From positions 145,544 to 209,543 of the IMG/VR virus record IMGVR_UViG_3300042484_002457: 64,000 nt of DNA; one strand, given 5' to 3'. A model generated the notes under the pieces. The model had not been told where the DNA came from and searched no databases. It saw nothing but the letters and a program-made list of their open reading frames with translations. Below are positions 1 through 64,000 of the stretch, piece after piece. How positions within the stretch are numbered: position 1 is the stretch's first letter; the number at the start of each line of letters is the position of its first letter. Both the position numbers and the translations under genes were made by a program.

Positions 1-48
1 AGTCATGGCAGCAATACAGCAACACTGCCCGTAATGTCAGTAGATCAC

Positions 49-77
49 TTGACACCAACGACTGTAAGTAGTATAAT
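49..77 (+). promoter_or_regulatory. sigma70-type promoter upstream of clpA
   Basis: TTGACA 49-54, 17 bp spacer, TATAAT 72-77; SD AAGGAG before ATG 102. Confidence 0.85.
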
Positions 78-101
78 AATCACTGTAACTCAAGGAGCTT
101 T

Positions 102-2366
102 ATGAATCCCACCGCCGAAATTGAACACATTGTTGAACAATCTGTAGCAATTGCTCAAACATTTCAACACGAATATGTCACAACCGAGCACCTGCTGCTG
201 GCCATGGTTCGATATGCACCATTTCGAAAAACACTGGAGAATTTTGGTGTAGAAATTGACATGCTGGATCAAGACCTAACCAGTTATCTGAGTGGGTTAC
301 AAAATCTTGTTAAAGAAAATTCAGATCTAACACCCAAAAAGACCACGGCTCTGGAGCGTATTTTTAATCGTGCCAATGTGCAGGTGATGTTTACCGGGCG
401 TAGACAAATGTCCCTGATTGATGTTTATCTTTCAATCATGGCTGAAGGCCACAGTCACGCACAGTACTATCTCATGAGATACGGTGTGAAGAAAGTGGAA
501 TTTGTGGAGTTCTGGCAAAAGAACTATTCTGCCCAGGCCAGTGCCACTGGCATGAGTGTGAATCAAGCCAATGACATTCTCAACGAGTACTGCGTTGATC
601 TCAGTGGTCGTGCTGCCAAGAACGAACTTGAGCCCATGATTGGTCGAGACACTGAACTACAGGAAATGGTCACTGTGCTGGCACGACGCTTCAAGGCCAA
701 CGTGCTCATGGTAGGCGATCCTGGCGTGGGCAAGACTGCCATCATTGAAGGCCTGGCCCAGGAAATTCAAGCCGGTCGTGTGCCTGAGTTTCTCAAGGGT
801 CACGAAGTATGGAGTTTGGAAATTGGCTCGCTGCTGGCAGGATCAAAGTATCGTGGTGATTTTGAGGAAAAGTTCAAGGCCGTGGTGTCAGCACTGGAAG
901 CCAAGAAAAACTGTATCTTGTTTGTGGACGAAGCGCACACCATGAAGGGTGCTGGTGCAGGATCTAGCTCTAGCCTGGACTTTGCCAACATGCTGAAGCC
1001 GGCTATTACCAAGGGCAGTTTAAAAATCATTGCGTCAACCACCTGGGAAGAGTATTACGAAAGCTTTGAAAAGGATCGTGCCCTGATGCGACGTTTCTAT
1101 CGTCTCAGCATTGACGAACCTGATGCTGCGACCACAGAAAAGATTCTTATTGGACTCAGTCCACGCCTGGAACAGTTCCACAATGTGTTGATTGACACTG
1201 AAGCTATTACTGCTGCTGTGGACTTGGCCAATCGCTACATTCATGATCGCAAGAACCCTGACAAAAGTATTGACTTGATTGATGCTGCTTGTGCTCGGGA
1301 ACGTGTGAAAGATGCAGGCTTGACAACCATCAACAAAGGCATGATTGAAGAACAGCTGAGCCGTGTGACCAGTGTGCCTGTAGACAAGTTACAGAACGAG
1401 CGCAGTGCCAAGATTGTGGAGCTAGAAGGCAATATCAAGCAACGGCTGTATGGACAGGATTCAGCTGTGGACACTGTGCTGGAACGTGTGTACATTAACT
1501 TTGCTGGTATTGGCAACGAGCGACGCCCCATGGCATCATTCCTGTTCTTGGGCCCCACAGGCACAGGCAAAACTGAATTGGCTCGACTGCTGGCCGACAA
1601 CTTGGACATGAAGCTGTTGAAATATGACATGAGCGAGTTCCAAGAGCGTCACAGTGTGAGTGGACTTATTGGTGCTCCCCCAGGTTACGTGGGCTTTGAA
1701 GACGGCAACATCGGCGGCGGCAAGCTGATTGCAGACATCAGCAAGAATCCTTTTTCAATTATCTTGTTTGACGAGATTGAAAAGGCACACCCTGACGTTG
1801 CCAACATCATGCTGCAAATGCTAGACGATGGTGTGCTGACCAGTTCAAATGGCAAGAAAGTCAGCTGCAAGAACACCATTATCATCATGACGTCTAACCT
1901 GGGCGCACGTGATAGTGAAAGCAATGCAATTGGCTTTGGATCACAAGAAAAAACTGGTGAGGACGATCGTGCACTCAAAGAGCACTTCCGCCCCGAACTG
2001 CGAAATCGTATTGATGCTATCTGCAAGTTTGGGCGCCTGGACCAACTGGCCATTAAAAAGATTGTGCTGAAGTTTGTGGCTGAATTGCAAACCAGTCTTG
2101 GCAACAAAAACATACGACTCACTGTGACCGAAGCCATGGTAGAACACTTGGCCGAAAAAGGTTATGATCCCAAGATGGGTGCGAGGCCTCTGGGTCGCAA
2201 GATTGACGAGTTACTGCGTGTGCCACTCAGCAAGCGTATCTTGTTTGATCGCCTGGACAACTGTGATATCACAGCTGACTTGGTGGAAGGTGGGGTCAAG
2301 TTTGATATTGCAACACACGAGACCAGCTTGCTAGACAGTGACGGAATTATTCGTTTCCCAGCATGA
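102..2366 (+). CDS. clpA: ClpA-like ATP-dependent Clp protease ATPase subunit
   Basis: Clp N-domain, two AAA+ modules (GDPGVGKT/FVDEAH; GPTGTGKT/LFDEIEK), IGF loop (NAIGFGS), GARPL motif, no ClpB middle domain. Confidence 0.9.
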   Translation: MNPTAEIEHIVEQSVAIAQTFQHEYVTTEHLLLAMVRYAPFRKTLENFGVEIDMLDQDLTSYLSGLQNLVKENSDLTPKKTTALERIFNRANVQVMFTGRRQMSLIDVYLSIMAEGHSHAQYYLMRYGVKKVEFVEFWQKNYSAQASATGMSVNQANDILNEYCVDLSGRAAKNELEPMIGRDTELQEMVTVLARRFKANVLMVGDPGVGKTAIIEGLAQEIQAGRVPEFLKGHEVWSLEIGSLLAGSKYRGDFEEKFKAVVSALEAKKNCILFVDEAHTMKGAGAGSSSSLDFANMLKPAITKGSLKIIASTTWEEYYESFEKDRALMRRFYRLSIDEPDAATTEKILIGLSPRLEQFHNVLIDTEAITAAVDLANRYIHDRKNPDKSIDLIDAACARERVKDAGLTTINKGMIEEQLSRVTSVPVDKLQNERSAKIVELEGNIKQRLYGQDSAVDTVLERVYINFAGIGNERRPMASFLFLGPTGTGKTELARLLADNLDMKLLKYDMSEFQERHSVSGLIGAPPGYVGFEDGNIGGGKLIADISKNPFSIILFDEIEKAHPDVANIMLQMLDDGVLTSSNGKKVSCKNTIIIMTSNLGARDSESNAIGFGSQEKTGEDDRALKEHFRPELRNRIDAICKFGRLDQLAIKKIVLKFVAELQTSLGNKNIRLTVTEAMVEHLAEKGYDPKMGARPLGRKIDELLRVPLSKRILFDRLDNCDITADLVEGGVKFDIATHETSLLDSDGIIRFPA

Positions 2367-3004
2367 CACTAGTATACCAACCACAGCCAAGAGACCGACT
2401 CTACTACGATCAGTATCAGTACTGCTTGACTTTTCAGCTCAGTCATTCTGGTCGCAGTCGCAGCCTGGACCCTGAAAAGATTCGCTCAGCTATTCATTTT
2501 GCCAATCTTTTGAAGTGGACCAATTCAAAAATCAGTGATGAACAAGAGAAAAATTTACTAGAGTGCGCCAAAATATTTAGAGAATGTAACCAGCCACACA
2601 AACGAATTGTGTATGCCAACTGGCAGTATGTTTATACCAATCATGAAAGTCTACTGGCACAATTGCACAGTCTTGACTTTGTAAAACATTCCAAACTCAC
2701 TGAAGCCGCAGTGACTCTGCCCCGGGATGTGGTAGTGCTTAAAAACAGCCAGTATCAGTTTAGAAGCTATTTCAGCAGTCGCTGGTTCAATCGAGAAGAA
2801 GTTGCTGCAATAAAGAACTTTCTGGTAAGCCGTGGCACTCAGTTTAGAACCACACTTGGTGTTCAGTCTCGATTAAATGGCCGATTCTTTTATCCCAACG
2901 ACTGGATGTTTGTGGATCACAATGACGAAAAAGATGCATTGTTGCTCAATCTTGTAGCAAGTCAGTGTATTAGAAAAACGCTGCCCATACAGATTGCTAA
3001 ATAA
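2363..3004 (+). CDS. hypothetical protein
   Basis: 213 aa ORF overlapping clpA stop (ATGA). Confidence 0.75.
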   Translation: MTLVYQPQPRDRLYYDQYQYCLTFQLSHSGRSRSLDPEKIRSAIHFANLLKWTNSKISDEQEKNLLECAKIFRECNQPHKRIVYANWQYVYTNHESLLAQLHSLDFVKHSKLTEAAVTLPRDVVVLKNSQYQFRSYFSSRWFNREEVAAIKNFLVSRGTQFRTTLGVQSRLNGRFFYPNDWMFVDHNDEKDALLLNLVASQCIRKTLPIQIAK

Positions 3005-3010
3005 TTTACT

Positions 3011-3178
3011 ATGGCAAAAATACACGAAGAAACAGTTGTGATCACACTGAGCAAGTTGATCAAAGAACGAGACACTGAAGAACAGTATCTTGCTACCAAT
3101 GACATCTGCGATGCATTGCAATCAGTAGCAGAAGAACTCCTGGGTCAAGGTGTATTGGTTGAAGTTGTGAGAGCATAA
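3011..3178 (+). CDS. small hypothetical protein (55 aa, MAKIHEETVVITLSKL...)
   Basis: ATG 3011 to TAA 3178 read by eye, fills gap, follows TAAATA 2998-3003, TAATG-coupled to next gene. Confidence 0.7.
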   Translation: MAKIHEETVVITLSKLIKERDTEEQYLATNDICDALQSVAEELLGQGVLVEVVRA

Positions 3179-3546
3179 TGACCCCCACAACACAAACCAT
3201 TCTGGGCACCACAATCTACGGTGAAGCTGCGGGCAACTACGACGGCAGCAGCCAGGATTGGTTCAGTGTGGCTCGCAAAGCTGCTGACTACTATCGTGGA
3301 TACGGTGGTGTTCAAACTGTGACAATATCAGTTGCTGGGTTTGAAGGCATCATGTACATCGAAGCCACTCTGGATTCTGACCCTGACTCTGCGGCCTGGT
3401 TTCCAACCTATACCTATGGTGACGGATCTAGCACACCTGTCACCGACTATCATCCTGCTACCATTACCGGAAACTTTACATGGATACGTGTAAGAGTTGA
3501 GGGATTTTCAGGTGGCACAATAAACTCAGTAACCATAACATACTAA
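3178..3546 (+). CDS. hypothetical beta-rich protein, possibly virion structural
   Basis: 122 aa ORF, G/T/S/Y-rich beta-sandwich-like composition, late operon. Confidence 0.65.
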   Translation: MTPTTQTILGTTIYGEAAGNYDGSSQDWFSVARKAADYYRGYGGVQTVTISVAGFEGIMYIEATLDSDPDSAAWFPTYTYGDGSSTPVTDYHPATITGNFTWIRVRVEGFSGGTINSVTITY

Positions 3547-3980
3547 TGAACCCTGACAAAATTTCTTTTGAATTTGATGTGGAGCGCACCCCTGCTGAGC
3601 CTGCCTTGGCTTTTCGTGTGCTGCATAACAATGTAGTGGTACACACCATGACGTCAGATCAAGAGTCTGTGAAATTTGACATTGACGACAGTAATGGCGT
3701 GCATCAAATAACATTTGAATTGCAGGGCAAGACCCAGGTTCATACTCATGTTGATGATCAAGGACAGATCACACAGGATGCAGTGATCAACATCAAAAAC
3801 ATCACAGTTGACGGGATTGAGGTTGGTCTTTTGATTTTTAATCATGCTGAATACACACATGACTTTAATGGCAATGGGCAACCAGTTGTTGAAAAATTTT
3901 ACGGTACCATGGGCTGTAATGGTTTGGCCACTGTGGAACTCACCACACCCATTTACCTGTGGCTTTTGGAAAACATGTAA
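3546..3980 (+). CDS. hypothetical protein
   Basis: 144 aa ORF TAATG-coupled to previous gene. Confidence 0.7.
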   Translation: MNPDKISFEFDVERTPAEPALAFRVLHNNVVVHTMTSDQESVKFDIDDSNGVHQITFELQGKTQVHTHVDDQGQITQDAVINIKNITVDGIEVGLLIFNHAEYTHDFNGNGQPVVEKFYGTMGCNGLATVELTTPIYLWLLENM

Positions 3981-3981
3981 G

Positions 3982-4650
3982 TTATCTCGACTTGCAATGG
4001 TCCCCGTGCCATCTACCAAAGTGTCCGGGAGCAAATGATTTTTGGCAGTATACACATGAGATTCGTTCAGAGTGAGCAAATGCGTATTTTTCTTTTTGCT
4101 CTGTGGTTCTATTCAACTGCTGCTGCCTGATTATTTCTCTACGTTCAGGAGTCATTTGATCAATAGTTTTTTGTCTCAGTATTTGTTTCAGCTCGTTACT
4201 AATTGGGCCACGCTTGTGTCCAGTATTGCCAGATGTTTTACCTCGGCGAGCAATAGCTGCTTGATGGTTTTTTCTAACCTCAGGATCGTGCATTGGGTTG
4301 TTTGTTTTTGTGTGTATTGATTTAATTCTACTATATTGCTGCCTTAATAACTCGTATGTTCTTCCAGTTATTTTGTGTCGTTGTTGATTCTGGTTTTCTA
4401 AATTCGCCATAGTCCAGGCAGCATAGATCATCTTTTCTTTGTGAGGGCTAACAACCATTTTAGTCAGTAACCAATGACAAACAAAGTGTTCTCGTGCAGT
4501 TAAATCCACCAAATTTTCTTTGAGATTTGACCCATCTAAACTTCGTGGTATAATATGATGTCGTTCTTTGTATTCTGTTAGAGATCTTGTTTTTGCTCGT
4601 TGAACAATGTTGTTATACCATGTGGTATATTTGTTGTCAATAAATATCAT
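3982..4650 (-). CDS. free-standing HNH homing endonuclease with basic NUMOD3-like C-terminus
   Basis: NKYTTWY...ERHHIIPRSLDGSN...NLVDLTAREHFVCHWLL HNH motif; C-terminal CxxC...HGDHC; start at MIFIDNKY after SD AAAGGAG. Confidence 0.85.
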   Translation of the reverse strand: MIFIDNKYTTWYNNIVQRAKTRSLTEYKERHHIIPRSLDGSNLKENLVDLTAREHFVCHWLLTKMVVSPHKEKMIYAAWTMANLENQNQQRHKITGRTYELLRQQYSRIKSIHTKTNNPMHDPEVRKNHQAAIARRGKTSGNTGHKRGPISNELKQILRQKTIDQMTPERREIIRQQQLNRTTEQKEKYAFAHSERISCVYCQKSFAPGHFGRWHGDHCKSR

Positions 4651-4720
4651 TGCTGGTGCTCCTTTCAAGCATTAGAGTAGTTGGATATGTCCAGTATCGC
4701 GAACTACACCTTTATTTATA
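4651..4720 (-). promoter_or_regulatory. structured endonuclease leader: TATAAATA late promoter, nested hairpin, SD
   Basis: Near-identical architecture to 23113-23180 with compensatory changes. Confidence 0.7.
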
Positions 4721-4745
4721 AATAAACGAACAAAGATTTAACTAA

Positions 4746-5807
4746 ATGGGCAAAACAATAGTGATTCAACCGGGTGGTTATCATCCCTTTCACGCGGGCC
4801 ATCTCGCGCTTTATCAAAGTGCACGCCGTGCTTTTCCTGATGCCGAAGTGTTTGTGGCCGCCACCAACGACACATCAACACGACCTTTTCCGTTTGCTGT
4901 GAAAGAAAAACTGGCCAAGTTGGCCGGAGTTGAGCCTGGACATTTTGTGCAGGTCAAGTCGCCATTTAGAGCTGAAGAAATCACCAGCAGATTCAATCCT
5001 GAACAAGACGTCCTGATTTTTGTGCGCAGCGAAAAAGACGAAAATAAACCTCCGCAAGCTGGCGGCGTTAAAAAAGATGGTGCACCTGCATACTTGCAAC
5101 GGCTGGAAGATGCGCAGAGGCTGGAACCATTTGCCCGGCATGCATACATGGCTTACTTGCCCACAGTGGAGTTTGGTCCCGGAATGACGTCAGCTACAGA
5201 GATTCGTGCAGCATGGCCCAAGCTGAATGAAAAGCGCAAGACAGCTCTTGTGATGAGCTTGTATCCTGACACACAGCGAAATCCAGCCTTGGCAGCAGTA
5301 GTGGTCAAGATGTTGGACACTGCCATTGGTAGCACAGTGGACGAAAATCAAGGCTGGGCTGCTACATACACCAATGAAGGTAACAAGAATAAAAATTACG
5401 AAGCTGATCCTGAACTAAAACAATCAAAACTATTTGCTAAACAGCATTATTCGCAACACACCAATGATCCTGATATGGCTTTTGACAAGTGGGTACAGCG
5501 CAGCCTCATGCACAGCAAGCAAGACGATGTACAGCAGGATCAAATATTAAAACGTCTAACACAAAAAGTGGACATTCTAGCACGTCGTCTACAACAAGCA
5601 CAGTTGCCCGTGGGCGAAAATGCTGGACAAATGGCCGGAACACCAGCTGTGGGTGGTATGTGGGCCGGTTATCAGCAGCGTGAAAATCAGCCCGTGGACG
5701 AAGACTACGTTGAAGAAAAATGGAGCGCAAAATACAAGAGCAGTATCAATTGTGCCAATCCTAAGGGATTTAGTCAACAAGCTCACTGTGCAGGTCGCAA
5801 AAAATAA
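4746..5807 (+). CDS. HxGH (cytidylyltransferase-like) nucleotidyltransferase with appended short modules
   Basis: QPGGYHPFHAGH at N-terminus; C-terminal KWSAKYKSSINCANPKGFSQQAHCAGRKK module after VxE linkers. Confidence 0.7.
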   Translation: MGKTIVIQPGGYHPFHAGHLALYQSARRAFPDAEVFVAATNDTSTRPFPFAVKEKLAKLAGVEPGHFVQVKSPFRAEEITSRFNPEQDVLIFVRSEKDENKPPQAGGVKKDGAPAYLQRLEDAQRLEPFARHAYMAYLPTVEFGPGMTSATEIRAAWPKLNEKRKTALVMSLYPDTQRNPALAAVVVKMLDTAIGSTVDENQGWAATYTNEGNKNKNYEADPELKQSKLFAKQHYSQHTNDPDMAFDKWVQRSLMHSKQDDVQQDQILKRLTQKVDILARRLQQAQLPVGENAGQMAGTPAVGGMWAGYQQRENQPVDEDYVEEKWSAKYKSSINCANPKGFSQQAHCAGRKK

Positions 5808-5855
5808 CACAGTCGTTTATAATCCGTAAATACTACATCTTATTACGGAGAAAAC

Positions 5856-6749
5856 ATGGCTGACGCCCAACCCACAACTACACCCCCAACAGATCCCAAC
5901 GCACAAGAACAAATGAACATTCAAGTTGATTTGGACTATTTGCGTACAACTCGTGTGCACATCTGTATGCCCTGCTATGGCGGCCAGCTTACAGAATCAA
6001 CATTCATGAGTTTTATCAAATGGGCCAACATGGCTCGTCAATTAAGCATTGACTGGACCGTGGAAACCATGACCAACGAGAGCTTGATTTCACGTGCTAG
6101 AAACACGCTCACTGCCAAGTTCTTGCACACCGAAGGCTCCACACACTTGATGTTTATTGACGCTGACATTGGCTGGGAACCCTGGCACTTGTTGGTGTTG
6201 TTGAACCGCAAGGTTGATGTAATTGGTGGACTTTACCCCATGAAGAGCATGCCCATCAAGTGGTGTGTAAACGGCATTCCCGGCAAAGAAGATGGCGAAG
6301 ACAATCTTGTAGAAGTCACCAAAACTGGCACAGGCTTCTTGTTGATCAAGCGCGAGGTGTTTGACAAGCTAGACGCACACCCTGCTGTGCGAGCCTTTGC
6401 TAATGACATTGGTTTGCCCCCTGAACTCAACAAGTACATGAAAACCTACTTTGACACTGCTGTGCGCGAAGGTCGTTACTACTCAGAAGACTGGACATTC
6501 TGCGAAAATTGGCGCGACATTGGTGGGCAAGTGTTTGTGGACAAACGTGTGTTGCTCAAGCACACAGGCACATATGTGTTTGACGCTACCACACAGGACA
6601 AACTGTACTTTGAACTTGATGCTATTGCCAAGGCCAATACACAAAAAATCACACAAATGGTACCGCAGGGTGGACACGAAGTTGCTGCGGACATTCTTGT
6701 CCCGGCAGCTGAACCTGAAGTGCTGGCCAGTTCTGACAACAGCAAATAA
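5856..6749 (+). CDS. GT-A fold glycosyltransferase-like protein
   Basis: ICMPCYGG, ESLISRARN, HLMFIDADIGW (DxD), GTGFLLIKR, YYSEDW motifs. Confidence 0.7.
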   Translation: MADAQPTTTPPTDPNAQEQMNIQVDLDYLRTTRVHICMPCYGGQLTESTFMSFIKWANMARQLSIDWTVETMTNESLISRARNTLTAKFLHTEGSTHLMFIDADIGWEPWHLLVLLNRKVDVIGGLYPMKSMPIKWCVNGIPGKEDGEDNLVEVTKTGTGFLLIKREVFDKLDAHPAVRAFANDIGLPPELNKYMKTYFDTAVREGRYYSEDWTFCENWRDIGGQVFVDKRVLLKHTGTYVFDATTQDKLYFELDAIAKANTQKITQMVPQGGHEVAADILVPAAEPEVLASSDNSK

Positions 6750-6765
6750 CAGCACAACAGCCACC

Positions 6766-6793
6766 AGCGCCGGTTCCGCCGGCGCTTTCATTT
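6766..6793 (+). terminator. intrinsic terminator
   Basis: AGCGCCGG-TTCCG-CCGGCGCT then TTCATTT. Confidence 0.7.
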
Positions 6794-6811
6794 GTCCGCT
6801 AAATACACATT

Positions 6812-9800
6812 ATGAATATCGAAGAGTTAGATTCCTTCAATCTTGCAGACGCTGTGAAGTTTCACAATCAGTTAAATCCCCGATTGTGGGATCAGCGTGA
6901 ACATCTCAAGCCTGATGTGCACGCCAAGCTCATGGAAATTGCTAGAGATTTCCAAGAGTTTCTGGGCGTTCCTGACCTTGAAGTCAAGGACATCACAGTA
7001 TCTGGCTCAAATGCTGCATACAATTACACACCGCACAGCGATGTAGATCTACACCTTGTGGTGGATATGCCTGACGCTAAAAACAGCGAAGTGTTTCGCG
7101 AGCTGTTTGACGCCAAGAAATTCCAGTACAACGCTGAACATGACATTCGTATTGGCGGCTATGATGTAGAACTGTATGTGCAAGATGCTGAACAAGAGCA
7201 TCACTCACAGGGCATTTACAGCCTGTTGCAAAACCGTTGGATCAGTGTGCCCAAGAGACGCAAACCTGATGTAGATGATATCAGTGTGAAAAGCAAATAC
7301 CAAGATGTGGGACACAGAATTGAAGCTGCTATCCGTGGCGGTGACGCTGCACAAATGGAAGATGTTTGGAACAAACTACGTGTGATGCGCAAGCAGGGTC
7401 TTGAGCGTGAAGGCGAGTTTGCCCCAGAAAACATTGTGTTCAAGATGCTGCGCAACAACGGCACCATTGGCAACCTCAAACAAGCAAGACAGGCTGTGCG
7501 TGATCGAGAGCTGAGTCTTGCTGAAGTCAACCGCCCCAAGCAACGTGTGCATTATGGCTTTGTAAGTGAAAGCCCCGATGGTGTAAATCCCAGTACCAAG
7601 ATGTTTCTTGAAGAAGATGATGCCGAAAGTCTTGTAACTGAATTTATTTTTACCACGGCTGACAAGCTGGGCATTAAACGTATACCAAAAATTCATATAC
7701 ACACCAATGATGACTGGAGCAGAGAAAACAACAGTTTTGGAATGTTTGTTCCTGACACATATGAACTGCATGTGAGTTTGATAAATCGCCATCCCATGGA
7801 TGTGATGCGCACCATTGCGCACGAACTAGCACATGTCCGTCAACACGAGATCAAGCCGGTCAAACCCGGTGATGGAGAAACTGGAAGTGATGTTGAAAAC
7901 GAAGCGCATGCCATAGCTGGTATTGTCATGCGAGACTTTGCCAGCAGCCATCCTGAATATTTTGAAAAGCCTGCTGTGAGCGAAAGCTCGGGATACATTC
8001 CTACCCGAGCACAGGCTCAAGATCCTCGCTTTAAAATGGCCCTGACTGTGGACATCAAGCCAGGACAAACTGGTAAGGAAGCCAACAAGCTGGCCTTGCA
8101 AACAGATGCACAAGGCCGTCCAGCACTGTTGATGAAAACAGCAAACCTGCGTGAAGGCCGGATGCCGCAGCCCAGCCAAGGGCAGGGCCAGTATAGAGAT
8201 TTAAACAAGCCCCTGGGTCCAGAAACACCTCCTACCATGCCCGCAGGCACTGTCAAGGTAGATGTGAGTGATGTGTATGACTGGTACAAGCTGGGCAGTC
8301 ATATCAGCAACCTCAAAGGTCTGGGCAAACACGACTTTGGCGCAGGACCTCCTAGTACTATCATCAGTTTTGGTGATGAGGAAACTGAACACAAGTACAT
8401 CCAAGACCTTGAAAAAACTGGACTCACTACCACAGATATTGACCCCAAGGATCCCAAGCAGCCTCCAGGAATGAAACGTCAAAAGACTGATCCCACCTAC
8501 AACGTGGCAGAAGATGACATTGTAGAAAGCCTGCGTCAAGAATTTGCTTTGCTGGAAGACGAGTACATCAGCGAAATCAAAATGACCGGAAAGAACCTGC
8601 GAGCCGAAGCTGCTCAAACAGGTGCGCAGGCTGGCATGGAATTTGAAATGATTGTGCCCAACGTTGAGACCGAAGAGCTAGACCCTGAATACGAACCAGA
8701 CTGGGATCAGGATCAGCGTACTAGAAGCTTCAGTGACATTCGAGACTTTTTCCACGATGGAGACTACAACGGTCGTCGCGAAGCAGACAACCTAATGGAA
8801 GAAATACAAAACGAGTATGAAGAATGGCAAGCAGAACAAACTGACGAAGCCTGGGCTCGAGATGGAGTAGATTACATGCGTGACTTTGTTGAAGTCAATG
8901 ACTTGTTTGATCGTGAAGAAGCTATAGACACTGCTCGAGACGAGGTCATTGACGCTAACCCTGACTTGCCACCTGAAAGCAAAGACTTCCAGGACCTGCT
9001 TCGTGCCAGACTCGATGAACTACAAGAACAGTTTGTGCTAGAATCGTTTGAAGATCAAGGCCGCATCTACAATGACGCATTGCAAGCGTTTGCAGAAGAG
9101 CAAAGAGACGAATACGACGAACGCAGTTTCTTGGATGACAAGTATCCCATGATGACAGATATTCAAAGCAACTTTGATATTTCATGGCCCCACTACTACA
9201 ACATCAACGATGGTCAAGACAGTGGAGAAGTGGATGTAGATCAAGTAGCTGATGAGTTTGGCTCATACATGGGCAAACCTGTGAATGCCAGCAGACAATA
9301 CCATGGCGGTCGTCGCGAAGCAGGAACCTATGTAGTAGAACCCGACGGCAGCTTAGAAGGTGACAACCCAGGTGATGGTGGCCTTGAGTTTGTTAGTCCG
9401 CCCATGCCCATAGATGAAATGATTTCAGACTTGAACAAGGTCAAGGCCTGGGCAGACAAGACTGGTTGCTATACCAACGACTCTACAGGCTTGCACATCA
9501 ATATCTCAGTGCCCAATTATTCAATTGACAAACTGGACTATGTAAAATTGGCCATCCTCATGGGCGACGAATACATTCTGGACTTGTTTGGTCGCTCAGG
9601 CAACACCTATGCCAAATCAGCCATGGGCAAGATCAAGTCAGCACTGAAACAAAAACCCGAAGCGTCAGCACAAATCATGGACTTGATGAAACAAGGACTG
9701 GACGGTGCTGCAACCAAGGCCATACACACAGGTATCACAGACAAGTACACGTCAATCAACACCAAGACTGGCTATATTGAATTCCGTAGCCCCGGTGGTG

Positions 9801-10933
9801 ACTGGCTGGACAGCAATTTTGACAAGATTGAAAACACCCTGTTGCGTTTTACTGTGGCCCTGAGTGCTGCTATCAATCCAGAAGCATACCGCAAAGAATA
9901 CTTGACCAAGCTGTACAAGTTGTTGTCCGAAGGCATGGCGGACAAGAGTGACGTAAACATTATTCAGTTGTTCTCCAACTACTCAGCTGGTGAACTGGAC
10001 AAAGCTGCTCTAATCCGTCAAGTGCGTCAAAAGCAACTGGCTCGCAATGTTGCCAAGGGCAAGGCCACAGGCAAGATGTGGTGGAATGTTTCTAGACCAG
10101 GATACATGGGCAGCATCGAAGTTGTTGCTAACAGCAAAGAAGAAGCCATTGATGTTGCATTACAGCCGAGCAATTATCCAAACTGGGCAAGTGCTAGAAA
10201 TACATTACAGGCTAAACCATTACGTCCATACCAAGAAAAGCCAAGCGCACCTGCACAACCTGCTGCGGACAATCAAGGCAACTGGGGTATCTGGTTGGAT
10301 GCTGCAGAACGCTTTGTCCGAATACCTCGCACCGAAACTGGTGGCGACGGGCAAGCCTTGCGTAGATTCTCTAGCCAAGCGGCTGCAATGGCGTTCTTGG
10401 AGCGAACTCGAGAAGAGAATCCACTAATGAGAAGAGACATCAGCATTCGCGAAATCCCTGCAGACTATCAGTGGCCACCCGTTGCACCGGCTGTTAACCG
10501 CAATACGCTGACACCAACCGGTCCTGGACCTTGGGAAGTGTTTAGAATCAGTGACGGGTCAAGTGTAGCAGAGCTGGGGCAGACCAACCGCATGAGTGCT
10601 GAAGTAGAAGCTCGCGGAGTGATTGATCAACGTGGCGAAGCACCTGAACTGTATGGAGTAAGAACTCGTCAGTCTGACGCAGCACAAGGTGGCACAGTTG
10701 ATGTAGGGGGAGAAACACCTGCAACAGCACCGCAGACACTGACTCGTCCCGGACAAGGCCAACAACAGTTCACAGGCACATGGCGAGTGTTAGATCCTGA
10801 AGACCGTGAGATCTATCGCTTTAGTGGTGTGGGCAACAACCAATCAGATGCCAATCGTGTGGCCCTGAACTGGATGCGTCAAAATCCTGGTCGCATGCAA
10901 GCAGGTGTCACAGTGGTCCCGGAGATGACCTAA
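6812..10933 (+). CDS. 1373 aa multidomain protein: Pol-beta-type nucleotidyltransferase + zincin (HExxH) + amidoligase (COOH-NH2 ligase) + tandem small C-terminal domains
   Basis: VSGSNAAYNYTPHSDVDLH (GS...DxD); IAHELAHVRQHE; GMEFEM, EPDGSL, GLEFVSPP, STGLHINIS, YIEFRSPGG. Confidence 0.75.
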   Translation: MNIEELDSFNLADAVKFHNQLNPRLWDQREHLKPDVHAKLMEIARDFQEFLGVPDLEVKDITVSGSNAAYNYTPHSDVDLHLVVDMPDAKNSEVFRELFDAKKFQYNAEHDIRIGGYDVELYVQDAEQEHHSQGIYSLLQNRWISVPKRRKPDVDDISVKSKYQDVGHRIEAAIRGGDAAQMEDVWNKLRVMRKQGLEREGEFAPENIVFKMLRNNGTIGNLKQARQAVRDRELSLAEVNRPKQRVHYGFVSESPDGVNPSTKMFLEEDDAESLVTEFIFTTADKLGIKRIPKIHIHTNDDWSRENNSFGMFVPDTYELHVSLINRHPMDVMRTIAHELAHVRQHEIKPVKPGDGETGSDVENEAHAIAGIVMRDFASSHPEYFEKPAVSESSGYIPTRAQAQDPRFKMALTVDIKPGQTGKEANKLALQTDAQGRPALLMKTANLREGRMPQPSQGQGQYRDLNKPLGPETPPTMPAGTVKVDVSDVYDWYKLGSHISNLKGLGKHDFGAGPPSTIISFGDEETEHKYIQDLEKTGLTTTDIDPKDPKQPPGMKRQKTDPTYNVAEDDIVESLRQEFALLEDEYISEIKMTGKNLRAEAAQTGAQAGMEFEMIVPNVETEELDPEYEPDWDQDQRTRSFSDIRDFFHDGDYNGRREADNLMEEIQNEYEEWQAEQTDEAWARDGVDYMRDFVEVNDLFDREEAIDTARDEVIDANPDLPPESKDFQDLLRARLDELQEQFVLESFEDQGRIYNDALQAFAEEQRDEYDERSFLDDKYPMMTDIQSNFDISWPHYYNINDGQDSGEVDVDQVADEFGSYMGKPVNASRQYHGGRREAGTYVVEPDGSLEGDNPGDGGLEFVSPPMPIDEMISDLNKVKAWADKTGCYTNDSTGLHINISVPNYSIDKLDYVKLAILMGDEYILDLFGRSGNTYAKSAMGKIKSALKQKPEASAQIMDLMKQGLDGAATKAIHTGITDKYTSINTKTGYIEFRSPGGDWLDSNFDKIENTLLRFTVALSAAINPEAYRKEYLTKLYKLLSEGMADKSDVNIIQLFSNYSAGELDKAALIRQVRQKQLARNVAKGKATGKMWWNVSRPGYMGSIEVVANSKEEAIDVALQPSNYPNWASARNTLQAKPLRPYQEKPSAPAQPAADNQGNWGIWLDAAERFVRIPRTETGGDGQALRRFSSQAAAMAFLERTREENPLMRRDISIREIPADYQWPPVAPAVNRNTLTPTGPGPWEVFRISDGSSVAELGQTNRMSAEVEARGVIDQRGEAPELYGVRTRQSDAAQGGTVDVGGETPATAPQTLTRPGQGQQQFTGTWRVLDPEDREIYRFSGVGNNQSDANRVALNWMRQNPGRMQAGVTVVPEMT

Positions 10934-11919
10934 TGAGAGCACAAGAATTTGTAACAGAACTGTTTGAGCCAGGCAAAAAGTGGCAGTGGAGTTTTACTGG
11001 CAGTGAAGAAGCAGTAGCAGTATTTCATGTTGGTGAAGTGCCTTACATGTTCCATGCATATGGCGCCGTCGGTGAATGGGAAGCAGAGTTCAAGCGGTAT
11101 GGTAACAAACTAGATCGATCGCAAAAGTTTGGACTAACTGGCACTGGTAACTCAGCAGAAGTCATGAGCACAGTGGTTGACATCATGCGAGCGTTCTTGG
11201 AAAAATACAAGGACAAGATACAAGTGCTGACATTCAGTGCCAAGGAAGATTCCCGTCAGGGTCTATATGCCCGAATGGTCAAACGACTGCTGCCCGACTG
11301 GACCATGAAACAATCCGGTGAGCACTTTGTTCTTGTGGCTCCCAAACAAGATGTCACAGAAACATGGGGTGTTGAAAAGTATCCTATTCCGCTGCCAATT
11401 GGGCAGTACCTTGCTGTTGGTAGTGATGAGTTTGCTCCGCCGGGCAACTATGCCAGTGCAGACGATCTTGTGGATGATGTGTACGACTTGATAGATGCAG
11501 GTGTTGAGCCCACAGTGGTTGCAGTTGATCCCAAGACTCTGTTGGCCACACAAGACTGGCTTAGTAACGAAGGCGGCGGCGATCCCTTGTTTGACGAGTA
11601 CCCGGACAAGCCTGTGATATACAAGAAGGCAGGCAAGCTGTACATCCTTGACGGGCATCACAGAACCACACGAGCTTGGAAAGCTGGTAGACCTATTTCA
11701 GTATACCTGTTTGGGGACGATCAACAAAACGAACTGGACGAAAACTTTGCAGATGGCCGAAACCCACAAGACAAAGGTGATTCAAAGCGTCACGGTATCA
11801 ATACCAAAGCATCAGTTAGTAGTCTACGCAAAACTGCCAAACAAGGCGGCCGCAAAGGACAACTGGCACACTGGCTGGCTAACATGAAGTCTGGTAGAGC
11901 AAAGGCCAAACGAAAATGA
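10933..11919 (+). CDS. modular protein with capsid-targeting-like N-terminus, central ParB/sulfiredoxin-like domain and basic tail
   Basis: MRAQEFVTE-LF start; LLATQDW...PVIYKK...YILDGHHR ParB-like core; tail after LDE. Confidence 0.7.
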   Translation: MRAQEFVTELFEPGKKWQWSFTGSEEAVAVFHVGEVPYMFHAYGAVGEWEAEFKRYGNKLDRSQKFGLTGTGNSAEVMSTVVDIMRAFLEKYKDKIQVLTFSAKEDSRQGLYARMVKRLLPDWTMKQSGEHFVLVAPKQDVTETWGVEKYPIPLPIGQYLAVGSDEFAPPGNYASADDLVDDVYDLIDAGVEPTVVAVDPKTLLATQDWLSNEGGGDPLFDEYPDKPVIYKKAGKLYILDGHHRTTRAWKAGRPISVYLFGDDQQNELDENFADGRNPQDKGDSKRHGINTKASVSSLRKTAKQGGRKGQLAHWLANMKSGRAKAKRK

Positions 11920-12377
11920 GCGCATATCGACTTGATCCTTTTTATGGCATTGGTGCTGTTTCCTTGAATGCAAACACCGCTAGAGCTCAGATAGAGCTGC
12001 GACCCAGTATGTTTTTGAATTTGGCACACAGACTTGATGCCAACAGTGAATGTGCACTCCGTATAATACCCTACATCAGAACCAGATTGCAGTCAAGAGG
12101 TATTGGATATCCAATACTGCACATTGCGCCGCCTTTGGAATGGCGTAATAACGATTTTTCCAAACCTTGTCAAGTTATTGAAAGCAACGGACGCCATCGT
12201 ATGCATGCAATTATGGAGGTTCAAGGCGATGAACCTATTCCAGTATTGTTGGTACCTTGGCAAGATATTACACAACAAGAGTTAAATACATGGCTACCTC
12301 GCATGCGTGAGCAAATGCTCAGTCAGGATGGCGAGTTGGTATCAGGTCAATTATGGGATCAAACACATGAGAGCTAA
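11916..12377 (+). CDS. hypothetical protein, ParB-like motif
   Basis: VIESNGRHRMHAI...PIPV resembles ParB-N (D/E)GxHR core. Confidence 0.55.
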   Translation: MSAYRLDPFYGIGAVSLNANTARAQIELRPSMFLNLAHRLDANSECALRIIPYIRTRLQSRGIGYPILHIAPPLEWRNNDFSKPCQVIESNGRHRMHAIMEVQGDEPIPVLLVPWQDITQQELNTWLPRMREQMLSQDGELVSGQLWDQTHES

Positions 12378-12567
12378 AGAGTTTGTTAATGAAAGTGTTG
12401 CGCCGGGCTTTCACGTGTATCAAGCACGAGTCAAAGTCAACAATCCTCTTTACTCTAACAGTATTGATGTTGCAGTGTTTGCCAAAGGTCCGGCTATGGC
12501 TCGCGCTCTGTTACAGGCACAGTACGGCAAAGATAGTGTTGTGACCAACGTTACACAAATTGCATAA
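12367..12567 (+). CDS. small protein with capsid-targeting-like N-terminus
   Basis: Internal ATG 12367 gives MRAKEFVNE-SVAP (66 aa); followed by CTGTGGC-GCAAA-GCCACAG hairpin. Confidence 0.7.
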   Translation: MRAKEFVNESVAPGFHVYQARVKVNNPLYSNSIDVAVFAKGPAMARALLQAQYGKDSVVTNVTQIA

Positions 12568-12601
12568 TTCTCTGTGGCGCAAAGCCACAGATACATAAGT
12601 G

Positions 12602-13441
12602 ATGATAGACATTGTTACTGTTGTTTTCCAAGAAGAAATTCCAATTTTAAAAGTACAAGCAGAGTCAGTTGCACGATACTGCCAAAATATTGGTATCCGT
12701 AATATCTATGTGGTAGTCAATGATGACGAAGACACCATACACAAAATTGATGCTGGTTGGTGGGGTGACTTGGCCAATCATGTGTTGGTAGTACCGCGTT
12801 CAGCGTTTAGCACACAGTTTATAGATAATGGTTGGGTCAGTCAGCAGGCTCTTAAATTGCTAGCGGCTGCTATGAGCCATAACACCTGGAGCATGGTACT
12901 AGATGCCAAAACAGTATTTGTGCGTGAGCTGCAACTGACTGATTTATTGGACTGTGATGGCCGTGCACGAGTAGGCACATTACCAGTGTTCCCAGTGTTT
13001 GAACCCACACGACTCATGATCAATGAGTTGTACAACATAGACATGAAAGATCAACTGGGGCCAGGCGGCGTGCCCTTTTTCTTTCAAAATGATGTAGTGC
13101 GACTCATGATTGCAGAAACAACATTCTTGGCCAAGAAAAGTTTTCCCATATGGTTTCAAGCAAAAGGACGCATCACTGAGTTTATGCTGTACTCAGGATA
13201 CTTGCAATATAGATTTGGCGGATACGATACATTTTACTCGTCTGACTCAGCATTTGGTGCAGTGAACATCAGCCATGGCGAAGTTGATCAATTCAACACC
13301 AAGCTCAAGCAAATGCAAGATCCACGTACTCTTACAGTGAGTATACATCGTGGCGCCTGGAGTCAACTCAGCGCAGACCAACGCCAAGAATATCAGTTTA
13401 GATTAATTGAAGCAGGCCTAATAGGAGCACACAGTTTATGA
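12602..13441 (+). CDS. GT-A-like glycan-related protein (paralog of 15785-16666)
   Basis: GWVSQQALKL, VLDAKTVF, TEFMLY motifs shared with 15785-16666. Confidence 0.55.
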   Translation: MIDIVTVVFQEEIPILKVQAESVARYCQNIGIRNIYVVVNDDEDTIHKIDAGWWGDLANHVLVVPRSAFSTQFIDNGWVSQQALKLLAAAMSHNTWSMVLDAKTVFVRELQLTDLLDCDGRARVGTLPVFPVFEPTRLMINELYNIDMKDQLGPGGVPFFFQNDVVRLMIAETTFLAKKSFPIWFQAKGRITEFMLYSGYLQYRFGGYDTFYSSDSAFGAVNISHGEVDQFNTKLKQMQDPRTLTVSIHRGAWSQLSADQRQEYQFRLIEAGLIGAHSL

Positions 13442-13950
13442 AAGCCCTGTGCTTGGTTGCACATCCCGACGACTGTGTTATATTTGCCTACAGCTATATT
13501 CATAACCATCCTGAACTGGATTGGACGATTGGCTATTTGACCTACACTGCTGACAGTGAACGTGGTGTTGAGTTATCAGCATTTTGGCAACGACGAAACA
13601 TACCTTGTGTGTTCCTTGGCTTTGTTGATGACTACCGAGATCAGGAGCAGCAACAATTGTTACAATGGTACGGTATTGATGCCATGGCCGAGTGTGCCAA
13701 TCTTGCCCGACAATACGACTTAGTTTTGACCCACGATGAACACGGTGATTACGGGCACATACATCATCAAGTGGTGCACGATGCAGTAAAACTCCATCCA
13801 CGTTTGATTACATTTGCCAAGCCTGGTCAAGGTACAACATACACAGTACCGCCAGGCACATACACTCTTGATGAATTGCCCATGCACGGTGAAATTGTTG
13901 CCAGCTTTCATAGCCATGAACACAAAAACAGTTACAAGGAATCAAAATGA
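13438..13950 (+). CDS. PIG-L/LmbE-family deacetylase-like protein
   Basis: LVAHPDDC and THDEHGDYGHIHHQ metal-binding motifs. Confidence 0.75.
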   Translation: MKALCLVAHPDDCVIFAYSYIHNHPELDWTIGYLTYTADSERGVELSAFWQRRNIPCVFLGFVDDYRDQEQQQLLQWYGIDAMAECANLARQYDLVLTHDEHGDYGHIHHQVVHDAVKLHPRLITFAKPGQGTTYTVPPGTYTLDELPMHGEIVASFHSHEHKNSYKESK

Positions 13951-14759
13951 AATTGATGGTAGCAGGATGCAGCTTTAGTGCTGTGAGTCAAAAGCATCCA
14001 GGCACAGCCTGGAGCGAAGTTCTAGCACAACGCCTGGGCTGGGACTTGGAAAATCTAGCACGCCAAGGATGCAGCAATGGCGGTATCCGCGTGCAGATTG
14101 AAGAAATTATTAGACAACGACCAGACTTTGCAATTGTGACTCCTACGTTTTGGGACCGGATGGAAATCCCTGCAACTGCTGCACCATTTGACTGGAAGAA
14201 AAGCACAGGCGGTTGGAATCCTGAAATTCAAAAACACCTACAGGATCGCACATTAAAAAATGGGTATAATCGTGCTGATGGTATCAACAATGTCAACTAT
14301 GGCAACAACAACTACAACATGATTTGCGAGACCATCTATACCTTGGCAGAGAACTTTAGTCACCCCTATCGGTCAGGCCTGATCAGCAAGGTATCACAAA
14401 ACGCAGTGCGTTACTACATTGATGCCATCTATGATTCAGAATGGAAGAAGCAACAAGACGAGTGGTTGATCAAAGAAGGTATATTTGAGCTGTATCATGC
14501 CGGCATAGACTTCTTGTTTGTGCCTGTACTGCTGTGGCCCTTTGATCCTGTACTGGGCCAACAACAGTGGCGCAACGTGATTACCACGGCTATACCTGAT
14601 CGCAATGTGATGTTCAATGAACCAGAATCAGTACTGCCCATTTGTGGCAACAATCCGTTTACGGGCGAAGATCCTGGATATCATAGCGGTGCACAAGGGC
14701 AAAAGATCATTGCTGAAAACTACTATCGCAGAATCACTCAAGACTTTGGGCTGACTTAA
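13947..14759 (+). CDS. SGNH-hydrolase-like protein
   Basis: N-terminal VAGCSFS, GCSNGGI, C-terminal DPGYH. Confidence 0.55.
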   Translation: MKLMVAGCSFSAVSQKHPGTAWSEVLAQRLGWDLENLARQGCSNGGIRVQIEEIIRQRPDFAIVTPTFWDRMEIPATAAPFDWKKSTGGWNPEIQKHLQDRTLKNGYNRADGINNVNYGNNNYNMICETIYTLAENFSHPYRSGLISKVSQNAVRYYIDAIYDSEWKKQQDEWLIKEGIFELYHAGIDFLFVPVLLWPFDPVLGQQQWRNVITTAIPDRNVMFNEPESVLPICGNNPFTGEDPGYHSGAQGQKIIAENYYRRITQDFGLT

Positions 14760-15804
14760 ACAACTGCTGCATTTGGTGCTTGACTTCAGGCACCATTTCC
14801 AGCAACCTGGCATGATTGTGATCCAGTACTGACTGCAATTGATTTTGCACAGCCACAGGATCTTGTTGGCTGAGATACACCACTTGCTGCATAGCAAGAT
14901 CAAACCGCTCAAAATCCAAGGGACTATTGTCGTAGCTTTCATCTATCACACTACCAAACGTTTGGAATCCTTGATCTCTCAAACGTTTTAAATGATGCTG
15001 ATTTCCGAACAGAACAAATATGCGTTTGGCAAACAAGGCTTTGATACTTTTTTCACTCATGAAGAATCCGCCACCAGTGCCTAGGGTTTCGGTCAAGATA
15101 CTATAGTATGTGCGTTGATAAATGCGTTCAGGTACAATAAAACTTATTTGATTGTTGATATTTTGCGCAACCTCCCACGCAGGATCAAGATGCGGACTCA
15201 CATAAGGATACAGCAAAGGTGTGTCTTTAAATATTTCAGCAAACTCTTGATTTTGATGATTGATCACACCACCTGGAAAACAATCACGATATGTAACAAT
15301 GCACTGATCCAACAAGTTGTTTTTTGCTAGACCCAGTATCACATAGTCTCTGTTGGGCCTGCGAGCACCTAGCAGTGCATCAAACATATAGTGCTTGTGG
15401 TCATTGCGTGTGTCCACAAAGGTATTTGTATCAACAAAGCGTTCAATGTAAAAATTGCGATACAACATTCGACCAGGATCTAACACATTGTTTTGATGGG
15501 TGCCGCCCAGTGCAATCAAGTAGTTGTTGATGCGATTATCACGACACCACTGTTCAATTTGCGGCTGCGAAAAATATTCAGGATCACTTATCAACACAAG
15601 ATCAAACTGGTCAAGTTGGATATTGGCAATTAATGCATCGTAACTAAAGATCCAGGCACAATTATAAAAGGGTCGTACTGCTGCTACACGATATGGTTGT
15701 GCTAGAGCTGTCTCTAAATCAGTTGTGGTTTGGTCAGGCGTAAAACCCCAGTCATGTGCACAGTTTACACTTTGCCAGCAGGGGTTATAAACTTTGAATT
15801 GCAT
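14734..15804 (-). CDS. putative glycosyltransferase-like protein
   Basis: 356 aa; YYSILTET...FMSEKSIK...LRDQGFQTF...IDESYD motif typical of phage glycan genes. Confidence 0.5.
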   Translation of the reverse strand: MQFKVYNPCWQSVNCAHDWGFTPDQTTTDLETALAQPYRVAAVRPFYNCAWIFSYDALIANIQLDQFDLVLISDPEYFSQPQIEQWCRDNRINNYLIALGGTHQNNVLDPGRMLYRNFYIERFVDTNTFVDTRNDHKHYMFDALLGARRPNRDYVILGLAKNNLLDQCIVTYRDCFPGGVINHQNQEFAEIFKDTPLLYPYVSPHLDPAWEVAQNINNQISFIVPERIYQRTYYSILTETLGTGGGFFMSEKSIKALFAKRIFVLFGNQHHLKRLRDQGFQTFGSVIDESYDNSPLDFERFDLAMQQVVYLSQQDPVAVQNQLQSVLDHNHARLLEMVPEVKHQMQQLFKSAQSLE

Positions 15805-16666
15805 GACATTTCTCTTTTACTTTGGCAAGGTGCCGATTAAAGTTGGCTATGGTCAAGGTGTCCCAATCCATTTGCATACTGAGACTGAGATCAGGTATGG
15901 CATCGCATATGGAATTGTGCGCGGAACCAAATCCAGCAATGTTGCTCAAGGTATTGTATTCGTAACGATGTTGTGCTTGGTATGTTACACTGCCCTGGGA
16001 CACTGCCCAGTTACCCAGTAGCTCGTATTCACTGAACCATTTGATAATGTTGCCTGTACCCCAAGGCGGAACTGTGGGCATCCCTGGTACCGCATCAATA
16101 ATTGCATCCAACCAGTGCTTGTTGGGCCAACGCTGTTGCAGATGTTCACGAAGTTTTACAAAATCTTTTTTTCTAACTGCACATAATTCAGTAACAAAGC
16201 AATGTGGTGATTGATGGCGCAACCCTGTGATGGCTTCAAACACCCCATTGTAACTGCCTTGGGTGGTGTTCATTAGTGACAACAAATTTAACTGATTGTT
16301 GGGATAGGGATTGTATGGCTCAAGCATAAATGTATCAGCATCGTGCATGAGAAAAACATCATGCTCCAATATGTCAAGATATGCTAACTTGATAGCTTGC
16401 TGGCGCAACCACCAGCCACGGTAGTCATCTGGAAACACCCAGTTGTTGACTTCAGGGTATTGTTTATATATTATGCTATCGTTAATGTATTCAAAGCGAC
16501 TGCTGTCAATATTGTATTTGTGCCAGACTGGCTCAAGTTCGTCCCGTGTCATTGGACTAGCAATCACTGTGGTATCAATACCTTTAAGGTTGTGATCCCA
16601 CTGCATAGCAAATGCTGCATGAGGCACACGATACTTGGCCAAAAACAAAACTCTTGCAACTGTCAT
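15785..16666 (-). CDS. GT-A-like glycan-related protein (paralog of 12602-13441)
   Basis: GWWLRQQAIKL, MHDADTF, FSEYELLG. Confidence 0.55.
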   Translation of the reverse strand: MTVARVLFLAKYRVPHAAFAMQWDHNLKGIDTTVIASPMTRDELEPVWHKYNIDSSRFEYINDSIIYKQYPEVNNWVFPDDYRGWWLRQQAIKLAYLDILEHDVFLMHDADTFMLEPYNPYPNNQLNLLSLMNTTQGSYNGVFEAITGLRHQSPHCFVTELCAVRKKDFVKLREHLQQRWPNKHWLDAIIDAVPGMPTVPPWGTGNIIKWFSEYELLGNWAVSQGSVTYQAQHRYEYNTLSNIAGFGSAHNSICDAIPDLSLSMQMDWDTLTIANFNRHLAKVKEKCHAIQSL

Positions 16667-17661
16667 GTTTGATTACAACTGTTGACACAGGCATATAACC
16701 TGCCTGTGGAAATACTAGTGTTTTGCCAAGATGCTTCCACCTGATCAAACCACTCCATACAATGCTCTAGACTATGCTCAAGAGCATTGTTTTCACGAAC
16801 CATGTCAGTTAATTGGCTGTTTCCTGGATGTGTCATTTGTCCAGGATAGAATCCCAAATAGCAACAGGGATAAACAGATCCATCGGCGGCCAAATATATT
16901 TCTCTATTGACTTTGTGTTGACATCTCAAATTCAATTGCTCAGTATCTTTTTGTAGTTGTATTGTTTTGGCATCAAACCATGTGACATGACTGTGAAGCA
17001 AAGCGTCAATAGGTGGCGGTGTTGATGCAGGGCCCAACCAATGCGAAAAGGTGCCATCTCGGGCATACACTGGCCCTGCATCGCGGCCATCATAGATGTT
17101 TTCAAACCGCGCAAACCCCCACTCCTGGGCCAATCTTTTGCATTCAGCTTCTTGGTGACGATTGTGATCAAACGGTACAAATCTCCAAAGTGCTTGCCCC
17201 CCAGCATTGATATAGGCACGAGCATTTTCTGTTACTCGATTCCAATCTGTATCTTGACGGTACAGTGCGTGGGTGTCAGCAAGGCCGTCCAGAGCAAAGC
17301 CTATAGTGACCAAGGGATGGGCCATCTGTGCCCACCAATCAGGGGTTCTTGCTCCCCCATTGGTGTTGATGTTTACTTGTATGCCCTGACTGCTCAACCA
17401 CTGCACAATTTCTGCTCCGTCTCGGGCCAGTGCAAAATCTCCAAGATTGCCGTTGAAATTTACAGCATAGTTGGAATTGAGTTTTAGTTGGGGTATCAAG
17501 GGCTCAATAATATGTTTAAACTCAGGTAGCCTAAGCTCGCATGTGGGATATCCTGAGTTGTAATCTACCCCGCGGTAGTTTCTTGGGCACATTGGACACC
17601 TGGCATTACACCGTGTTGTGAGTTCAACATGAACACGACGTATATCGCTAACTTTCAGCAT
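16663..17661 (-). CDS. radical SAM protein with SPASM/twitch-type C-terminus
   Basis: ELTTRCNARCPMCPR (CxxxCxxC); C-terminal C...DGSVYPCC; start at MLKV. Confidence 0.85.
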   Translation of the reverse strand: MLKVSDIRRVHVELTTRCNARCPMCPRNYRGVDYNSGYPTCELRLPEFKHIIEPLIPQLKLNSNYAVNFNGNLGDFALARDGAEIVQWLSSQGIQVNINTNGGARTPDWWAQMAHPLVTIGFALDGLADTHALYRQDTDWNRVTENARAYINAGGQALWRFVPFDHNRHQEAECKRLAQEWGFARFENIYDGRDAGPVYARDGTFSHWLGPASTPPPIDALLHSHVTWFDAKTIQLQKDTEQLNLRCQHKVNREIYLAADGSVYPCCYLGFYPGQMTHPGNSQLTDMVRENNALEHSLEHCMEWFDQVEASWQNTSISTGRLYACVNSCNQT

Positions 17662-17665
17662 TGGA

Positions 17666-17693
17666 TATTTATAGGCATACATTTTGCTAAATA
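17666..17693. promoter_or_regulatory. divergent pair of T4-like late promoters
   Basis: TATAAATA on minus strand (17673-17666) and TAAATA on plus strand (17688-17693). Confidence 0.6.
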
Positions 17694-17698
17694 TTATT

Positions 17699-18001
17699 AT
17701 GCAAGCTGAATTTATTATTGCCGTGGTAGATGTTTATTGCAAATGGACTGGCGAGCACCCACGCTATCGCTGCTATGTTAATGATGAGCTATTTGCCGAG
17801 CGCACATGGATATGGCACAACGAGTACCTTGAAGAAGAATTTCAAATTCAAGCGCCACCAGGTAACTATAAAATCAGATACGAGCTGGTTGATCCAGCCA
17901 ATGCCAAGTTAAAAATTCGCAATGTTAGAGTGTGTGTGGGTCCAGCAGTGGTAGACCCAAATGGCATAGTTCAAATATACACGCCGGAGAAACCACAATG
18001 A
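17699..18001 (+). CDS. hypothetical protein
   Basis: ATG 17699, 100 aa, beta-rich. Confidence 0.7.
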   Translation: MQAEFIIAVVDVYCKWTGEHPRYRCYVNDELFAERTWIWHNEYLEEEFQIQAPPGNYKIRYELVDPANAKLKIRNVRVCVGPAVVDPNGIVQIYTPEKPQ

Positions 18002-18201
18002 GACTGCGGGAAATTACTGAAAACGTCAGCACTGTAGCAGGATCTTTTGCTCCAGTCGTTATGCCCATGGGCACTGTGTCAAGAAACGGCGGAGGCTTGC
18101 TTTCAGGTAAATATACAACTGATCCTACGCCTAACACGCCCAAGGAATACAAAAGGAACAAAAATGCTCGCGGACGCTTTAAAAACTCTCCTGGCAACTG
18201 A
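17998..18201 (+). CDS. small protein with capsid-targeting-like N-terminus
   Basis: Internal ATG 17998 gives MRLREITE-NVST (67 aa). Confidence 0.65.
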   Translation: MRLREITENVSTVAGSFAPVVMPMGTVSRNGGGLLSGKYTTDPTPNTPKEYKRNKNARGRFKNSPGN

Positions 18202-18607
18202 ATACGCATTCGTAATCAAGGCCCAGCTATTTCACTGGAATGTGGAGGGTCCAGACTTTGCTCAACTGCACAAGTTCTTTGGCAAGATCTACGACGAAGT
18301 GTACGAAAATTCTATAGATCAAACCGCAGAGTTTATCCGCATTTTAGATGACTACACTCCTGGCAGCTTTGAACGTTTTGGTGAGCTGTCTACAATTTCT
18401 GGCCAAACCAAGATTCCGCGTGCTCGACTCATGATTGAAGAGTTGTATGCCAACAACGATCAAATGATAGACTTACTGAACAAAACATTCCAAATTGCTG
18501 AACAAGAAAATCAGCAAGGCATCATGGACTTCCTGGCCGCTCGCATTGACGCACACGGCAAGCACGGTTGGATGTTGAGAAGTTTTTTGAAAGACGCTAG
18601 AGCATGA
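18164..18607 (+). CDS. dps: Dps-family ferritin-like DNA protection protein
   Basis: FHWNVEGPDFAQLHKFF...D..AE ferroxidase motif; SD AAAGGA before ATG 18164; 147 aa. Confidence 0.9.
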   Translation: MLADALKTLLATEYAFVIKAQLFHWNVEGPDFAQLHKFFGKIYDEVYENSIDQTAEFIRILDDYTPGSFERFGELSTISGQTKIPRARLMIEELYANNDQMIDLLNKTFQIAEQENQQGIMDFLAARIDAHGKHGWMLRSFLKDARA

Positions 18608-19341
18608 GTTCATCAGACATTAGAGATATACTAAGCCGACTGTCATCACTGGAGGAGTCTCAATTGACTCCAACTTCGGTTCGGCACGGATTAAATCCAC
18701 AACAGAAAAAAGCAGGGCAACTACCTGCACTGTTCAAACCCAAGGATATAAGTCCCACACTTACAAAGAAACCCTATCAAAAGCATCCCATGGACGGCAA
18801 GCTGGTTGGCGACAGTGTAGAGCCAAAAAAGAATCCGCTTGAAGAAGCCATGCAAGAAGTTGAAGAAGACATGCTCAGCAAGGTCAAATCAACTTTTGTT
18901 GATTATCTTGAGCAATTAGAAGATAAAAACAAAATTGACAGTCGCTTGGTGCGCAAAGCCAAGGCTGAACTCAACATTGATGACGATCCACAAACTGAAG
19001 AAGTTGATGGCGGCGCAACCTGGGACGCTGATGTGGCCCCCCCAAGTGATCCTGGTGATACAGAAACTGCACACGGGCTGGAAGATCATATAGCCGCTGC
19101 GGTGAGTCAGCCAGCAGCACCTGTTGCAACCATGGAAATGGTTGCACAATTTGAAGGTCACGATGGTATCCCGTTTGAATGCTGGGGCGACAACGATCAA
19201 GGATACGAAATACGACGCCAAGACAAAGCATTACCCACACGCTTTAAATCGCCAGGCGAGGCAGAAGTAGCAGTAAAGTTGTTTCAACAAAGAAGAAAGA
19301 AGCAACAGGACTTGAGTCAAGATTATATAGAAGAACGCTGA
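18604..19341 (+). CDS. hypothetical acidic modular protein
   Basis: 245 aa, coupled to dps; LxE/VxE linkers. Confidence 0.7.
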   Translation: MSSSDIRDILSRLSSLEESQLTPTSVRHGLNPQQKKAGQLPALFKPKDISPTLTKKPYQKHPMDGKLVGDSVEPKKNPLEEAMQEVEEDMLSKVKSTFVDYLEQLEDKNKIDSRLVRKAKAELNIDDDPQTEEVDGGATWDADVAPPSDPGDTETAHGLEDHIAAAVSQPAAPVATMEMVAQFEGHDGIPFECWGDNDQGYEIRRQDKALPTRFKSPGEAEVAVKLFQQRRKKQQDLSQDYIEER

Positions 19342-19342
19342 T

Positions 19343-22048
19343 ATGTACATTACACAACTATTACCACAACAAACGTCTAGCATTCGTAGACTAGACGAAA
19401 GTGTCCTATTAGAAGATCCAGTATACCGCAAGTTCAAGACTGTGGGTCGTTACATTGCTGAACGCCGCATGAGCGAAAAAGAAATTCTACAAGTATTTGC
19501 AGACGCCGAAGCAGGCATGACTGACAAAGCTACCGGAGCCAACCGTACTATGTTAGGCCGTGGCAAAGATACCACCATGGACTTTGCTGGCGGTGTAAAA
19601 GACGCAGTGTCTAGTGTACTCAACAGCATACAGAATTCAGTTCCTGTTGCCGCAGTAGATGTTGCTTATGACCAAGCCACTGACGCTTTGGCCAATATGG
19701 CTGGCGGACAAAAAGGCAAAGTCATGCAGGCCATCAAAGGCTATCGCAACTTGGTCAAACAGTATCCTAAAACAGCAGGCTTTGCCAAAGCAGCCTTGGT
19801 TGCTATCGCTGGTCTAGCCACAGGCGGTGCAGGGTTGCCTGCTATTGCAGGTTTGACCTATGCACTGGATTCGGCTATCCGTGGAGATAAACTATCCAGC
19901 GTTCTTGGCAAAGGTGCTGGCGCTACTGCTGTTACTTGGGGCGGTCAACAAGTGGCCGGTGCTTTGGGCGGTGGAGATGCTGCTACTCCTGATTCAAATT
20001 CTCAAGGTCCAAATGTTGATGATAGAATTGATGCTGCTAGAGCAAGAGTTGACGCAGCCAATTCCAAATTAGGAATAGACGGGTCTGCACAGAACTACGA
20101 TGTTACAGGTAATGTCAGTCAGGCTGCCGGAGTTGATACACCTTTGCCACAAGGTGCCACAGTAAGATGCCCGTTGGGATCATGCAATGGTGATGCATGG
20201 CAAGTGAAGCCTGGCGAAACTTTTAGCGATATTGCACAACAAATTGGTGTGCCACCAGAAGAGCTAGTTAAACTGAATCCTGGGCTTGCTGGACCTGGCG
20301 GCACTTATACTGTGATGAAAGGTGACCAACTGGGATTTATTGCTCAAGCGCAAGGAACAACACCCGAAGCAATTCGCGCAGCAAATCCAGATATTAATTT
20401 TTCCAAGGCATTGCAGCAAGGACAAGAAATCAATTTACCTGCTGCTGGTACTCCTGGTCAAGGCAGTGTGTGGGCAGATTACAAGGGCGGCATGTATGGA
20501 GACAAAGCAGCCGCGCAAACAGCAGGTTCTGGCACAGGATCTGTTGGACCAACAAATCTTGGACCAAATTTTAATCCGGACAATGTTCCTGCAGGTTGGA
20601 CAATGAAACAAGCACCTAGTCCAATAGACACAACTGCTGGAACTACTCAACGTTATATTCCACAGTCTGATGGTACTTGGATTGATGCTAGCACGGGCAA
20701 AGTTGCAGATGCTGCTAAACTACAAGCATCGCAGGACGCTGTGAGAAATGCGTTGCGCACAGGATTTAAAGAATCTATCAAGTTTAAAACACTGCCAGTT
20801 GACAAATTAATTGATCACAAACTCACTGTAATGTCTTGGGCACTAAATGAAAGTGTAGGCAAACCACAAGGTCAAAGCGTACAGCTGACCACTGCTGGTA
20901 CCTACACAGTGTTTGAAAACGTTGACCGATATCGCAAGGCCGTCATGGAACTCAAAGGTGTGCCAGGCAGCACACGCCCAGCTCAATATCGACCAGACAT
21001 GTCCGGCGGCGCCGGCGTGAAATCCAAGCCAGGGATTGTTGGCAAAGGCCTTAACTGGTTAGACAAAACTGCAGGCAAAGTAGGCGGAGCACTGAGCAAT
21101 TTTGGACATCAGTTTACTACTAACGTCACAAAAGAAAAACTCAAGATGAACTGGCACCAGGCCGGCAAGCCCAGTGATTCAGATCAATTGGCTGCTTGGT
21201 TAGCCAAACAAGGTGTGCCACAAGACGTTGTTACCAGTGTGTATAGCAAGATGGGTATTCCTGTTAGTGCGCCAAGTCCAGTCCCAACACCTGAGCCTGC
21301 GCCAATGGATACTAATCCCGCACCAACACCGTCTCCAACACCTGTATCGATAAATCGTTCAGGCATTGGAAGAATAGCAGGATCAACTGAAGTTGCGTCA
21401 GGCTTGATAAATCCCAAAACTAAAAAACCATACACTTATCAAGAACTCAGAGCCATGGGCAGCGAACCAGAGACTGCACCAACTACTCCAACTACGCCAA
21501 GTACAACACCAACAGTTGCCCCAGTAGGTTACAACGCCAAGAACGTTATGAACCTGCCAGGCATGGAAAAATATGCCAAGCAGCCTGCAGCGCCGGCCAA
21601 GACAGCCAACTTTGGCGTACCCAATGCATACAGCAAAACTACTACCACAGTTAAACCCATGGCTGGGGTACCTGGTGCCAAGACTGCTACACCAGCAGCA
21701 CCTGTTGCACCAGCAGCACCTGCAGCGCCTGGCGTACCAGCAGCACCTACAATGAAAATTGGTGGCCAGGCCTTGAATCCAAAGAATCCCGCCGATAAAA
21801 AGATCATTGACAAAGTACAAGCACAGGCTGAAAAAGTAGCAGAAGCTCTTGAAATACCTGTGTCCAAAATGCTAGACCTAGTTGAGACAAAAGAAGATGT
21901 GCGCCAGATTAAAAATTTCATTGATCAGACCTTTGTAAAATATGGTATGATAGGCGAAAGTGCATTTGTTGTTCGTAACAAATTGATTGAGCACGTGACA
22001 CATGTTGGCGCACAACGCCGTAGAGAGTTTGCCCGCAAGAACAGCTGA
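19343..22048 (+). CDS. 901 aa LysM-domain protein with Gly/Ala-rich hydrophobic helices and Pro-rich linkers
   Basis: Two LysM repeats (WQVKPGETFSDIA...LNPGL; YTVMKGDQLGFIA...ANPDI...QEINLP); GFAKAALVAIAGLATGGAGLPAIAGLTYAL. Confidence 0.75.
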   Translation: MYITQLLPQQTSSIRRLDESVLLEDPVYRKFKTVGRYIAERRMSEKEILQVFADAEAGMTDKATGANRTMLGRGKDTTMDFAGGVKDAVSSVLNSIQNSVPVAAVDVAYDQATDALANMAGGQKGKVMQAIKGYRNLVKQYPKTAGFAKAALVAIAGLATGGAGLPAIAGLTYALDSAIRGDKLSSVLGKGAGATAVTWGGQQVAGALGGGDAATPDSNSQGPNVDDRIDAARARVDAANSKLGIDGSAQNYDVTGNVSQAAGVDTPLPQGATVRCPLGSCNGDAWQVKPGETFSDIAQQIGVPPEELVKLNPGLAGPGGTYTVMKGDQLGFIAQAQGTTPEAIRAANPDINFSKALQQGQEINLPAAGTPGQGSVWADYKGGMYGDKAAAQTAGSGTGSVGPTNLGPNFNPDNVPAGWTMKQAPSPIDTTAGTTQRYIPQSDGTWIDASTGKVADAAKLQASQDAVRNALRTGFKESIKFKTLPVDKLIDHKLTVMSWALNESVGKPQGQSVQLTTAGTYTVFENVDRYRKAVMELKGVPGSTRPAQYRPDMSGGAGVKSKPGIVGKGLNWLDKTAGKVGGALSNFGHQFTTNVTKEKLKMNWHQAGKPSDSDQLAAWLAKQGVPQDVVTSVYSKMGIPVSAPSPVPTPEPAPMDTNPAPTPSPTPVSINRSGIGRIAGSTEVASGLINPKTKKPYTYQELRAMGSEPETAPTTPTTPSTTPTVAPVGYNAKNVMNLPGMEKYAKQPAAPAKTANFGVPNAYSKTTTTVKPMAGVPGAKTATPAAPVAPAAPAAPGVPAAPTMKIGGQALNPKNPADKKIIDKVQAQAEKVAEALEIPVSKMLDLVETKEDVRQIKNFIDQTFVKYGMIGESAFVVRNKLIEHVTHVGAQRRREFARKNS

Positions 22049-22049
22049 A

Positions 22050-22143
22050 CACACCTTAGGACCGGTACTTGTTACCGTAAGTGTGAGGCGGCTGCTGCCT
22101 TGGAATTGAACGATTCGCTACCTAGTAAATTCCTAAAACGAGC
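22050..22143 (+). ncRNA. candidate structured RNA motif (three hairpins)
   Basis: ACAC-TTA/TAA-GTGT with inner GGTA/TACC; AGGC/GCCT; GGAATT/AATTCC in non-coding gap. Confidence 0.4.
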
Positions 22144-22155
22144 ATATACATCCCG

Positions 22156-22192
22156 CAGCGGCTTGACCAAGGCCGCTGTTTTCATTTATACT
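22156..22192 (+). terminator. intrinsic terminator overlapping a sigma70 promoter
   Basis: CAGCGGC/GCCGCTG then TTTTCATTT; TTGACC 22163-22168 in the loop, TATACT 22187-22192. Confidence 0.65.
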
Positions 22193-22215
22193 AGTACTTT
22201 ACAACAGGAGGTCCT

Positions 22216-22476
22216 ATGTCGGACAAAACTTTTAACGGCGATCAAAAAATCAAACTGATAACTATCATCAATGAGGGCATGGCAGTCATGCACGAAATTG
22301 AAACACTGCAAGGTGGCCTCAATGACACCATCAAAGCTGTGGCCGAAGAACTGGAAGTCAAGCCAGCTATTCTCAAGAAGGCAATCAAACTTGCACACAA
22401 AGCTGAATTTGGCAAAGAGAAACAAGACCACGAAACTCTAGAAACTATTCTTGAAACAGTGGGGCGCACATTGTAA
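22216..22476 (+). CDS. small helical dsDNA-binding protein (T4 DsbA / GapR-like)
   Basis: 86 aa, IKAVAEELEVKPAILKKAIKLAHK pattern, SD AGGAGG, next to DNA polymerase. Confidence 0.55.
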   Translation: MSDKTFNGDQKIKLITIINEGMAVMHEIETLQGGLNDTIKAVAEELEVKPAILKKAIKLAHKAEFGKEKQDHETLETILETVGRTL

Positions 22477-23112
22477 TTAATTTTTAGAAGCAGCTCTTCT
22501 CTGGTGTGCTAGTCTCATACGTTCTTTGGTCTCCGCAGAATGCGTTTTTCCTAGCATGCCCGACACTTTAGGTTTTTTACTGTATGTCTCTCTAAGAGAC
22601 TCTTTAATTTTCTTTTTTGTTTCTTCCGATCGCATCGATTTGCTACGCGAATTTCCAATTAGTGATTTACTAATTTTTTCCTTAGTTTCATCACTGGTTA
22701 TTTGCAAGGCTCGTTTATTGCGAATTTTTTGTTTGATTTTCTCAGATAGCATTTTGCCTGTTTGAGCAAGACGAATACTATTCTTGTGTTCTTCACTAAG
22801 TGATTCGCACTTGAATCGATTTTTTCCGTGAAAACAAGATCGATTCAATAGTAAATTGCTACCCCAGTTTTCAAATATCAATTGCTGTTCAAAATCGTAT
22901 GCATCATTGCCAGTATAAAACTCTGCAATAATATACCATACATAATCATCAAAGTTGTTAGAAACAATAAGGGATGATGTTTTATAATACATAAAATCTA
23001 CATTAGATGGTAATGTGTTGGCTTCTCTGTAGCCGATATAAAATTCTTTTGATTCTTTATGAATGCACATATAAACATACGGCATTGCCTTCGTTGATGG
23101 ATAAGTATTCAT
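22477..23112 (-). CDS. GIY-YIG-type homing endonuclease with NUMOD3 repeats
   Basis: YVYMCIH...FYIGYR; repeated (L/H)SEE.K.KI and GKTHSAETKERM motifs; start MNTYP after SD AAAAGGAG. Confidence 0.8.
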   Translation of the reverse strand: MNTYPSTKAMPYVYMCIHKESKEFYIGYREANTLPSNVDFMYYKTSSLIVSNNFDDYVWYIIAEFYTGNDAYDFEQQLIFENWGSNLLLNRSCFHGKNRFKCESLSEEHKNSIRLAQTGKMLSEKIKQKIRNKRALQITSDETKEKISKSLIGNSRSKSMRSEETKKKIKESLRETYSKKPKVSGMLGKTHSAETKERMRLAHQRRAASKN

Positions 23113-23180
23113 GCTGATTGCTCCTTTTAGCATTAGAGCCGGTGGATGCGTCCAACATCGCGACTGGCAACTTTATTTAT
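23113..23180 (-). promoter_or_regulatory. structured endonuclease leader (second copy)
   Basis: ATAAATA late promoter, nested hairpin, CTCTAATGC spacer, SD; homologous to 4651-4720. Confidence 0.7.
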
Positions 23181-23242
23181 CTTTTAAATTGTATTTAGAC
23201 TGCGTTTAGTTTATACTCTTAACTTAATATTGGAGAATTATC

Positions 23243-25906
23243 ATTAGCTACGTAGACAGTTTATTTGATCGTGAGCACGATCGCATTCATGTTGTTGAGC
23301 GCCGTGATGGTGTTCGCAAATATCAAGAATACCCGGCCAATTATGTTTTTTATTACGACGACCCACGTGGCAAGTTCAAAAGCATTTATAGTACGCCAGT
23401 ATCAAGATTCAGCACACGCAACAACAAAGAGTTTCGCAAAGAAGTTCGCATGCATTCCGGCAAGCAACTTTACGAAAGCGACATCAACCCTATCTTTAGG
23501 TGCTTGGAAGAAAACTACAAAGATGTCGATGCTCCAGAACTGCACACAGCATTTTTCGACATTGAAGTAGATTTTGATAAAGTTCGGGGTTTTAGTCCTG
23601 TTGAAGATCCATTCAATCCTATCACTGCAATTTCTGTTTATCTAGATTGGTTGGATCAGTTAATAACCTTGGCGGTGCCGCCCAAGGGCCTGAGTTGGGA
23701 AACTGCGCAAGATTTGGTCAAAGAATTTGATAATACTATTCTGTTTGATAACGAAGCAGACATGATCAAAACTTTTCTTGATCTCATTGACGATGCAGAC
23801 GTACTGTCAGGTTGGAACTCGGAAGGTTATGACATTCCGTACACTGTAAACAGAACCATACGTATTCTCAGCAAAGACGATACTCGTAAGTTTTGTTTAT
23901 GGGGGCAGTTGCCCAAGAAGCGCATGTTCGAACGCTTTGGTGCTGAACAAGAAACTTATGACTTGGTGGGCCGTGTTCACATGGACTATATGCAGTTGTA
24001 CCGCAAGTACACTTATGAAGAACGGCACAGCTACAGCTTGGACGCCATTGCTGAATACGAGCTAGGTGAACGCAAAACACAGTTTGAAGGTACACTGGAT
24101 TCCTTGTATAATCAACACTTCAAGACATTTATTGAATACAACCGTCAAGATACCTTGTTGTTAAACAAGCTGGACAAGAAATTGCGATTCCTGGAACTGG
24201 CCAGCGAACTGGCACATGCCAACACTGTGCTACTACAGACCACCATGGGCGCTGTGGCAGTTACCGAACAGGCCATTATCAACGAAGCACACGAACGTGG
24301 CATGGTTGTGCCCAATCGCAAACAGCGACTGGACAGTGAAGACACACAAGCAGCTGGAGCATATGTTGCATATCCCAAAAAAGGCATGCACGAGTGGGTG
24401 GGATCAGTAGACATTAACTCACTGTATCCGTCGGCCATTCGAGCCATGAACATGGGCCCCGAGACTGTGATTGGACAGTTGCGACCCATCATGACTGACA
24501 GGTATATTGCAGACAAAATGGCCAAGAACCGTGGCAACTTTGCTGACGCCTGGGAAGGCTTGTTTGGATCGCTTGAATACACTGCTGTGATGGAACAGAA
24601 TCGTGGCACTGAAATCATCATCGACTGGGAGTCAGGCCAAGAAACCAAGCACAGTGCCGCTGAAGTTTGGAACTTGATGTTTGACAGTAACCAGCCTTGG
24701 ATTTTGACTGCAAACGGTACTATTCTAAGTTTTGAGAAACGAGGTATCATTCCTGGTTTGCTGGAGCGTTGGTATAGTGAACGTAAAGAAATGCAGGCCA
24801 AGAAAAAAGATGCCACTGATCCCAAAGAGATTGCGTTCTGGGACAAGCGACAACTGGTCAAAAAGATTAACTTGAACAGCTTGTATGGTGCTATTTTGAA
24901 TCCAGGTTGCAGATTCTTTGACAAACGCATTGGACAGTCAACCACACTCACTGGTCGAGCAATTGCTAGACACATGGATGCTTACATCAATGAATGTGTA
25001 ACTGGCAAGTACGACCACCTGGGCGAAGCAGTGATTTATGGTGACACAGACTCATGCTATTTCTCAGCCTGGCCGGTGCTACAGAAGGAAGTTGAACAAG
25101 GACGTATGGAGTGGAGCAAGGAAACTTGTATTGCACTGTATGATTCAATTGCAGACCAAGTCAACGAAAGCTTTCCTACATTCATGGAACAGGCATTTCA
25201 TTGTCCCAGAGACATGGGCTCATTGATCAAGTGTGGTCGAGAAATGGTTGCAGATCGCAGTTTGTTTATCACAAAGAAACGCTATGCCGTAAACATCATT
25301 GATCTAGAAGGCAAACGACTAGATGTCAATGGCAAGATTGGCAAGACCAAGGCCACTGGCTTGGACTTGAAACGTAGTGATACACCCAAAGTTATTCAAG
25401 ACTTCTTGTTGGAAATTCTAAATAGTCTGTTGGCAGGCGCTGACAAAGATACTATTGTAGAAAAAATTCGTGAGTTCAAATACAAGTTTATGGAACGCCC
25501 GGGTTGGGAAAAAGGCTCACCCAAGCGTGTGAACAACTTGACCAAGTACGCTGCTGACGAAGCACGTGAAGGCAAAGCAAACATGCCTGGTCATGTGCGA
25601 GCAGCACTGAACTGGAACAACCTGCGTAGAATGAACTCGGACAACTACAGTATGCAGATTGTGGATGGTATGAAAACCATTGTGTGCAAGCTCAAGAGCA
25701 ATGCACTGGGCTGGACGTCAATTGGTTATCCCACAGATGAACAACGTTTGCCTGCTTGGTTTACAGAATTGCCGTTTGATAACGACCTCATGGAAGCCAC
25801 TGTTGTGGACAAAAAAGTTGACAACTTGTTGGGTGTACTAGAATGGGATCTAGCCTCAGCAACCAATACTGAAAATACATTTACATCATTGTTTAGCTTT
25901 GAATGA
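23243..25906 (+). CDS. family B DNA polymerase with 3'-5' exonuclease, probable non-canonical ATT start
   Basis: FDIE, SGWNSEGYDIPY, YNRQD exo motifs; DINSLYPS, KINLNSLYG, YGDTDS, KKRY; open frame continues 69 codons upstream of ATG 23450 to GGAG-N7-ATT AGC TAC GTA GAC. Confidence 0.9.
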   Translation: MSYVDSLFDREHDRIHVVERRDGVRKYQEYPANYVFYYDDPRGKFKSIYSTPVSRFSTRNNKEFRKEVRMHSGKQLYESDINPIFRCLEENYKDVDAPELHTAFFDIEVDFDKVRGFSPVEDPFNPITAISVYLDWLDQLITLAVPPKGLSWETAQDLVKEFDNTILFDNEADMIKTFLDLIDDADVLSGWNSEGYDIPYTVNRTIRILSKDDTRKFCLWGQLPKKRMFERFGAEQETYDLVGRVHMDYMQLYRKYTYEERHSYSLDAIAEYELGERKTQFEGTLDSLYNQHFKTFIEYNRQDTLLLNKLDKKLRFLELASELAHANTVLLQTTMGAVAVTEQAIINEAHERGMVVPNRKQRLDSEDTQAAGAYVAYPKKGMHEWVGSVDINSLYPSAIRAMNMGPETVIGQLRPIMTDRYIADKMAKNRGNFADAWEGLFGSLEYTAVMEQNRGTEIIIDWESGQETKHSAAEVWNLMFDSNQPWILTANGTILSFEKRGIIPGLLERWYSERKEMQAKKKDATDPKEIAFWDKRQLVKKINLNSLYGAILNPGCRFFDKRIGQSTTLTGRAIARHMDAYINECVTGKYDHLGEAVIYGDTDSCYFSAWPVLQKEVEQGRMEWSKETCIALYDSIADQVNESFPTFMEQAFHCPRDMGSLIKCGREMVADRSLFITKKRYAVNIIDLEGKRLDVNGKIGKTKATGLDLKRSDTPKVIQDFLLEILNSLLAGADKDTIVEKIREFKYKFMERPGWEKGSPKRVNNLTKYAADEAREGKANMPGHVRAALNWNNLRRMNSDNYSMQIVDGMKTIVCKLKSNALGWTSIGYPTDEQRLPAWFTELPFDNDLMEATVVDKKVDNLLGVLEWDLASATNTENTFTSLFSFE

Positions 25907-26847
25907 AATTAAGTGAAATAGTTGCATATCTAAACTTGCTGGACACCCTGGACGTTGAGGCCGAGGGTGCCGAAACTCTGCGTCGTTTACAAGCAATTGC
26001 TCATGTGATTGAGACTAATCAGATACAGATAAAAAGTCATACCAAGGACATGAAAGACAGTATTGATTCCATCAACTACTATGTTGGTAAATTTTCAGAA
26101 TCAATGCAACAACTCAAACAAGAACTAAAACAACAGGTTGCAGAACAAGAACCCAGTTACTTGCATGACAGTTACAGGGTGTTTGAACATGAAATGGTAT
26201 TTGAGAACAACGATTACATTCTCAACCGTAGGCTCAAGATTGACGATGACAGCAATATTTTGTTAAGAACAAAACTAAGAAATTTGTCTGATTGGCGGTT
26301 GCCTGGTTTAATTTTTAGACCAGGACTTGAAGACTTTGTTGAAGACCTAGTGCCACTTGATCCATTGTACCTGGTGGACCAACACCAAGATCTATTGGCG
26401 CCGTCAGTTCGCAAGTTTACCCCCGAATATCAACGACGGCTTCGCGAATATGTAGTTGATGACAGACAACCCAACGCCATATTAGAAAAACTGCCCAACA
26501 ACCAATTTGGCTTTGTGTTTGCCTACAACTATTTTAATTACAAGCCCTTGGAAATTCTAAATAGGTATATTGCAGAACTTGCTGTAAAACTGAGACCAGG
26601 TGGAACACTGTTGATGACCTATAACAATTGTGATCAAGCACAGGGCGTGGGTCTTGCTGAACGGGCCTGGATGATGTATCAGCCTCAACGCTTGGTTGTT
26701 GCACAGGTTGAACAGTCGGGACTAGAAGTTGCTGGTGCCTATGATGGACCTGGCGACATAAGCTGGCTGGAAATACGCAAGCCTGGCAATATTGAAACAC
26801 TTCGTGGTGGCCAGACTCTGGCCAAAATTGTTGCACTTTCGCAATAA
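25903..26847 (+). CDS. class I SAM-dependent methyltransferase-like protein
   Basis: GFVFAYNYFNY...LRPGGTLLMTY C-terminal Rossmann motifs; motif I weak. Confidence 0.5.
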   Translation: MKLSEIVAYLNLLDTLDVEAEGAETLRRLQAIAHVIETNQIQIKSHTKDMKDSIDSINYYVGKFSESMQQLKQELKQQVAEQEPSYLHDSYRVFEHEMVFENNDYILNRRLKIDDDSNILLRTKLRNLSDWRLPGLIFRPGLEDFVEDLVPLDPLYLVDQHQDLLAPSVRKFTPEYQRRLREYVVDDRQPNAILEKLPNNQFGFVFAYNYFNYKPLEILNRYIAELAVKLRPGGTLLMTYNNCDQAQGVGLAERAWMMYQPQRLVVAQVEQSGLEVAGAYDGPGDISWLEIRKPGNIETLRGGQTLAKIVALSQ

Positions 26848-26876
26848 AATCTATATAATGTATACAAGGAGCACTT

Positions 26877-27599
26877 ATGAGAGATCATCTTTTAGATTTA
26901 GTAGAACACACTTTTGACCTTGGTTGTATTGACCTAGTTAAAATTACCGGCGACGATACCAGTACACAAATTGCCGGCCTGGCCGAAGATTTAAGTGTGG
27001 TAATTCAAGCCAACTTCCACAATCCTGTGGCAGACTTTATTGGCACATTTGGCATGCCAAACTTGGCCAAACTCAAGACCTTGCTTAATCTGCAAGAGTA
27101 CAAAGAACATGCCAAGCTTACCATTACACGCAAAGTCACAGGCGAACCTGATGGTATCAATTTTGAAAACAAAGCTGGCGACTTTAAAAACAACTACAGA
27201 TTCATGGCCAGTGAGATTGTAAACGACAAACTCAAAACTGCCAAGTTCAAAGGTGTTAACTGGCACATTGAATTTGAGCCCACAAACGCCAGTATCCAAA
27301 GACTCAAGTGGCAAATGAGCGCCAACACTGAAGAGCCTAACTTTCAAGCCAAGACTGAAAACGGTGATCTCAAGTTCTTCTTTGGTGATCACTCAACTCA
27401 TGCTGGTAACTTTGTGTTCCAAGCTGGTGTTACAGGACAGTTGAAACGTGCATGGTCGTGGCCAGCAGCTCAGGTTGCTAGCATCCTGAGCCTTACAGGT
27501 GACAAAGTTGTGCGCATCAGCGACGACGGTGCTGCACAGATCACAGTGGATTCTGGCTTGGCCGTGTACAACTACATCTTACCAGCACAAAGCAAGTAA
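26877..27599 (+). CDS. DNA sliding clamp (gp45/PCNA-like)
   Basis: 240 aa alpha/beta repeat pattern, ends ...YNYILPA, adjacent to PolB. Confidence 0.6.
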   Translation: MRDHLLDLVEHTFDLGCIDLVKITGDDTSTQIAGLAEDLSVVIQANFHNPVADFIGTFGMPNLAKLKTLLNLQEYKEHAKLTITRKVTGEPDGINFENKAGDFKNNYRFMASEIVNDKLKTAKFKGVNWHIEFEPTNASIQRLKWQMSANTEEPNFQAKTENGDLKFFFGDHSTHAGNFVFQAGVTGQLKRAWSWPAAQVASILSLTGDKVVRISDDGAAQITVDSGLAVYNYILPAQSK

Positions 27600-29233
27600 T
27601 GAGCGAACCAATCAGTCAAGATGATCTCACAGCCAAGCAGTTGACCTATGCTGTGTTCCTTCCGGCTATAAGTGGTTTCTATGCTACATTTGTGGGCCGC
27701 CAAAGAAATGAACCGTATGTGGATCCTGCAAGATTTCCACAGGGTCTTAAGGATATGGAACAGCTTAACTGGCTCAACTCTAGCAAGGCCCTGTTTCCTT
27801 ATCGATGGAGCCTCTACTCAGGCGGTCATGCCAACTTGGATCTCTCAAAGCAGGATTGGTCAGAGGACATGGTACGAAGTCGGGAGCCTGGGAATTTTAT
27901 ACTGGGAGACTCGGGCGGCTTTCAGATTGCCAAGGGACTATGGGAAGGTGACTGGAAAGCCAACTCAGGTTGTGCCAAGGCACAGAAAAAACGAGACGGT
28001 GTCCTAAAGTGGTTGGATAACATTGCTGATTACGGCATGATTCTTGATATTCCCACCTGGGTTATTCATGACAAGAAGTCTAGCCAGGCTTGCGGAATTT
28101 CTACCTTGGATCAAGCATTTGAAGCCACCAAGTTCAACAACGAATATTTCATTGCCAATCGCCGAGGCAAAGAAAATGGCGGTGCCAAATTCCTAAACGT
28201 GTTACAAGGTGATAATCATACCTCAGCAGAGATTTGGTATCAAGAGATGAAGAAATTTTGTGATCCTGCTCAATACCCTGGACGTCACTTTGATGGTTGG
28301 GCCATGGGCGGACAGAACATGTGCGATGTACACCTGGTGTTGAAACGCCTGGTGGCATTGCGTTATGATAACTTGCTGCAAGAAGGTGTGCATGATTGGA
28401 TGCACTTTTTGGGAACCAGCAAGCTAGAGTGGGCAGTTCTCTTAACTGTTATTCAACGAGCCGTAAGGAAATATGTCAATCCAGCGTTTACCATCTCTTT
28501 TGATTGCGCCAGCCCATTCCTCGCAACAGCGAACGGACAGGTCTACTATGAAAATGTCTTCCCGCAAGACGGCAAATGGTCGTATCGCATGGCTCCTTCA
28601 GCCGATGACAAAAAATACTCCACTGACACACGAAAGTGGAATACAGGAGTAATTGCTGATGGTATCTATCCGCGTTGGCAAGATAGTCCCATAAGTGATA
28701 TGTTGACCATGAAGGATGTTTGCATCTACAAAGATGGTATACCCAAGGCTGGTGTTACTATTACCGAAGAAAATTTTAAAGATCCTGCGCTATACGATGT
28801 ATTGCCAGATCAAAACAAAAATGGTAAATGGGGCAAAACAAGCTGGGATAGTTTTAGCTATGCCTTGCTCATGGGTCACAATGTGTACATGCACTTGACT
28901 GCTGTGCAAGAAGCCAATCGACGTTTTGATGCAGGAGAGCATCCTGCCATGATGCGTCGAGATGGTGGCAATTATGAGTATTTTGAACACATTGTAGAAG
29001 CCATTTTTGCTGCACCAGATAGGCAAACTGCTGATGCCATAATTGAACAATACAGTTCATACTGGATGCAAATTGTGGGCACACGCGGATTCAAAGGCAA
29101 AAAAGCCATGAATGCACGTACACAGTTCAACGCACTGTTTGATTTAGAAGAAACTGCGGTTGAAGACGAATTGGATGATAGTGTACAATTAGACAACAAC
29201 AAACTTGATCAACTAGAACAGGACCAGCAATGA
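27599..29233 (+). CDS. guanine transglycosylase superfamily protein (TGT/DpdA-like)
   Basis: LGDSGGFQI, MILDIP, LNVLQG, GWAMGG, MHFLG, SFDCAS, MGHNV motifs in TGT order; no CxCxxC zinc site. Confidence 0.8.
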   Translation: MSEPISQDDLTAKQLTYAVFLPAISGFYATFVGRQRNEPYVDPARFPQGLKDMEQLNWLNSSKALFPYRWSLYSGGHANLDLSKQDWSEDMVRSREPGNFILGDSGGFQIAKGLWEGDWKANSGCAKAQKKRDGVLKWLDNIADYGMILDIPTWVIHDKKSSQACGISTLDQAFEATKFNNEYFIANRRGKENGGAKFLNVLQGDNHTSAEIWYQEMKKFCDPAQYPGRHFDGWAMGGQNMCDVHLVLKRLVALRYDNLLQEGVHDWMHFLGTSKLEWAVLLTVIQRAVRKYVNPAFTISFDCASPFLATANGQVYYENVFPQDGKWSYRMAPSADDKKYSTDTRKWNTGVIADGIYPRWQDSPISDMLTMKDVCIYKDGIPKAGVTITEENFKDPALYDVLPDQNKNGKWGKTSWDSFSYALLMGHNVYMHLTAVQEANRRFDAGEHPAMMRRDGGNYEYFEHIVEAIFAAPDRQTADAIIEQYSSYWMQIVGTRGFKGKKAMNARTQFNALFDLEETAVEDELDDSVQLDNNKLDQLEQDQQ

Positions 29234-29757
29234 ATCGAGAAGGTCATGACAACGTCAACTTTTTTGTGGGAACAGAAGTTGAGCGTACACCAGCATTTGG
29301 AAAGCGCACACTATTTGTGGTAGGAGTGCAACCGGTTGCAGAAATTCAAGACTGGCTGGATGACTTAAACAGCTACGAAGATCAATCCAAGCACGTCAAG
29401 CATATCTTCTTTGGTGCCAATCACAGTTTTTGCCCAGACAACAACTCAGAATGGGCACAATGGGAAGGCATGATTGGGCACTTTCTTAAAAAAGGTCACA
29501 TGTGCAGTCTTGATATTCCTGTCAAGTGTGTGGAAGAATTTAACGATTCGGGCTTGTGCGAGTATCGTAACTTTGTTCCGCAGATTCGAGTAAGCATTCC
29601 GTATGTGCGGCTATGGAACTACAACACCATGATCAAGATTGACGACAACAATTTTGATGCAACCAACCCAGGAGTGTGGACTCACAGTTTGCACAGCCTG
29701 ATGTCAAGACGAACATTCACTGACTGGGATCAGTACAACGAGGACAAACCTGTATGA
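29230..29757 (+). CDS. hypothetical protein coupled to the TGT-like gene
   Basis: 175 aa, ATGA overlaps on both sides. Confidence 0.75.
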   Translation: MNREGHDNVNFFVGTEVERTPAFGKRTLFVVGVQPVAEIQDWLDDLNSYEDQSKHVKHIFFGANHSFCPDNNSEWAQWEGMIGHFLKKGHMCSLDIPVKCVEEFNDSGLCEYRNFVPQIRVSIPYVRLWNYNTMIKIDDNNFDATNPGVWTHSLHSLMSRRTFTDWDQYNEDKPV

Positions 29758-30182
29758 ATCAACAACAAAGAGAAACCGTGGAAAGAATTAAAAGTGCAGC
29801 AAAACGACAAATCTGGGTCACCTTTCAACGTGCCGGATTTCATCGTTATCCAGCAGCTAGCGAAGATCCAAAATTAAGTGACGTAAGCTATCTTGGATCT
29901 CGGCATAGACACCTGTTTAAATTTAAGGTAGAGATTGAAATTTTTCATAACGATCGTGAGTTAGAATTCCATCAGGTCCTAAATTATTGCGAATCTCTTT
30001 ACAAAGACACCCATCTCGAAATAGATTACAAAAGTGTTGAAATGCTTGCAGATGATCTGTATCTACAATTAGCCAGTAGATATCCAGGAAGATTCATGTC
30101 CATTGAAGTAAGTGAAGACGGCGAGTGCGGATGTAGGATTGAATACAAAACTCAACAACCAAATTTGATGGTCAAGATTTAA
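29754..30182 (+). CDS. T-fold QueD/PTPS-like protein (divergent)
   Basis: GFHRYP, HRHLF, KSVEMLADDL, EVSEDGECG pattern. Confidence 0.55.
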   Translation: MNQQQRETVERIKSAAKRQIWVTFQRAGFHRYPAASEDPKLSDVSYLGSRHRHLFKFKVEIEIFHNDRELEFHQVLNYCESLYKDTHLEIDYKSVEMLADDLYLQLASRYPGRFMSIEVSEDGECGCRIEYKTQQPNLMVKI

Positions 30183-30225
30183 GATTGATATGGAATATAT
30201 GCTAAATATCCGTAGAGGAAATGCT

Positions 30226-30942
30226 ATGAAATATTATGTGTATATACTATCTGACCCAAGAAACAACGTTCCTTTTTATATAGGTAAGGGCAAAGGCAAA
30301 AGATCTATGTCCCACCTTAAGGAAACAAAAGAAACTACAATCAACATTAGAAAATATAATAAGATACAATCAATTTTCAGTGAAGGTCTGACACCCTTGA
30401 TTTCTTACTATGCCACTGACTTGTCTGAGCAAGATGCTTATGAATTAGAAGCTTCTCTTATTAAACAATACGGACGCAAAGATTACGATGCTAACGGAAT
30501 CTTACTTAACATTTGTGAAAACAATCGCCCTCCTGGGCACGATAATTTTTTAACCAACAACCCTGGATTGAGGATGAAAGGGAAAACGTATGAGGAGATC
30601 TACGGTGAAGAAAAAGCCAAACAGTTAAAACTTCAAAGAACATTATCTTCTTCTGTAAGAGAAGTTACACAAGAGACTAAAGACAGAATGAAAGAATCTG
30701 CCCTTGTCAAGATGGCTAATGGATACAAAATGCCGTCAAGAAAAGGAAAGAGAGATTCTGAAGAGACACGTTTGAAAAAATCTTTGGCACACAGAGGCAA
30801 AATTAAGCCGTCGATGAGCGAAGAGACAAAGAAAAAAATTTCAGACACAAAGCGAAAAAATAGTAAAAAATTTTTAAACATTCAATATTTAAGGAAGTAC
30901 CATGGCCAAGCCTACATTCAAACCCAACCAGCGCCTGACTGA
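30226..30942 (+). CDS. GIY-YIG homing endonuclease with NUMOD3-like basic C-terminus
   Basis: YYVYILSDPRNNVPFYIGKGKGKR..H, E..LI..YGR, LLN; own TAAATA promoter 30203-30208. Confidence 0.85.
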   Translation: MKYYVYILSDPRNNVPFYIGKGKGKRSMSHLKETKETTINIRKYNKIQSIFSEGLTPLISYYATDLSEQDAYELEASLIKQYGRKDYDANGILLNICENNRPPGHDNFLTNNPGLRMKGKTYEEIYGEEKAKQLKLQRTLSSSVREVTQETKDRMKESALVKMANGYKMPSRKGKRDSEETRLKKSLAHRGKIKPSMSEETKKKISDTKRKNSKKFLNIQYLRKYHGQAYIQTQPAPD

Positions 30943-31129
30943 GATCTTTGAAGATCTTGAAGTGTTCTTGGAATTCTGCCAAGACTTTGGGTATCGTTAC
31001 AACGAGAGCGATCTCTACAACTTCAAGAGCTATGCTTGGCAACAGTTTACCAAGCATAGCACCGGCAAGAACGCCAAGAACATGTGGAGTGAAGACGCTC
31101 GACGCTTTGCAGGATACCGTCCAGCATGA
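30902..31129 (+). CDS. hypothetical protein
   Basis: 75 aa, SD AAGGAAG, overlaps endonuclease 3' end. Confidence 0.7.
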   Translation: MAKPTFKPNQRLTEIFEDLEVFLEFCQDFGYRYNESDLYNFKSYAWQQFTKHSTGKNAKNMWSEDARRFAGYRPA

Positions 31130-31380
31130 GCGCCGCTCGAGAGAAAGACCAAGCGGACTTTGATCTCGAGCGATTCGTTGACATGTTCGACGAGGCCCTG
31201 ACCAGTCAGGATCCGCGAGTGATTGAAACGCTACGCAATCTCTTGATGATGGTAACACTAACACGACCGGAAACTCGCGAGGAACACGGTCGTAGGTCTG
31301 GACCGCTGAGAAGATTGTTTGAGGACGTGAACGATCTAAATAGAAGCATGAGTCGCATGCAGGAAGAAGTTTTACTATAA
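31126..31380 (+). CDS. hypothetical protein
   Basis: 84 aa, ATGA-coupled. Confidence 0.65.
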   Translation: MSAAREKDQADFDLERFVDMFDEALTSQDPRVIETLRNLLMMVTLTRPETREEHGRRSGPLRRLFEDVNDLNRSMSRMQEEVLL

Positions 31381-31398
31381 TCAAACAAAGGAAGTTTT

Positions 31399-32613
31399 AT
31401 GCGAAAGTTAATTTATATGGGACTCGAACAACTGGAGTCAAGATACACACTACAGCTAACTGAGTGGAATCGACGGGTATTTGATCGTCGAGGGCTCGAT
31501 GTTGTCTATGTCCCTGGGCTAAACATTGATAATACTAAACAGATTTCTGTTGGACAAGTTTTAGATGCTCATGGTCGAAGTTATTTTTCTATGAGCCAGA
31601 TGATGAACTTAGTTCAGATGATGCGTAATGGAGAAATTACAAACGAAGATGTAGTGTATTTCGAGGACATGTTTACTCCTGGCTTCGAAAGTCTTGGTTA
31701 CATCATGAATCAGATTCCCCGCGAGCAGTGCCCACGCATCTATGTTCGCTGTCTAGCACAAGCTATTGATCCTGATGACTTTGTGCATGTTTGGGGCATG
31801 GCTCGATGGATGAACTTGTATGAACAAATGGTCAATGAGATGGTGGTTTTCTCGGGGGGTGCAGTATTGGCAACCAATGAGGAAATGGTCGCGCACATGC
31901 GCATCGCTGGATGGACTGCTCCAATCTACAACATTTCTGGGTTGGCATTTGGAAAAACAGAAGTACTGGAGCGGATCGGTGGGAAAGAAAACATCCGGCC
32001 GTTTGATTCGCGTCCGCGGAGGGTGGGTTTCGCAGCTAGGTTCGACCAAGAGAAACAGCCTGGTTTTTTCATGGACCTTATTGAAATGTACGGTGAGCTC
32101 ACCAATGAACCATGTGAGTTTGCAATTTTCAGTGGGGGGCCACTCAGGTCTAATAATCCAGAGTACGTGGAGAGAGCCCGCCGCATGGAATCCAAAGGCA
32201 AACTCCAGATTTACGAAAATCTAAACAAGAATCAGTATTATGATTTACTTAACAATACTCGTGTTCTCTTTAATTGTGCTCTTCAAGACTGGGTATCTAA
32301 CACTGTATCCGAAGCCGACACTGTGGGGTGCAATGTTCTTTACCCTGCATATCGTAGCTTTCCTGAAACTTTTGCAAATGATCCTAACCGACTATATGTT
32401 CCTTGGAGCATAGATGACGCTTATCATAAGATACAAAATTTATTGCGAGAACCGCATCACAACATGGGTCTCATCTCGGATTGGAACAACGCCACTATTG
32501 ACCGTATTGTTGATATTATTACTGGTCGAGGTGAGCAATGGAATCGGGCGGGCAATCGATATCGTGACCACGTTGCTCACGAAAAATATCAAGTTGTAAA
32601 GATTGAGGAATGA
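31399..32613 (+). CDS. GT-B (GT4-like) glycosyltransferase
   Basis: GFAARFDQEKQP, RVLFNCALQDWVSNTVSEA..GCNVLYP (ExF/E-x7-E-like) C-terminal GT-B domain. Confidence 0.7.
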   Translation: MRKLIYMGLEQLESRYTLQLTEWNRRVFDRRGLDVVYVPGLNIDNTKQISVGQVLDAHGRSYFSMSQMMNLVQMMRNGEITNEDVVYFEDMFTPGFESLGYIMNQIPREQCPRIYVRCLAQAIDPDDFVHVWGMARWMNLYEQMVNEMVVFSGGAVLATNEEMVAHMRIAGWTAPIYNISGLAFGKTEVLERIGGKENIRPFDSRPRRVGFAARFDQEKQPGFFMDLIEMYGELTNEPCEFAIFSGGPLRSNNPEYVERARRMESKGKLQIYENLNKNQYYDLLNNTRVLFNCALQDWVSNTVSEADTVGCNVLYPAYRSFPETFANDPNRLYVPWSIDDAYHKIQNLLREPHHNMGLISDWNNATIDRIVDIITGRGEQWNRAGNRYRDHVAHEKYQVVKIEE

Positions 32614-33554
32614 GCACCGTAGTTGTAACAGGAGCTTCTGGATATATTGGAGGGCAATGTGCTCTCCAATTGCACGATGCTGGCCACCAGGTGGTTGGCA
32701 TTGATCGCAGGCCGCTGCCTTTGCAGTTGAAGGGCATGATACAGTTTGTGCAGGCTGACTTTGACAGTGACGAGTCGTTTAGAAAAATCATTGAGCTAAG
32801 ACCCAGTGCCATAATTCACTGTGCCGGTACTAGTCTTGTGGGACCAAGCATCCGGCATCCATCAGACTACTACAACAACAACGTGGTCAAGACCTTGCAC
32901 CTGTTGGGTATAATTGTGTCAGCTGTGCCCCGGACTAGATTTATTTTTAGTAGCAGTGCAGCCACATACGGAGTTCCCGCAGCCAGCTTGCCCTGCCAAG
33001 AAACTGATGCGCTAAAGCCTATCAGTCCATACGGTGAAAGCAAGCAGATGGTAGAACAAATCCTTAAATCATACCATCGTGCTTACAATTTAGACTATGT
33101 GGCATTTCGTTATTTCAATGCTTGCGGGGCTGATCCACAACAACGACATGGGCAAGAGCCTGGTGCCACACACATTATTGCTCGTGTGCTAGAAAGCATT
33201 AGAGACCAACAGGAGTTTACGTTGTATGGTAACGATTACGATACACGAGACGGGACTTGTGTTCGCGACTATGTTCATGTTGGTGATATTGCGCAGGCAC
33301 ATGTTGCAGCCCTGTCTAATAAAATTCCTGCGGGCATCTACAATCTCGGATCTAGCACTGGAACCAGCAACCAAGAAATAATTGCTGCGGCTGAACGTAT
33401 CACTGGGCAAAAGGTCCAGCTGCATCACAGTGCTAGGCGCGAGGGTGATCCTGACGTGTTAGTAGCTGATGCTGCTCGGTTTAATCAGCTGGTACACTGG
33501 CAACGTTTTGATCTAGATCACATGATTCAACATGCATGGAACTGGTATGTTTGA
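32610..33554 (+). CDS. galE: UDP-glucose 4-epimerase-like extended SDR
   Basis: VTGASGYIGG, HCAG, SSSAATYG, YGESK, RYFNACGAD, RDYVHV, RREGD. Confidence 0.85.
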   Translation: MSTVVVTGASGYIGGQCALQLHDAGHQVVGIDRRPLPLQLKGMIQFVQADFDSDESFRKIIELRPSAIIHCAGTSLVGPSIRHPSDYYNNNVVKTLHLLGIIVSAVPRTRFIFSSSAATYGVPAASLPCQETDALKPISPYGESKQMVEQILKSYHRAYNLDYVAFRYFNACGADPQQRHGQEPGATHIIARVLESIRDQQEFTLYGNDYDTRDGTCVRDYVHVGDIAQAHVAALSNKIPAGIYNLGSSTGTSNQEIIAAAERITGQKVQLHHSARREGDPDVLVADAARFNQLVHWQRFDLDHMIQHAWNWYV

Positions 33555-34134
33555 TAAAATTTTAAAATTTGAACAAGAGCTAGCAGAGTTTACAGGTGCG
33601 CCCTATGCCATCATGACTGACTGCTGCACTCATGCCATAGAATTGTGCCTGCGTCATGAACGAGTGCAAGAAGTTGTAATGACTCCTTACACCTACTTGA
33701 GCATTCCTATGACCATGCACAAGTTGGACATTCGTTACTACTATCGAGAAGAAGAGTGGACTGGAGAATATCAGTTTCATGGCACACGCATCTGGGATTC
33801 AGCACGTAGACTGGAACCCAACATGTATCGAACTGGACAAATGCAATGCTTGAGTTTTGGGCATGACAAGCCTTTACACATAGGCCGTGGTGGTGCTATA
33901 CTACTAGATAACGAGTCAGCATATCGTCGACTAATTCGTATGAGGTACGATGGTCGCGATCTAAATATATCGCCCTGGGCAACACAAAAGGAATTTGAGG
34001 TTGGATATCATTACAAGCCCACTCCCGAAGAAGCTGTGCAAGGACTTGCACAGCTGGAAGGTTTGCGTGAGTTTTGTGCTCCTCCGCGAGCAGTTGTGTA
34101 TCCAGATTTAAGAACCATCACTATCAAGAACTAA
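33547..34134 (+). CDS. DegT/DnrJ-family PLP aminotransferase-like protein, short
   Basis: FEQELAEFTGAPYAI, CTHAIELCL, WDSA, LSFGHDKPLHIGRGGAIL; only 195 aa. Confidence 0.7.
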   Translation: MFDKILKFEQELAEFTGAPYAIMTDCCTHAIELCLRHERVQEVVMTPYTYLSIPMTMHKLDIRYYYREEEWTGEYQFHGTRIWDSARRLEPNMYRTGQMQCLSFGHDKPLHIGRGGAILLDNESAYRRLIRMRYDGRDLNISPWATQKEFEVGYHYKPTPEEAVQGLAQLEGLREFCAPPRAVVYPDLRTITIKN

Positions 34135-34135
34135 T

Positions 34136-34837
34136 ATGACAGATACAAGCAAACACCTATCACAAGCAATCCGCGAGCGTATGAAATCCGACGGCAAGAG
34201 ATTCTGGGCCGGGGACAACATTAGTGAATACATCAAACCAGAAGAACGCAGACTGCTAATCGACGAGGCTGCAGAAGCATTTGAAGTAGTACTGGACCGA
34301 CTACTGATTGATCGAGAAACAGATCCCAACTCAAAGGGCACAGCCCGTAGGTTGGCCAAAATGTACTACAATGAAATAATGGCAGGTAGATATGAACAAG
34401 CACCAGATGCAACAGCATTTCCAAACGATTCGCAGGACCGCTACGAAGGTATGCTCGTGGTTCGCAGTGAACTTCGTAGTATGTGTAGTCATCATCACCA
34501 ACCCGTTGCTGGGGTTGCTTATATTGGCATTATTGCGGCAGAGAAATTAATTGGCCTCAGCAAGTACACCCGAATCGCACAGTGGTGCGCCCGCCGTGGT
34601 ACACTACAAGAAGAACTATGTAATGACATTGCTCGCGAGATTAGCAAGGCTACTGAATCAGAAAACGTAGCAGTATATGTGCAGGCAATTCATGGTTGTT
34701 GTGAGAATCGTGGTATTATGGCTCACAGTAGTCTTACACAGACCACAGTTCTTAGAGGCGCTTTCAAAGAAGATCAAAGTGTCAAGAAAGAGTTCTTTGA
34801 CAACATCAAGTTGCAGCAGGACTTTGCACCACGTTAA
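34136..34837 (+). CDS. folE: GTP cyclohydrolase I
   Basis: TARRLAKM, SMCSHHHQP, GLSKYTR, QEEL, HGCCENRG. Confidence 0.95.
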   Translation: MTDTSKHLSQAIRERMKSDGKRFWAGDNISEYIKPEERRLLIDEAAEAFEVVLDRLLIDRETDPNSKGTARRLAKMYYNEIMAGRYEQAPDATAFPNDSQDRYEGMLVVRSELRSMCSHHHQPVAGVAYIGIIAAEKLIGLSKYTRIAQWCARRGTLQEELCNDIAREISKATESENVAVYVQAIHGCCENRGIMAHSSLTQTTVLRGAFKEDQSVKKEFFDNIKLQQDFAPR

Positions 34838-34879
34838 ATTTATCTAACTAAATATAATTTCAATCAAGATGATACACTA

Positions 34880-35698
34880 ATGTTTTTAGCGTTAGAACAA
34901 GATTTACCCAACAATAAAATTATTCCATTGCCCCAGTTTAACAATCAAGTCAGCATTGTTAACACTGAGCAATACCGCCTTATATCCAACATTTGTCCGC
35001 ATCAGAACTCCAAAATTGCAAAATCTGCTACGGAGCATTTGCGCTGCCCTTATCATGGCATGACATTTGACTGTCAGGGCAAAGGTACCAACAACAACTA
35101 TGAATTGAAAACATGGGACACCTATCGAACACAGACCATGTTGTTTGATAAGCCTGTTGACCATTTTCCAATTGCAACGCATAACATGACCTTGGTTGAA
35201 CATCGACAAGATTATGTGAATGCATCAACGCACGTTATCATGGATGTGTTTCTTGATATTGATCATATACCTGTTGCGCATCAAGGTGTATATGACCAGG
35301 TGGGTATTCATAGCGTGGACAATGTATCGTGGACCATATTTGAGAATGGAAGCATACAATATGTACCAGCACAAGATACTGATCACATACTTGAGTCAGA
35401 CAAGATCTACAATCTTGGTGCAGTATGGATGGCTGTTTATCCCGGTAGCATGATTGAGTGGCAGCCTGGTGCATTGTTTGTAACCGTTGCATGCAAACGC
35501 GGTTTGGGCAGTGCTGTACAAGTCTACAAGTATCGGGATACCAGGTACGATCAGAACAGTTGGGATCTTAATGAACAAGTATGGGAACTGGCTTGGTCAC
35601 AAGATCGAGCACTGGCAGAAGGTATCTGCTTGCTGGCAGAAAACAACCTAGACGATTTAAAAAAACATTACAGAAACTGGATCAATCATGCTGTGTAA
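34880..35698 (+). CDS. Rieske [2Fe-2S] non-heme iron oxygenase-like protein
   Basis: NICPHQ and RCPYHGMTFD Rieske motifs; DVFLDIDHIPVAH mononuclear iron motif; TAAATA promoter upstream. Confidence 0.8.
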   Translation: MFLALEQDLPNNKIIPLPQFNNQVSIVNTEQYRLISNICPHQNSKIAKSATEHLRCPYHGMTFDCQGKGTNNNYELKTWDTYRTQTMLFDKPVDHFPIATHNMTLVEHRQDYVNASTHVIMDVFLDIDHIPVAHQGVYDQVGIHSVDNVSWTIFENGSIQYVPAQDTDHILESDKIYNLGAVWMAVYPGSMIEWQPGALFVTVACKRGLGSAVQVYKYRDTRYDQNSWDLNEQVWELAWSQDRALAEGICLLAENNLDDLKKHYRNWINHAV

Positions 35699-36551
35699 AG
35701 ATAACTGGATTGAGATGTCCTGGGACGGATTGCCTGCTAGACAAGGTCCTGAGAACCTGTCAGTCAATATCAATCGCAAGGCCAAAGAGCTTTTGCCCTT
35801 TGACACTGCTTGCAGTCGCGTAGCAGAAGAAATATATAGCACACATAAAAATTTATACATTGCCATGAGTGGCGGCAGTGACAGTGAAAACGTTGCCAAC
35901 ACGTTTTTACGCATGGGTATTCCGTTTACCCCAATCATGATAACATACGATGTAACTCGCCACAATGATCAAAAATTAGAAATGTGGTGGGCGCAACAAT
36001 GGTGCAAAAAACACAACATAGAACCTCTTGTAGTTGATGTGGGTAATTATGCCAACAGTAAAACAGAAAAACAATATACTTCAATTGTTAAACCGCGACT
36101 TGGCAATGGCACAGTAACTCATGGACTAATCTTAGACACTGTACAACAACTAAACGGGCATATAGTATCTGGTTTCCAACTTGAATACTATCCTGACCAC
36201 GAACAGATGGAATACCTAACACCAGTGCTGGGAAACTACAATGGCTTTGTAATGGAAGAAGCTGACCTCTATGTAGAAACCTTGGTGCCAAATCAACATC
36301 CCTGGGCGTTTTATTATTGGAACGCCGAAGTCATGGCCAGTTTTGTGTCAGAGTGGGATACTAATCTTACTATGCAGGAAAACAAAGCCAAAATTTACGG
36401 CACTGTGCATAGACCAAAATTTGTTTACCATCAAGATGTGTTTGAACCAACCATTAAAAAAATTCGAGACCGATGTAAACAGCATTGGGGAACCAGAGAT
36501 TGTGCATTGTTGGGCTCTAGAGAACAACTACTTGCACAATTACTTGGGTAA
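35688..36551 (+). CDS. PP-loop (N-type ATP pyrophosphatase) family protein
   Basis: IAMSGGSDSENVA; lacks QueC C-terminal zinc cysteines. Confidence 0.65.
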   Translation: MLCKDNWIEMSWDGLPARQGPENLSVNINRKAKELLPFDTACSRVAEEIYSTHKNLYIAMSGGSDSENVANTFLRMGIPFTPIMITYDVTRHNDQKLEMWWAQQWCKKHNIEPLVVDVGNYANSKTEKQYTSIVKPRLGNGTVTHGLILDTVQQLNGHIVSGFQLEYYPDHEQMEYLTPVLGNYNGFVMEEADLYVETLVPNQHPWAFYYWNAEVMASFVSEWDTNLTMQENKAKIYGTVHRPKFVYHQDVFEPTIKKIRDRCKQHWGTRDCALLGSREQLLAQLLG

Positions 36552-36563
36552 ATAGTTCTTTAC

Positions 36564-36626
36564 AGCGGTCTTCGGTCATCATCCCGCTATACAAACTCTG
36601 CTGCCTATGCTACAATAACATAGGAG
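36564..36626 (+). promoter_or_regulatory. candidate preQ1-I-like riboswitch plus SD-sequestering hairpin upstream of queD
   Basis: AGCGG/CCGCT stem, loop ending in C, tail ATACAAACT; CCTATG/CATAGG hairpin covers AGGAG. Confidence 0.4.
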
Positions 36627-36632
36627 AATAAC

Positions 36633-37130
36633 ATGCAACCAGTAGTTTACAAATACACAAGTACTAAAGAATATCACGATGCGTTTCCGTGTGCTTATCG
36701 ACAATGGCGGGCCGACAGCCATTGCAATCTAATTCACGGATACAGCTTCTCAATGAAGTTCTATTTTGGCACCAACGATCTTGATGTTCGCAATTGGGCA
36801 GCTGATTACGGTGGCCTCAAGGAACTAAAGAAAATATTAGAAGACCAATTTGATCATACACTGATCGTGGCACAAGATGACCCTGAACTAGAAACCTTCA
36901 AGCTTTTACAAGAGCGCAAGATGGCCAAGATTGTTGTGTTGCCAAAGCTGGGCTGCGAAGGACTGGCTGACCAACTGTACAAGTTTGTGAACGGCATCTA
37001 TATTCCTGAAAACTGGGGACCTGGAGAAGCCGAACGCTTGTGGTGCTATCGTGTGGAAGTTCGCGAAACACAGGCAAACATGGCTTTCCGTGAAGGCCAC
37101 CGTGAATGGAACGAAGATTTATTTGCCTAA
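36633..37130 (+). CDS. queD: 6-carboxy-5,6,7,8-tetrahydropterin synthase
   Basis: FPCAYRQW...HCNLIHGYS, DYGGLK, FDHT, GCEGLA, VEVRET. Confidence 0.85.
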   Translation: MQPVVYKYTSTKEYHDAFPCAYRQWRADSHCNLIHGYSFSMKFYFGTNDLDVRNWAADYGGLKELKKILEDQFDHTLIVAQDDPELETFKLLQERKMAKIVVLPKLGCEGLADQLYKFVNGIYIPENWGPGEAERLWCYRVEVRETQANMAFREGHREWNEDLFA

Positions 37131-37131
37131 T

Positions 37132-37986
37132 ATGGAACAAACAGTACAAGAACCCAAATTTGACATTGCAATATTGCTGGCCACACGTGGTCGCACAGAC
37201 TCGGTAAGTCGCAGTATTCGCAGCCTAGTTGACCTTGCTGACAACATCAAAAGTGTACAAATCATGTTTGCTTTTGACAAGGATGACAGTGTGGGCCCGT
37301 CACACTTTTTGACAGACATCAAACCCATGTTGGATCAGGCTGGTGTATCATACACTGCCATGAACTTTGAACCCATGGGTTATGTGAACTTGCACAAGTA
37401 CAACAATGCCATGGCCGCAAGGACCAACAGCCGATGGTTGGTTATCTGGAATGACGACGCTGTGATGCAGACCAAGGGCTGGGACAGCAAGATCATGGGT
37501 TATCATGAGCAATTCAAGTTGCTGGCATTTCGCACACACAATCTGCATCCGTATAGTATTTTTCCAATTGTGCCAAGAAAGTGGTATGACTTGTTGGGTT
37601 ACATCAGTCCGCACCCCACACAGGATGGTTGGGTAAGTCAACAAGCATATCTGTTGGACATATATGAGCGCATTGACGTAGATGTATTGCACGACCGCTA
37701 TGACTTGACTGGCAACAACAACGACGAAACATTCCGCAATCGCCCCATGCTAGAAGGCAAACCCAACGATCCCAATGATTTTCACAGTGAGAACATGATT
37801 GATTTACGGCACCGTGATGCTGCAAAACTGGCTACATGGATGCGGGGACAAAGTATCAGTACCAAGTTCTTTGAAGCGGTGTTTGCCGGAACACAAGACC
37901 CCTGGGAAAAACTAGCCCAGAACGATGTGAATCAGTTAATGGTACAATTTGCCAACCCACACAAGCACTTCTCTGACAGTAAATAA
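37132..37986 (+). CDS. GT-A (GT2-like) glycosyltransferase
   Basis: ILLATRGR, FAFDKDD, VIWNDDA (DxD-like), FPIV; start MEQTVQ. Confidence 0.65.
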   Translation: MEQTVQEPKFDIAILLATRGRTDSVSRSIRSLVDLADNIKSVQIMFAFDKDDSVGPSHFLTDIKPMLDQAGVSYTAMNFEPMGYVNLHKYNNAMAARTNSRWLVIWNDDAVMQTKGWDSKIMGYHEQFKLLAFRTHNLHPYSIFPIVPRKWYDLLGYISPHPTQDGWVSQQAYLLDIYERIDVDVLHDRYDLTGNNNDETFRNRPMLEGKPNDPNDFHSENMIDLRHRDAAKLATWMRGQSISTKFFEAVFAGTQDPWEKLAQNDVNQLMVQFANPHKHFSDSK

Positions 37987-37989
37987 CAA

Positions 37990-39990
37990 ATGAAAAACAA
38001 AATTGCCTGGGTTCAACCCAACTTTCAGCAAGGTCCCAAAGAGTTTAATGCTTATTATCTTCCTTACTCTGCAGGTGTAGTATGGAGTTACAGTCTAGCT
38101 GATCCAGCCATACGTGAACGATTTGAAGCCACTGACTGGATCTGGCGCCGAGATGCACTGGAGCCAACAGCACAACGCCTGGCACTCAATAACATTGTGA
38201 CTTTCAGTACCTATGTATGGAATCACCGCTATAACTATGAGTTGGCCCGCCGAATCAAAGAAATCAATCCCACGGTATTGACTGTGTTCGGGGGTCCTGA
38301 GCCGGCAATAACTGACCCAGATCTGTTTCGCAAAGAACCTTTCATGGACCTGGTGATCTGTTACGAAGGCGAAATCACATTCAAAAGAGTGCTGGAACAC
38401 TTTGAAACTGCTGACTGGGAATCGGTGCCAGGACTGTTGATCAATCGCAACGGTGAGGCTGTGAAAACCCAAGACGCTGAACGTATTGAAAGTCTTGAGC
38501 AGGTAGCTAGTCCTTACTTGTCGGGCATATTTGATCAAATGATGGCGGACCATCCTGAAGTAACATGGCAAGGCACCCTGGAAACCAATCGTGGTTGTCC
38601 GTTTGCCTGTACTTTTTGTGACTGGGGTAGTCTAACTTACAACAAGGTCAAGCAGTTTGAACTCACTCGAGTGTTCCACGAACTTGAATGGATGGCCCAA
38701 CGCAACTTCGATTGGATCTCAATCACCGATGCCAACTTTGGCATGTTTCCCGAACGTGATGGCATGATTGCAGACAAGATCATTGAGATGCAGGAAAAGT
38801 ACGGATCACCGCGCACCTTCTCAGTGGCCTGGGCCAAGAATCAAAAGAAGGAAGTGATTGACATTGTGAAAAAACTGCTGGATGCTCGAGGCTTCAATCA
38901 AGGTCTCACGCTGAGTGTACAGAGTCTTGACTTGGATGTGCTGGAAAATATTCGCAGAAAAAACATGGAAATGAACAAACTAAACGAAGTGTTTGAACTG
39001 TGTGATCAACGCAATATTCCTGCCTATACCGAGCTGATCCTTGGCTTGCCCGGGGAAACGTTAGAGACCTGGAAGAAAAATTTCTATGCATTGTATGATC
39101 TAAATCAGCACACTGGTATCACTGTGTTCCAAGCCCAGCTGTTGGAAAATGCTGAGATGAATCTACTACAGAAAAAACTGTTCAAGATCACTAGCCAACC
39201 AGTTACCGATTACTTTGCTGGCTCATACAGTGTGGAACACATTGAAGAAAGCATTGACGTTATAACTGGCACCAAAGACATGCCCACCCCTGTGATGTTG
39301 GATGCACAGATTTTTTCGTGGTTCCAAACTACTATGCACATCAATGGATTTGCTACTATAGTGGCCAGGTTTATCAACAAGTATCTAGGCATCAGTTACC
39401 ACAACTACTATGAAGACCTGTTTGCATATGCCATGACTCATGACTGGTTGAAGAAAGAAGCAGACGAAGCTAGAACGTATTTTTCTAACTGGATGGATAC
39501 TGGCCGGATCAACCATCCCAAGATTGGTGTGGAGATTCATGGTTGGAACATCATACATCGTACATCAATGAACATGCACCAAGAAGACCGTGTGGATGAC
39601 TTGTATGATTTCTTGGAAACTTTCTTAGAGCGTTACAACTTGCCCAAAAATCTATTAGCCAGCCTCATGCGTCTCCAACGCAGTTACTACATCAAGTATG
39701 ATGACAGAAATGCCTATCCCATGAATTTGACTCTAGACTATAATATTTGGGAATACCTCAGTTTTAACCGACCCTTGGTCAATGAACCCACAGTGTATCG
39801 TTTGGATTTTCCTGAAGACAAGACCATGAGCCTCAATAGATTTTTGGAATTGTTTTATTTTGCTCGACGTCGCAACTTTGGCAAAGCCACAGTTGATTTA
39901 GTAGGCAAAGTTGACAGCAAAGCAAGTCAGCGCGGCAAAGGTGCTGCCAAGGCACAAGGTTCATTCTCAATCAAACAACTAGCAGCCTAA
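37990..39990 (+). CDS. cobalamin-binding radical SAM enzyme (class B methyltransferase-like)
   Basis: N-terminal B12-binding domain (YLPYSAG, FSTYVWN, VFGGPE, YEGE) then ETNRGCPFACTFCDW, TDANFG, ELILGLPGET. Confidence 0.85.
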   Translation: MKNKIAWVQPNFQQGPKEFNAYYLPYSAGVVWSYSLADPAIRERFEATDWIWRRDALEPTAQRLALNNIVTFSTYVWNHRYNYELARRIKEINPTVLTVFGGPEPAITDPDLFRKEPFMDLVICYEGEITFKRVLEHFETADWESVPGLLINRNGEAVKTQDAERIESLEQVASPYLSGIFDQMMADHPEVTWQGTLETNRGCPFACTFCDWGSLTYNKVKQFELTRVFHELEWMAQRNFDWISITDANFGMFPERDGMIADKIIEMQEKYGSPRTFSVAWAKNQKKEVIDIVKKLLDARGFNQGLTLSVQSLDLDVLENIRRKNMEMNKLNEVFELCDQRNIPAYTELILGLPGETLETWKKNFYALYDLNQHTGITVFQAQLLENAEMNLLQKKLFKITSQPVTDYFAGSYSVEHIEESIDVITGTKDMPTPVMLDAQIFSWFQTTMHINGFATIVARFINKYLGISYHNYYEDLFAYAMTHDWLKKEADEARTYFSNWMDTGRINHPKIGVEIHGWNIIHRTSMNMHQEDRVDDLYDFLETFLERYNLPKNLLASLMRLQRSYYIKYDDRNAYPMNLTLDYNIWEYLSFNRPLVNEPTVYRLDFPEDKTMSLNRFLELFYFARRRNFGKATVDLVGKVDSKASQRGKGAAKAQGSFSIKQLAA

Positions 39991-40670
39991 TGAAGAGACT
40001 GTTCACTTTTGGGTGTAGCTTCACTAACTACAGATGGAGCACCTGGGCTGACTGTCTAGCACCCGAATTTGACTACTTTGAAAATTGGGGTCAGAGCGGC
40101 GGTGGCAACGGCTATATCATGAACTCAGTGATGGAAGCCGATCAACGCAATCGATTTGGTCCAAATGACACTGTGGTTGTGTGCTGGACCAGTCACACGC
40201 GAGATGATCGATATGCCAATCGAAAGTGGCAGACTTTGGGAAATATTTTTACTTGCCCCATATACGATCCTGCGTATTTGAAAACTCATGTTGATGATCG
40301 TGGTTACATGATACGTGATCTTGCGTATGTCAAGGCTGTAAAAACTTTATTGGAATCTCGGCCTGGACTGACCTGGAGATTTATCAGCATGACCACCTGG
40401 GGGTCAGTATCATTTTATAGTGACGCTGTTGAGCTGTATAAAGATTGTGTTGATATTATTTCCAAAGGCTACGATCAAGTGCTTTACCCCAACGGCTGGC
40501 CCAATCGAGAAGATCCACACCCTAGCCCTGCTGAGCATTTGGCCTATTTGGATGCAGTATTGCCTGGTTGGGTTACAAAACAATCTACTCGTGTTATAAT
40601 GCATGATGAAAGCGTCAATCTAAATAAAGATCCCCGTAAGTCGGGTATGGCAAAAGTAACAAGACTATGA
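39990..40670 (+). CDS. SGNH-hydrolase-like protein
   Basis: FTFGCSFT, GQSGGGN, EDPHPS. Confidence 0.55.
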   Translation: MKRLFTFGCSFTNYRWSTWADCLAPEFDYFENWGQSGGGNGYIMNSVMEADQRNRFGPNDTVVVCWTSHTRDDRYANRKWQTLGNIFTCPIYDPAYLKTHVDDRGYMIRDLAYVKAVKTLLESRPGLTWRFISMTTWGSVSFYSDAVELYKDCVDIISKGYDQVLYPNGWPNREDPHPSPAEHLAYLDAVLPGWVTKQSTRVIMHDESVNLNKDPRKSGMAKVTRL

Positions 40671-40942
40671 CACCACAACACAAAGAGATTCTAGATATCA
40701 CACAAGAAGAGTGTGCTGAGGTAATTGTTGCCGTCAGCAAAATTAACCGTTTTGGTCTAGACAATGTCAAGCCTGGCAAACCATTGACCAATAGGCAACA
40801 CCTGGCAGAAGAACTAGGGGACTTGCAGGCCATGATTGATTTGTGCACTGACTTCGACCTTGTGAGTCGCGAGGAGGTGCTTGCTGCTGCCAGCAACAAG
40901 ATTACCAAACTAAAACAGTGGTCAAACATTTTTAAGGACTAA
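40667..40942 (+). CDS. MazG-like nucleotide pyrophosphohydrolase
   Basis: QEECAEV...LAEELGDL (ExxE...EExxD). Confidence 0.75.
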   Translation: MTPQHKEILDITQEECAEVIVAVSKINRFGLDNVKPGKPLTNRQHLAEELGDLQAMIDLCTDFDLVSREEVLAAASNKITKLKQWSNIFKD

Positions 40943-40943
40943 C

Positions 40944-41789
40944 ATGAAATTAAAAGTAAGTGAACTATTTTATTCTGCACAAGGCGAAGGCCGCTATGTA
41001 GGCGTTCCTTCAATTTTCCTCCGCACATTTGGTTGTAACTTCACCTGTTCAGGCTTTGGTTGTAAGCCTGGAGAAAAAAGCACAGGTGCTGACGAAGTTG
41101 CCAAGACTGTGCATTTATACAAGACTTTTGAAGAACTGCCATTAGTAGATACTGGCTGCGACAGCTATGCTAGTTGGCATCCAGACTTCAAACATCTAAG
41201 CCCCACATACACTCCTGAAGAACTTGTGGAAAAGATGGCAGCATTGTTGCCTAACAATAACTGGCAACAACCCAACGGCAACCCTGTACACTTGGTTATC
41301 ACTGGTGGCGAGCCATTGCTGGGCTGGCAGCGAGCATATCCTGAGTTGTTGGACCTGTTGCACGAACGTGGTTTGCGACACATTACATTTGAAACCAATG
41401 GTACTCAAGAACTCACACGTGACTTCAAACAGTATCTGGCAAACTGGCACGGTGAGATCACATTCTCAGTAAGCCCCAAGCTGAGTGTATCAGGTGAGAC
41501 TTGGGCAGATGCAATCAAGCCAGATATTGTATGGGATTACGAAACACATGGCATCACTTACTTGAAGTTTGTGGTAGACAAGATTGAAGACTTCGACGAG
41601 CTGGATCGTGCTGTGGATGAGTATCGACTGCGTGGTTTCAGTGGCCCCGTGTTCGTGATGCCAGTGGGCGGTGTGGTTAGCGTATATGACAGCAATAGAA
41701 TTCATGTTGCAGACGAAGCACTCAAACGCGGTTACTGGTATACCCCAAGATTGCATGTGGATCTTTGGGGCAATGGCTGGGGGAAATAA
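40944..41789 (+). CDS. queE: 7-carboxy-7-deazaguanine synthase (radical SAM)
   Basis: ELFYSAQGEG, FLRTFGCNFTC..., VITGGEPL, FETNGT, SVSPKL, LKFVV, PRLHVDLWG; long insert before third Cys. Confidence 0.9.
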   Translation: MKLKVSELFYSAQGEGRYVGVPSIFLRTFGCNFTCSGFGCKPGEKSTGADEVAKTVHLYKTFEELPLVDTGCDSYASWHPDFKHLSPTYTPEELVEKMAALLPNNNWQQPNGNPVHLVITGGEPLLGWQRAYPELLDLLHERGLRHITFETNGTQELTRDFKQYLANWHGEITFSVSPKLSVSGETWADAIKPDIVWDYETHGITYLKFVVDKIEDFDELDRAVDEYRLRGFSGPVFVMPVGGVVSVYDSNRIHVADEALKRGYWYTPRLHVDLWGNGWGK

Positions 41790-41790
41790 C

Positions 41791-42498
41791 ATGTTTGATT
41801 GTGTACTGGTTAATGGTGACAGCTATTCTGCAAAGAACAGCTCGACTCATGTTTACAGCGATTTTTTAAAAAAAGAGCTAGACTTACCAGTACACAACAT
41901 AGCAGCAATTGGTGCAAACAATCAAAGAATTATAAGAAGTACGATAGAAAAAGCACTAGAGTTAAAATATCAAGGTAACATGCCATTGATATTGATTGGT
42001 TGGAGTTTTATTCGGCGTATAGAAGTTTGGTATTATGGCAACAAACCTGGAGTGTTAAATCGAATTCCAGATTCTCTAGTAGGTAACGAACATAAAAATC
42101 CAAAGTTTGTTACACTCGATGTGTTGTTGAAGGAGAACGAAGCTACCTTAGAACAGAAATGTTTAATCAACAACGACATGTTTGTACACTCACAATTGAC
42201 TAATTTTTATACCAGTCTTTTTATGCTTGCAAACACCTTAGAAGCATTGGGGCTTGAATATCGATTTTTTTCTGCTGCTAAAAACACTGAGATCCCAGTA
42301 AATAGTTTTCCCTACATTGAATCTTTACAACAAGTGCAATGGTGTATTAACAATAAGAATTTTTATCAGTTGCATAATTTTTGTGTGCTAGATTGGGCCA
42401 AAGACAATGATCCTAATGCTCATCAAGTCACTGGGCATCTAAGTACAGAAGGGCACAAAAAGTTTGCAAAATTTTTACAAGGTATTATATATGTTTGA
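41791..42498 (+). CDS. SGNH-hydrolase-like protein
   Basis: VNGDSYS, GANNQRI, TGHLSTEGH; start MFDCV. Confidence 0.55.
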   Translation: MFDCVLVNGDSYSAKNSSTHVYSDFLKKELDLPVHNIAAIGANNQRIIRSTIEKALELKYQGNMPLILIGWSFIRRIEVWYYGNKPGVLNRIPDSLVGNEHKNPKFVTLDVLLKENEATLEQKCLINNDMFVHSQLTNFYTSLFMLANTLEALGLEYRFFSAAKNTEIPVNSFPYIESLQQVQWCINNKNFYQLHNFCVLDWAKDNDPNAHQVTGHLSTEGHKKFAKFLQGIIYV

Positions 42499-42883
42499 TT
42501 GGTTTAAGAAAAAGCCCAAAGCAACAGCAGAGCCAAAGCCTGCTAAAGAGCCCCGCGTCAAGGCACCTGTCAAGACTGACAAGGACATTGCTACAGAAAA
42601 CAAAGAGCCTTATGTGGCCATGATCCGCATGGACATTGATCCCAACAATTTGCACCAAGGTGCATTTGAACTGGACTGGAACGATATTTTTGTAGCAAGG
42701 CTGGTCAAGGCTGGCTACATGATGAAGCCTGAAGATACTGATGCTGAAATTGTAGATCGCTGGTTCCAGAACGTGTGCAGACATGTTGTGATGGAAACAT
42801 GGGAACAAGAACAAGCCATGCGCAAATCAGGCGTATGGGTCAAGAGCACCGACATTGGTGGCGGACGAAGTGAGGTATCATGA
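42491..42883 (+). CDS. hypothetical protein
   Basis: 130 aa from MFDWFKK, coupled overlaps. Confidence 0.7.
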   Translation: MFDWFKKKPKATAEPKPAKEPRVKAPVKTDKDIATENKEPYVAMIRMDIDPNNLHQGAFELDWNDIFVARLVKAGYMMKPEDTDAEIVDRWFQNVCRHVVMETWEQEQAMRKSGVWVKSTDIGGGRSEVS

Positions 42884-43371
42884 TTTTTAACCATATTAAA
42901 GAACTCAAAGCACAAGGCAAACGAATTGGCATCACATTCAGTCAATTTGACATGCTGCATGCTGGACACATTGCCATGTTAGCCGAAGCTAAAAACCACT
43001 GCGACTATCTTATTGCAGGGCTACAAACTGACGCCAGCATTGATCGTCCGGGCATTAAAAATGCTCCAGTACAAAGCATTGTGGAGAGACAGATACAATT
43101 GAGTGCCTGTAGATTTGTAGACGAGATTGTGGTGTACACTACAGAGCGAGACTTGATTGACTTGATTCTTACCTTGCCCATTGATGTACGCATCCTGGGC
43201 CAAGAGTACGAAGACACAAATTTTACTGGACGCAACGAAGGCACCGGCCTGGGAATAGAGCATGTGTTCAACAGCAGAGATCACTCGTTCTCCAGCAGCA
43301 GCTTACGCAAACGTGCAGCAGCAGCCGAAGCTGAAAAGGAACTCTCAAATGGAACCAATAACGCCGCCTAA
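42880..43371 (+). CDS. cytidylyltransferase (TagD/RfaE-like)
   Basis: GITFSQFDMLHAGHI, VGL..D, ER, VDEIV, G..Y, RDHSFSSS. Confidence 0.85.
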   Translation: MIFNHIKELKAQGKRIGITFSQFDMLHAGHIAMLAEAKNHCDYLIAGLQTDASIDRPGIKNAPVQSIVERQIQLSACRFVDEIVVYTTERDLIDLILTLPIDVRILGQEYEDTNFTGRNEGTGLGIEHVFNSRDHSFSSSSLRKRAAAAEAEKELSNGTNNAA

Positions 43372-43588
43372 GACTTTCAAGGTCTATACTCTGATCAAGC
43401 AAACAGGCTTGAACATGACCTATGTGTACGGTACAGGCGCCAACATTACATTTGGGCCAGGTTTTTATCAATCAAAAGATGAAGCTGAGCAGTATCGTAC
43501 CCTAGAAGTTCTCAAAGACACTGCTAATCCAAAATCCAACTATCTTGTGTTTGAACTTGAAGTTCCTAATCCTGCATATCACGAATGA
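43349..43588 (+). CDS. hypothetical protein
   Basis: 79 aa from MEPITPP, SD AAGGA. Confidence 0.6.
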   Translation: MEPITPPKTFKVYTLIKQTGLNMTYVYGTGANITFGPGFYQSKDEAEQYRTLEVLKDTANPKSNYLVFELEVPNPAYHE

Positions 43589-44355
43589 TATTGTACGTAA
43601 ACGGCGATAGTCATGCCGCAGCCGCTGAAGCTGCGGTGCCACATGCTTGGGCACAAGATGACGAATTTCTTTGGGGTATGGGCTGCCAGGCGCATCCTGC
43701 CAATGTTCGTGTGAGTTTTGGTTGTGAGTTAGCCAATCATTTGTTTGCTATCCTGGATCTGGATGCACAAGCTGGCGGTAGTAACGCTCGAATCATGCGT
43801 ACCACTCGTGCCTGGATTGAACGCAATCGTGGCAATTTAGATGATACTTTTATGTTGATACAGTGGAGCACCTGGGAGCGTGAGGAATGGTTCTATGACG
43901 ATGAATGGTGGCAAGTAAATGCTTCTGGCATTGATCAGGTGCCACCCGAGTTGGAACAACGTTACAAACAGTTTGTGGTTGATGTAGATTGGCCCAGTTG
44001 TACACGTCAAGCCCATGAAGAAATCTGGAACTTTCACCAGGAGCTGGAGCAACAGAATATTCGTCATTTGTTCTTTAGTGCAAACAGTCACTTTGCCATG
44101 CCAGTGCTAAATTCTCAAAATCTCATGGAACCGGTTATCTTACCCCAAGACCAAAAGGACTGGGGCGCCAGCTACCTAGGACCATATGATGCTGCACAGA
44201 CCTACAACAGTGTGCTAAAAAACAACGGATTTGAGTACAAAAATCCTTCAAGTTACCATTTTGGTGCGGATGCCCATTGCTTTTGGGCTGAATACCTGTT
44301 ACAATACATTAAACGTAACCAACTATTAAGACCACATGAAATACCTGCTGATTGA
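43585..44355 (+). CDS. SGNH-hydrolase-like protein
   Basis: YVNGDSHA, GGSNARI, YHFGADAH. Confidence 0.55.
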   Translation: MILYVNGDSHAAAAEAAVPHAWAQDDEFLWGMGCQAHPANVRVSFGCELANHLFAILDLDAQAGGSNARIMRTTRAWIERNRGNLDDTFMLIQWSTWEREEWFYDDEWWQVNASGIDQVPPELEQRYKQFVVDVDWPSCTRQAHEEIWNFHQELEQQNIRHLFFSANSHFAMPVLNSQNLMEPVILPQDQKDWGASYLGPYDAAQTYNSVLKNNGFEYKNPSSYHFGADAHCFWAEYLLQYIKRNQLLRPHEIPAD

Positions 44356-45412
44356 TACTAGCAACATGTTTTTCCGTGCACGCCACCAAGCACATCGTGC
44401 TAGTGACACATGGACCAAACTGGGCTTTGCATTGCATCTTACTTTTATGAGTGCAAACAAAGTGGCTCGCAGATTTGGTGCCGATCATGTGGTTTTCGCA
44501 CTGGAAGGTCGTAGCTGGCGCAAAGATGCCTACAAGCCCTACAAGGCCAATCGTGCTGTGGCACGTGGTGCCATGACAGAAACTGAAGCAGAAGAAGACA
44601 AGCTGTTCTGGGAAACCTATGATGAGATGACCAAATATTTGTCTGCAAAAACAAATTGCAGTGTTATCCGTTGTGCCACAGCCGAAGCTGATGACATCAT
44701 TGCTCGTTGGATCGCACTGCACCCCCAAGATGAAAATGTTATTGTCAGCTCTGATTCAGACTTTGTGCAATTGGTTGCACCCAATGTGCAACTCTACAAT
44801 GGCATAAATGATCACTTGTTCAGTGTTGATGGTGTTACTGACGACAAAGGACGCAAGTTGAGTTTTACTGTTGAAAGCAACAGCAAGATCAAGGTTGGCA
44901 AGGCCAATAGTGATTTTGAATCTCCTACTGATTATCAAAAGTGGGTGCTGTTCTTGAAGTGCATGCGCGGCGATCCTGGTGACAATGTGTTTAGTGCCTA
45001 TCCTGGTGTGCGTATAAAAGGCACAAAAAACAGTGTGGGTTTGACCGAAGCGTTTGAAGATCGCGATCGTCGCGGCTACAACTGGAACAACCTCATGCTG
45101 CAACGTTGGACCGATCATGAAAGTGCCGAGCACCGAGTGCTTGACGACTATGAACGCAATCGCACACTAATTGATCTTACTGCGCAACCTGATGACATCA
45201 AGCTGGCTGTGGACACTGCTATTGCAGAACAAATTTCACACAAAGATATTGGACAGGTGGGTGCACACTTTCTAAAATTTTGCGGAAAGTACGAACTCAA
45301 CAAACTCAGTGACCATGCTGAACAAATTGGTCGCTGGCTCAATATAACTTACAAGGGAGTTTTAGATGATCTTAGCCAAGCCCGTGGTAGCGAATCAGTA
45401 TTGGATTCTTAA
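44336..45412 (+). CDS. rnh: T4-type RNase H / 5'-3' exonuclease (FEN superfamily)
   Basis: IDTSN, LEGRSWRK..YKPYKANR, EADDII, SSDSDFVQL, GDPGDNV. Confidence 0.9.
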   Translation: MKYLLIDTSNMFFRARHQAHRASDTWTKLGFALHLTFMSANKVARRFGADHVVFALEGRSWRKDAYKPYKANRAVARGAMTETEAEEDKLFWETYDEMTKYLSAKTNCSVIRCATAEADDIIARWIALHPQDENVIVSSDSDFVQLVAPNVQLYNGINDHLFSVDGVTDDKGRKLSFTVESNSKIKVGKANSDFESPTDYQKWVLFLKCMRGDPGDNVFSAYPGVRIKGTKNSVGLTEAFEDRDRRGYNWNNLMLQRWTDHESAEHRVLDDYERNRTLIDLTAQPDDIKLAVDTAIAEQISHKDIGQVGAHFLKFCGKYELNKLSDHAEQIGRWLNITYKGVLDDLSQARGSESVLDS

Positions 45413-45809
45413 AAAAGACGATCGCAAAATTGGTCAAGTAGAAGCTGTTGAAGATGGCTATACTGTAAAAATTCTCGATCGAGTTGCCAGATACAAAACC
45501 ATCAAGATGGCCGGCCGTGAAGCCAACATTGAATTTGAAAAGCCAGAAAAAACAAAAACAGTACCACGCAATCTAGTGCATGGTTACGAAGTAGCTGGCC
45601 GTGTGTATAACCCACTGTGGAATGTGCAACTCCGGTTGCCACTGTTTACCAAAGATGCCAAAAGCAAGAGTTGGTATGCTGCTGGATGGTACCGTGTGAA
45701 ACAACACCGTACCTGGAAAGTCATGCAAAATCCCAAGTTAATTACACTGCAACGCTATCAGTATCAAGGACCATTTCATACCAAGGAACAAACCAATGAA
45801 TCCGTTTAG
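45366..45809 (+). CDS. hypothetical protein
   Basis: 147 aa ORF in operon. Confidence 0.7.
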   Translation: MILAKPVVANQYWILKKDDRKIGQVEAVEDGYTVKILDRVARYKTIKMAGREANIEFEKPEKTKTVPRNLVHGYEVAGRVYNPLWNVQLRLPLFTKDAKSKSWYAAGWYRVKQHRTWKVMQNPKLITLQRYQYQGPFHTKEQTNESV

Positions 45810-46152
45810 GGACCAAGAAAAATTTATGCGGGCTTGCGACCAAAGTGTCACAGGAGATCAAGCACAGTTTGATATGTATATGGCATTAATCGATGAGGAA
45901 TACAAAGAACTTAAAGATGCTCCAGATGATGTTGAAACACTAGACGCTCTTATTGACATCTTAGTTGTTACTATTGGTGCTATCCACAGTGCTGGATGGG
46001 ATGCTGAGGGGGCCTGGAAAGAAGTCATGAGTACAAACTTTGCCAAGATTGATCGAGAAACAGGCAAGGTTCGCAAGCGTGAAGATGGCAAGGTACTCAA
46101 GCCTGTGGGCTGGACACCACCAGACCTTGAACCTTATGTTAATAAATCATGA
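45796..46152 (+). CDS. MazG-like/dUTPase-like all-alpha NTP pyrophosphohydrolase
   Basis: LIDEEYKEL...LDALIDILVV, VMSTNFAK, RKREDGKVLKP. Confidence 0.7.
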   Translation: MNPFRDQEKFMRACDQSVTGDQAQFDMYMALIDEEYKELKDAPDDVETLDALIDILVVTIGAIHSAGWDAEGAWKEVMSTNFAKIDRETGKVRKREDGKVLKPVGWTPPDLEPYVNKS

Positions 46153-46367
46153 GCTTGCATATAAATCGTTTTGTTGACAGTATCAAAGCACACGAGTCTC
46201 GTGGGCAACGCGAATTCACCATGACCTTGCGTGACGCCAAAGACCTGCATGCCGACATCACCAAGCTGTTGTTGACGCTGGAAACCATGCGATCCAGCGT
46301 CAACACATCTACTGAAGAACAAGTTATCACAGTTGAACTCAGTGGCGGAAGCTTTAAAACCACGTAG
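46149..46367 (+). CDS. hypothetical protein
   Basis: 72 aa, coupled. Confidence 0.65.
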   Translation: MSLHINRFVDSIKAHESRGQREFTMTLRDAKDLHADITKLLLTLETMRSSVNTSTEEQVITVELSGGSFKTT

Positions 46368-46392
46368 TTTTTGGCATAAATAAACTACGGAG
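46363..46392 (+). promoter_or_regulatory. hairpin with late promoter in loop and SD at stem base
   Basis: CGTAGTTT-(TTGGCATAAAT)-AAACTACG, GGAG 46389-46392. Confidence 0.65.
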
Positions 46393-46398
46393 ATTACG

Positions 46399-46959
46399 AT
46401 GAATGCCATCAAGCCAACTTGGTTATACATAAAACAGCACAATGTTACTGGGTTAAAATACTTTGGTAAAACTACTCAACAGGATCCTTGCAAATACAAA
46501 GGGTCCGGTATTCGATGGACCAGGCATTTAAAAAAGCACGGGAATGATGTAACTACGTTGTGGTGTCAATTGTTTGACGACAAAACAGAATTAGTCAACT
46601 TTGCTACAAAATTTAGTCAAGAAAATCAAATTGTTGTGTCCGAGCAATGGGCTAATGTTCGGTCCGAAGATGGTCTAATGGGCGGCGATACTGGCATATC
46701 AATCGAAGGTCGTAAAATAATTAGTGAAAAATCTAAAAATTTCAGGCACACCGAAGAAACAAAATTACGGATCAAAGAGGCTCGAGCAAAACAAACAAAT
46801 CTTCGTACAGGGCAAAAGCATTCTCCCGAAACCATAGAAAAAATTAAGGCTGCTCGCGCCCTACAAATAATGCCAACGGGACAAAAACTGTCCGACGAGA
46901 CAAGAAAAAAGATTTCTGAGTCTCAAAAAATTAGAATGGCAAAAAGGAAAATATCGTGA
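46399..46959 (+). CDS. GIY-YIG homing endonuclease with NUMOD3 repeats
   Basis: WLYIKQHNVTGLKYFGKT...YKGSG..W..H; HTEETK, HSPETI, LSDETR repeats. Confidence 0.85.
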   Translation: MNAIKPTWLYIKQHNVTGLKYFGKTTQQDPCKYKGSGIRWTRHLKKHGNDVTTLWCQLFDDKTELVNFATKFSQENQIVVSEQWANVRSEDGLMGGDTGISIEGRKIISEKSKNFRHTEETKLRIKEARAKQTNLRTGQKHSPETIEKIKAARALQIMPTGQKLSDETRKKISESQKIRMAKRKIS

Positions 46960-47243
46960 GTCGTCCCAAACCACAAGTGCTGATTGAGCACACAAACAAA
47001 CAAACCTACAAGACCGAGCAAGTGCTGGCATCTGAGGGAGTGTGGGCGGTGTTCTACGACTCAAAACCCATCAATCTCAAAACATCTAATTTGTTGACGC
47101 AGTACCCGGGACCCAAATACAAGAAGGTTTCGTTCTCAAATAAGGGACACGCAATCAACCTAGCCCGAAAACTCAATGCCCAGTTCAAGACAGATAAGTT
47201 TACGGTTGTTCTAATGACTGCTGGAACCCAGATATTTCCTTGA
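46956..47243 (+). CDS. hypothetical protein
   Basis: 95 aa, GTG start coupled to endonuclease stop. Confidence 0.7.
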   Translation: MSRPKPQVLIEHTNKQTYKTEQVLASEGVWAVFYDSKPINLKTSNLLTQYPGPKYKKVSFSNKGHAINLARKLNAQFKTDKFTVVLMTAGTQIFP

Positions 47244-47955
47244 GTTTACAGTTATTACCGTGCCATCTAGCAAACATAGCAACGGTAGTTTCTCTTCCGC
47301 AATGCTCGCAAGTTTTTCTAGGATGAACTATTCCAAGTTTTGATTGTCGCATCTTTTCTTTTGTTTCGTTGGATCTCTTTAGATTTAGGCCTAACAATGT
47401 TGCCGACGTTTTTTCTTTTGTTAGTTGATTAGGGATTCGAAGTTTCCCTACTTCAGACAGTCGTTCTCTAGTCTGTTTAGAGTGTGTCTTGCCCTTCATT
47501 GGACTGGTCCTACCTTTAAAATTTTCTATATGTTCTTCTGTATAAGACCACTTTCGTCTAGATTCTGACATCTTCTTTCGTGTTTTTTCTGTATGCTTCT
47601 TACCAAAAAAACTATTGTTTGATCCGCGGGTCGTTTCACTTAGATATTGTGCTCGCTCACGCTTTATCAGAGCATATATTTTGGAGTTGATGCAGCGTCC
47701 TTTATGATCGTTAGCAAGTCGCAGTGCTGCATTTACCATTTTTGCCTTATCTTGTCCTTCGGTCATTTTGGTCAAAAGCATATGACAAATAAAGTGTTCT
47801 CTAGGGGTTAGCCTAGCAATATTTTGTAATAGGTTTGTGCCGCCTAGCGATTTAGGAATGATGTGATGGCGCTCAAATCCTTCTGTAAGGTGTCTAGATT
47901 TTGCGTTCTCTATTATGAGATTATACCATTTGGAATATTTGTTAATTAAATACAT
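47200..47955 (-). CDS. HNH homing endonuclease with NUMOD3 repeats
   Basis: NKYSKWY...ERHHIIPKSLGG...LTPREHFICH; FFGKKHTEKT, MKGKTHSKQT; C-terminal CEHC; TATAAATA on minus strand 47984-47977. Confidence 0.85.
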   Translation of the reverse strand: MYLINKYSKWYNLIIENAKSRHLTEGFERHHIIPKSLGGTNLLQNIARLTPREHFICHMLLTKMTEGQDKAKMVNAALRLANDHKGRCINSKIYALIKRERAQYLSETTRGSNNSFFGKKHTEKTRKKMSESRRKWSYTEEHIENFKGRTSPMKGKTHSKQTRERLSEVGKLRIPNQLTKEKTSATLLGLNLKRSNETKEKMRQSKLGIVHPRKTCEHCGRETTVAMFARWHGNNCKLKEISGFQQSLEQP

Positions 47956-47987
47956 ACGAGGTTCCTTAAACATACTTATTTATACAA

Positions 47988-48338
47988 ATGTCAAGTAAAC
48001 TAGACCTCACTAAAAAACTAACTGCCCAGTCTGATATATGGACGGTGGAAGATGCTATGCAATACTGGTGGCAAAATCCCAATGGCGGCTGGCGACTAAC
48101 CTATGATGGGTTTAAAGCGTTTGAACAATACAATCTTGAGCATTGGGACTTTGAGGTGCCTGTATCTGTGCAAGCCACACCTGGCATACTGCTCACGCTG
48201 GATCGAAAACTTACTACACCGTACTATTTCAAACTAGGTAAAAAACCTTTACTGTGTTTCTTTGACAGCAAGTACGCAACCATGTACGCATTATATAATG
48301 ATTTCAAACGGTTTGTTGCAAGTTTACAACACTATTAA
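47988..48338 (+). CDS. hypothetical protein
   Basis: 116 aa ORF. Confidence 0.7.
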   Translation: MSSKLDLTKKLTAQSDIWTVEDAMQYWWQNPNGGWRLTYDGFKAFEQYNLEHWDFEVPVSVQATPGILLTLDRKLTTPYYFKLGKKPLLCFFDSKYATMYALYNDFKRFVASLQHY

Positions 48339-48343
48339 AACGG

Positions 48344-48372
48344 TTGACCAAAAATTCAAAATCGCTTATACT
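48344..48372 (+). promoter_or_regulatory. sigma70-type early promoter
   Basis: TTGACC-17-TATACT. Confidence 0.75.
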
Positions 48373-48413
48373 GTAATTGTAGTAGTTGATAACCCAAGCG
48401 AAAGGAGCCCAAG

Positions 48414-48605
48414 ATGGCAGAAGTCAAACTTTCCGGACTGTATAAAGTCACAGTGACAGAATACGATTGCGGTGCTCAACGTGTTGACCCCGGCGACACT
48501 CGCTTCTACTCCACACTGGAAGAAGCCCAGGCCTACAAGGCACACTGGGAAACAGGCGGTAGTCGTGAGTGCTATTGGCGTGCTAGTATTGAAAAAGTAA
48601 GCTAA
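48414..48605 (+). CDS. hypothetical early protein
   Basis: 63 aa, SD AAAGGAG. Confidence 0.75.
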   Translation: MAEVKLSGLYKVTVTEYDCGAQRVDPGDTRFYSTLEEAQAYKAHWETGGSRECYWRASIEKVS

Positions 48606-48658
48606 AAGTAGTACATTTTACCCCACAAAAAGTAGTACTTTTTCGTGTGCAAAAACGG

Positions 48659-48687
48659 TTGACTCAAAATGCCCAATTTGCTATAAT
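48659..48687 (+). promoter_or_regulatory. sigma70-type early promoter (leaderless transcript)
   Basis: TTGACT-17-TATAAT, ATG 6 nt downstream. Confidence 0.75.
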
Positions 48688-48693
48688 ATACAC

Positions 48694-49032
48694 ATGAACA
48701 CAAAAACAGTAGCCCGTAAAAAGCGTACAGATCGTACTCATGTAATCTACATGATCGAGTCGGGTTCAGACTTTTACATTGGTGTTACTGCCAAGACCGC
48801 TTCAACTGTGAAGCTGAGTGTTATGACTCGGTGCCGCAAGCACCTGTATCGCTCGCGTAGCGAAGACAAGTCGTGGATGTTGTACCAAGTTCTGCGTGAG
48901 CGCGGTGTTGGTGCTTTTACTGTTCGCGTCTTGGACGTGGTGCGTGGCAAAACTGATGCACACGCCGCAGAGCGTGAGTTGATACGCAACCTTCGTCCCA
49001 ACTTGAACACCGACATGCGCGGAGTTGTTTAA
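48694..49032 (+). CDS. minimal stand-alone GIY-YIG nuclease
   Basis: HVIYMI...FYIGVT...R..KH...E..LI...P.LN; no appended DNA-binding domain. Confidence 0.7.
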   Translation: MNTKTVARKKRTDRTHVIYMIESGSDFYIGVTAKTASTVKLSVMTRCRKHLYRSRSEDKSWMLYQVLRERGVGAFTVRVLDVVRGKTDAHAAERELIRNLRPNLNTDMRGVV

Positions 49033-49036
49033 GTGT

Positions 49037-49065
49037 TTGACCAAATAATCCCAAACTGTTATAAT
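49037..49065 (+). promoter_or_regulatory. sigma70-type early promoter
   Basis: TTGACC-17-TATAAT. Confidence 0.75.
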
Positions 49066-49089
49066 AAGACTTAATTGAAAGGAACACAC

Positions 49090-49263
49090 ATGGCTGGCAA
49101 AGCAACATCAATTTATCTTAGCATTGTTCCCAAAGGTGATTTCAAAGCGGTGTTCAGAAAGACATTCTTTGAAGCCAAGGCCTACAATGAATACATCCGG
49201 TCTGAAGAGTTCAAGACTCAGTGGCCCGAAAGCGAGTACACTGTTATAAAAGAAACATACTGA
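49090..49263 (+). CDS. hypothetical early protein
   Basis: 57 aa from MAGKATS, SD AAAGGA. Confidence 0.7.
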   Translation: MAGKATSIYLSIVPKGDFKAVFRKTFFEAKAYNEYIRSEEFKTQWPESEYTVIKETY

Positions 49264-49318
49264 CTGCACAGTGACTGGCCAAATTGACGCCAGAAGAAAA
49301 GAAAGTATTGGGATTAAA

Positions 49319-49534
49319 ATGACAAAATTCGTACACATCGTTCAAGTCCACCCTGTAGAACTGGGCAAGCCCAACCTGCATAAGGTTGTTGCCGAGAATG
49401 AATTTGAAAACAAGGCCGATGCTGATTGGTGGATTGAAACTTACAACCTTCGTGGCGCAACTAATCGACATGGCGATAATACTAAGGCAGTCTACTACGG
49501 CTGTGTCAACGATCTAACCGGAGAACTGGTATGA
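49319..49534 (+). CDS. hypothetical early protein
   Basis: 71 aa from MTKFVH. Confidence 0.65.
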   Translation: MTKFVHIVQVHPVELGKPNLHKVVAENEFENKADADWWIETYNLRGATNRHGDNTKAVYYGCVNDLTGELV

Positions 49535-49782
49535 AAATCATTAAATGCTGGGATATTCAAACTTGGGACGGGGGTGATCGTCACAACCACAAGTATTATG
49601 TAGCAACCAAAGAAGCTGCCGATGCCTGGAAGGCAAAGCACAAGTATGATGAAGTCTATGAAAAAGAATTTGTTATCCTTGACAGTTTGGATGAATTGAC
49701 AGAGTACGAAAACGGTGAACTCCGCAAACGGGCCCTGGCTAAACTGTCAGAAGCAGAAAAGAAAGTATTGGGGCTAAAATGA
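49531..49782 (+). CDS. hypothetical early protein
   Basis: 83 aa, ATGA-coupled. Confidence 0.7.
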   Translation: MKIIKCWDIQTWDGGDRHNHKYYVATKEAADAWKAKHKYDEVYEKEFVILDSLDELTEYENGELRKRALAKLSEAEKKVLGLK

Positions 49783-49964
49783 ACATCCAAACCGTAGCAA
49801 CCAATCTGCGTAAAACAATCGCCGGCAAGGAAGAACTGTTGGCTGATCTTAAAGGACGGCGTATTCCACCCGAAGTATCAATTCATTACCTTGAAATCAA
49901 CATTGACGAACTCAAGCGAGTCTTGCAGGATGTGGAACAGTGTATTGAAAAGGTGGAAGTATGA
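49779..49964 (+). CDS. hypothetical early protein
   Basis: 61 aa, ATGA-coupled. Confidence 0.65.
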   Translation: MNIQTVATNLRKTIAGKEELLADLKGRRIPPEVSIHYLEINIDELKRVLQDVEQCIEKVEV

Positions 49965-50710
49965 GCATTATCACAGCATACAAATCAGACGCTGACGGCA
50001 AGATTTTTGAAGACAAATCAAAGTATGTTGCCCACCTACGCACCCTGGCCCGACATCGTAATGCTCAACGTCGACTGCAAATTGCCGAAGCTGCCAAAGA
50101 CGCTGCCTGGGCCGAACTGTACGAGCGTGAGCAAAGCATCAATGACTGGTGCCAAATGGTGATAGATAACCAGCACCTGTTCTGGGCCGAAGCTGCCGCA
50201 GGCGATCCATACGACTGGGACTGCGTTGGCAAAAAGATCAGTCGACGCAAAGATGCTCAGGTTGTGCCTGTGCCACGTGTTCTGAAGATTACGAATAACC
50301 TGCGCTGGAGCGACAGTGTCAGCAACAGTCACTCATGCCCTGTGGGCGGTGTGCAATGCTTCAGCAGCTACGAAGCCCGAGACGGTCGCCCGCGTGGCTA
50401 CCCAGGTTGGACTGGACGCATTGAGTGGCTGGTTGAATGGCCCAAGGAACTGGACAGTTACTACCTTGGCAGTGACTTGTTTAGCCGTGGTACGTTCCAC
50501 TCAGGTCGACAACGTGCTCACACTGGCACCGGAGGCGGGGGCGGCGGACACTTCAACAAAGAGTTTGACACCTGGTGCCAGCGTCCCGGATACGATTTCC
50601 GTATCTATGCCTCGGATTGGCCGGGCTTGGCTCGTTACTATGAGAAGCGCAAGATGTGGGCTGCACTCAGCAACCGTCAGACCACACTCAGCAACCGGGA
50701 TTTTGCATGA
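49961..50710 (+). CDS. hypothetical early protein
   Basis: 249 aa, ATGA-coupled. Confidence 0.75.
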   Translation: MSIITAYKSDADGKIFEDKSKYVAHLRTLARHRNAQRRLQIAEAAKDAAWAELYEREQSINDWCQMVIDNQHLFWAEAAAGDPYDWDCVGKKISRRKDAQVVPVPRVLKITNNLRWSDSVSNSHSCPVGGVQCFSSYEARDGRPRGYPGWTGRIEWLVEWPKELDSYYLGSDLFSRGTFHSGRQRAHTGTGGGGGGHFNKEFDTWCQRPGYDFRIYASDWPGLARYYEKRKMWAALSNRQTTLSNRDFA

Positions 50711-50976
50711 ACAAACGATTAAGAGAACTTGCTGAACAGGCTACTAGTATTGTAGAAATGGTTGGCCCACAAGGTTATGCCAGCAGTTATGCCAACTTTG
50801 ATAGAGAAAAGTTCGCTCAACTGCTGGTAAGCGATGTGCTTCGAGAAGTCGACACCCGTGCATACGTTTCTGGTGACCGTGCCTGGAGCGATGAAGTAGA
50901 TCGCCCCTGGATTGAACTGGAGTACGGCTTTGGCCAGCTAGCCGATGCACAACGTCAAGCAGGAAAGATCAAATGA
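50707..50976 (+). CDS. hypothetical early protein
   Basis: 89 aa from MNKRLRELA. Confidence 0.65.
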   Translation: MNKRLRELAEQATSIVEMVGPQGYASSYANFDREKFAQLLVSDVLREVDTRAYVSGDRAWSDEVDRPWIELEYGFGQLADAQRQAGKIK

Positions 50977-51086
50977 CCTATATTGCCAACTACAACAACA
51001 CCATTCAGTTGCCTTGGGAGCCGGGCTTGTTGGAATGGTTGCAAACACGCTATCCACACTCCAGTTACAGGATTGTGACACAATGA
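50973..51086 (+). CDS. small hypothetical protein (37 aa)
   Basis: MTYIANYNNTIQLPWEPG..., ATGA overlaps both sides. Confidence 0.55.
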   Translation: MTYIANYNNTIQLPWEPGLLEWLQTRYPHSSYRIVTQ

Positions 51087-51280
51087 AACCTGAAACAGAC
51101 ACAATACTGGGCTATGCCCAACTGCCCGATGGTGGGTGGGAACCAATCCTGCCTGCTGAGCCGGGCTACATTTACACCCAGGCTTTCATACTTTGTCAGC
51201 AGTGCCAAACTGCTATCCGCCCACAAGGTGGTCCCAGCTATAACTCACTTTGCCCCACTTGTTATGAACAAAATACCTAA
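51083..51280 (+). CDS. small zinc-ribbon-like protein
   Basis: 65 aa from MKPETD; CQQC...CPTC. Confidence 0.55.
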   Translation: MKPETDTILGYAQLPDGGWEPILPAEPGYIYTQAFILCQQCQTAIRPQGGPSYNSLCPTCYEQNT

Positions 51281-51581
51281 TCGATTCCGTCCCAGCTCTA
51301 GCATGGACACTAGAACTATCATGAAGATGCGCCGAGTGCATGGTCGTACAGACAGCTACAACTGGCAACGCCGTGTTGAGTGGTATCCTGCGGGGTTCCG
51401 ACTCAATCGCAAGACCATCTTCAAGCAGTTTGGTCAACTTCATTATCTTGCTTGTCACAGTCCCGAACCTGTTCAAAAGAAGTGGAAACATGCGTACGAT
51501 ACTTTCCATGCTCGACATTTTGGCTCATTCAACGCAAGTATGCGATATCTCAACAACTGGAGCTGTCACGCATGGTTGTAA
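51264..51581 (+). CDS. hypothetical protein
   Basis: 105 aa from MNKIPNR. Confidence 0.6.
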   Translation: MNKIPNRFRPSSSMDTRTIMKMRRVHGRTDSYNWQRRVEWYPAGFRLNRKTIFKQFGQLHYLACHSPEPVQKKWKHAYDTFHARHFGSFNASMRYLNNWSCHAWL

Positions 51582-51644
51582 AAACAAAACCTCCGATCCA
51601 ACATTCGGATCTGTTTGGTCAACCCTTGGATGACATATTTACGA

Positions 51645-51673
51645 TTGACCAACTAAGAAAGTTATCGTATAAT
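51645..51673 (+). promoter_or_regulatory. sigma70-type promoter for tRNA pair
   Basis: TTGACC-17-TATAAT. Confidence 0.75.
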
Positions 51674-51686
51674 AAGTAAATTAAAC

Positions 51687-51760
51687 GCCTTGCAAGTTCT
51701 ACAGGGGAACAGCCGACTCATAATCGGTCGGGGTGGGAGCATTACCCACGCGAGGTACCA
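51687..51760 (+). tRNA. tRNA with CAT anticodon (Met elongator or Ile2)
   Basis: GCCTTGC/GCGAGGT acceptor, GCCGA-CTCATAA-TCGGT arm, atypical T-loop AGCATTA, CCA. Confidence 0.8.
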
Positions 51761-51766
51761 AACATT

Positions 51767-51841
51767 CTGGCGTTCGTATAATGGATAATACAGGGGATTT
51801 CTACTCCCTAAATAGCGGTTCGATTCCGTTACGCTGGACCA
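51767..51841 (+). tRNA. tRNA-Arg(TCT)
   Basis: CTGGCGT/ACGCTGG, GGGGA-TTTCTAC-TCCCT, GGTTCGATTCC, CCA. Confidence 0.9.
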
Positions 51842-51854
51842 AACTACTACAAAA

Positions 51855-52412
51855 ATGAATAGCAGTACTGATCGTCGCACTTTTCAGCTCAAGTCTTACA
51901 TCCAACGATGCAAGGACGATGGCAAAGAACCACAGGAAGAATATATGAAACTGTATCAAGACGAGGCTGACCGCGCCCGGGAAAATGAAGCCAGCGAGGA
52001 GTGGAAAAAATACAATCTAGAACACGACCTGCGTAGTACTAGTTGGATCTGCGACAAAGTCAAGTCACGCGAAGAGTATGCTCAAAACATCTATGCTGCC
52101 TTGTGCAACAACAAATTTGTGAAAAATGATGTTTGGCCCTTGCTCCAGGAACAACGCTGGTCATGCTCGTGGCGCTATGCCGGGGGCATTGTGGCTGACA
52201 TGCTCGAACAAGGTGATTACATTGACTGGTACTGTTCGGGCATCCGCGGCAGCGTCACACAAGAAGATTTCAAGGACATGACCCCTGAACAAATTGAAAA
52301 ACATCAGTGGATGAACAAGCATTTTGTGGGAGAAAGCTATGTTACTGATGAAGTACAAGAAGATCTGTTCAAGCTGGGCTGGATAGTAGTGGACAAGGAC
52401 CAAGACCATTGA
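51855..52412 (+). CDS. hypothetical protein
   Basis: 185 aa; YAQNIYAALCNN, WSCSWRYAGG, DYIDWYCSG. Confidence 0.75.
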   Translation: MNSSTDRRTFQLKSYIQRCKDDGKEPQEEYMKLYQDEADRARENEASEEWKKYNLEHDLRSTSWICDKVKSREEYAQNIYAALCNNKFVKNDVWPLLQEQRWSCSWRYAGGIVADMLEQGDYIDWYCSGIRGSVTQEDFKDMTPEQIEKHQWMNKHFVGESYVTDEVQEDLFKLGWIVVDKDQDH

Positions 52413-53686
52413 CTTATACTCTCAACGACAAAGATCGGTATGGCTACTACACTGTAGGCAACCAAAAAACCTACAGCAAGTTAGAAGCCATTGAATTTTA
52501 CGGCCAAAGCCGGCAGCCTATTCAGTGGCATTACAATACCCAAGTGTATGGCCAATTCAACTGGGGCCAGGACCCCCCGGGCAATTTAGAATTTTGGTAC
52601 CGTGCTAGAGCTGAACAGATTCGCAACGACTATGACTATATTGTGTTGTGGTATTCTGGCGGTGCTGACTCGTCCAATATACTCAATACTTTTGTAAAAA
52701 ACAATATCTTTGTTGATGAAATTGCGCAGTATACCACAGTAGATGGTACTCAAAACAAGCAAGATTACCTCAATGGCGAAATATATGCTACTGCTATACC
52801 ACAGACACAGACACTGTTAGAAAACAATCCGTTGTACAAAAACACAGTGCACAGAGTCATCGACATAACTGACCTCAATGCAAAGTTAATGACTGTAAGC
52901 GACAATCGATGGGACTTTTTCTATCACGTCAATCAATACTACTCATTCAGTGCGTTGAGTCGCAGTTACATAAGAGAAACTGTGTCTGCGTATCGTGAAT
53001 TGATCGAATCGGGCAAAAAAGTTTGTTTTGTATGGGGAGTGGAAAAACCTGATGTGTTCCAACAAAATAATCAATATTATTTACGTTTTGGCGATGGGCA
53101 GGATCATGCCGTAACTGCTCTTGCTCAGCAGCTGAATCGACCAGGAGAATACGATGAATTTTTTTATTGGGCACCAGACATGCCCGCATTACCGGCAAAA
53201 CAAGCTCATATCATATGCAGGTACTTAAACAATCTTACTGCCACAGATGTTGATGGTATTCATGTGCTAGATAATCACGGATACGAGGATACAGTTTACG
53301 GCACCACTTGCCCTGATCCTTATCTAACCAAGCCTTTGATCAAAATCACTAGATCAGGTCGTCCCTATGCTCTAAGCATGCGAGGCTTGCACAGGCTGAT
53401 ATATCCCGACTGGAATCCTAATTTAATTGTTGCCGGCAAACCTCATGGCCATATGTTTGCTCTTAAAGATACCTGGTTGCTTTGCAACTCGGCACCTGAT
53501 TGTGGACAACGATACTACACCAATGGGGTACCGGCACTGCGACAAAAAGTAAAACAAATTGACCCTAATCTTTGGCGGGAATACAAATTTGATCCCAAGC
53601 GAGCTCCATATATCGGCGGGGTGCATCGTTTTTACAATAACTATTGCTTGGGCAACGTAACAGCATTTGATCATGATAAAAATTGA
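52409..53686 (+). CDS. PP-loop family protein (paralog 1)
   Basis: GYYTVG, W.YN..VY, RAEQIRNDYDYIVLWYSGGADS, VDEI, EFFYWAP; TTG start. Confidence 0.7.
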   Translation: MTYTLNDKDRYGYYTVGNQKTYSKLEAIEFYGQSRQPIQWHYNTQVYGQFNWGQDPPGNLEFWYRARAEQIRNDYDYIVLWYSGGADSSNILNTFVKNNIFVDEIAQYTTVDGTQNKQDYLNGEIYATAIPQTQTLLENNPLYKNTVHRVIDITDLNAKLMTVSDNRWDFFYHVNQYYSFSALSRSYIRETVSAYRELIESGKKVCFVWGVEKPDVFQQNNQYYLRFGDGQDHAVTALAQQLNRPGEYDEFFYWAPDMPALPAKQAHIICRYLNNLTATDVDGIHVLDNHGYEDTVYGTTCPDPYLTKPLIKITRSGRPYALSMRGLHRLIYPDWNPNLIVAGKPHGHMFALKDTWLLCNSAPDCGQRYYTNGVPALRQKVKQIDPNLWREYKFDPKRAPYIGGVHRFYNNYCLGNVTAFDHDKN

Positions 53687-54857
53687 AAACAACCCCAAAT
53701 TGGGATTTTACACAGTAGGCCAAGAGAAATTTTTCAGCAAGCCCATGGCCTTGATGGAAGCGACAAAAACCAACCAGTTTCCCAAATGGAACTTTAATGA
53801 CGAAGTGTTTGGCACAATTAACTGGCACGATGAGCCTTCCCCTCATATAAATGAGCTATATCGTATTAGAGCACAACAGTTGCGCAACAAGTACGATTAT
53901 ATTCGTTTAGAGTTTAGTGGTGGCTCAGACTCAACTACTGTGTTGTACAGTTTTGTAAATAACAACATTCACATTGATGAAGTGGTTTTTCGTTATCCCA
54001 AGACTGGTGAAAAAAATGTCAACGATGACCCGTTCAACTACAAATGCGAGAACACTTTAAGTGAGGCAAAGTACGCGGCATTTCCAATTCTGAATTGGTT
54101 AACAACAGCTTCTCCACGTACTAAGATTACGTTGCATGACTATAGCGAAGACATGCTCAATAGTTCTTACGATGAATCTTGGGTATATCGTTCTAAAGAT
54201 TATTTTCAGCCCGGACACAGTTTCAAGCATTCTAAAATAGGGCACCATGATCACAAATTGCAAGCAGACTCAGGACGTAATATTTGTATCTTATATGGAG
54301 TAGACAAACCTAAAATTTGTATCAAGGATAGCAAGTGGTATGCGTACTTCATTGACATTATTGCCAATCACTCAGTAACTGATGCTGGAGAGTACAGCAA
54401 TCTTACTACTGAGTATTTTTATTGGAGTCCGGACTTGCCCGAAATGCTTGTAAAACAAGCCCACGTGCTCCGACGTTGGTTTGATCTCCCAGAGAATCGA
54501 ATGTTGCAGTATGTTTGCAGATGGCCCAACTACAGTTACACTCATCGCAATGCGTATGAATCTATTTTGAAACCGTTGATTTATCCTGACTACGATCCTG
54601 CTACGTTTCAAACCAACAAGGCCTCAAACAGTTTTTACAATGAAATGGATTTTTGGTTTTACCAAAACTTCAAAGAAACTCAGCAGTTTAAGATTTGGCG
54701 TGCTGGACTTGACCACCTAATAAATAGCATTGATCCCAAATATTTCAACTACGAAATGAAACAACCTGTGGGCTTTGTGGGATTTATCAGCCCATTCTAT
54801 TATCTTGGTGATGCTAGTTACACAGACACTGGCATCAACTCACACTTTAAATTCTAA
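53673..54857 (+). CDS. PP-loop family protein (paralog 2)
   Basis: GFYTVG, RAQQLRNKYDYIRLEFSGGSDS, IDEV, EYFYWSP. Confidence 0.7.
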   Translation: MIKIENNPKLGFYTVGQEKFFSKPMALMEATKTNQFPKWNFNDEVFGTINWHDEPSPHINELYRIRAQQLRNKYDYIRLEFSGGSDSTTVLYSFVNNNIHIDEVVFRYPKTGEKNVNDDPFNYKCENTLSEAKYAAFPILNWLTTASPRTKITLHDYSEDMLNSSYDESWVYRSKDYFQPGHSFKHSKIGHHDHKLQADSGRNICILYGVDKPKICIKDSKWYAYFIDIIANHSVTDAGEYSNLTTEYFYWSPDLPEMLVKQAHVLRRWFDLPENRMLQYVCRWPNYSYTHRNAYESILKPLIYPDYDPATFQTNKASNSFYNEMDFWFYQNFKETQQFKIWRAGLDHLINSIDPKYFNYEMKQPVGFVGFISPFYYLGDASYTDTGINSHFKF

Positions 54858-54864
54858 GGACCAT

Positions 54865-55773
54865 ATGAAAAAACTTTTAACTATATTATTATTGACATTG
54901 TCGTTGACTGCACACAGTCGAGAAAACGTTACAATTGCTTATAGTTGGGCCGCAAGCGATCCTGCCGCAAACTTTGATCGTGCGATCATCAACGAAGCCA
55001 ACCGTATTCAAGATCGATTTACATTTATTTTTGAAGCAAAGCCAGGCGCTGGTGGCACAGTTGCCGCAAACTTTGCGTTAACTAATGCAAACACAGTACT
55101 AGCAACCAGTTCTGCATTTTTTATTCGTCCCAATTTTTATCCAAACGACAGTCACGACGTTGGTGCCTTTAGAGAGATTATGCCCAAGTGTGTGGTCCCT
55201 GCATTGATCACCAGTGTAAAATACAATCGTTGGCAAGATGTTCCGCATGATCGTTACTTGACCATTGGAGTGAGTGGCTTGGGCACTACTACTCATTTGA
55301 TTGCTGAACAGTTGCGGTTAAAGTACCCAGATATACAAGTAATTCCATTCAAGAGCACTAGCGAAAGTTTAGTAAATATGCTCGCAGGACAAATTGATTT
55401 GTCAGTTAATTTTATTGGTGACGTTGAAAGTTGGGCTCGAGAAAATCACACAAAGAAAACTGTAAATCTATTAGGTGTAACTGGTACACAAACATTTGAA
55501 AATGTTCCTACTTTAATTAGTCAGGGGTTTAGTCCTAACTTGGCGTTTATGAGCCCGCCGCACCAGTACTTGGTTTCTGCCCGCATAGATCAAGGGCGTT
55601 TTCAAGAATTGCGTAGCATTCTTGCAAAGGCTGCAGATACTCCAAGAGTACGTGCGGCTTATTACATTGATCGTTGCCAACCTATAACTATCAAGGATAC
55701 CCAACTAGACCAATACTACCAAGATCAAATTATCAAGTGGAAAAAATTTAGTGCTGGAGTTAAAATTAATTAA
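54865..55773 (+). CDS. Bug/TctC-family periplasmic solute-binding protein
   Basis: Signal peptide MKKLLTILLLTLSLTAHS; KPGAGGTVAA, GVSGLGTTTHL, IPFKS...MLAGQID. Confidence 0.8.
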   Translation: MKKLLTILLLTLSLTAHSRENVTIAYSWAASDPAANFDRAIINEANRIQDRFTFIFEAKPGAGGTVAANFALTNANTVLATSSAFFIRPNFYPNDSHDVGAFREIMPKCVVPALITSVKYNRWQDVPHDRYLTIGVSGLGTTTHLIAEQLRLKYPDIQVIPFKSTSESLVNMLAGQIDLSVNFIGDVESWARENHTKKTVNLLGVTGTQTFENVPTLISQGFSPNLAFMSPPHQYLVSARIDQGRFQELRSILAKAADTPRVRAAYYIDRCQPITIKDTQLDQYYQDQIIKWKKFSAGVKIN

Positions 55774-55782
55774 GGAATCGTT

Positions 55783-56370
55783 ATGCAACCTTGGACTTAT
55801 ATTGTTTTAAAAGATTTCCCGCTGCCGCCTCGCGATCTACTAGAGCAAATTGATCTATCGCTTACTCCCGAAGTAAACAACACAGGCTATTTGCAAACCG
55901 AACCACTGATCAACTGGAATGGATATTCTGGTCCAGCGGCTCTGAATGTACGTGTATTGTTTAATAACGACTATACTGAATGGTTGAAAAAACATGTTAC
56001 TACTGAATTTGAAAATGCAAGTTTAAATTATGTTACAGGGCCGCCACAAATAAAAACCACAGCACCGCATCGAGATTTTACTCGAGACTACGTGTTAATC
56101 TACAATGTAGATACCGGGGGCGATGATGTTAAATTACAATTTTGGAGGGAAACTGGACACGAAGTTGTTCGCGAGCCCGGTGCGGCTTGCGGGCGCAGAG
56201 CTGATCTTGAACTGTTAGATACGGTATCGGGTCCACCAAATTGCTGGTATCTAACAAATGCTACTATTTTACACAGTACTGATAATATGGTTAGACAGCG
56301 TGTAAATTTACAAGTTAGTTTTAAGCAAGGCAACAAATTTGTAGAAAATATTATAAATCAGCATAAATAA
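55783..56370 (+). CDS. 2OG-Fe(II) oxygenase-like protein
   Basis: APHRD...HS..N..R (HxD...H) in beta-rich context. Confidence 0.5.
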   Translation: MQPWTYIVLKDFPLPPRDLLEQIDLSLTPEVNNTGYLQTEPLINWNGYSGPAALNVRVLFNNDYTEWLKKHVTTEFENASLNYVTGPPQIKTTAPHRDFTRDYVLIYNVDTGGDDVKLQFWRETGHEVVREPGAACGRRADLELLDTVSGPPNCWYLTNATILHSTDNMVRQRVNLQVSFKQGNKFVENIINQHK

Positions 56371-56375
56371 CAATA

Positions 56376-56461
56376 GCAACGCCAGCAGATGCTGACGTCG
56401 GATTATAAGGACGCATGGGATTGTCCCTTTACTAGATGTCATCTAGAACGCCCACCGTAGC
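56376..56461 (+). promoter_or_regulatory. structured 5' leader of dctP-like gene
   Basis: After ATAAATA; GCAACG/CGTAGC closing stem with CAGCA/TGCTG, GGGA/TCCC, CTAGAT/ATCTAG hairpins. Confidence 0.45.
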
Positions 56462-56497
56462 AGACAACTGCAAGCAAAACTCACACAAGGAAAAAAC

Positions 56498-57448
56498 ATG
56501 CAACCTAAATTAGTAAAATGGGTTTTGGCGCACGAGCCCATTGATATTTTTATCAAAGCCGCCGAAAAATTTACCGAAGTCATTGACAAGTTGGCCCCAG
56601 GTCAACTCAAAATAGAAGTTATGACTCTGAGCGAGTACGCAAATCGATACAACAACGGCAAAAAAATTACCAAGCACGATTTATTGCAATTAATGGAAGA
56701 CGATCTCATTGAGATGAGCCAGACATACAGTTATGTGTTAGGTAACAAATACGCACCTGACATGCATGTTGTAGACATGCCTTTTTTATTTCGTGACCAT
56801 GATCATGCTGCCAACGTATTTGAGGGCAAAATTGGTGCTAAGTTGTTAGACAGCTACGGTCATAATAGCAACTTACAAGGTTTAGCGTTTACATATTCGG
56901 GCGGTTTTAGAAATATTCCGTTTAGCAAAAATGTTGCAACACTAAACGACTTGGCCGGAGCTCGTGTGCGGGTGACTTCCAATCCAATTTGCGAAGCAAT
57001 TTTTGAAAGTATTGGTGCTACTCCGGTTACGTTTGATATTGAAGATTTGGCTGATCGCATGGAAGATGGAACTGTAGAAGGCGGCGAAAGCTCGTGGCCA
57101 CGCATTTATGCTTGCCGTCAAAACGAAGTAAGTAATGTAATTTTTGACACCGAACACAATCTGTTGACCACTAATATCATTGCCAACAAACAATGGATGC
57201 AAGGCTTGCCGGTTGAGTTACAAGCCAAAATTAAACAAGCCGCAATTGAAGCGGCACGCCATGAGCGTGACATTAGTGTTGCAGATGTCGAGCGTGTGGG
57301 ATCTCTTGCTCGTGCTGATGGCATTCGTGTTATCAAGTTTTCTGAAGAAGATCAAACTCACTTTAAGAAAGCAACAGAATCAGTTTACACCAAGTTTGAA
57401 GACTACTTTACACCAGGGTTGGTTGACAGCATTCGCACTTTACAGTAA
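56498..57448 (+). CDS. dctP: TRAP transporter DctP-family solute-binding protein, no signal peptide
   Basis: DMPFLFRD..HA, GFRNI, DLAGARVRV, VEGGES, H.L..NII.ANK.W..LP. Confidence 0.85.
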   Translation: MQPKLVKWVLAHEPIDIFIKAAEKFTEVIDKLAPGQLKIEVMTLSEYANRYNNGKKITKHDLLQLMEDDLIEMSQTYSYVLGNKYAPDMHVVDMPFLFRDHDHAANVFEGKIGAKLLDSYGHNSNLQGLAFTYSGGFRNIPFSKNVATLNDLAGARVRVTSNPICEAIFESIGATPVTFDIEDLADRMEDGTVEGGESSWPRIYACRQNEVSNVIFDTEHNLLTTNIIANKQWMQGLPVELQAKIKQAAIEAARHERDISVADVERVGSLARADGIRVIKFSEEDQTHFKKATESVYTKFEDYFTPGLVDSIRTLQ

Positions 57449-57467
57449 ACTACAGTTTATTGCTGTA

Positions 57468-57725
57468 TGAAGCAAAGAGAAAAGGATCCAAGACCCGGGG
57501 GCAGTTCCCGGCATCTCCACCTAAGTGTATGTTGTATATTTAGGTGGGGATGACATAGATATCGATTGGGTCAAGAGTAACAGAGTGGACAGCTCGGCAA
57601 TGTGAAAGCCGTAGGATTGGGGTCTCCCGGTCGTAGAAGCAAAAAACGTAAATGCAAACGACGAACAGTTCGCTTTAGCCGCCTAAACTCGGCTTAGGGT
57701 AGGAAATACCTCGTAACAGAAACCC
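57468..57725 (+). ncRNA. ssrA: circularly permuted (two-piece) tmRNA, tag ANDEQFALAA
   Basis: T-arm and acceptor 3' strand CATCTCC-ACC (57512-57521) precede 5' strand GGGGATG (57546-57552) with G3.U70; intervening hairpin; resume GCA 57654 to TAA 57686; 5' boundary approximate. Confidence 0.9.
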
Positions 57726-57727
57726 CC

Positions 57728-57755
57728 AAAAAGGGGCTTGGCCCCTTTTTCTTTT
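57728..57755 (+). terminator. intrinsic (bidirectional) terminator
   Basis: AAAAAGGGGC-TTG-GCCCCTTTTT. Confidence 0.85.
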
Positions 57756-57801
57756 TACACCTCTAGTAGAAATAAGTATGTGCCTGTATAGAAATCATCA
57801 A

Positions 57802-58683
57802 ATGAAAAAAATATTATTATCTTTGTTGGCAACGATTTGTGTGTCAGCATCTGCTGACACTGTTCCAACAGATTTTTCAGTCATTGCTCGACTACCAACC
57901 GGAGTATTACCCACACTGTGCCGCAGTGTTTTTGCGGCATACGCTCGGGAATACAAGAGCAACGTCAACATTGTTATCAAGCCCGGAGCTGATGGCATTT
58001 TGGCAGTAGAAGATGTGACGTCGTCGGATAAATTTACTGTGCTCTGTGCTTCATCAACTGAGCTGGTTTTTAACTTTTTTGAATACCCCCAACATGTAAA
58101 GATACACAGCGACCTACAACCGACAAATATTTTATCCACAACCATAGTGTCTTTTACATCTAGTCCCACAAGCAAGTATCAAAATCTAGTTGAATTGATT
58201 GCTGACAAAAAATCTATCACTGTGGGCTTTGCTGGCAGTGCTCACGGGTTCATTGCTAAAAAAATGTTCAACGAAAAACAACTGGTGCTAGTTCCTTTTA
58301 AAGCAGCACAACAGGCAATTCCGTCATTGCTAGACGGAACTCTTGATGTGTATCTGTCTGGCGGCGCATTTGAAGAACTGCACCGAGATGGCAAGCTTAA
58401 ACCAATGGGACATCTGCATGGTCGACCAACATCATTGGGTCCAGCACTGGATCAACATTTTTCCGAGGCATTAAAATTTCCTTCATTTGTTGCTCTGGCA
58501 ATTAGCAAAAAAACATCACCAGATGTTGCAAGAGAATTTAGCCGGCGCATTGCATTGATCATGAAAACACCCGAAGTACAACAAACAATTCAAGATCTCA
58601 ATGGTAACTATACGCCCAACACCCTACAACAGGCCACTGTGTTTGTAGAAAAAATAAAAACTGACGCTAAGAAAAGTTATTGA
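57802..58683 (+). CDS. Bug/TctC-family periplasmic solute-binding protein
   Basis: Signal peptide MKKILLSLLATICVSASA; KPGADGILA, GFAGSAH, VPFKAA...LLDGTLD. Confidence 0.75.
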   Translation: MKKILLSLLATICVSASADTVPTDFSVIARLPTGVLPTLCRSVFAAYAREYKSNVNIVIKPGADGILAVEDVTSSDKFTVLCASSTELVFNFFEYPQHVKIHSDLQPTNILSTTIVSFTSSPTSKYQNLVELIADKKSITVGFAGSAHGFIAKKMFNEKQLVLVPFKAAQQAIPSLLDGTLDVYLSGGAFEELHRDGKLKPMGHLHGRPTSLGPALDQHFSEALKFPSFVALAISKKTSPDVAREFSRRIALIMKTPEVQQTIQDLNGNYTPNTLQQATVFVEKIKTDAKKSY

Positions 58684-59822
58684 TGTTTGATTTTCAAAAT
58701 TTCGAAGACGGACCAAGGCCTACCCGACACGGATTTTACTGTGTAGGGGACAAAAAATTTTACTACAAAGCAAGTGCGTTAGTACATGCATCAACACAAA
58801 AATTGCCAGTGACCTGGGAGTTCAACAATGATGTATTTGCTGAGCAGGTGGCCAAACCAAGGTTGCCAATATCACTGCCAGAGCTGTATCGATTGCGATG
58901 CCAGCAAATAAGAGATCAGTATGACTATGTTATATTGGCCTACAGTGGAGGTGCCGACAGCAATACTATACTCCGGTCATTCCTTGACAACAACGTCAGA
59001 CTGGATGAAGTTTGGTTCGATCAACCGTTTGAGTTTATTGAAAAAAGCAACTATACTCCTACATTATCAACTGATCCTAGAAATCTAGTCAGTGAGTGGT
59101 TTTTTGTTGTCAAGCCAGACTTTGAACAACTGCAAGTATCAAATCCAGAAATAAAAATACACGTATCAGACGCATGTAAAGATCCCAGCATCGAAGACTA
59201 CGAAGATACTTTTCAGCATACATTTGCTTATACCTACAATGGCATCAAACGTTGGAGGTACATGAAAAATTACATTGAAAAATTACAAGAGCGCCACAAG
59301 AAAGTATGTGTTATTTTAGGAACTGACAAGTGCATTACTTTTTATCACCAAGGCAGCTATGGATTTTCTTTTAAGGACAGTCCCACAAATATCAAACACT
59401 CGTTTATTGAATATTTTTACTGGACACCTAGCATGCCAGAAATTGCAGTTCAGCAGGCCTACGAAGTTTGGGATCAGCTGCAACACAATACCAAGTTACT
59501 GGTACAAAAAAAGATGAGTCTCAAAAAAGACCCCAATGATTATATCCGTCGAGATCAGTACGATCAATTTATCAAATCAGTAATCTATCCAACCTGGGAC
59601 CCGAACAGACATCAAGTCGACAAGATGACAATATTTTTAGGCAAAGGCTTCAGTGTATTTGTTGATCGATGGTCGCAAGAACGTTTCTATCAAAGTTGGG
59701 CCAGCAACGTTCAACATACTTTTAAATCCATAGATCCTGCGATGTACACAAACGGGCGAGATCCAACAGATGATTTTAAATCGTTTGCGGTGAACTACAC
59801 GCTTGGTAAAAATTCCACATAA
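58683..59822 (+). CDS. PP-loop family protein (paralog 3)
   Basis: GFYCVG, RCQQIRDQYDYVILAYSGGADS, LDEV, EYFYWTP. Confidence 0.7.
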   Translation: MFDFQNFEDGPRPTRHGFYCVGDKKFYYKASALVHASTQKLPVTWEFNNDVFAEQVAKPRLPISLPELYRLRCQQIRDQYDYVILAYSGGADSNTILRSFLDNNVRLDEVWFDQPFEFIEKSNYTPTLSTDPRNLVSEWFFVVKPDFEQLQVSNPEIKIHVSDACKDPSIEDYEDTFQHTFAYTYNGIKRWRYMKNYIEKLQERHKKVCVILGTDKCITFYHQGSYGFSFKDSPTNIKHSFIEYFYWTPSMPEIAVQQAYEVWDQLQHNTKLLVQKKMSLKKDPNDYIRRDQYDQFIKSVIYPTWDPNRHQVDKMTIFLGKGFSVFVDRWSQERFYQSWASNVQHTFKSIDPAMYTNGRDPTDDFKSFAVNYTLGKNST

Positions 59823-59836
59823 AACCATCGTTTTCG

Positions 59837-59866
59837 TTGACTGAACCAACACTTGTACTATATACT
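59837..59866 (+). promoter_or_regulatory. sigma70-type promoter for porin
   Basis: TTGACT...TATACT; 5' hairpin AGTATGG/CCATACT; SD AAAAGGA. Confidence 0.6.
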
Positions 59867-59910
59867 TGAGTATGGGCATTTTGTACCATACTTTCAAAAG
59901 GAAATTTTAA

Positions 59911-60792
59911 ATGAAGAAAATTATAATTACAGCCGCTTTGTTGGCTACTTGCGCCCTGGCTTCTGCTCAGACCACTATGTACGGTCGTGTCAACGCCACT
60001 GTTGACAGCACTAAAACTGGTGCTATTCGTGCAGACAGCATTGTCAATGACATCAGTCACATTGGCTTCAGCGTCAAAGAAGACCTCGGAGGCGGATTGT
60101 CAGCTCGTGCTGTGATCGAAACCTCTGTGGCCACCCAAGACCCCACCACTGGTGGCAACACTCAATTGGGCAACCGCCAAAGCACAGTTGGCTTGGCCAG
60201 CAAGTTAGGCAGCATTGATGTTGGCCGCAACGTGCATGGTTTGTTTACCACAGCTGGACAAGGCGACGCTTTTGGTGCATTGTATGGCAGCATCGCTGGA
60301 GATGTTCATGACCTGCGTGGTCTGCGACTCAGCAACGGCGTGTTCGCTCGTGTCAACGGCCCATTGGGTACTACCTTGGGTGCTGATCGTACCTACACCG
60401 CTGCAGGCACAGAAACCACTGTTTACAGTGCAACTGGCAAATTAGGCCCTGTCAACGCTGGCGTGGCTCAATTTGAGCAAGGTGCCGAGAAATCAACTGT
60501 GGTCAGTGCCAGCACCAAGCTTGGCAACACTGGCGTGTTCTACAGCTACAGTGACAACCAAGGTGCTGTTGCTGCCAGAGGCAACCTAGTGGGCGTGAGC
60601 CAGAAAGTCGGTGCTTACACTGTGAAAGCTAGCTACGGTGATACCAACACAGCCGTCAAGGCTTACAACGTTGGCGCTGAGTATGCTCTCAGCAAGCGCA
60701 CTGACGTATTGGTCAGCTATCGCAACGTTGACAAGACTGGCACTGCCAATGACATCAAGCAAGTTGGCGTAGGTGTTACACATCGCTTCTGA
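59911..60792 (+). CDS. Gram-negative (betaproteobacterial-type) outer-membrane porin
   Basis: Signal peptide; TMYGRV, SHIGFSVKEDLGGGLSA, YALSKRT, C-terminal VGVTHRF. Confidence 0.9.
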   Translation: MKKIIITAALLATCALASAQTTMYGRVNATVDSTKTGAIRADSIVNDISHIGFSVKEDLGGGLSARAVIETSVATQDPTTGGNTQLGNRQSTVGLASKLGSIDVGRNVHGLFTTAGQGDAFGALYGSIAGDVHDLRGLRLSNGVFARVNGPLGTTLGADRTYTAAGTETTVYSATGKLGPVNAGVAQFEQGAEKSTVVSASTKLGNTGVFYSYSDNQGAVAARGNLVGVSQKVGAYTVKASYGDTNTAVKAYNVGAEYALSKRTDVLVSYRNVDKTGTANDIKQVGVGVTHRF

Positions 60793-60808
60793 TCCAAGCA
60801 ATGTAATC

Positions 60809-60835
60809 AAAAGGCACCAAATTGGTGCCTTTTTT
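60809..60835 (+). terminator. intrinsic terminator
   Basis: AAAAGGCACC-AAATT-GGTGCCTTTTTT. Confidence 0.85.
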
Positions 60836-60836
60836 G

Positions 60837-60865
60837 TTGACTTTTATTTCCAAGGCATATATACT
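60837..60865 (+). promoter_or_regulatory. sigma70-type promoter
   Basis: TTGACT-17-TATACT. Confidence 0.7.
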
Positions 60866-60871
60866 AACACT

Positions 60872-60967
60872 ATGATGCAAAACATCCTGTTCACGTTAGC
60901 CAGCATACTGTCATTGAGCAATGACCTCTATGCCTACGAGCGTGAAGATTCAGGAGGTCTTTGTTGA
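60872..60967 (+). CDS. possible leaderless 31 aa peptide
   Basis: MMQNILFTLASILSLSNDLYAYEREDSGGLC between own promoter and terminator. Confidence 0.4.
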   Translation: MMQNILFTLASILSLSNDLYAYEREDSGGLC

Positions 60968-60999
60968 ACTAGTATTACTTTAGTATTACATCAACAAAG

Positions 61000-61028
61000 A
61001 CCCTGCAACTAGCAGGGTTTTCCTTTTT
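61000..61028 (+). terminator. intrinsic terminator
   Basis: ACCCTGC-AACTA-GCAGGGT then T-rich run. Confidence 0.8.
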
Positions 61029-61032
61029 GTAG

Positions 61033-61061
61033 TTGACCAGTATTGCACTCAGTGTTATACT
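61033..61061 (+). promoter_or_regulatory. sigma70-type promoter
   Basis: TTGACC-17-TATACT. Confidence 0.75.
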
Positions 61062-61129
61062 AGTGGCTTAGTTGGGAAAGACGACAACTGCTCCGGAAAC
61101 GGTAGCACTGCTAAGAGACACAGCAGCAG

Positions 61130-61158
61130 TTGACAGATATTTCCAACAGTGTTATAAT
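61130..61158 (+). promoter_or_regulatory. sigma70-type promoter for tRNA operon
   Basis: TTGACA-17-TATAAT. Confidence 0.85.
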
Positions 61159-61243
61159 AAACACTTGCAGCAAACGATCGAGTAGCTGTGTAGAATTCCT
61201 TAAAAATTTACTTTTGTATAGTGATCCAGATTTAATTCTGGAC

Positions 61244-61332
61244 ACTATATGCAAACGCACTAGATCCCTTTTAGCATACGTTCGCCCGGCGCTCTTGTGT
61301 GTTAGATCCCTTTTAGTGCGTTTGCATATAGT
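61244..61332 (+). repeat. perfect 19 bp inverted repeat enclosing a 14 nt direct repeat
   Basis: ACTATATGCAAACGCACTA 61244-61262 / TAGTGCGTTTGCATATAGT 61314-61332; TAGATCCCTTTTAG at 61261 and 61303. Confidence 0.9.
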
Positions 61333-61341
61333 TGAAACTAT

Positions 61342-61426
61342 GCTCGAGTGGTGAAATCGGTAGACACAAGAGACTTAAAATCTCTCGCTGCAAGGTGTGC
61401 CGGTTCGATTCCGGCCTCGAGCACCA
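61342..61426 (+). tRNA. tRNA-Leu(TAA)
   Basis: GCTCGAG/CTCGAGC, AGAGA-CTTAAAA-TCTCT, long V arm, CCA. Confidence 0.95.
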
Positions 61427-61431
61427 AACAT

Positions 61432-61508
61432 GCCCTGGTGACGGAATTGGTATACGTGTTGGTCTTAGAAGCCAAATTTTGGGAGTTCGAGTCTCCCCTG
61501 GGGCACCA
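61432..61508 (+). tRNA. tRNA-Leu(TAG), short variable loop
   Basis: GCCCTGG/CTGGGGC, TTGGT-CTTAGAA-GCCAA, V loop ATTTT, CCA. Confidence 0.9.
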
Positions 61509-61517
61509 AGATACTAA

Positions 61518-61723
61518 GATGATACTTAGTAAGATGAGTAGATGGAAACCGACCCGGGAGAGACTTCCCGGGCTTCAGCAGCATCTGAGGTGGCTGACGA
61601 ACGATAGGCAAAGTCGGTCCAGTAGGGGTAAGAAAAGTATCATCAGCGGAAAGAGCTGCTGGAGGACAGAAGTTTGGGCACATCCTCGGAGGGGGTGGTT
61701 AGTCTTAACGCCGTGTAATCCTC
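61518..61723 (+). ncRNA. candidate structured ncRNA within tRNA cluster
   Basis: GATGATACTT/AAGTATCATC, ACCGAC/GTCGGT, CCCGGGA/TCCCGGG helices. Confidence 0.5.
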
Positions 61724-61734
61724 TAAGAATTTAT

Positions 61735-61809
61735 ACTGGGTTCGTCTATCGGTTAGGACAGCTGGTTTTCAACCAGCCAAGACGGGTTCGATTCCCGTAC
61801 CCAGTACCA
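61735..61809 (+). tRNA. tRNA-Glu(TTC)
   Basis: ACTGGGT/ACCCAGT, GCTGG-TTTTCAA-CCAGC, CCA. Confidence 0.9.
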
Positions 61810-61873
61810 AGTTTATGAGTTCGTCTAGAAACCGGTAAATTGTAGTTTGGTCTACAAGCTCGTAATTAATTTT

Positions 61874-61948
61874 GCCATAGTAGTCCTCGGGGAGGGCAAC
61901 GGATTGTCTATCCGTACCAGGTGGGTTCGAGTCCCATCTATGGCGCCA
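61874..61948 (+). tRNA. tRNA-Asp(GTC)
   Basis: GCCATAG/CTATGGC, ACGGA-TTGTCTA-TCCGT, G73, CCA. Confidence 0.9.
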
Positions 61949-61954
61949 ATATAT

Positions 61955-61994
61955 TCGAACTCTGCTAAATACTATGGTATTAGATGGAGTTCGA
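61955..61994 (+). promoter_or_regulatory. SD-sequestering hairpin with late promoter in the loop
   Basis: TCGAACTC 61955-61962 / GAGTTCGA 61987-61994 covers GGAG; TAAATA 61966-61971. Confidence 0.75.
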
Positions 61995-61995
61995 T

Positions 61996-62472
61996 ATGAA
62001 AAAAGTTTGTCCCAAATGCGGCACATTACATGAAAAGAATGGTAATTTTTGCTCAAGAAGTTGTGCAAATTCCAGGTCCTGGACTGTTGATGCAAAGCAG
62101 AAAAAAAGTAAAGCATTGAAGAAATTCATTGCAGAAAACCCAATCTGGGAGGAGCAGCGCCTTGCTGCTATGCCCAAAATGATTGAAAATTTGAAACAAA
62201 CTTTGCTTGAAAAAAACAACCTTAGGTTTTCTGAAGGAAAAATAACAAGCAGAGAAGCCATTAAGAAACAACTAATTGCATTACACGGAGAAATCTGTAG
62301 CGTATGCAGTCTTAGTGCTCATTGGCATGGGCACTTCTTATCGTTGCATGTTGATCATGTTGATGGTAATAGTAAAAATAATATGCCAGATAACGTTAGA
62401 CTACTGTGCCCAAATTGTCATAGTCAGACTGATACGTATGCTGGAAAGAAGCATAGAAAGATTAAGATCTAA
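61996..62472 (+). CDS. HNH endonuclease inserted in tRNA cluster
   Basis: CPKC...FCSRSCAN; CSVC...LHVDHVDGN..NN...NVRLLCPNCH. Confidence 0.9.
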   Translation: MKKVCPKCGTLHEKNGNFCSRSCANSRSWTVDAKQKKSKALKKFIAENPIWEEQRLAAMPKMIENLKQTLLEKNNLRFSEGKITSREAIKKQLIALHGEICSVCSLSAHWHGHFLSLHVDHVDGNSKNNMPDNVRLLCPNCHSQTDTYAGKKHRKIKI

Positions 62473-62562
62473 ATTAGATCCACCAGTTTTATAGGAGAGT
62501 CGCTGCGAAGCGAATTCTTAAACGACCCGTAGAACTCCCGGGCGTCCTGTAGTTAGTATTTT

Positions 62563-62648
62563 GGAGTCGTAGGAAAATTGGTAACCCCAGTGGACTGTAA
62601 ATCCGCCGCCCTAGTGCATTGCTGGTTCAACTCCAGCCGGCTCCACCA
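62563..62648 (+). tRNA. tRNA-Tyr(GTA)
   Basis: GGAGTCG/CGGCTCC, GTGGA-CTGTAAA-TCCGC, long V arm, CCA. Confidence 0.95.
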
Positions 62649-62653
62649 ATTTA

Positions 62654-62729
62654 GGTCTTAAAGTGTTCATGGACGCACGATGGCTTGTCACGCCATAAGA
62701 GTGGGGATCGTTACCCCCTAAGACCGCCA
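62654..62729 (+). tRNA. tRNA-Asp(GTC), second copy
   Basis: GGTCTTA/TAAGACC, ATGGC-TTGTCAC-GCCAT, T-loop ATCGTTA, CCA. Confidence 0.9.
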
Positions 62730-62732
62730 AGT

Positions 62733-62942
62733 TTTGAAAGTGTCAGCAAGTGAAGTCACGTTATGCAGTATTCTTCGAAGGTACTGAGTAATAGAAGGCA
62801 AGCGGGTTCGACTCCCGACCGATCGGAAGATCGGTGTAGCATGGTTACCACGCTGGATGAATCCCAAGTGACGTACCGAACCCCGTCCGGACTTGTTAAA
62901 TCGGGTGAATGGTGCCTATAACAGGGTGGCACTACTTTCAAA
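62733..62942 (+). ncRNA. candidate ~210 nt structured RNA with a T-arm-like element
   Basis: TTTGAAAGT/ACTTTCAAA closing stem, GTCAC/GTGAC, CAGTA/TACTG, CGGG-TTCGACT-CCCG, CCGATC-GGAA-GATCGG. Confidence 0.55.
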
Positions 62943-62951
62943 TTCAACAAT

Positions 62952-63029
62952 GGGCTGTGACTGTGTAAATGGCTAACAGCAACCAGTAACTCTGGTTGGT
63001 CAGCGGTTCGACTCCGCTACAGTCCACCA
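62952..63029 (+). tRNA. non-canonical tRNA: Ala-type acceptor (G3.U70) with AAC anticodon
   Basis: GGGCTGT/ACAGTCC-ACCA; AACCA-GTAACTC-TGGTT; AGCGG-TTCGACT-CCGCT. Confidence 0.75.
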
Positions 63030-63035
63030 ATTTTT

Positions 63036-63110
63036 GTCGCATTAGACTTCTGGTGAGGTCATCACCCTTTCAAGGTGACCAGACGGGATCGTAACCCGTA
63101 TGCGACTCCA
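63036..63110 (+). tRNA. tRNA-Glu(TTC), second copy
   Basis: GTCGCAT/ATGCGAC, TCACC-CTTTCAA-GGTGA, T-loop ATCGTAA, U73, CCA. Confidence 0.9.
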
Positions 63111-63196
63111 TTGATAAACACACTCACAGATCCGCCCGAGTAGTAAGGGAGACAGCGACTAACCGTTGAAGGACTGTTTAAAAGTGTGTTTTTCAA
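63111..63196 (+). ncRNA. candidate small multibranch RNA
   Basis: AAACACACT/AGTGTGTTT closing stem, ACAG/CTGT, TCC/GGA, CCC/GGG, CAGCG/CGTTG. Confidence 0.45.
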
Positions 63197-63197
63197 T

Positions 63198-63298
63198 GGG
63201 AGTGTTGCTAATACTGGCCTAAGGGCGAGATTTATATCCTCGTAAGCACCGTCTAGATAAGGCGGCGAATGTGGGTTCAATTCCCACCACTCCTACCA
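63198..63298 (+). tRNA. non-canonical tRNA with TAT (Ile) anticodon and long variable arm
   Basis: GGGAGTG/CACTCCT-ACCA; CGAG-ATTTATATC-CTCG; V arm CCGTCT/AGGCGG; GTGGG-TTCAATT-CCCAC. Confidence 0.75.
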
Positions 63299-63304
63299 AT
63301 TAAA

Positions 63305-63485
63305 CTGATCAGCCTGCGTCTAAAACTCAATGACGATGGGCCCAACTACCGGGGACACCTGTTACTCCACTGCCTCTGGGGATTAAGTTACCAGACTGCT
63401 AGTCACAGTTGTGCTATGTTGGTGGAAGGAAGTGAGCGCAGAGATGCGTTCAGCACCTTTAAACGCAGGGTAGTAGGCGGATCAG
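63305..63485 (+). ncRNA. candidate ~180 nt structured RNA
   Basis: CTGATC/GATCAG and CCTGCGTCTAAA/TTTAAACGCAGG closing helices; GAGCGCA-GAGA-TGCGTTC. Confidence 0.5.
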
Positions 63486-63500
63486 TTTATCCAAAACTGT

Positions 63501-63529
63501 TTGACAAGCAAAGAAGTTTGTCTTACAAT
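63501..63529 (+). promoter_or_regulatory. sigma70-type promoter
   Basis: TTGACA-17-TACAAT. Confidence 0.8.
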
Positions 63530-63537
63530 AGATACTT

Positions 63538-63659
63538 ACTTGATATTGTTGAGCACATTAGGAGTTTGTCTGGGAACCAGTAGAGTAATCTATCCAGAAC
63601 GGAGCAACGTGGGCAAGTTGGTTCTTGCTACGCCGACAGTGTGTTCAACAATATGAAGT
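63538..63659 (+). ncRNA. candidate ~120 nt structured RNA with its own promoter
   Basis: 15 bp ATATTGTTGAGCACA/TGTGTTCAACAATAT stem; TAGA-GTAA-TCTA; GCAAG/CTTGC. Confidence 0.55.
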
Positions 63660-63675
63660 TTGGTAAAATTAGTTG

Positions 63676-63704
63676 TTGACAAGTTCAGCAGTTGATGTTA
63701 CAAT
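63676..63704 (+). promoter_or_regulatory. sigma70-type promoter
   Basis: TTGACA-17-TACAAT. Confidence 0.8.
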
Positions 63705-63709
63705 AAGAT

Positions 63710-64000
63710 TCCGGGGCAGTTTAATGTCCTACTAGGCAGCTTGCTGTCTAGTGAAGAATAACTGTGGTGACACAGCCAAAGGAGGTATGCCTACATAACT
63801 CCGCCAGCAATGGTTCGTTTAGACAAGCCTGCTCAGATCCGCGAGGATCCCTTCACTGATAAGACCGGTGGAGGTAACAATGACGCTGGATGTTGTGGAA
63901 AGAATTAGTGGCTCAAGCGCCTGCAAGGGTAACGCAAGTCATTAGAGAGTAACAGGTGGTGCTGACCTCACAACAAAACCAGTCCAGTTAATTGGTATGA
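63710..64000 (+). ncRNA. 5' part of a large structured ncRNA (truncated by window end)
   Basis: No ORF of 60 aa or more; ACTAGGCAG/CTGTCTAGT, CTGTG-GTGA-CACAG, GATCC-GCGA-GGATC, CCT-GCAA-GGG GNRA hairpins. Confidence 0.6.

What the first reader, a model, noticed from the sequence alone, without database searches (positions are those of the whole stretch)
27599..29757. Atypical 544 aa transglycosylase lacking the TGT zinc site, with a tightly coupled unknown partner
Seen: all TGT catalytic motifs and the terminal HN, but no CxCxxC; large insertions and an acidic tail; ATGA-coupled to a 175 aa unknown and the second T-fold protein. The phage also encodes Asp(GUC) and Tyr(GUA) tRNAs, the classic TGT substrates. 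Inference: more likely DNA-directed (replication context), possibly a divergent DpdA subfamily with accessory subunits; tRNA targeting is not excluded.
Basis: partly seen in the sequence, partly recalled or inferred. Interest (0 to 1): 0.6.

Follow-up and report, generated by a model that had tools for sequence, protein, structure and literature searches.

The report
Divergent phage DNA-guanine transglycosylase (DpdA-like)
This jumbo-phage gene encodes a very divergent, so far unannotated relative of the enzymes that swap guanine in phage DNA for a 7-deazaguanine base to escape host restriction; it is probably the "missing" base-inserting enzyme of PA5oct-like phages and of a very abundant uncultured phage lineage.

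Summary
ORF 27599-29233 (544 aa) matches no Pfam, PHROG, NCBIfam or PDB sequence. Its AlphaFold model (pLDDT 89.9) is a TGT-type TIM barrel: arcTGT Z 18.2, QTRT2 16.6, bacterial TGT 16.4, DpdA 15.2, Cap10 14.6, and unrelated barrels at 11.6 or less.

- **Catalytic residues.** Both aspartates are invariant in 90 diverse relatives: D104 in DSGGFQ and D302 in FDC, equivalent to Z. mobilis D102 and D280. The base-pocket residues are largely kept.
- **Zinc site.** There is no Cys3His site; only His427 remains. This is also true of known phage DpdAs, so it is not atypical.
- **Closest known family.** Phage DpdA2 (nt-1/VH7D/ACP17 type), which has been shown to insert preQ0, preQ1 and CDG into DNA: hhalign 97%, E 7e-11. 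Plain sequence search does not connect the two.
- **Context.** The gene order PolB, 240-aa protein, this gene, 175-aa unknown, DpdL is kept in about 80 related contigs. A GT-like gene, FolE, QueD and QueE follow.
- **Other family members.** PA5oct, whose DNA shows signs of modified G and for which no DpdA is reported, Sinorhizobium phage Phosso, and Vibrio phage 2.275.O, where the gene sits beside QueF, QueC and YhhQ.

It is most likely a new DpdA subfamily that acts on DNA. The 175-aa neighbour is conserved, but neither its function nor any binding to the enzyme is shown.

The parts
27599..29233 (+). 544-aa TGT-superfamily protein (P0001): predicted DNA guanine/7-deazaguanine transglycosylase of a new DpdA-like subfamily. 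D104 is the general acid/base, D302 the nucleophile and D150/Q203/G233-G238 the base pocket. It has no zinc site, a beta-rich expansion at about 314-417, a helix carrying H427-N428, and an acidic disordered tail from 495 to 544.
   Evidence: Structure model pLDDT 89.9. Fold matches to arcTGT, TGT, QTRT2, DpdA and Cap10 at Z 14.6-18.2, against 11.6 or less for other barrels. Foldseek vs Z. mobilis TGT 2.8e-7. hhalign to DpdA2 97.1% and to E. coli Tgt 91.3%. Residue conservation.
29230..29757 (+). 175-aa conserved protein of unknown function (P0002), translationally coupled (ATGA) to the transglycosylase gene.
   Evidence: Directly downstream in 73 of 81 related loci. Homologues are ACP17 gp122, immediately upstream of the ACP17 DpdA2 gene, and PA5oct EST35_0364 (40% identity, 28 kb away). 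The model is confident (pLDDT 91) but has no significant structural match; the best is QueE at Z 6.3 and TM 0.58. hhalign to QueE gives 1.4%.
29754..30182 (+). 142-aa DpdL homologue (P0003): a QueD paralogue predicted by Cui et al. 2023 to decarboxylate CDG to 7-deazaguanine.
   Evidence: phmmer 8e-53 to ACP17 gp125, 1.6e-28 to PA5oct EST35_0318 and 1.5e-12 to phiST DpdL CGPG_00067. The DpdL signature LxxxHRHxF is present at L47-F55 (PMC10516641). Matches phrog_17812.
26877..27599 (+). 240-aa conserved protein (P0004, phrog_12062), always found between PolB and the transglycosylase gene. Function unknown.
   Evidence: Present in 78 of 81 loci. Homologues are PA5oct EST35_0314 ('structural protein', MS) and Vibrio 2.275.O _465. 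No PDB sequence match.
23450..25906 (+). Family B DNA polymerase, the replication-module anchor of the locus.
   Evidence: Pfam DNA_pol_B 7.9e-36 and the exonuclease domain 1.4e-19. Syntenic in 78 of 81 loci and in PA5oct, L100 and L102.
31399..32613 (+). 404-aa GT-B-like protein that co-occurs with DpdA and DpdL in four phage lineages.
   Evidence: Weak Glycos_transf_1 hits. Homologous to X1 WEM34306 (1.6e-15), PA5oct EST35_0317 (5e-12) and ACP17 gp124 (1.6e-9), each adjacent to the DpdA gene.
34136..34837 (+). FolE, GTP cyclohydrolase I: the first step of 7-deazaguanine synthesis.
   Evidence: Pfam PF01227 2.3e-40.
36633..37130 (+). QueD (CPH4 synthase, PTPS family).
   Evidence: Pfam PF01242 4e-14. 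1.5e-55 to ACP17 QueD.
40944..41789 (+). QueE-like radical SAM enzyme (CDG synthase).
   Evidence: Weak Radical_SAM and Fer4_12 hits. phmmer 5.5e-36 to X1 QueE and 1.2e-31 to PA5oct QueE.
61874..62729 (+). tRNA-Asp(GTC) x2 and tRNA-Tyr(GTA). These are relevant only to the rival tRNA-targeting idea.
   Evidence: ARAGORN.

Best explanation
P0001 is a phage DNA transglycosylase of the DpdA kind, from a large, previously unnamed subfamily whose nearest known relative is DpdA2.

Inferred mechanism, by analogy with TGT and DpdA: the enzyme flips a guanine out of double-stranded phage DNA. D302 (the FDC motif, equivalent to Z. mobilis TGT D280) attacks C1' to form a covalent enzyme-DNA intermediate and release guanine. 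D104 (the DSGGFQ motif, equivalent to D102) acts as general acid/base. A free 7-deazaguanine base, held by D150, Q203 and G233-G238, is then installed.

The base is made by the phage's own FolE, QueD and QueE, which give CDG. Because a DpdL homologue is present and no QueC was found, the base is probably then decarboxylated to 7-deazaguanine or converted to a further derivative.

The zinc subdomain of tRNA TGTs is replaced by a beta-rich expansion and extra C-terminal helices. The acidic tail may tether the enzyme to replication proteins; this is speculation.

P0002 is a co-inherited helper of unknown role. The modified DNA would resist host restriction enzymes.

Shown here: the fold, conservation of the catalytic residues, profile homology to DpdA2, and the gene context. 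Inferred: the DNA substrate, the identity of the base, and the roles of P0002 and of the tail.
For: - **Fold.** TGT-family structures are the five best matches of 48,161 chains, at Z 14.6-18.2, against 11.6 or less for other barrels. More than 165 Foldseek PDB matches pass E 1e-3; the 50 listed are all tRNA-guanine transglycosylases.
- **Viral structures.** The best named viral matches are phage transglycosylases, including nt-1 DpdA2 at 4.5e-9.
- **Catalytic residues.** D104 and D302 are invariant in 90 relatives sharing 25-60% identity. The pocket residues are nearly invariant.
- **Profile comparison.** hhalign gives DpdA2 97.1% with E 6.6e-11, E. coli Tgt 91.3% and DpdA3 86%.
- **Experimental backing for the relatives.** nt-1 and VH7D DpdA2 insert preQ0, preQ1 and CDG into DNA in E. 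coli (PMC10516641).
- **Context in the window.** FolE, QueD, QueE and DpdL lie nearby, and the QueC profile found only weak sub-threshold matches in the record.
- **Synteny.** The order PolB, P0004, P0001, P0002, DpdL, GT, FolE holds in about 80 contigs with 54-100% identity.
- **Other family members.**
  - In PA5oct the gene lies between PolB and QueE.
  - In Vibrio 2.275.O it sits with QueF, YhhQ, QueC and FolE.
  - In Phosso it is beside primase and DnaB.
- **PA5oct DNA.** It resists five restriction enzymes, which indicates modified G. QueE and PTPS were reported in that phage but no DpdA (PMC12191111).
- **Absences.** The 209-kb record has no other TGT homologue. No part of the P0001 model matched the PUA or other C-terminal tRNA-binding domains of arcTGT.
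Against: - No assay exists for any member of this family.
- Similarity to verified DpdAs shows only at profile or structure level. phmmer gives under 4 bits.
- By structure the protein is about equally distant from tRNA TGTs (arcTGT Z 18.2) and from bacterial DpdA (Z 15.2), so fold alone does not decide the substrate.
- DpdL's decarboxylase activity has never been demonstrated. Cui et al. failed to detect dDG in E. coli.
- Some distant family members have no deazaguanine-synthesis genes within 10 kb.
- The record is only about 58% complete, so a QueC or a second transglycosylase could lie in the missing part.
Confidence: 0.75

Rival explanations
1. It is a tRNA-guanine transglycosylase. It would put a 7-deazaguanine into position 34, or another position, of phage-encoded or host tRNAs (Asp, Tyr and others) to tune translation during infection.
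For: The window encodes tRNA-Asp(GTC) x2 and tRNA-Tyr(GTA), the classic Q34 substrates. By structural Z-score, arcTGT (18.2) and bacterial TGT (16.4) match slightly better than bacterial DpdA (15.2). The catalytic machinery is shared by RNA and DNA enzymes.
Against: The Pfam TGT model gives no match. The zinc subdomain that tRNA TGTs use for dimerisation is absent, and no part of the model matched a PUA or other tRNA-binding domain. The closest profile and viral fold matches are DNA-acting DpdA2. The gene sits in the replication module beside PolB in many lineages, far from the tRNA cluster 32 kb away. The presence of DpdL and the absence of a detected QueC or QueF do not give a known tRNA base. 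DNA of the relative PA5oct shows signs of modified G.
Confidence: 0.08
2. It has the TGT fold but another target or chemistry. It might modify a protein, like the CBASS accessory Cap10. It might act as a DNA glycosylase that only removes bases. It might work on free nucleosides or nucleotides, so that the modified base enters DNA through the polymerase before replication.
For: Cap10 is among the five best structural matches (Z 14.6). One distant family member has a phosphoribosyltransferase two genes downstream, which hints at base-to-nucleotide salvage in some contexts. The large C-terminal expansion has no assigned role.
Against: Cap10 is the weakest of the five TGT-family matches, and no CD-NTase or Cap9 context is present. 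Both aspartates and the base-pocket residues needed for base exchange are conserved. Cui et al. argue that all known 7-deazaguanine DNA modifications are made after replication by DpdA. Profile similarity is best to DpdA2.
Confidence: 0.1
3. It is an inactive, structural or regulatory TGT-like protein, comparable to the non-catalytic QTRT2 subunit, and some other enzyme makes the DNA modification.
For: QTRT2 is the second-best structural match (Z 16.6). The protein has unusual expansions.
Against: Both catalytic aspartates are invariant in 90 of 90 relatives and the pocket residues are conserved. No other TGT homologue exists in the record to serve as a catalytic partner.
Confidence: 0.04

Closest known systems
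Phage DpdA2 (Vibrio phages nt-1 and VH7D, Acidovorax phage ACP17 gp123, Xanthomonas phage X1)
   Same: - TGT-type barrel with the DSGG(F/L)Q, (L/F)D(x)IP, (L/V)QG, H(x)LG(x)S and (F/Y)D(C/S) motifs aligned over about 185 columns (hhalign 97.1%, E 6.6e-11).
- No CxCxxC zinc motif.
- Encoded with FolE, QueD and QueE. In ACP17 and X1 it is also encoded with DpdL and the GT-like protein, and in ACP17 with a P0002 homologue.
- DNA activity has been shown experimentally for nt-1 and VH7D.
   Different: - No similarity at BLAST or phmmer level (under 4 bits).
- P0001 is 80-120 residues longer, with a different N-terminal segment and a larger C-terminal region (beta-rich 314-417, extra helices, acidic tail).
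- It forms its own family of at least 933 clusters at 50% identity.
- It is typically placed immediately after PolB and the 240-aa protein.
Phage DpdA3 (Cellulophaga phage phiST CGPG_00065, Campylobacter phages)
   Same: A distant TGT homologue that escapes ordinary searches. It is encoded next to DpdL and the CDG pathway without QueC, and is associated with complete G replacement. hhalign gives 86%, E 4.8e-6, over 82 columns.
   Different: phiST DpdA3 is only 259 aa. Its first motif is DNGA, not DSGGFQ. It aligns only in part. Its fold match is much weaker than that of DpdA2 (BFVD 5e-3 against 4.5e-9).
Bacterial DpdA (Salmonella Montevideo, PDB 7ui4)
   Same: Same fold (Z 15.2, 308 residues aligned). 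It inserts preQ0 into DNA.
   Different: Bacterial DpdA keeps a zinc motif in a supplementary domain (PMC5699537) and works with DpdB. Neither a DpdB nor a dpd island is present here. NCBIfam gives no match.
tRNA-guanine transglycosylases (bacterial TGT, archaeal arcTGT, eukaryotic QTRT1/2)
   Same: Same barrel. Both catalytic aspartates and the pocket residues align (Z 16.4-18.2; hhalign to E. coli Tgt 91.3%). The C-terminal helix with His-Asn is retained.
   Different: The Cys3 part of the zinc site is missing. No part of the model matched the PUA or other C-terminal domains of arcTGT. The protein is not recognised by Pfam PF01702. The genomic context is DNA replication.

Membership tests
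TGT superfamily (tRNA/DNA guanine transglycosylase fold) | Irregular (beta/alpha)8 barrel of the TGT type | tested here: met
   AlphaFold model with pLDDT 89.9 and pTM 0.90. The five TGT-family representatives score Z 14.6-18.2, against 11.6 or less for other barrels. Foldseek E 2.8e-7, with more than 165 matches below 1e-3; the 50 listed are all TGT entries.
TGT superfamily (tRNA/DNA guanine transglycosylase fold) | Two catalytic aspartates (Z. mobilis D102 and D280) | tested here: met
   D104 (DSGGFQ) and D302 (FDC) align to E. coli Tgt DSGGFQ and FDC. Both are invariant in 90 of 90 relatives.
TGT superfamily (tRNA/DNA guanine transglycosylase fold) | Purine-pocket residues (S103, D156, Q203, G229/G230) | tested here: met
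   S105 in 90/90, D150 in 89/90, Q203 in 75/90 (His in 10) and G233 in 86/90. These sit in the aligned motifs LDxPT, LNVLQG and GWAxxG.
TGT superfamily (tRNA/DNA guanine transglycosylase fold) | Cys3His zinc site (CxCxxC...H) | tested here: not met
   No CxCxxC is present. Only two scattered columns have Cys in 30% or more of members (positions 173 and 375), which is not a zinc cluster. Only H427 is kept, in 88%.
TGT superfamily (tRNA/DNA guanine transglycosylase fold) | Match to Pfam PF01702 above the gathering score | tested here: not met
   No hit at E up to 0.1 for the protein or at E up to 10 for the whole record. Only 3 of 90 relatives hit weakly, best 0.0087.
DpdA (DNA 7-deazaguanine transglycosylase) | Homology to an experimentally verified DpdA | tested here: met
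   Met at profile level only: hhalign 97.1%, E 6.6e-11, to the DpdA2 profile of nt-1, X1 and ACP17. The A1 HMM scores 32.5 bits against ACP17 gp123. BFVD matches nt-1 DpdA2 at 4.5e-9.
DpdA (DNA 7-deazaguanine transglycosylase) | Encoded with 7-deazaguanine biosynthesis genes in a phage or DNA-metabolism context | tested here: met
   FolE, QueD, QueE and DpdL lie within 13 kb and PolB is adjacent. The same holds in about 80 related loci, PA5oct and Vibrio 2.275.O.
DpdA (DNA 7-deazaguanine transglycosylase) | Base-exchange activity on DNA, and a modified base in virion DNA | not testable with these tools
DpdA2 subfamily specifically | Clusters with nt-1/VH7D-type proteins at sequence level, with a similar length and architecture | tested here: not met
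   All-against-all phmmer gives under 4 bits between the P0001 group and the DpdA2 group, against 112-289 bits within the P0001 group and 138-176 within DpdA2. tblastn with ACP17 gp123 finds 71 phage records, none of the P0001 type. Lengths are 540-596 aa against 424-464 aa.
DpdA3 subfamily | Sequence or profile similarity to phiST CGPG_00065 | tested here: inconclusive
   hhalign gives 86%, E 4.8e-6, over only 82 columns. HMM score 12.6 bits. BFVD 5e-3.
DpdA1 subfamily | Similarity to phage 9g gp03 | tested here: not met
   hhalign gives 1.2%, with only the xCDSSS motif aligned. phmmer gives no score.
DpdA4 (DUF6610, PF20314) | Match to PF20314 | tested here: not met
   No Pfam hit at E up to 0.1.
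DpdL (for the 142-aa neighbour P0003) | Homology to phiST and ACP17 DpdL, and the signature LxxxHRHxF replacing the QueD motif CxxxHGH | tested here: met
   phmmer 8e-53 to ACP17 and 1.5e-12 to phiST. The motif L47-G-S-R-H51-R-H53-L-F55 is present. A direct profile comparison to QueD was weak (26%). The T-fold assignment therefore rests on Cui et al.'s HHpred result for phiST DpdL.
DpdL (for the 142-aa neighbour P0003) | CDG decarboxylase activity | not testable with these tools
   The literature only predicts this activity. The heterologous test failed (PMC10516641).

The most novel reading that the evidence does not exclude
The P0001-type enzyme, together with the co-inherited 175-aa protein, DpdL and the GT-B-like protein, installs a not yet described 7-deazaguanine derivative in DNA.

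- These four genes recur in the window lineage and in ACP17, with a DpdA2-type transglycosylase in ACP17. PA5oct has all four, but its 175-aa homologue lies 28 kb from the others. X1 has the triad without a detected 175-aa homologue.
- The derivative may carry a sugar or another hypermodification. Neighbouring genes point that way: an epimerase/dehydratase, an aminotransferase, a cytidylyltransferase, a Rieske protein and a B12-radical SAM protein.
- The phage lineage concerned is one of the most abundant uncultured jumbo-phage lineages.
- The enzyme's C-terminal expansion and acidic tail may couple it to the replisome for near-complete replacement of G.
Probability: 0.25. Interest if true: 0.8.

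Novelty: new variant of a known kind. Interest (0 to 1): 0.6.

Why it matters
DpdA has been proposed as the signature gene for 7-deazaguanine in viral DNA (Cui et al. 2023). This family escapes Pfam, PHROGs, NCBIfam and BLAST, so genome surveys would score its hosts as lacking DpdA. PA5oct-like therapeutic Pseudomonas phages, Phosso, some Vibrio jumbo phages and thousands of metagenomic contigs fall into that gap.

Recognising the family would do three things:
- It closes a gap for PA5oct, where a modified G is suspected but no inserting enzyme was named.
- It enlarges the known diversity of DNA transglycosylases by a family with at least 933 clusters at 50% identity.
- It points to a conserved DpdA, GT-like and DpdL gene set that may make a new DNA base.

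The DNA base matters for phage therapy, for restriction evasion, for defence systems that sense modification such as the END nucleases, and for sequencing of such DNA.

Tried and rejected
- **Family and sequence scans.** Pfam, PHROGs and NCBIfam scans of P0001 and P0002 gave nothing. phmmer of P0001 against PDB sequences gave nothing. The A1 profile against PDB gave only sub-threshold TGT hits (E 0.3-0.5), though in the right register.
- **Complex prediction.** Complex prediction of P0001 with P0002 scored 0.01 against a mark of 0.32. The verdict is 'no answer', so it counts neither for nor against binding.
- **P0002 as a cluster-less QueE paralogue.** QueE tops both the PDB and Atlas structure lists (Z 6.3, TM 0.58), but these values are below significance, and hhalign to a QueE profile gives 1.4%. 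I kept this only as a weak lead.
- **Atlas feature search for P0002.** It returned APOBEC-like clusters at scores of 0.79 or less, which is chance level, and I rejected it.
- **PDB sequence searches of the neighbours.** The A2 profile (P0002 family) found nothing at E up to 10, and the single-sequence searches of P0003, P0004 and the GT-like protein gave only chance-level hits.
- **DpdL against QueD.** The profile comparison was weak (26%).
- **Genome scan.** The search for related loci in genome contigs with A1 failed because no usable pattern could be derived. I therefore did not test whether the family occurs in bacterial genomes.
- **Phylogeny.** I built no tree with TGT, arcTGT and DpdA1-4. 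The subfamilies are alignable only at profile level over about 180 columns, so a tree would not be trustworthy. I used pairwise profile and fold rankings instead.


Full report
**Setting.** The window is the last 64 kb of a 209.5-kb IMG/VR virus record that CheckV estimates to be 58% complete. It is a jumbo-phage fragment with eight tRNA genes. The finding covers three translationally coupled genes:
- P0001, 27599-29233, 544 aa
- P0002, 29230-29757, 175 aa
- P0003, 29754-30182, 142 aa

The junctions are TAATG with the upstream gene and two ATGA overlaps.

**Is it a TGT-like protein?**

Ordinary annotation fails. P0001 has no hit in Pfam, PHROGs or NCBIfam. The Pfam TGT model finds nothing in the whole record, although it rings in all 14 control genomes. 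There is no PDB sequence hit.

The protein nevertheless belongs to a very large family. More than 7,257 clusters at 90% identity were found, on contigs of up to about 360 kb. At 50% identity there are 933 representative clusters at E of 1e-3 or better. All named members are called 'hypothetical'.

An alignment of 90 full-length representatives sharing 25-60% identity (A1) shows invariant S74, D104, S105, G107, H269 and D302. Q109, D150, P152, N200, G204, G233, L271 and G272 are nearly invariant.

With this alignment AlphaFold2 gives a confident model, with pLDDT 89.9 and pTM 0.90. Only the acidic tail, residues 495-528, is disordered.

An exhaustive structural comparison with 48,161 PDB representatives puts five TGT-family structures on top:

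| Structure | PDB | Z |
|---|---|---|
| arcTGT | 1iq8 | 18.2 |
| QTRT2 | 6fv5 | 16.6 |
| Bacterial TGT | 3unt | 16.4 |
| DNA preQ0 insertase DpdA | 7ui4 | 15.2 |
| Cap10 | 9ntn | 14.6 |
| Generic TIM barrels | - | 11.6 or less |

Foldseek agrees, with a best E of 2.8e-7 and more than 165 matches below 1e-3; the 50 listed are all tRNA-guanine transglycosylase entries.

hhalign of A1 against E. coli Tgt (91.3%, E 9.6e-7) aligns DSGGFQ with DSGGFQ, LDIPT with FDECT, VLQG with IIQG, GWAMGG with GYAVGG, HFLG with YLMG and SFDCASP with MFDCVMP. The residue correspondences, using the roles given in PMC5699537, are:
- D104 corresponds to Z. mobilis D102.
- D150 corresponds to D156.
- Q203 corresponds to Q203.
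- D302 corresponds to the nucleophile D280.

The C-terminal helix with H427-N428 aligns with the TGT helix that carries the fourth zinc ligand.

**Zinc site.** There is no CxCxxC. No column in the family has conserved Cys except two scattered ones, at positions 173 (69%) and 375 (52%). Only H427 (88%) survives. Phage 9g DpdA1, nt-1/X1/ACP17 DpdA2 and phiST DpdA3 also have no CxCxxC. The 2016 review already noted that 9g DpdA lacks two of the four ligands.

**Which known family is closest?**

| Compared with | hhalign of A1 |
|---|---|
| DpdA2 profile (nt-1, Xanthomonas X1, ACP17 gp123) | 97.1%, E 6.6e-11, 185 columns from DSGG to (F/Y)D(C/S) |
| E. coli Tgt | 91.3% |
| phiST DpdA3 | 86%, partial |
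| 9g DpdA1 | 1.2% |

The viral structure library ranks the same way: a 596-aa uncharacterised viral protein, probably the Vibrio 2.275.O member (also 596 aa), at 1.7e-26, several uncharacterised proteins, Achromobacter phage Motura 'tRNA guanine transglycosylase' at 1.3e-11, nt-1 DpdA2 at 4.5e-9, and phiST DpdA3 at only 5e-3.

DpdA2 is experimentally validated. nt-1 DpdA2 inserts preQ0 into plasmid DNA in E. coli, and VH7D DpdA2 inserts preQ1, preQ0 and CDG (PMC10516641).

At plain sequence level the two groups are unconnected. phmmer gives under 4 bits between groups, against 112-289 bits within the P0001 group. The P0001 group is also 80-170 residues longer. I therefore treat it as a separate subfamily, not as a DpdA2 member.

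**Context.** Within the window the gene follows a family B DNA polymerase, a 314-aa unknown and a 240-aa protein (phrog_12062). Downstream of P0001 lie, in order:
- P0002
- P0003
- a GIY-YIG homing endonuclease
- a GT-B-like protein
- an NAD-dependent epimerase/dehydratase
- a short DegT-like protein
- FolE
- a Rieske protein
- a PP-loop protein
- QueD
- a B12-binding radical SAM protein
- QueE
- two DUF6071 proteins
- a cytidylyltransferase-like protein
- a 5'-3' exonuclease

P0003 is a DpdL homologue. It shares 60% identity with ACP17 gp125 (8e-53) and scores 1.5e-12 against phiST DpdL. It carries the DpdL signature LxxxHRHxF. Cui et al. describe this signature as the hallmark of the predicted CDG decarboxylase, which they found in phages that have DpdA, FolE, QueD and QueE but no QueC. 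No canonical QueC was found in the record. This fits that pattern, with the caveat that the record is incomplete.

In 81 related viral contigs with 45-100% identity (80 from IMG/VR at 54-100% and one Logan contig at 45%), the order PolB, 314-aa, 240-aa, P0001, P0002, DpdL, GT, epimerase, DegT, FolE, QueD is kept. P0002 is present in 73 of 81 loci and DpdL in 67 of 81; the rest are mostly truncated contigs.

Cultured phages with family members, all annotated as hypothetical, are:
- **PA5oct-like Pseudomonas jumbo phages.** The gene lies between PolB and QueE, followed by a GT-like protein and DpdL.
- **Sinorhizobium phage Phosso.** The gene is next to primase and DnaB.
- **Vibrio phage 2.275.O.** The gene is next to QueF, a YhhQ-type transporter, QueC and FolE.

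More distant metagenomic members again sit right after PolB and a protein of about 250 aa.

[quoted passage not shown] PA5oct is also targeted by nucleases that sense modified G. The authors found QueE and a PTPS-like gene but named no transglycosylase (PMC12191111). The PA5oct homologue EST35_0316 is the obvious candidate.

**The partner.** P0002 is conserved, with 26 invariant positions among 38 sequences sharing 41-86% identity, and it models confidently at pLDDT 91. It has no significant structural or sequence relative. QueE tops both the PDB and Atlas lists (Z 6.3, TM 0.58), but this is below significance and profile comparison does not support it.

Outside its own lineage, P0002 has homologues only in ACP17 and in PA5oct-like phages. 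ACP17 gp122 lies immediately upstream of the ACP17 DpdA2 gene. The PA5oct homologue lies 28 kb from the transglycosylase gene. P0002 therefore travels with DpdL-type deazaguanine modules and not strictly with the P0001-type enzyme. The complex prediction gave no answer. P0002 is a functionally linked gene, but it is not shown to be a subunit.

**Mechanism and rivals.** The most likely function is post-replicative exchange of guanine in phage DNA for a phage-made 7-deazaguanine, through a D302-linked covalent intermediate. On present knowledge the base is DG or CDG. The alternatives are tRNA modification, another substrate or a pre-replicative route, and an inactive scaffold. Context, the nearest relatives and the invariant catalytic residues make each of these less likely, but none is excluded without an assay.

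**Novelty.** Within the literature I could search, no paper assigns this family to DpdA, and the current Pfam, PHROG and NCBIfam libraries have no model for it. It is a new subfamily of a known enzyme kind. It has practical consequences for predicting DNA modification in jumbo phages. There is also a possible link to a still unknown hypermodified base, through the recurrent DpdA, GT-like and DpdL triad.

Noticed in passing
window 31399-32613 (+); also 32610-33554, 33532-34134, 34880-35698, 35688-36551, 37990-39990, 42880-43371: A GT-B-like protein has homologues directly beside the DpdA gene and DpdL in PA5oct (EST35_0317), ACP17 (gp124) and Xanthomonas phage X1 (WEM34306). In the window it is joined by an epimerase/dehydratase, a short DegT-like aminotransferase, a Rieske protein, a PP-loop protein, a B12-radical SAM protein and a cytidylyltransferase-like protein. 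This gene set could further decorate the deazaguanine, perhaps with a sugar.
   Followed up: partly
window 30190-30942 (+) and 22477-23133 (-): A GIY-YIG/NUMOD3 homing endonuclease sits between DpdL and the GT-like gene. It is found in only 1 of 81 related loci, so it is a recent mobile insertion. A second NUMOD3-containing ORF lies upstream of PolB on the other strand.
   Followed up: partly
window 26877-27599 (+): A 240-aa protein (phrog_12062) always lies between PolB and the transglycosylase gene: in 78 of 81 loci, in PA5oct (EST35_0314, detected in virions by MS) and in Vibrio 2.275.O; a similar-sized 'virion structural protein' (_439) holds that position in Phosso but was not matched by phmmer. 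In phage 9g the gene in that position is the sliding clamp. Whether this protein is a clamp was not tested.
   Followed up: no
contig of P0188 (no DNA held): A distant family member (622 aa, 32% identity) has a phosphoribosyltransferase (PF00156) two genes downstream. This hints that some relatives work alongside base-to-nucleotide salvage.
   Followed up: no
L001 1-4831 (PA5oct) and L102 2934-6384: In relatives, the PolB gene next to the transglycosylase is split. A Hef-like homing endonuclease gene splits it in PA5oct. In a metagenomic contig it is in two pieces, one with a weak intein signal. In the window it is intact.
   Followed up: no
window 33532-34134 (+): The DegT/DnrJ-type aminotransferase ORF is only 200 aa, whereas the family profile is 360 positions long. 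It matches the profile in two short stretches, so it may be truncated or degenerate. A similar ORF occurs in 35 related loci.
   Followed up: no
window 51767-63110 (+): The window carries a tRNA cluster: Arg-TCT, Leu-TAA, Leu-TAG, Glu-TTC x2, Asp-GTC x2 and Tyr-GTA.
   Followed up: no

What the first reader, a model, noticed from the sequence alone, without database searches (positions are those of the whole stretch)
52409..59822. Module of three paralogous PP-loop enzymes interleaved with orphan solute-binding proteins
Seen: three 380-425 aa proteins sharing G(F/Y)YxVG, RxxQ(I/L)RxxYDY, SGGxDS, DE(I/V), E(Y/F)FYWxP; two are directly coupled to Bug/TctC genes (53673-54865; 57802-58683), with a 2OG-Fe(II) oxygenase-like gene and DctP between; no TctAB or DctQM membrane genes in the window. 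Inference: an uncharacterised uptake-plus-adenylation/amide-ligation system for a carboxylate metabolite, repeated as enzyme/receptor pairs; function unknown to me.
Basis: partly seen in the sequence, partly recalled or inferred. Interest (0 to 1): 0.7.

Follow-up and report, generated by a model that had tools for sequence, protein, structure and literature searches.

The report
Phage carboxylate-uptake and amide-ligase gene module
A lake-water jumbo phage carries three copies of an unnamed, virus-only enzyme related to asparagine synthetase, wired next to genes for nutrient-binding proteins and a porin. This gene pairing recurs in dozens of related uncultured phages and points to an unstudied way for phages to import and chemically trap an organic acid.

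Summary
Three paralogues (425, 396 and 380 aa; pairwise E 1e-31 to 9e-44) share all five motifs, including the PP-loop SGGxDS. One coordinate pair is wrong: 53673-54865 is paralogue B, and the first TctC gene is 54865-55773.

Linkage to binding proteins is real. In 73 dereplicated family clusters, 50 have a TctC- or DctP-like gene within 500 bp. In five near-complete 317-357 kb relatives, 11 of 14 such genes lie within 3.3 kb of a family member. Four other phage lineages place the TctA permease in the same module.

New points:
- The DctP-like protein never has a signal peptide, so it is cytoplasmic, and no DctM exists in the relatives.
- A betaproteobacterial-type two-piece tmRNA gene sits inside the module.
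- The record is only about 58% complete.

Best reading: uptake of an unknown carboxylate through the porin, TctC and TctA, then ATP-dependent adenylation and amide formation. The substrate is unknown and nothing has been tested biochemically.

The parts
51645..51673 (+). promoter-like site (TTGACC-17-TATAAT) upstream of tRNA-Arg and the first operon
   Evidence: Consensus scan, 11 of 12 matches. A pattern match only.
51767..51841 (+). tRNA-Arg(TCT), directly upstream of the module
   Evidence: ARAGORN; Rfam tRNA 52.6 bits.
51855..52412 (+). orf185: conserved virus-only protein of unknown function. Its stop overlaps the PPa start (ATTGA).
   Evidence: Homologues lie within 6 kb of a family gene in 14 of 56 representative loci. 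Model pLDDT 88.6 with no PDB match and only unnamed AFDB matches. Junction read.
52409..53686 (+). PPa: paralogue A of the glutaminase-less AsnB-like PP-loop family (425 aa, TTG start)
   Evidence: Orthologues of 48-88% identity.
53673..54857 (+). PPb: paralogue B (ORF opens at TTG 53667; likely ATG 53673, overlapping the PPa end by 14 nt)
54865..55773 (+). TctC1: Bug/TctC-family periplasmic solute-binding protein with signal peptide (MKKLLTILLLTLSLTAHS)
   Evidence: Pfam PF03401 44.3 bits. PDB 7ndr E 8.5e-11. AAGGA ribosome-binding site 7 nt upstream. Signal peptides in all orthologues.
55783..56370 (+). orf195: 2OG-Fe(II) oxygenase-like protein (HxD...H...R conserved)
   Evidence: Conserved H96, D98, H164, R173 in 16 homologues. 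The Atlas structural neighbours of a relative's model are 2OG oxygenases, TM 0.61-0.66. No Pfam hit.
56498..57448 (+). DctP-like protein without signal peptide (cytoplasmic SBP fold)
   Evidence: Pfam PF03480 166 bits. PDB 4o94 E 1.4e-26, with the carboxylate-binding Arg position aligned. No signal peptide in this gene or in about 50 orthologues.
57410..57752 (+). two-piece (permuted) tmRNA gene of betaproteobacterial type; tag frame reads ANDEQFALAA
   Evidence: Rfam RF01850 109.9 bits (gathering score 84) and RF04321 115.7 bits. Fold z-score -4.4.
57802..58683 (+). TctC2: second, divergent TctC-family binding protein with signal peptide (MKKILLSLLATICVSASA)
   Evidence: Pfam 39.5 bits. PDB 7ndr E 2.8e-8.
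58680..59822 (+). PPc: paralogue C (380 aa). Its start overlaps the TctC2 stop.
   Evidence: The closest relatives elsewhere are only 40-45% identical.
59911..60792 (+). Porin_4-family outer-membrane porin with signal peptide
   Evidence: Pfam PF13609 99.2 bits. 65-95% identical copies lie beside the module in relatives.
60997..61021 (+). terminator-like hairpin after the porin gene; the tRNA array follows
   Evidence: Consensus scan; tRNAs.

Best explanation
This is an auxiliary module of an uncultured freshwater jumbo phage, probably of a betaproteobacterial host. It imports an organic acid and converts it inside the cell.

Proposed route:
1. The phage porin lets the solute through the outer membrane.
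2. The two secreted TctC-type proteins bind it in the periplasm.
3. They hand it to a TctA(B) permease. The host supplies this here; some relatives encode their own.
4. In the cytoplasm, three paralogous enzymes adenylate a carboxylate with ATP. They have an asparagine-synthetase-B-type synthetase domain but no glutaminase domain.
5. The acyl-adenylate is resolved with free ammonia or an amine to give an amide. This traps or transforms the imported compound.
6. The signal-less DctP-like protein would hold the carboxylate in the cytoplasm, and the 2OG-Fe(II) oxygenase-like protein would modify it.

Shown: the paralogy, the folds, the signal peptides or their absence, and the gene linkage.
Inferred: the chemistry, the direction of flow, the role of the DctP-like protein and the identity of the substrate.
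For: Enzyme fold:
- PP-loop motif SGGxDS, and 10 invariant plus 26 near-invariant residues across 76 diverse members, all kept in the three paralogues.
- No glutaminase domain. The N-terminal 60 residues align colinearly with the tail of the AsnB Ntn domain.

Linkage:
- 50 of 73 family clusters (70% identity) have a TctC- or DctP-like gene within 500 bp, 53 of 61 within 3 kb, and 38 of 40 within 6 kb.
- TctC is the commonest neighbour family (42 of 56 loci), then DctP (24 of 56). The next family is at 14.
- The link holds in relatives below 45% identity, and gene order varies.
- In five near-complete genomes, 11 of 14 TctC/DctP genes lie within 3.3 kb of a family gene. Chance expectation is about 6%, binomial p about 1e-11.

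Transport context:
- TctA genes are adjacent in L049, L020, L150 and L135.
- Porin_4 genes sit beside the module here and in L001, L010, L067 and L150.
- TctC proteins always carry signal peptides.
- Genes are translationally coupled, with stop/start overlaps or 8-10 nt gaps.
Against: - No substrate is identified and no biochemistry exists.
- The Pfam Asn_synthase model does not hit the family. HHalign to E. coli AsnB is not significant (probability about 2%), so the AsnB relationship rests on predicted structure alone.
- The complex prediction for PPb with the DctP-like protein gave no answer.
- The module also lies in the phage's tRNA/tmRNA region: 28 of 61 clusters have such a gene within 3 kb. 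Part of the co-location could reflect a plastic accessory island.
- The loci sampled are related phages, so the counts are not fully independent.
- No RNA run was listed.
Confidence: 0.5

Rival explanations
1. Translation-support island, a specific version of the main reading. The TctC proteins import aspartate or glutamate, as the Bug-family receptors BugD and BugE bind them. The AsnB-like enzymes are ammonia-dependent asparagine or glutamine-type synthetases. They feed phage translation alongside the adjacent tRNA array and tmRNA.
For: - AsnB and human ASNS are the top structural matches.
- BugD is among the PDB sequence matches of TctC1.
- The module is flanked by tRNA-Arg, contains a tmRNA gene and precedes a tRNA array.
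- 24 of 40 clusters have a tRNA or tmRNA gene within 6 kb.
Against: - Three to four deep paralogues per phage, with co-diverging receptors, argue for several different substrates rather than one amino acid.
- The best PDB matches of the TctC proteins are a 'tripartite tricarboxylate transporter substrate binding protein' (7ndr) and terephthalate-binding proteins, not BugD.
- One relative (G001) also carries a canonical AsnB with a glutaminase domain near the module.
Confidence: 0.15
2. The PP-loop proteins are RNA (tRNA or tmRNA) modification enzymes of the TilS, MnmA or TtcA kind. They sit next to binding-protein genes only because both lie in a hyperplastic accessory region.
For: - tRNA or tmRNA genes lie within 6 kb of a family gene in 37 of 56 representative loci.
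- MnmA, TilS and TtcA appear among the weaker fold matches.
Against: - No RNA-binding domain was recognised, and no Cys is conserved across the family for an Fe-S cluster or Zn site.
- Binding-protein genes are much closer than tRNA genes: 50 of 73 against 9 of 73 within 500 bp.
- TctA also joins the module.
Confidence: 0.1
3. Envelope remodelling or superinfection exclusion. The porin and secreted binding proteins replace or block host surface and periplasmic components. The AsnB-like enzymes amidate envelope precursors, as AsnB/LtsA-type enzymes amidate peptidoglycan diaminopimelate (recalled from the literature, not tested here).
For: - A phage porin and secreted proteins sit in one block.
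- The enzymes have an AsnB-superfamily fold.
Against: - It does not explain the cytoplasmic DctP-like protein.
- It does not explain the TctA permease and MFS transporter genes in relatives' modules.
- It does not explain the enzyme/receptor co-divergence.
Confidence: 0.08
4. The PP-loop proteins are non-catalytic or regulatory ATP-binding partners of the transporter. The precedent is the universal-stress protein TeaD, encoded with the TeaABC TRAP transporter.
For: - USP-type proteins share the same nucleotide-binding fold class.
Against: - The full SGGxDS PP-loop and a set of invariant acidic and basic residues are conserved across about 1,700 clusters.
- The proteins are about 400 aa with an AsnB-like C-terminal subdomain, which is far more than a USP domain.
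Confidence: 0.05

Closest known systems
Asparagine synthetase B superfamily synthetase domains (AsnB/ASNS, beta-lactam synthetase, carbapenam synthetase, TsnB9)
   Same: - PP-loop SGGxDS.
- A colinear vestige of the last strands and helix of the N-terminal domain.
- Expected chemistry: carboxylate adenylation, then attack by nitrogen.
   Different: - No Ntn glutaminase domain and no N-terminal Cys.
- Not recognised by Pfam PF00733 or by NCBIfam.
- About 10% sequence identity.
- Found only in viruses (none found in two pattern-based scans of 185,579 prokaryote species genomes).
- Present as 2-3 paralogues per phage, next to TctC genes.
Tripartite tricarboxylate transporter (TctABC) and orphan Bug-family receptors of Burkholderiales
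   Same: - TctC1 and TctC2 pass the Pfam TctC threshold and carry signal peptides.
- They resemble solved TTT binding proteins.
- Orphan receptor genes without tctAB are typical of the family (PMC2864759).
   Different: - They are phage-encoded.
- They are systematically adjacent to a cytoplasmic adenylating enzyme rather than to tctAB or regulators.
- The N-terminal loop motif differs in the TctC1 clade: 'YSWxxxDxAANF' in place of the usual Bug-family loop (the usual motif is recalled from the literature, not tested here).
- Only some relatives carry tctA.
TRAP transporter binding subunit DctP
   Same: - Strong Pfam and NCBIfam DctP match.
- The conserved Arg position aligns with solved DctP proteins.
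   Different: - No signal peptide in any of about 50 phage orthologues.
- No DctM in five near-complete relatives.
- In one subclade the gene is split into two ORFs near residue 155.
Phage-encoded nutrient-uptake auxiliary genes (for example cyanophage PstS; tctA reported as a putative AMG in SUP05 viruses)
   Same: The phage encodes host-type transport components, presumably to raise nutrient supply during infection. tctA is listed as a viral AMG in PMC6359870. The PstS example is from general knowledge, not tested here.
   Different: Here receptor genes are tightly paired with a dedicated, unnamed enzyme family, and the block includes a porin and a cytoplasmic SBP-fold protein.
Vectorial acylation of fatty acids (FadL outer-membrane channel plus FadD adenylating acyl-CoA synthetase)
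   Same: An analogy in logic only, from general knowledge. An outer-membrane channel is combined with a cytoplasmic adenylating enzyme that traps the imported carboxylate.
   Different: Unrelated protein families. The predicted product here is an amide rather than a CoA thioester. Not tested.

Membership tests
PP-loop ATP pyrophosphatase (adenine nucleotide alpha-hydrolase) superfamily | SGGxDS motif following the first strand of a Rossmann-like sheet | tested here: met
   SGGADS, SGGSDS and SGGADS in PPa, PPb and PPc. S84 and G86 are invariant and G85, D88 and S89 are at least 90% conserved in 76 members. In the model a strand at 78-83 is followed by a helix at 87-97.
PP-loop ATP pyrophosphatase (adenine nucleotide alpha-hydrolase) superfamily | Fold similarity to solved PP-loop enzymes | tested here: met
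PP-loop ATP pyrophosphatase (adenine nucleotide alpha-hydrolase) superfamily | ATP to AMP + PPi turnover coupled to substrate adenylation | not testable with these tools
   Needs an enzyme assay.
Asparagine synthetase B family (Pfam PF00733 Asn_synthase) | Recognised by the family's sequence model | tested here: not met
   No Pfam hit at E 0.01 or better for any of the three. HHalign of the family profile against E. coli AsnB gives about 2% probability.
Asparagine synthetase B family (Pfam PF00733 Asn_synthase) | Synthetase-domain fold including the C-terminal helical subdomain | tested here: met
Asparagine synthetase B family (Pfam PF00733 Asn_synthase) | N-terminal Ntn glutaminase domain with catalytic Cys after the initiator Met | tested here: not met
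   The proteins begin about 80 residues before the PP-loop. The second residues are T, I and M. Only a short stretch aligns with the tail of the AsnB N-terminal domain.
Asparagine synthetase B family (Pfam PF00733 Asn_synthase) | Catalytic residues of the aspartyl-AMP site | tested here: inconclusive
   No reliable residue-level alignment could be obtained. The family has its own invariant set: Y65, R68, R73, D104, E133, D158, K214, D230, E249, K318.
QueC (7-cyano-7-deazaguanine synthase) | Family model hit, and a conserved Cys set for the zinc site (the zinc-site feature is recalled from the literature) | tested here: not met
   TIGR00364 gives 14 bits against a cut-off of 150. No Cys is conserved across the family. 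No TGT/DpdA in G000-G004.
TilS (tRNA-Ile lysidine synthetase) | Match beyond the PP-loop core into the TilS C-terminal domains | tested here: not met
TTT solute receptor (TctC/Bug, PF03401) | Family model above the gathering score, plus an export signal | tested here: met
   44.3 and 39.5 bits against a cut-off of 27. N-terminal signal peptides in both, and in all phage orthologues listed.
TTT solute receptor (TctC/Bug, PF03401) | A TctA(B) membrane partner encoded with it | tested here: not met
   No TctA in the 209.5-kb record, which is 58% complete. TctA is adjacent in four other phage lineages. A host partner cannot be checked.
TRAP transporter binding subunit (DctP, PF03480) | Family model above the gathering score, with the conserved carboxylate-binding Arg | tested here: met
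   166.4 bits. The Arg of 'RVRV' aligns with the 'KFRI' Arg of 4o94, and R158 is at least 90% conserved.
TRAP transporter binding subunit (DctP, PF03480) | Periplasmic location (signal peptide) and a DctQM partner | tested here: not met
   No signal peptide is possible in the frame, here or in about 50 orthologues. No DctM in the record or in five near-complete relatives.
2OG-Fe(II) oxygenase (orf195) | HxD...H iron triad and a distal Arg for 2-oxoglutarate | tested here: met
   H96, D98, H164 and R173 are conserved in at least 85% of 16 homologues.
2OG-Fe(II) oxygenase (orf195) | Family model hit or a direct fold match | tested here: inconclusive
   No Pfam hit. The model of a close relative resembles 2OG oxygenase clusters at TM 0.61-0.66. 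orf195 itself was not modelled.

The most novel reading that the evidence does not exclude
The module is a transporter-coupled 'capture and ligate' pathway not described before. A solute-binding-protein fold (the DctP-like protein) works inside the cytoplasm as a substrate holder. It serves a virus-only family of glutaminase-less AsnB-like ligases, and each ligase paralogue is matched to its own periplasmic TctC receptor. In this way the phage turns several environmental organic acids into amides, or into a phage-specific amide metabolite, during infection.
Probability: 0.2. Interest if true: 0.8.

Novelty: new variant of a known kind. Interest (0 to 1): 0.62.

Why it matters
If the reading is right, it would matter in four ways:
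- It shows that abundant freshwater jumbo phages carry not just single transport genes but a nearly complete route: porin, periplasmic receptors, sometimes the permease, a cytoplasmic binder and dedicated enzymes.
- It gives ligand-discovery targets for the poorly understood TTT/Bug receptor family.
- A signal-less, sometimes split, DctP-fold protein would be an unusual cytoplasmic use of a transporter component.

Tried and rejected
- Sequence libraries. Pfam, PHROGs and NCBIfam give nothing for the three enzymes beyond 12-14-bit touches of LarE and QueC at the PP-loop. PDB sequence search gives only chance hits.
- GenBank phage isolates. There is no relative of the enzymes or the porin. The DctP hits there are weak and look bacterial.
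- Prokaryote genomes. Two scans of 185,579 species genomes found no relative.
- Complex prediction of PPb with the DctP-like protein returned 'no answer', which is not evidence either way.
- orf185. The model is confident, but there is no PDB match and only unnamed AFDB relatives.
- HHalign to E. coli AsnB was colinear but not significant.
- Literature searches found no description of this pairing. They found only tctA listed as a putative viral AMG.
- RNA runs: none was listed.


Full report
**What the window is.** The window is the last 64 kb of a single 209,543-bp IMG/VR virus record. GC is 44.6%, the record is linear, and CheckV puts completeness at 58%. It carries a family-B DNA polymerase, a ClpB-like ATPase, several radical-SAM proteins, an HNH/NUMOD3 endonuclease and a tRNA cluster. 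Relatives are 317-357 kb jumbo phages. The same DNA is held by at least 24 lake-water metagenome runs.

**The observation.** The three ORFs are 52409-53686 (PPa, 425 aa), 53667/53673-54857 (PPb, 396 aa) and 58680-59822 (PPc, 380 aa).
- They are true paralogues: 26-31% identity, BLASTP E 1e-31 to 9e-44.
- A family HMM finds no other full copy in the record.
- Between and around them lie TctC1 (54865-55773), a 195-aa ORF (55783-56370), a DctP-like gene (56498-57448), TctC2 (57802-58683) and a Porin_4 gene (59911-60792).
- Genes are tightly packed. The orf185 stop overlaps the PPa start, PPa and PPb overlap by 14 nt, and the PPb stop lies 8 nt before the TctC1 ATG, which has an AAGGA site. The TctC2 stop overlaps the PPc start.

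**What the enzymes are.**
- No Pfam, PHROG or NCBIfam model recognises them.
- The family is large. An HMM search of 1.84 billion representatives finds 1,726 clusters at E 1e-3 or better, of which 735 are at 1e-30 or better.
- It is virus-only as far as can be seen. Atlas clusters are about 100% Uroviricota. BFVD relatives are all 'uncultured Caudovirales phage'. There is none in GenBank phage isolates and none in 185,579 prokaryote species genomes.
- An AlphaFold2 model of PPb built on 76 diverse members is confident: pLDDT 93.4, pTM 0.92.
- Foldseek gives weak matches led by carbapenam and beta-lactam synthetases.
- There is no glutaminase domain. The N-terminal 60 residues align colinearly with the tail of the AsnB N-terminal domain, 'GFYTVG..FSKPMAL' against 'GYDEHGQLYVASEMKAL', but not significantly.
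- The family keeps S84, G86, D104, E133, D158, K214, D230, E249 and K318 among others, and has no conserved Cys.
- By homology the chemistry is ATP-dependent adenylation of a carboxylate. Attack by ammonia or an amine, not by glutamine-derived ammonia, would follow. This step is inferred, not shown.

- After collapsing the enzymes at 70% identity into 74 clusters, 50 of 73 have a TctC- or DctP-like gene within 500 bp, 53 of 61 within 3 kb, and 38 of 40 within 6 kb.
- Among all neighbour families within 6 kb, TctC is first (42 of 56 loci) and DctP second (24 of 56). The next are orf185 (14) and radical-SAM, FA-desaturase, AhpC, CMD and PhoH families (6-10).
- Gene order varies (PP-TctC-DctP, PP-DctP-TctC, DctP-TctC-PP, TctC-PP), which argues against mere inherited synteny.
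- The TctC link holds for relatives below 45% identity: 14 of 16 and 12 of 15. The DctP-like link belongs mainly to the PPb clade (12 of 19) and is absent from PPc-like enzymes (0 of 16).
- In five near-complete relatives, 11 of 14 Pfam TctC/DctP hits lie within 3.3 kb of a family gene, where about 6% is expected. Binomial p is about 1e-11.
- Similarity among enzymes correlates with similarity among their adjacent receptors: Spearman 0.485, with 0.19 the maximum of 500 shuffles. This fits enzyme/receptor pairs, but it is not independent of phage phylogeny.

**Transport context.**
- TctA permease genes (PF01970; 102-317 bits) sit in the same block in four other lineages. These are L049 (PP-TctA-SBP-DctP-MFS-two methyltransferases-PP), L020 (PP-DctP-TctA), L150 (porin-TctA-SBP-PP) and L135.
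- No DctM was found in the record or in the five relatives.
- All TctC-like proteins have signal peptides.
- All roughly 50 distinct DctP-like proteins start 'MK..IRWVLAHEP' with no room for a signal peptide, so they are cytoplasmic.
- The DctP-like protein keeps the family's carboxylate-binding Arg position.
- In one subclade it is split into two ORFs near residue 155.
- Orphan Bug/TctC genes are normal in Burkholderiales (PMC2864759), so the lack of tctAB here is not odd, and the record is incomplete.

**Other parts.**
- orf195 conserves H96, D98, H164 and R173, and its relatives' models resemble 2OG-Fe(II) oxygenases.
- orf185 is conserved and often directly upstream, but it has no recognisable fold relative.
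- The 330-nt gap between the DctP-like gene and TctC2 is a two-piece tmRNA gene of betaproteobacterial type. Rfam RF01850 scores 109.9 bits against a gathering score of 84, and RF04321 scores 115.7 bits. The tag frame reads ANDEQFALAA. ARAGORN missed it here but finds permuted tmRNAs beside the module in many relatives.
- The tmRNA, the Porin_4 gene and the Bug-type receptors suggest a betaproteobacterial host. This is an inference.

**Rivals.**
- The module lies in the tRNA/tmRNA region in most relatives, so a translation-related or RNA-modifying role was considered. tRNA genes are much less tightly linked than binding-protein genes (9 of 73 against 50 of 73 within 500 bp). The fold evidence also favours AsnB-type over tRNA-modifying PP-loop enzymes.
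- A narrower version, uptake of Asp or Glu and synthesis of Asn or Gln for translation, remains possible.
- A deazaguanine role is not supported: no TGT/DpdA was found.
- A complex prediction for PPb with the DctP-like protein was uninformative.

**Verdict.** The main correction is that the DctP-like protein is cytoplasmic rather than an uptake receptor. The substrate is unknown. I rate this as a new variant of known kinds (AsnB-superfamily ligases and TTT transport auxiliary genes), with moderate to high interest because it is widespread, unannotated and directly testable.

Noticed in passing
window 57410-57752 (+): A two-piece (permuted) tmRNA gene of betaproteobacterial type fills the gap between the DctP-like gene and TctC2. 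The tag frame reads ANDEQFALAA. ARAGORN did not report it here. The model's last stem is the hairpin at 57728-57750 that looks like a terminator.
   Followed up: partly
L051, L054, L058-L061, L063, L068, L083, L084, L027/L065 (for example L061:12239-12709 and 12706-13194): In one subclade of related phages the signal-less DctP-like gene is split into two ORFs at about residue 153/156. The second ORF has its own start (MKIRTNRNP...) and often overlaps the first one's stop. It looks like a conserved split gene rather than a sequencing error.
   Followed up: partly
L049:11188-12486, L020:12322-13659, L150:1486-2823, L135:6376-7812: Phage-encoded TctA permease genes (Pfam PF01970 above the cut-off) lie inside the PP-loop/TctC/DctP module. 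In L150 the order is porin-TctA-SBP-PP.
   Followed up: yes
L049:14705-17430: One relative carries an MFS (Sugar_tr-type) transporter and two SAM-methyltransferase genes between its DctP-like gene and a second PP-loop gene.
   Followed up: partly
G000:C1:135693-136661 (outside the window, about 9.9 kb upstream of its start): A third TctC-like gene of the same phage record lies about 61 kb upstream of the module's first PP-loop gene (HMM E 1.5e-71).
   Followed up: no
window 35688-36551 (+): A 287-aa ORF gives a weak match to the PP-loop family HMM (E 1.8e-7) but has no Pfam hit. It may be a further, shorter PP-loop protein like the QueC-touching 306-aa family seen near the module in relatives (L129:8199-9119).
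   Followed up: partly
window 61342-63295 (+): The tRNA array (Leu, Leu, Glu, Asp, Tyr, Asp, Glu) runs to the end of the record. Rfam adds a tRNA at 63198-63295 that ARAGORN did not list, and a sub-threshold tmRNA touch at 62968-63029 (18.8 bits). All eight tRNA genes that ARAGORN finds in the 209.5-kb record lie in its last 12 kb.
   Followed up: no
window 37990-39990, 40944-41789, 16663-17682: Several radical-SAM proteins, one with a B12-binding domain. Radical-SAM/SPASM and B12-radical-SAM genes also recur within 6 kb of the module in about 10 of 56 relatives.
   Followed up: partly
window 47200-47973 (-): An HNH/NUMOD3 homing-endonuclease-like gene on the opposite strand, upstream of the module.
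   Followed up: no
G002:C1:116386-117543 (-): One PP-loop family copy in a complete 357-kb relative has an in-frame TAA. It is possibly a pseudogene. It lies far from the other copies, and the nearest TctC gene is 45 kb away.
   Followed up: no
window 102-2366, 23450-25906, 19343-22048: A ClpB-like double-AAA+ chaperone, a family-B DNA polymerase and a 901-aa LysM-domain protein, consistent with a jumbo phage.
   Followed up: no

What the first reader, a model, noticed from the sequence alone, without database searches (positions are those of the whole stretch)
57468..57725. Circularly permuted two-piece tmRNA in a phage
Seen: GGATCCAA-GA-CCGGG-GGCAGTT-CCCGG-CATCTCC-ACC first, a hairpin spacer (ACCTAA/TTAGGT), then GGGGATG...TTGGGTC and the tag ORF; G3.U70 present; terminal A of CCA not encoded; very compact. 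Established: two-piece tmRNAs occur in alphaproteobacteria (non-canonical T-loop), some cyanobacteria and some betaproteobacteria; phage tmRNAs are known mostly as one-piece. Inference: captured from, or independently permuted relative to, the host form.
Basis: partly seen in the sequence, partly recalled or inferred. Interest (0 to 1): 0.7.

Follow-up and report, generated by a model that had tools for sequence, protein, structure and literature searches.

The report
Mosaic two-piece tmRNA in lake jumbo phage
The feature is a real, transcribed, circularly permuted (two-piece) ribosome-rescue RNA gene in an uncultured freshwater jumbo phage; such genes are already known in phages, but this copy is a recombinant whose tRNA-like core differs from that of its many phage relatives.

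Summary
Window 57461-57727 (+) is a permuted tmRNA gene. It scores 115.7 bits on Rfam tmRNA_permuted and 109.9 bits on beta_tmRNA, both above cut-off. ARAGORN misses it.

The order is promoter, acceptor piece, 24-nt hairpin spacer, coding piece with the tag ANDEQFALAA, then terminator.

The record is a jumbo phage: 209.5 kb, about 58% complete, with complete relatives of 320-365 kb.

The gene is not an independent permutation. It belongs to the betaproteobacterial-type lineage and to a large family carried by freshwater jumbo phages. At least 48 IMG/VR contigs share one 26-mer of the common form, and the neighbouring gene order is conserved.

What is unusual is the tRNA-like core. It has T-loop GGCAGUU, a D-loop with UAG, acceptor stem GGGGAUG/CAUCUCC and a short spacer. 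This differs from the canonical core of its positional orthologues. The gene alternates four times between two parental alleles.

Lake metatranscriptomes contain exact matches to the coding piece only, and nothing from the neighbouring genes.

No SmpB is encoded, but ClpA and ClpP are.

Two-piece tmRNAs in phages and tmRNAs in huge phages are both published, so novelty is modest: a new variant of a known kind.

The parts
57423..57451 (+). Sigma-70-type promoter: TTGACA, 17-nt gap, TAAACT. It overlaps the end of the upstream DctP gene. The predicted transcription start is about 57458.
   Evidence: 10 of 12 matches. The beta_tmRNA model also aligns its promoter columns here. Relatives have TATAAT at the same place.
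57461..57521 (+). Acceptor piece, i.e. the 3' half of the tRNA-like domain. It holds the outer helix strand (57462-57465), the P2a strand GAUCCAA (57485-57491), the T-arm (57495-57511, loop GGCAGUU at 57500-57506), the acceptor 3' strand (57512-57518), discriminator A57519 and CC (57520-57521). The terminal A is not encoded.
57522..57545 (+). 24-nt intervening spacer, predicted to be excised. It forms a hairpin that extends the acceptor stem in the precursor.
   Evidence: Spacer lengths elsewhere are 55-92 nt in canonical-core phages and 25-43 nt in beta-type bacteria.
57546..57727 (+). Coding piece. It holds the acceptor 5' strand GGGGAUG (57546-57552), the D-loop analogue ACAUAGAUAUCGA (57553-57565), the P2a strand UUGGGUC (57566-57572), the outer helix strand CAGC (57590-57593), the PK1 hairpin CGGC/GCCG (57595-57611) and a phage-family-specific small hairpin (57619-57628). 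These are followed by an A-rich leader, the tag frame and 3' hairpins. A possible mature 3' end lies at 57724.
   Evidence: RNA contigs and the adapter junction at 57724.
57654..57686 (+). Tag reading frame: resume codon GCA through the TAA stop, encoding ANDEQFALAA. The stop codon sits in the loop of hairpin 57677-57694.
57728..57756 (+). Intrinsic terminator: a 10-bp stem (57728-57750) followed by a T tract.
57484..57572 (+). Recombinant core module: P2a, T-arm, acceptor stem, spacer and D-loop. Over the whole module (57484-57572) it is 87/89 identical to L008. Its tRNA-like parts without the spacer (57484-57521 and 57546-57572) are only 41/65 identical to the positional orthologue L109.
102..2366 (+). 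ClpA-like AAA+ unfoldase (754 aa), a possible downstream partner for degrading tagged proteins. ClpP genes lie outside the window, at G000 83792-84337 and 80919-81428.

Best explanation
This is a functional ssrA gene of a freshwater jumbo phage.

**Proposed mechanism (inferred from established tmRNA biology unless marked).**
1. It is transcribed from its own promoter as one precursor.
2. Host RNase P cuts 5' of G57546.
3. Host 3' processing plus the CCA-adding enzyme finish the ...ACC end.
4. This removes the 24-nt spacer and leaves two RNAs held together by the acceptor, P2a and outer helices: an acceptor piece of about 62 nt and a coding piece of about 180 nt.
5. Host AlaRS charges it (G3.U70 and A73 are present).
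6. With host SmpB and EF-Tu it enters stalled ribosomes. Translation resumes on GCA, appends ANDEQFALAA and terminates at UAA.
7. Tagged proteins go to Clp proteases, possibly the phage's own ClpA/ClpP.

**Likely benefit.** It keeps ribosomes free late in infection, when host mRNAs are being destroyed and host ssrA expression may fall. It sits beside the phage's tRNA array as part of a translation-support set.

**Evolution.** The gene belongs to the betaproteobacterial-type permuted lineage, is long resident in a clade of lake jumbo phages, and is a patchwork of at least two phage alleles. Its tRNA-like core belongs to the alternative GGCAGUU/UAG elbow class.

**Shown here:** gene anatomy, family membership, helix conservation, mosaicism, and presence of its sequence in RNA libraries.

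**Inferred:** processing, charging, SmpB use, tagging and benefit.
For: **Family scores.** Rfam gives 115.7 and 109.9 bits, above the cut-offs. The alpha model gives 75.6 bits and the cyano model nothing. Alpha-type bacterial tmRNAs reach at most 72 bits on the beta model.

**Helices.** The three tRNA-like helices are intact in all 13 aligned phage and bacterial homologues, with compensatory changes and an invariant G3.U70. The outer helix and the PK1 hairpin covary.

**Tag.** The tag frame is intact, with synonymous or conservative changes, across the family.

**Transcription signals.** A promoter and a terminator flank the gene.

**RNA.** In four lake/freshwater metatranscriptomes, contigs at 99% identity or more cover only the coding piece (57626-57724, plus 57561-57580 in one run) out of a 2.4-kb stretch. 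Some of these contigs include genotype-specific positions. One contig runs into Illumina adapter after 57724.

**Core class.** The GGCAGUU T-loop always goes with a UAG D-loop in tmRNAs of bacteria that detectably have only that copy, i.e. CPR and Rickettsiales-like lineages. This argues for a working alternative elbow.

**Core conservation.** The core is 100% conserved in three sublineages whose flanks diverged by 15-25%.

**Partners.** No SmpB was found in the record or in four relatives that are at least 92% complete. ClpA-like and ClpP genes are present.

**Relatives.** There are 48 contigs with the common form. DctP-tmRNA gene order is conserved. In the tree the gene lies on the beta side with 99/99 support.
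Against: **No direct evidence for function.** There is none for cleavage into two RNAs, for aminoacylation or for tagging.

**Limits of the RNA data.**
- They are assembler contigs, not reads.
- Many contig ends coincide with strain-variant positions (57646, 57722-3) and so are not RNA ends.
- The acceptor piece and the first ~15 nt of the coding piece are not seen at all. This could be bias against short structured RNA, or it could be real absence.
- Part of the exactly matching stretch (57647-57721) is shared with the L008-type allele.

**Structural deviations.**
- The middle of the P2 stem as modelled for beta tmRNAs does not pair here; both strands are purine-rich.
- A true PK1 pseudoknot could not be established.
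- The D-loop (AUAUCGAU) deviates from the usual UUCGAC more than in most class members.
- ARAGORN rejects the gene.

**Host.** The host and its SmpB are unknown.
Confidence: 0.75

Rival explanations
1. It is a decoy or inhibitor. The phage RNA, with its deviant tRNA-like core, binds host SmpB (and perhaps AlaRS or EF-Tu) to block or hijack host trans-translation rather than to rescue ribosomes. A similar role has been proposed for the tRNA-like-domain-only RNA of mycobacteriophage DS6A.
For: - The core differs from the canonical core of sister phages and of beta-type bacteria in the T-loop, D-loop and acceptor pairs.
- No phage SmpB is present.
- Precedent: DS6A is discussed in PMC4131195 and PMC11915505.
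Against: - A decoy needs only the tRNA-like domain. Here the resume codon, the tag frame, the stop-codon hairpin and the C-terminal ALAA degron are conserved across diverging alleles.
- The part seen in RNA libraries is the mRNA-like part.
- The GGCAGUU/UAG core class occurs in bacteria where it is the working tmRNA.
Confidence: 0.1
2. Its main purpose is targeted proteolysis rather than rescue. The phage uses its tmRNA together with its own ClpA/ClpP to mark and recycle truncated host proteins as an amino-acid supply. Ribosome release would be secondary.
For: - The same genome encodes a ClpA-like unfoldase and ClpP.
- The tag keeps the ALAA end recognised by Clp proteases (the recognition itself is established knowledge from E. 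coli).
- The idea is raised for phage Melnitz in PMC9004378.
Against: - No evidence links the Clp genes to the tmRNA; they lie about 57 kb and more than 119 kb away.
- Some relatives have tags ending in LMVA, which would be a poorer Clp degron.
- Mechanistically this is the same machine as the best explanation and differs only in emphasis.
Confidence: 0.1
3. It is a decaying or non-functional copy: a hitch-hiking remnant of a host ssrA, an attachment-site fragment, or a recombination product that no longer works.
For: - ARAGORN rejects it.
- Its structure is mosaic.
- The P2 middle helix of the model is not formed.
Against: - The gene is full-length with both halves, all core helices compensated, an intact tag, a promoter and a terminator.
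- The core is identical in three diverging sublineages.
- Its sequence is present in RNA libraries while the neighbouring genes are absent.
- Attachment-site fragments carry only one end of ssrA.
Confidence: 0.04
4. It is bacterial DNA wrongly binned or assembled into a viral contig, i.e. a host ssrA locus.
For: The flanking genes (DctP, TctC, a porin) look bacterial.
Against: - The same DctP-tmRNA arrangement recurs in independent viral contigs from other samples.
- The porin and TctC fall in large viral protein clusters.
- Complete relatives of 320-365 kb carry the family.
- At least 24 lake metagenomes hold the locus.
- The core 25-mer was found in no bacterial genome among one representative per species.
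Confidence: 0.01

Closest known systems
Betaproteobacterial two-piece tmRNA (Rfam RF01850; the third lineage of permuted ssrA)
   Same: - Same gene order: acceptor piece, spacer, coding piece.
- Same promoter position and the same 5' start (GCUGUAU in the closest bacterial group).
- Spacer hairpin beginning UAAG and ending UUUAG, as in genome G638.
- P2a, T-arm and acceptor helices.
- CGGC/GCCG hairpin.
- ANDExFALAA-type tag and the AACAGAA 3' motif.
- Terminator.
- Score above the family cut-off; groups with the family in the tree.
   Different: - T-loop GGCAGUU instead of UUCGAYU, and a D-loop with UAG instead of UGG.
- An extra segment of about 21-26 nt with a small hairpin after the first hairpin. 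This segment is shared by most of the aligned phage relatives but by none of the five bacterial genes.
- The middle of P2 is unpaired.
- It is carried by a phage, and does not nest within either sampled bacterial subgroup.
Canonical-core permuted tmRNA of related freshwater jumbo phages (IMG/VR contigs such as L109, L125, L140, L104, L114)
   Same: - Same phage clade: DNA polymerase 62-72% identical in the complete relatives tested, and neighbouring proteins 55-71% identical in L109, L125 and L140.
- Same locus after a DctP gene in L109, L125 and L140.
- Identity to L109: 5' strand 23/23 and positions 57573-57646 72/74.
- Same tag in L104 and L109.
   Different: - They have the canonical core (UUCGACU T-loop, GGGCCUG/CAGGUCC acceptor, GG D-loop, encoded CCA) and spacers of 55-92 nt or more.
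- ARAGORN detects them.
Two-piece ssrA of Methylophilales phage Melnitz and pelagiphages/cyanophages (PMC9004378)
   Same: A permuted tmRNA encoded by a large lytic myovirus of an aquatic, streamlined host, and proposed to sustain translation or recycle proteins.
   Different: - Melnitz's gene is alpha-type and sits behind a glutamine riboswitch.
- This one is beta-type, with no riboswitch hit in Rfam.
- It comes from fresh water and from a roughly 360-kb jumbo phage clade.
Viral alpha-type permuted tmRNAs L004/L009, and Rickettsiales-like or CPR bacterial tmRNAs with the GGCAGUU T-loop
   Same: - Identical 30-nt T-arm plus acceptor strand, and GGGGAUGA, in L004/L009.
- Same T-loop/D-loop class in all of them.
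   Different: - Their scaffold, spacer and tag (ANDNDVAFAVAA) are alpha-type.
- With only about five freely varying positions in that stretch, the identity could be convergence rather than exchange.

Membership tests
Permuted (two-piece) tmRNA | Gene order is reversed: the T-arm and the acceptor 3' strand with CCA come first, then a spacer, then the acceptor 5' strand, the D-loop analogue and the tag frame. | tested here: met
   RF04321 matches all 213 model positions at 115.7 bits against a cut-off of 47.
Permuted (two-piece) tmRNA | Alanine identity: a 7-bp acceptor stem with G3.U70, discriminator A, and a CCA end. | tested here: met
   GGGGAUG/CAUCUCC with G3.U70, followed by A and CC. The terminal A is not templated, as in bacterial genomes G638 and G504.
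Permuted (two-piece) tmRNA | A tag reading frame with an alanine resume codon, an in-frame stop and a hydrophobic C-terminal degron. | tested here: met
   GCA...UAA at 57654-57686 encodes ANDEQFALAA. The frame is conserved in relatives.
Permuted (two-piece) tmRNA | The precursor is cleaved into two stable RNAs. | tested here: inconclusive
   RNA-library contigs cover only part of the coding piece. The acceptor piece and the spacer are not seen, and the data are contigs rather than reads.
Permuted (two-piece) tmRNA | Charged by AlaRS, bound by SmpB, and active in trans-translation. | not testable with these tools
   No SmpB was found in the phage or its complete relatives. Function has to be tested at the bench.
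Betaproteobacterial-type tmRNA (RF01850) | Score at or above the curated cut-off over the full model, including lineage-specific 5' and 3' parts. | tested here: met
   109.9 bits against a cut-off of 84, over positions 1-331. Alpha-type tmRNAs reach at most 72 bits.
Betaproteobacterial-type tmRNA (RF01850) | Consensus tRNA-like core: T-loop UUCGAYU with a GG D-loop. | tested here: not met
   The T-loop is GGCAGUU and the D-loop has UAG. All five bacterial and six phage canonical members aligned in A3 have the consensus.
Betaproteobacterial-type tmRNA (RF01850) | Common descent with bacterial beta-type genes. | tested here: met
   In the tree with the spacer removed, the gene is on the beta side with 99/99 support. 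The alignment is short and mosaic, so finer placement is unreliable.
Phage-encoded tmRNA | It lies in a bona fide phage genome, not a host fragment. | tested here: met
ssrA attachment-site fragment of a temperate phage | Only a 3' (or 5') portion of ssrA, next to an integrase. | tested here: not met
   The gene is full-length with both halves, its own promoter and its own terminator. An integrase was not searched for.

The most novel reading that the evidence does not exclude
Phage populations treat the permuted tmRNA as a set of exchangeable modules: the tRNA-like core, the pre-tag region, and the tag with its 3' end. They move these modules between alleles, between genomic contexts, and possibly between alpha-type and beta-type scaffolds. 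If so, large aquatic phages would be a reservoir and vector for permuted ssrA genes. They could have seeded or reshaped the permuted tmRNAs of bacterial lineages that are currently thought to have arisen independently.
Probability: 0.15. Interest if true: 0.7.

Novelty: new variant of a known kind. Interest (0 to 1): 0.4.

Why it matters
**Survey blind spot.** A whole clade of abundant lake jumbo phages carries a beta-type two-piece tmRNA without SmpB. One sublineage is invisible to ARAGORN, the program used in the published phage surveys, so those counts are underestimates.

**A natural experiment.** The clean four-segment mosaic and the two alternative tRNA-like cores on an otherwise near-identical scaffold bear on which parts of tmRNA must match the host's SmpB, AlaRS and EF-Tu. 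The T-loop/D-loop pairing of GGCAGUU with UAG versus UUCGAYU with UGG can be tested directly by swapping cores.

**A possible combined strategy.** The co-occurrence with phage ClpA and ClpP suggests a phage-borne tag-and-degrade strategy that could be examined.

None of this overturns current understanding.

Tried and rejected
- **ARAGORN on the window:** no tmRNA. This is a false negative specific to this sublineage.
- **blastn against GenBank phages:** the window's gene gives no match. The canonical relative matches only through a ~65-nt tRNA-like stretch, for example in Stenotrophomonas phages.
- **Sampling Pseudomonadota and one wrong order for beta-type genes:** nothing reached the cut-off. 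A porin probe was needed to find the right order.
- **Host genus from DctP identity:** about 25% identity to all candidates, so uninformative.
- **Host genus from the protein atlas:** the porin and TctC fall in viral clusters, and only phylum-level taxa are given.
- **A proposed 3' outer helix (GGG 57697-99 with CCC 57723-25):** not conserved in relatives, so dropped.
- **A true PK1 pseudoknot:** could not be supported.
- **Direct alpha-to-beta core transfer:** first suggested by the identical 30-mer in L004/L009. It was downgraded because that stretch has few free positions within the GGCAGUU class and the D-loops differ (19/27).
- **Contig ends at 57647 and 57721 as RNA ends:** rejected. They coincide with differences from the L008 allele.
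- **A phage CCA-adding enzyme (PF01743):** none found.
- **Older tmRNA papers (PMC516066, PMC16621):** not held.

Full report
**1. What is there**

Rfam matches the whole tmRNA_permuted model (RF04321) at 115.7 bits against a cut-off of 47. It matches the whole betaproteobacterial model (RF01850) at 109.9 bits against a cut-off of 84. The alphaproteobacterial model gives 75.6 bits and the cyanobacterial model gives nothing. ARAGORN reports eight tRNAs in the window but no tmRNA.

The anatomy runs as follows.
- Promoter TTGACA-17-TAAACT at 57423-57451, and a strong terminator at 57728-57750.
- Acceptor piece, 57461-57521. It contains T-arm CCGGG/GGCAGUU/CCCGG, acceptor strand CAUCUCC, discriminator A and CC. 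The terminal A is not templated.
- A 24-nt spacer, 57522-57545. In the precursor it prolongs the acceptor stem into an 18-bp hairpin.
- Coding piece, starting at G57546. It contains GGGGAUG (G3.U70), a D-loop analogue and UUGGGUC, which pairs with GAUCCAA.
- Further into the coding piece lie two small hairpins, an A-rich leader, the tag frame at 57654-57686 (ANDEQFALAA) and a hairpin that presents the stop codon.
- A two-strand fold reproduces the intermolecular acceptor stem, P2a and the T-arm.

**2. It is a phage**

- The window is the last 64 kb of a 209.5-kb IMG/VR virus record that CheckV estimates at 58% complete.
- It encodes a T4-type DNA polymerase and an exonuclease among many unknown ORFs.
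- The polymerase is 44-52% identical to those of cultured jumbo myoviruses such as Sinorhizobium phage Phosso, Agrobacterium phage Atu_ph07, Yersinia phage fHe-Yen9-04 and Cronobacter phage GAP32.
- The polymerase is 62-72% identical to that of uncultured phage genomes of 320-365 kb. Four of these are at least 92% complete and one has direct terminal repeats.
- At least 24 lake-water metagenome runs hold the locus.

**3. Family and relatives**

Exact-pattern scans of IMG/VR gave two groups.
- Eight contigs carry the window's T-arm plus acceptor 27-mer.
- 48 contigs carry a 26-mer from a related tmRNA with a canonical D-loop.

All 14 of the second group that I scanned have a permuted tmRNA. Most of them reach the beta cut-off, and several lie beside large tRNA arrays.

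Five genuine bacterial beta-type genes were recovered by sampling Burkholderiales-type genomes: 3 of 151 in the order, and 3 of 41 in one family. In that family, all three carriers have small genomes of 1.7-2.3 Mb.

Alignments show that the phage genes share the following with the bacterial ones:
- the order of parts;
- the 5' start, and the spacer hairpin (UAAG...UUUAG in G638);
- the three tRNA-like helices and the CGGC/GCCG hairpin;
- the tag type (bacterial tags are ANDENFALAA, ANDESYALAA and ANDEHFAIAA);
- the AACAGAA motif.

A tree with the spacer removed separates an alpha clade from a beta clade with 99/99 support. The beta clade contains all the phage genes of this family. The permutation is therefore the beta-lineage one, not a new event.

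The phage genes do not nest inside either sampled bacterial subgroup. Most of the aligned phage relatives also share an extra segment of about 21-26 nt with a small hairpin (57619-57628; G-C, G.U and A-U variants in alignment A3). None of the five bacterial genes has it.

**4. What is special about this copy**

The common phage form has a canonical core: T-loop UUCGACU, acceptor GGGCCUG/CAGGUCC, a D-loop with GG, an encoded CCA, and a spacer of 55-92 nt. The window, L008 and the L002 group instead have GGCAGUU, GGGGAUG/CAUCUCC, a D-loop with UAG, and a 24-nt spacer.

Every helix stays fully paired. Relative to the common form, 4 of 7 P2a pairs, 1 T-arm pair and 2 acceptor pairs differ, and all are compensated. 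G3.U70 is invariant.

Contigs L109, L125 and L140 have the same DctP gene (55% amino-acid identity) directly upstream of their tmRNA and a PP-loop paralogue at 71%. They are therefore positional orthologues. L109 comes from the same sample as L005, which is the window's genotype.

Comparing the window with L109 and with L008 gives an alternating pattern:

| Segment | vs L109 | vs L008 |
|---|---|---|
| 57461-57483 | 23/23 | 18/23 |
| 57484-57521 | 24/38 | 37/38 |
| spacer 57522-57545 | 16/24 | 23/24 |
| 57546-57572 | 17/27 | 27/27 |
| 57573-57646 | 72/74 | 60/74 |
| 57647-57722 | 65/76 | 76/76 |

In L008 and L002 the tmRNA sits next to a gene whose homologue in this phage lies about 127 kb away. 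Only the tmRNA itself is alike at nucleotide level between those contigs and the window. The gene is thus a recombinant of at least two alleles that circulate among related phages.

**5. Is the odd core functional?**

I scanned one genome per bacterial species for the T-loop plus acceptor pattern. It matched 59 genomes:
- Saccharibacteria, Gracilibacteria and other CPR lineages, plus Elusimicrobia (the ones scanned have one-piece tmRNAs);
- Rickettsiales-, Holosporaceae- and other alphaproteobacterial MAGs (alpha-type two-piece);
- no betaproteobacterium.

The exact 25-mer of the window occurs only in viral contigs.

In every tmRNA with this T-loop that I could parse, the D-loop reads ...UAG..UCGAC/U where canonical ones read ...UGG..UCGAC. 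This is a co-varying T-loop/D-loop class used by bacteria as their working tmRNA. The core is also identical in three phage sublineages whose flanks differ by 15-25%. Together these argue for function rather than decay.

Two alpha-type viral tmRNAs (L004 and L009, from two samples) share the identical 30-nt T-arm plus acceptor strand. Their flanking genes are homologous to those around the common phage form. Because few positions vary freely in that stretch and the D-loops differ, I treat exchange between alpha-type and beta-type genes as possible, not shown.

**6. Expression**

Four independent freshwater/lake metatranscriptomes were laid on 56400-58800 at 99% identity or more. Contigs lie only on 57626-57724, plus 57561-57580 in one run. 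Nothing lies on the DctP or TctC genes, the acceptor piece or the spacer.

Several pieces include positions that distinguish the window's allele (A57646, CC57723-4). One contig ends at 57724 and continues into Illumina adapter. That suggests a defined 3' end four bases before the terminator stem.

Caveats:
- The data are assembler contigs.
- Ends at 57647 and 57721 are branch points with the L008 allele.
- Short structured RNAs are under-represented.

At 90% identity, related alleles are far deeper, reaching depth 511 in one run. This shows that the gene's RNA is present and far more abundant than the neighbouring mRNAs. It is compatible with processing into two pieces but does not prove it.

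**7. Partners**

- No SmpB (PF01668) is found in the record or in four near-complete relatives.
- No CCA-adding enzyme is found.
- So host SmpB, AlaRS, EF-Tu, RNase P and CCA-adding enzyme must serve.
- The phage does encode a ClpA-like unfoldase (window 102-2366), a ClpP at 266 bits and a second ClpP-like protein.

**8. Comparison with the literature**

- Two-piece tmRNAs in phages are established. Melnitz has an alpha-type one, and 53 of 133 unique phage tmRNA structures were called two-piece by ARAGORN, mostly in marine phages (PMC9004378).
- That paper's table lists no phage of a freshwater host or of a betaproteobacterial host other than Melnitz.
- Huge phages with tmRNA and SmpB are reported (PMC7162821).
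- The 2025 tmRNA database counts 79 phage sequences from RefSeq viruses (PMC11915505).
- GenBank phages hold no full-length relative of this family.

**Verdict**

The kind is known. New here are the beta-type family in lake jumbo phages, the variant-core sublineage that ARAGORN misses, and its mosaic origin.

Noticed in passing
window 102-2366 (+); G000 83792-84337 and 80919-81428: The phage encodes a ClpA-like AAA+ unfoldase (Clp_N, two AAA modules, ClpB_D2-small; 754 aa) and ClpP (266 bits), plus a second ClpP-like protein (97 bits). This may be its own protease for ssrA-tagged proteins.
   Followed up: partly
window 52409-53686, 53667-54857, 58680-59822 (+): Three paralogous ORFs of 380-425 aa carry an SGGADS/SGGSDS PP-loop-like motif and have no Pfam hit; the one scanned against PHROGs (52409-53686) had no hit there either. 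They are interleaved with solute-binding-protein genes and are conserved in relatives (up to 71% identity in L109, L125 and L140).
   Followed up: partly
window 54775-55773, 56498-57448, 57778-58683, 59911-60792 (+): The phage carries two TctC (Bug-family) proteins, a DctP solute-binding protein and a Porin_4 outer-membrane porin. The atlas places the porin and the one TctC protein queried (57778-58683) in large clusters that are almost entirely viral, so these are established phage gene families rather than recent host pick-ups.
   Followed up: partly
window 61342-63295 (+): There is a tRNA cluster downstream of the tmRNA. Rfam reports a 98-nt tRNA match at 63198-63295 that ARAGORN does not call. 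ARAGORN calls tRNA-Glu at 63036-63110, which is not in Rfam's gathering list.
   Followed up: no
L100 5584-6005, L107 1533-1982, L117 720-1177; L104 spacer (alignment A3 columns ~100-190): Some relatives have permuted tmRNA matches of 420-460 nt, implying very long spacers. The L104 spacer contains a T-arm-like GGTTCGATTCC, so something (a tRNA-like element or another insert) may sit inside the spacer.
   Followed up: no
L010-L068, L092-L096: There is a co-varying tmRNA elbow class: T-loop GGCAGUU always goes with a D-loop reading UAG instead of UGG. It recurs in Saccharibacteria, Gracilibacteria, Elusimicrobia, Rickettsiales-like alphaproteobacteria and several viral tmRNAs.
   Followed up: partly
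L026 5873-6373: A MAG labelled Bdellovibrionales carries an alpha-type permuted tmRNA (210.7 bits) with a spacer of about 160 nt. This could be mis-binning, transfer, or a wider range of the alpha type.
   Followed up: no
L008 107-1520; L002/L003 equivalents; G000 75928-77019: In the L008- and L002-type phages the tmRNA lies next to a gene (88-94% identical) whose homologue in this phage is about 127 kb from the tmRNA. The tmRNA therefore occupies different genomic contexts in related phages.
   Followed up: partly
L114, L118 tag frames: Some family members encode tags ending in LMVA (ANDEQFLMVA, ANDSQFLMVA) instead of ALAA, followed by two stop codons according to ARAGORN. This may be an altered degron.
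   Followed up: no
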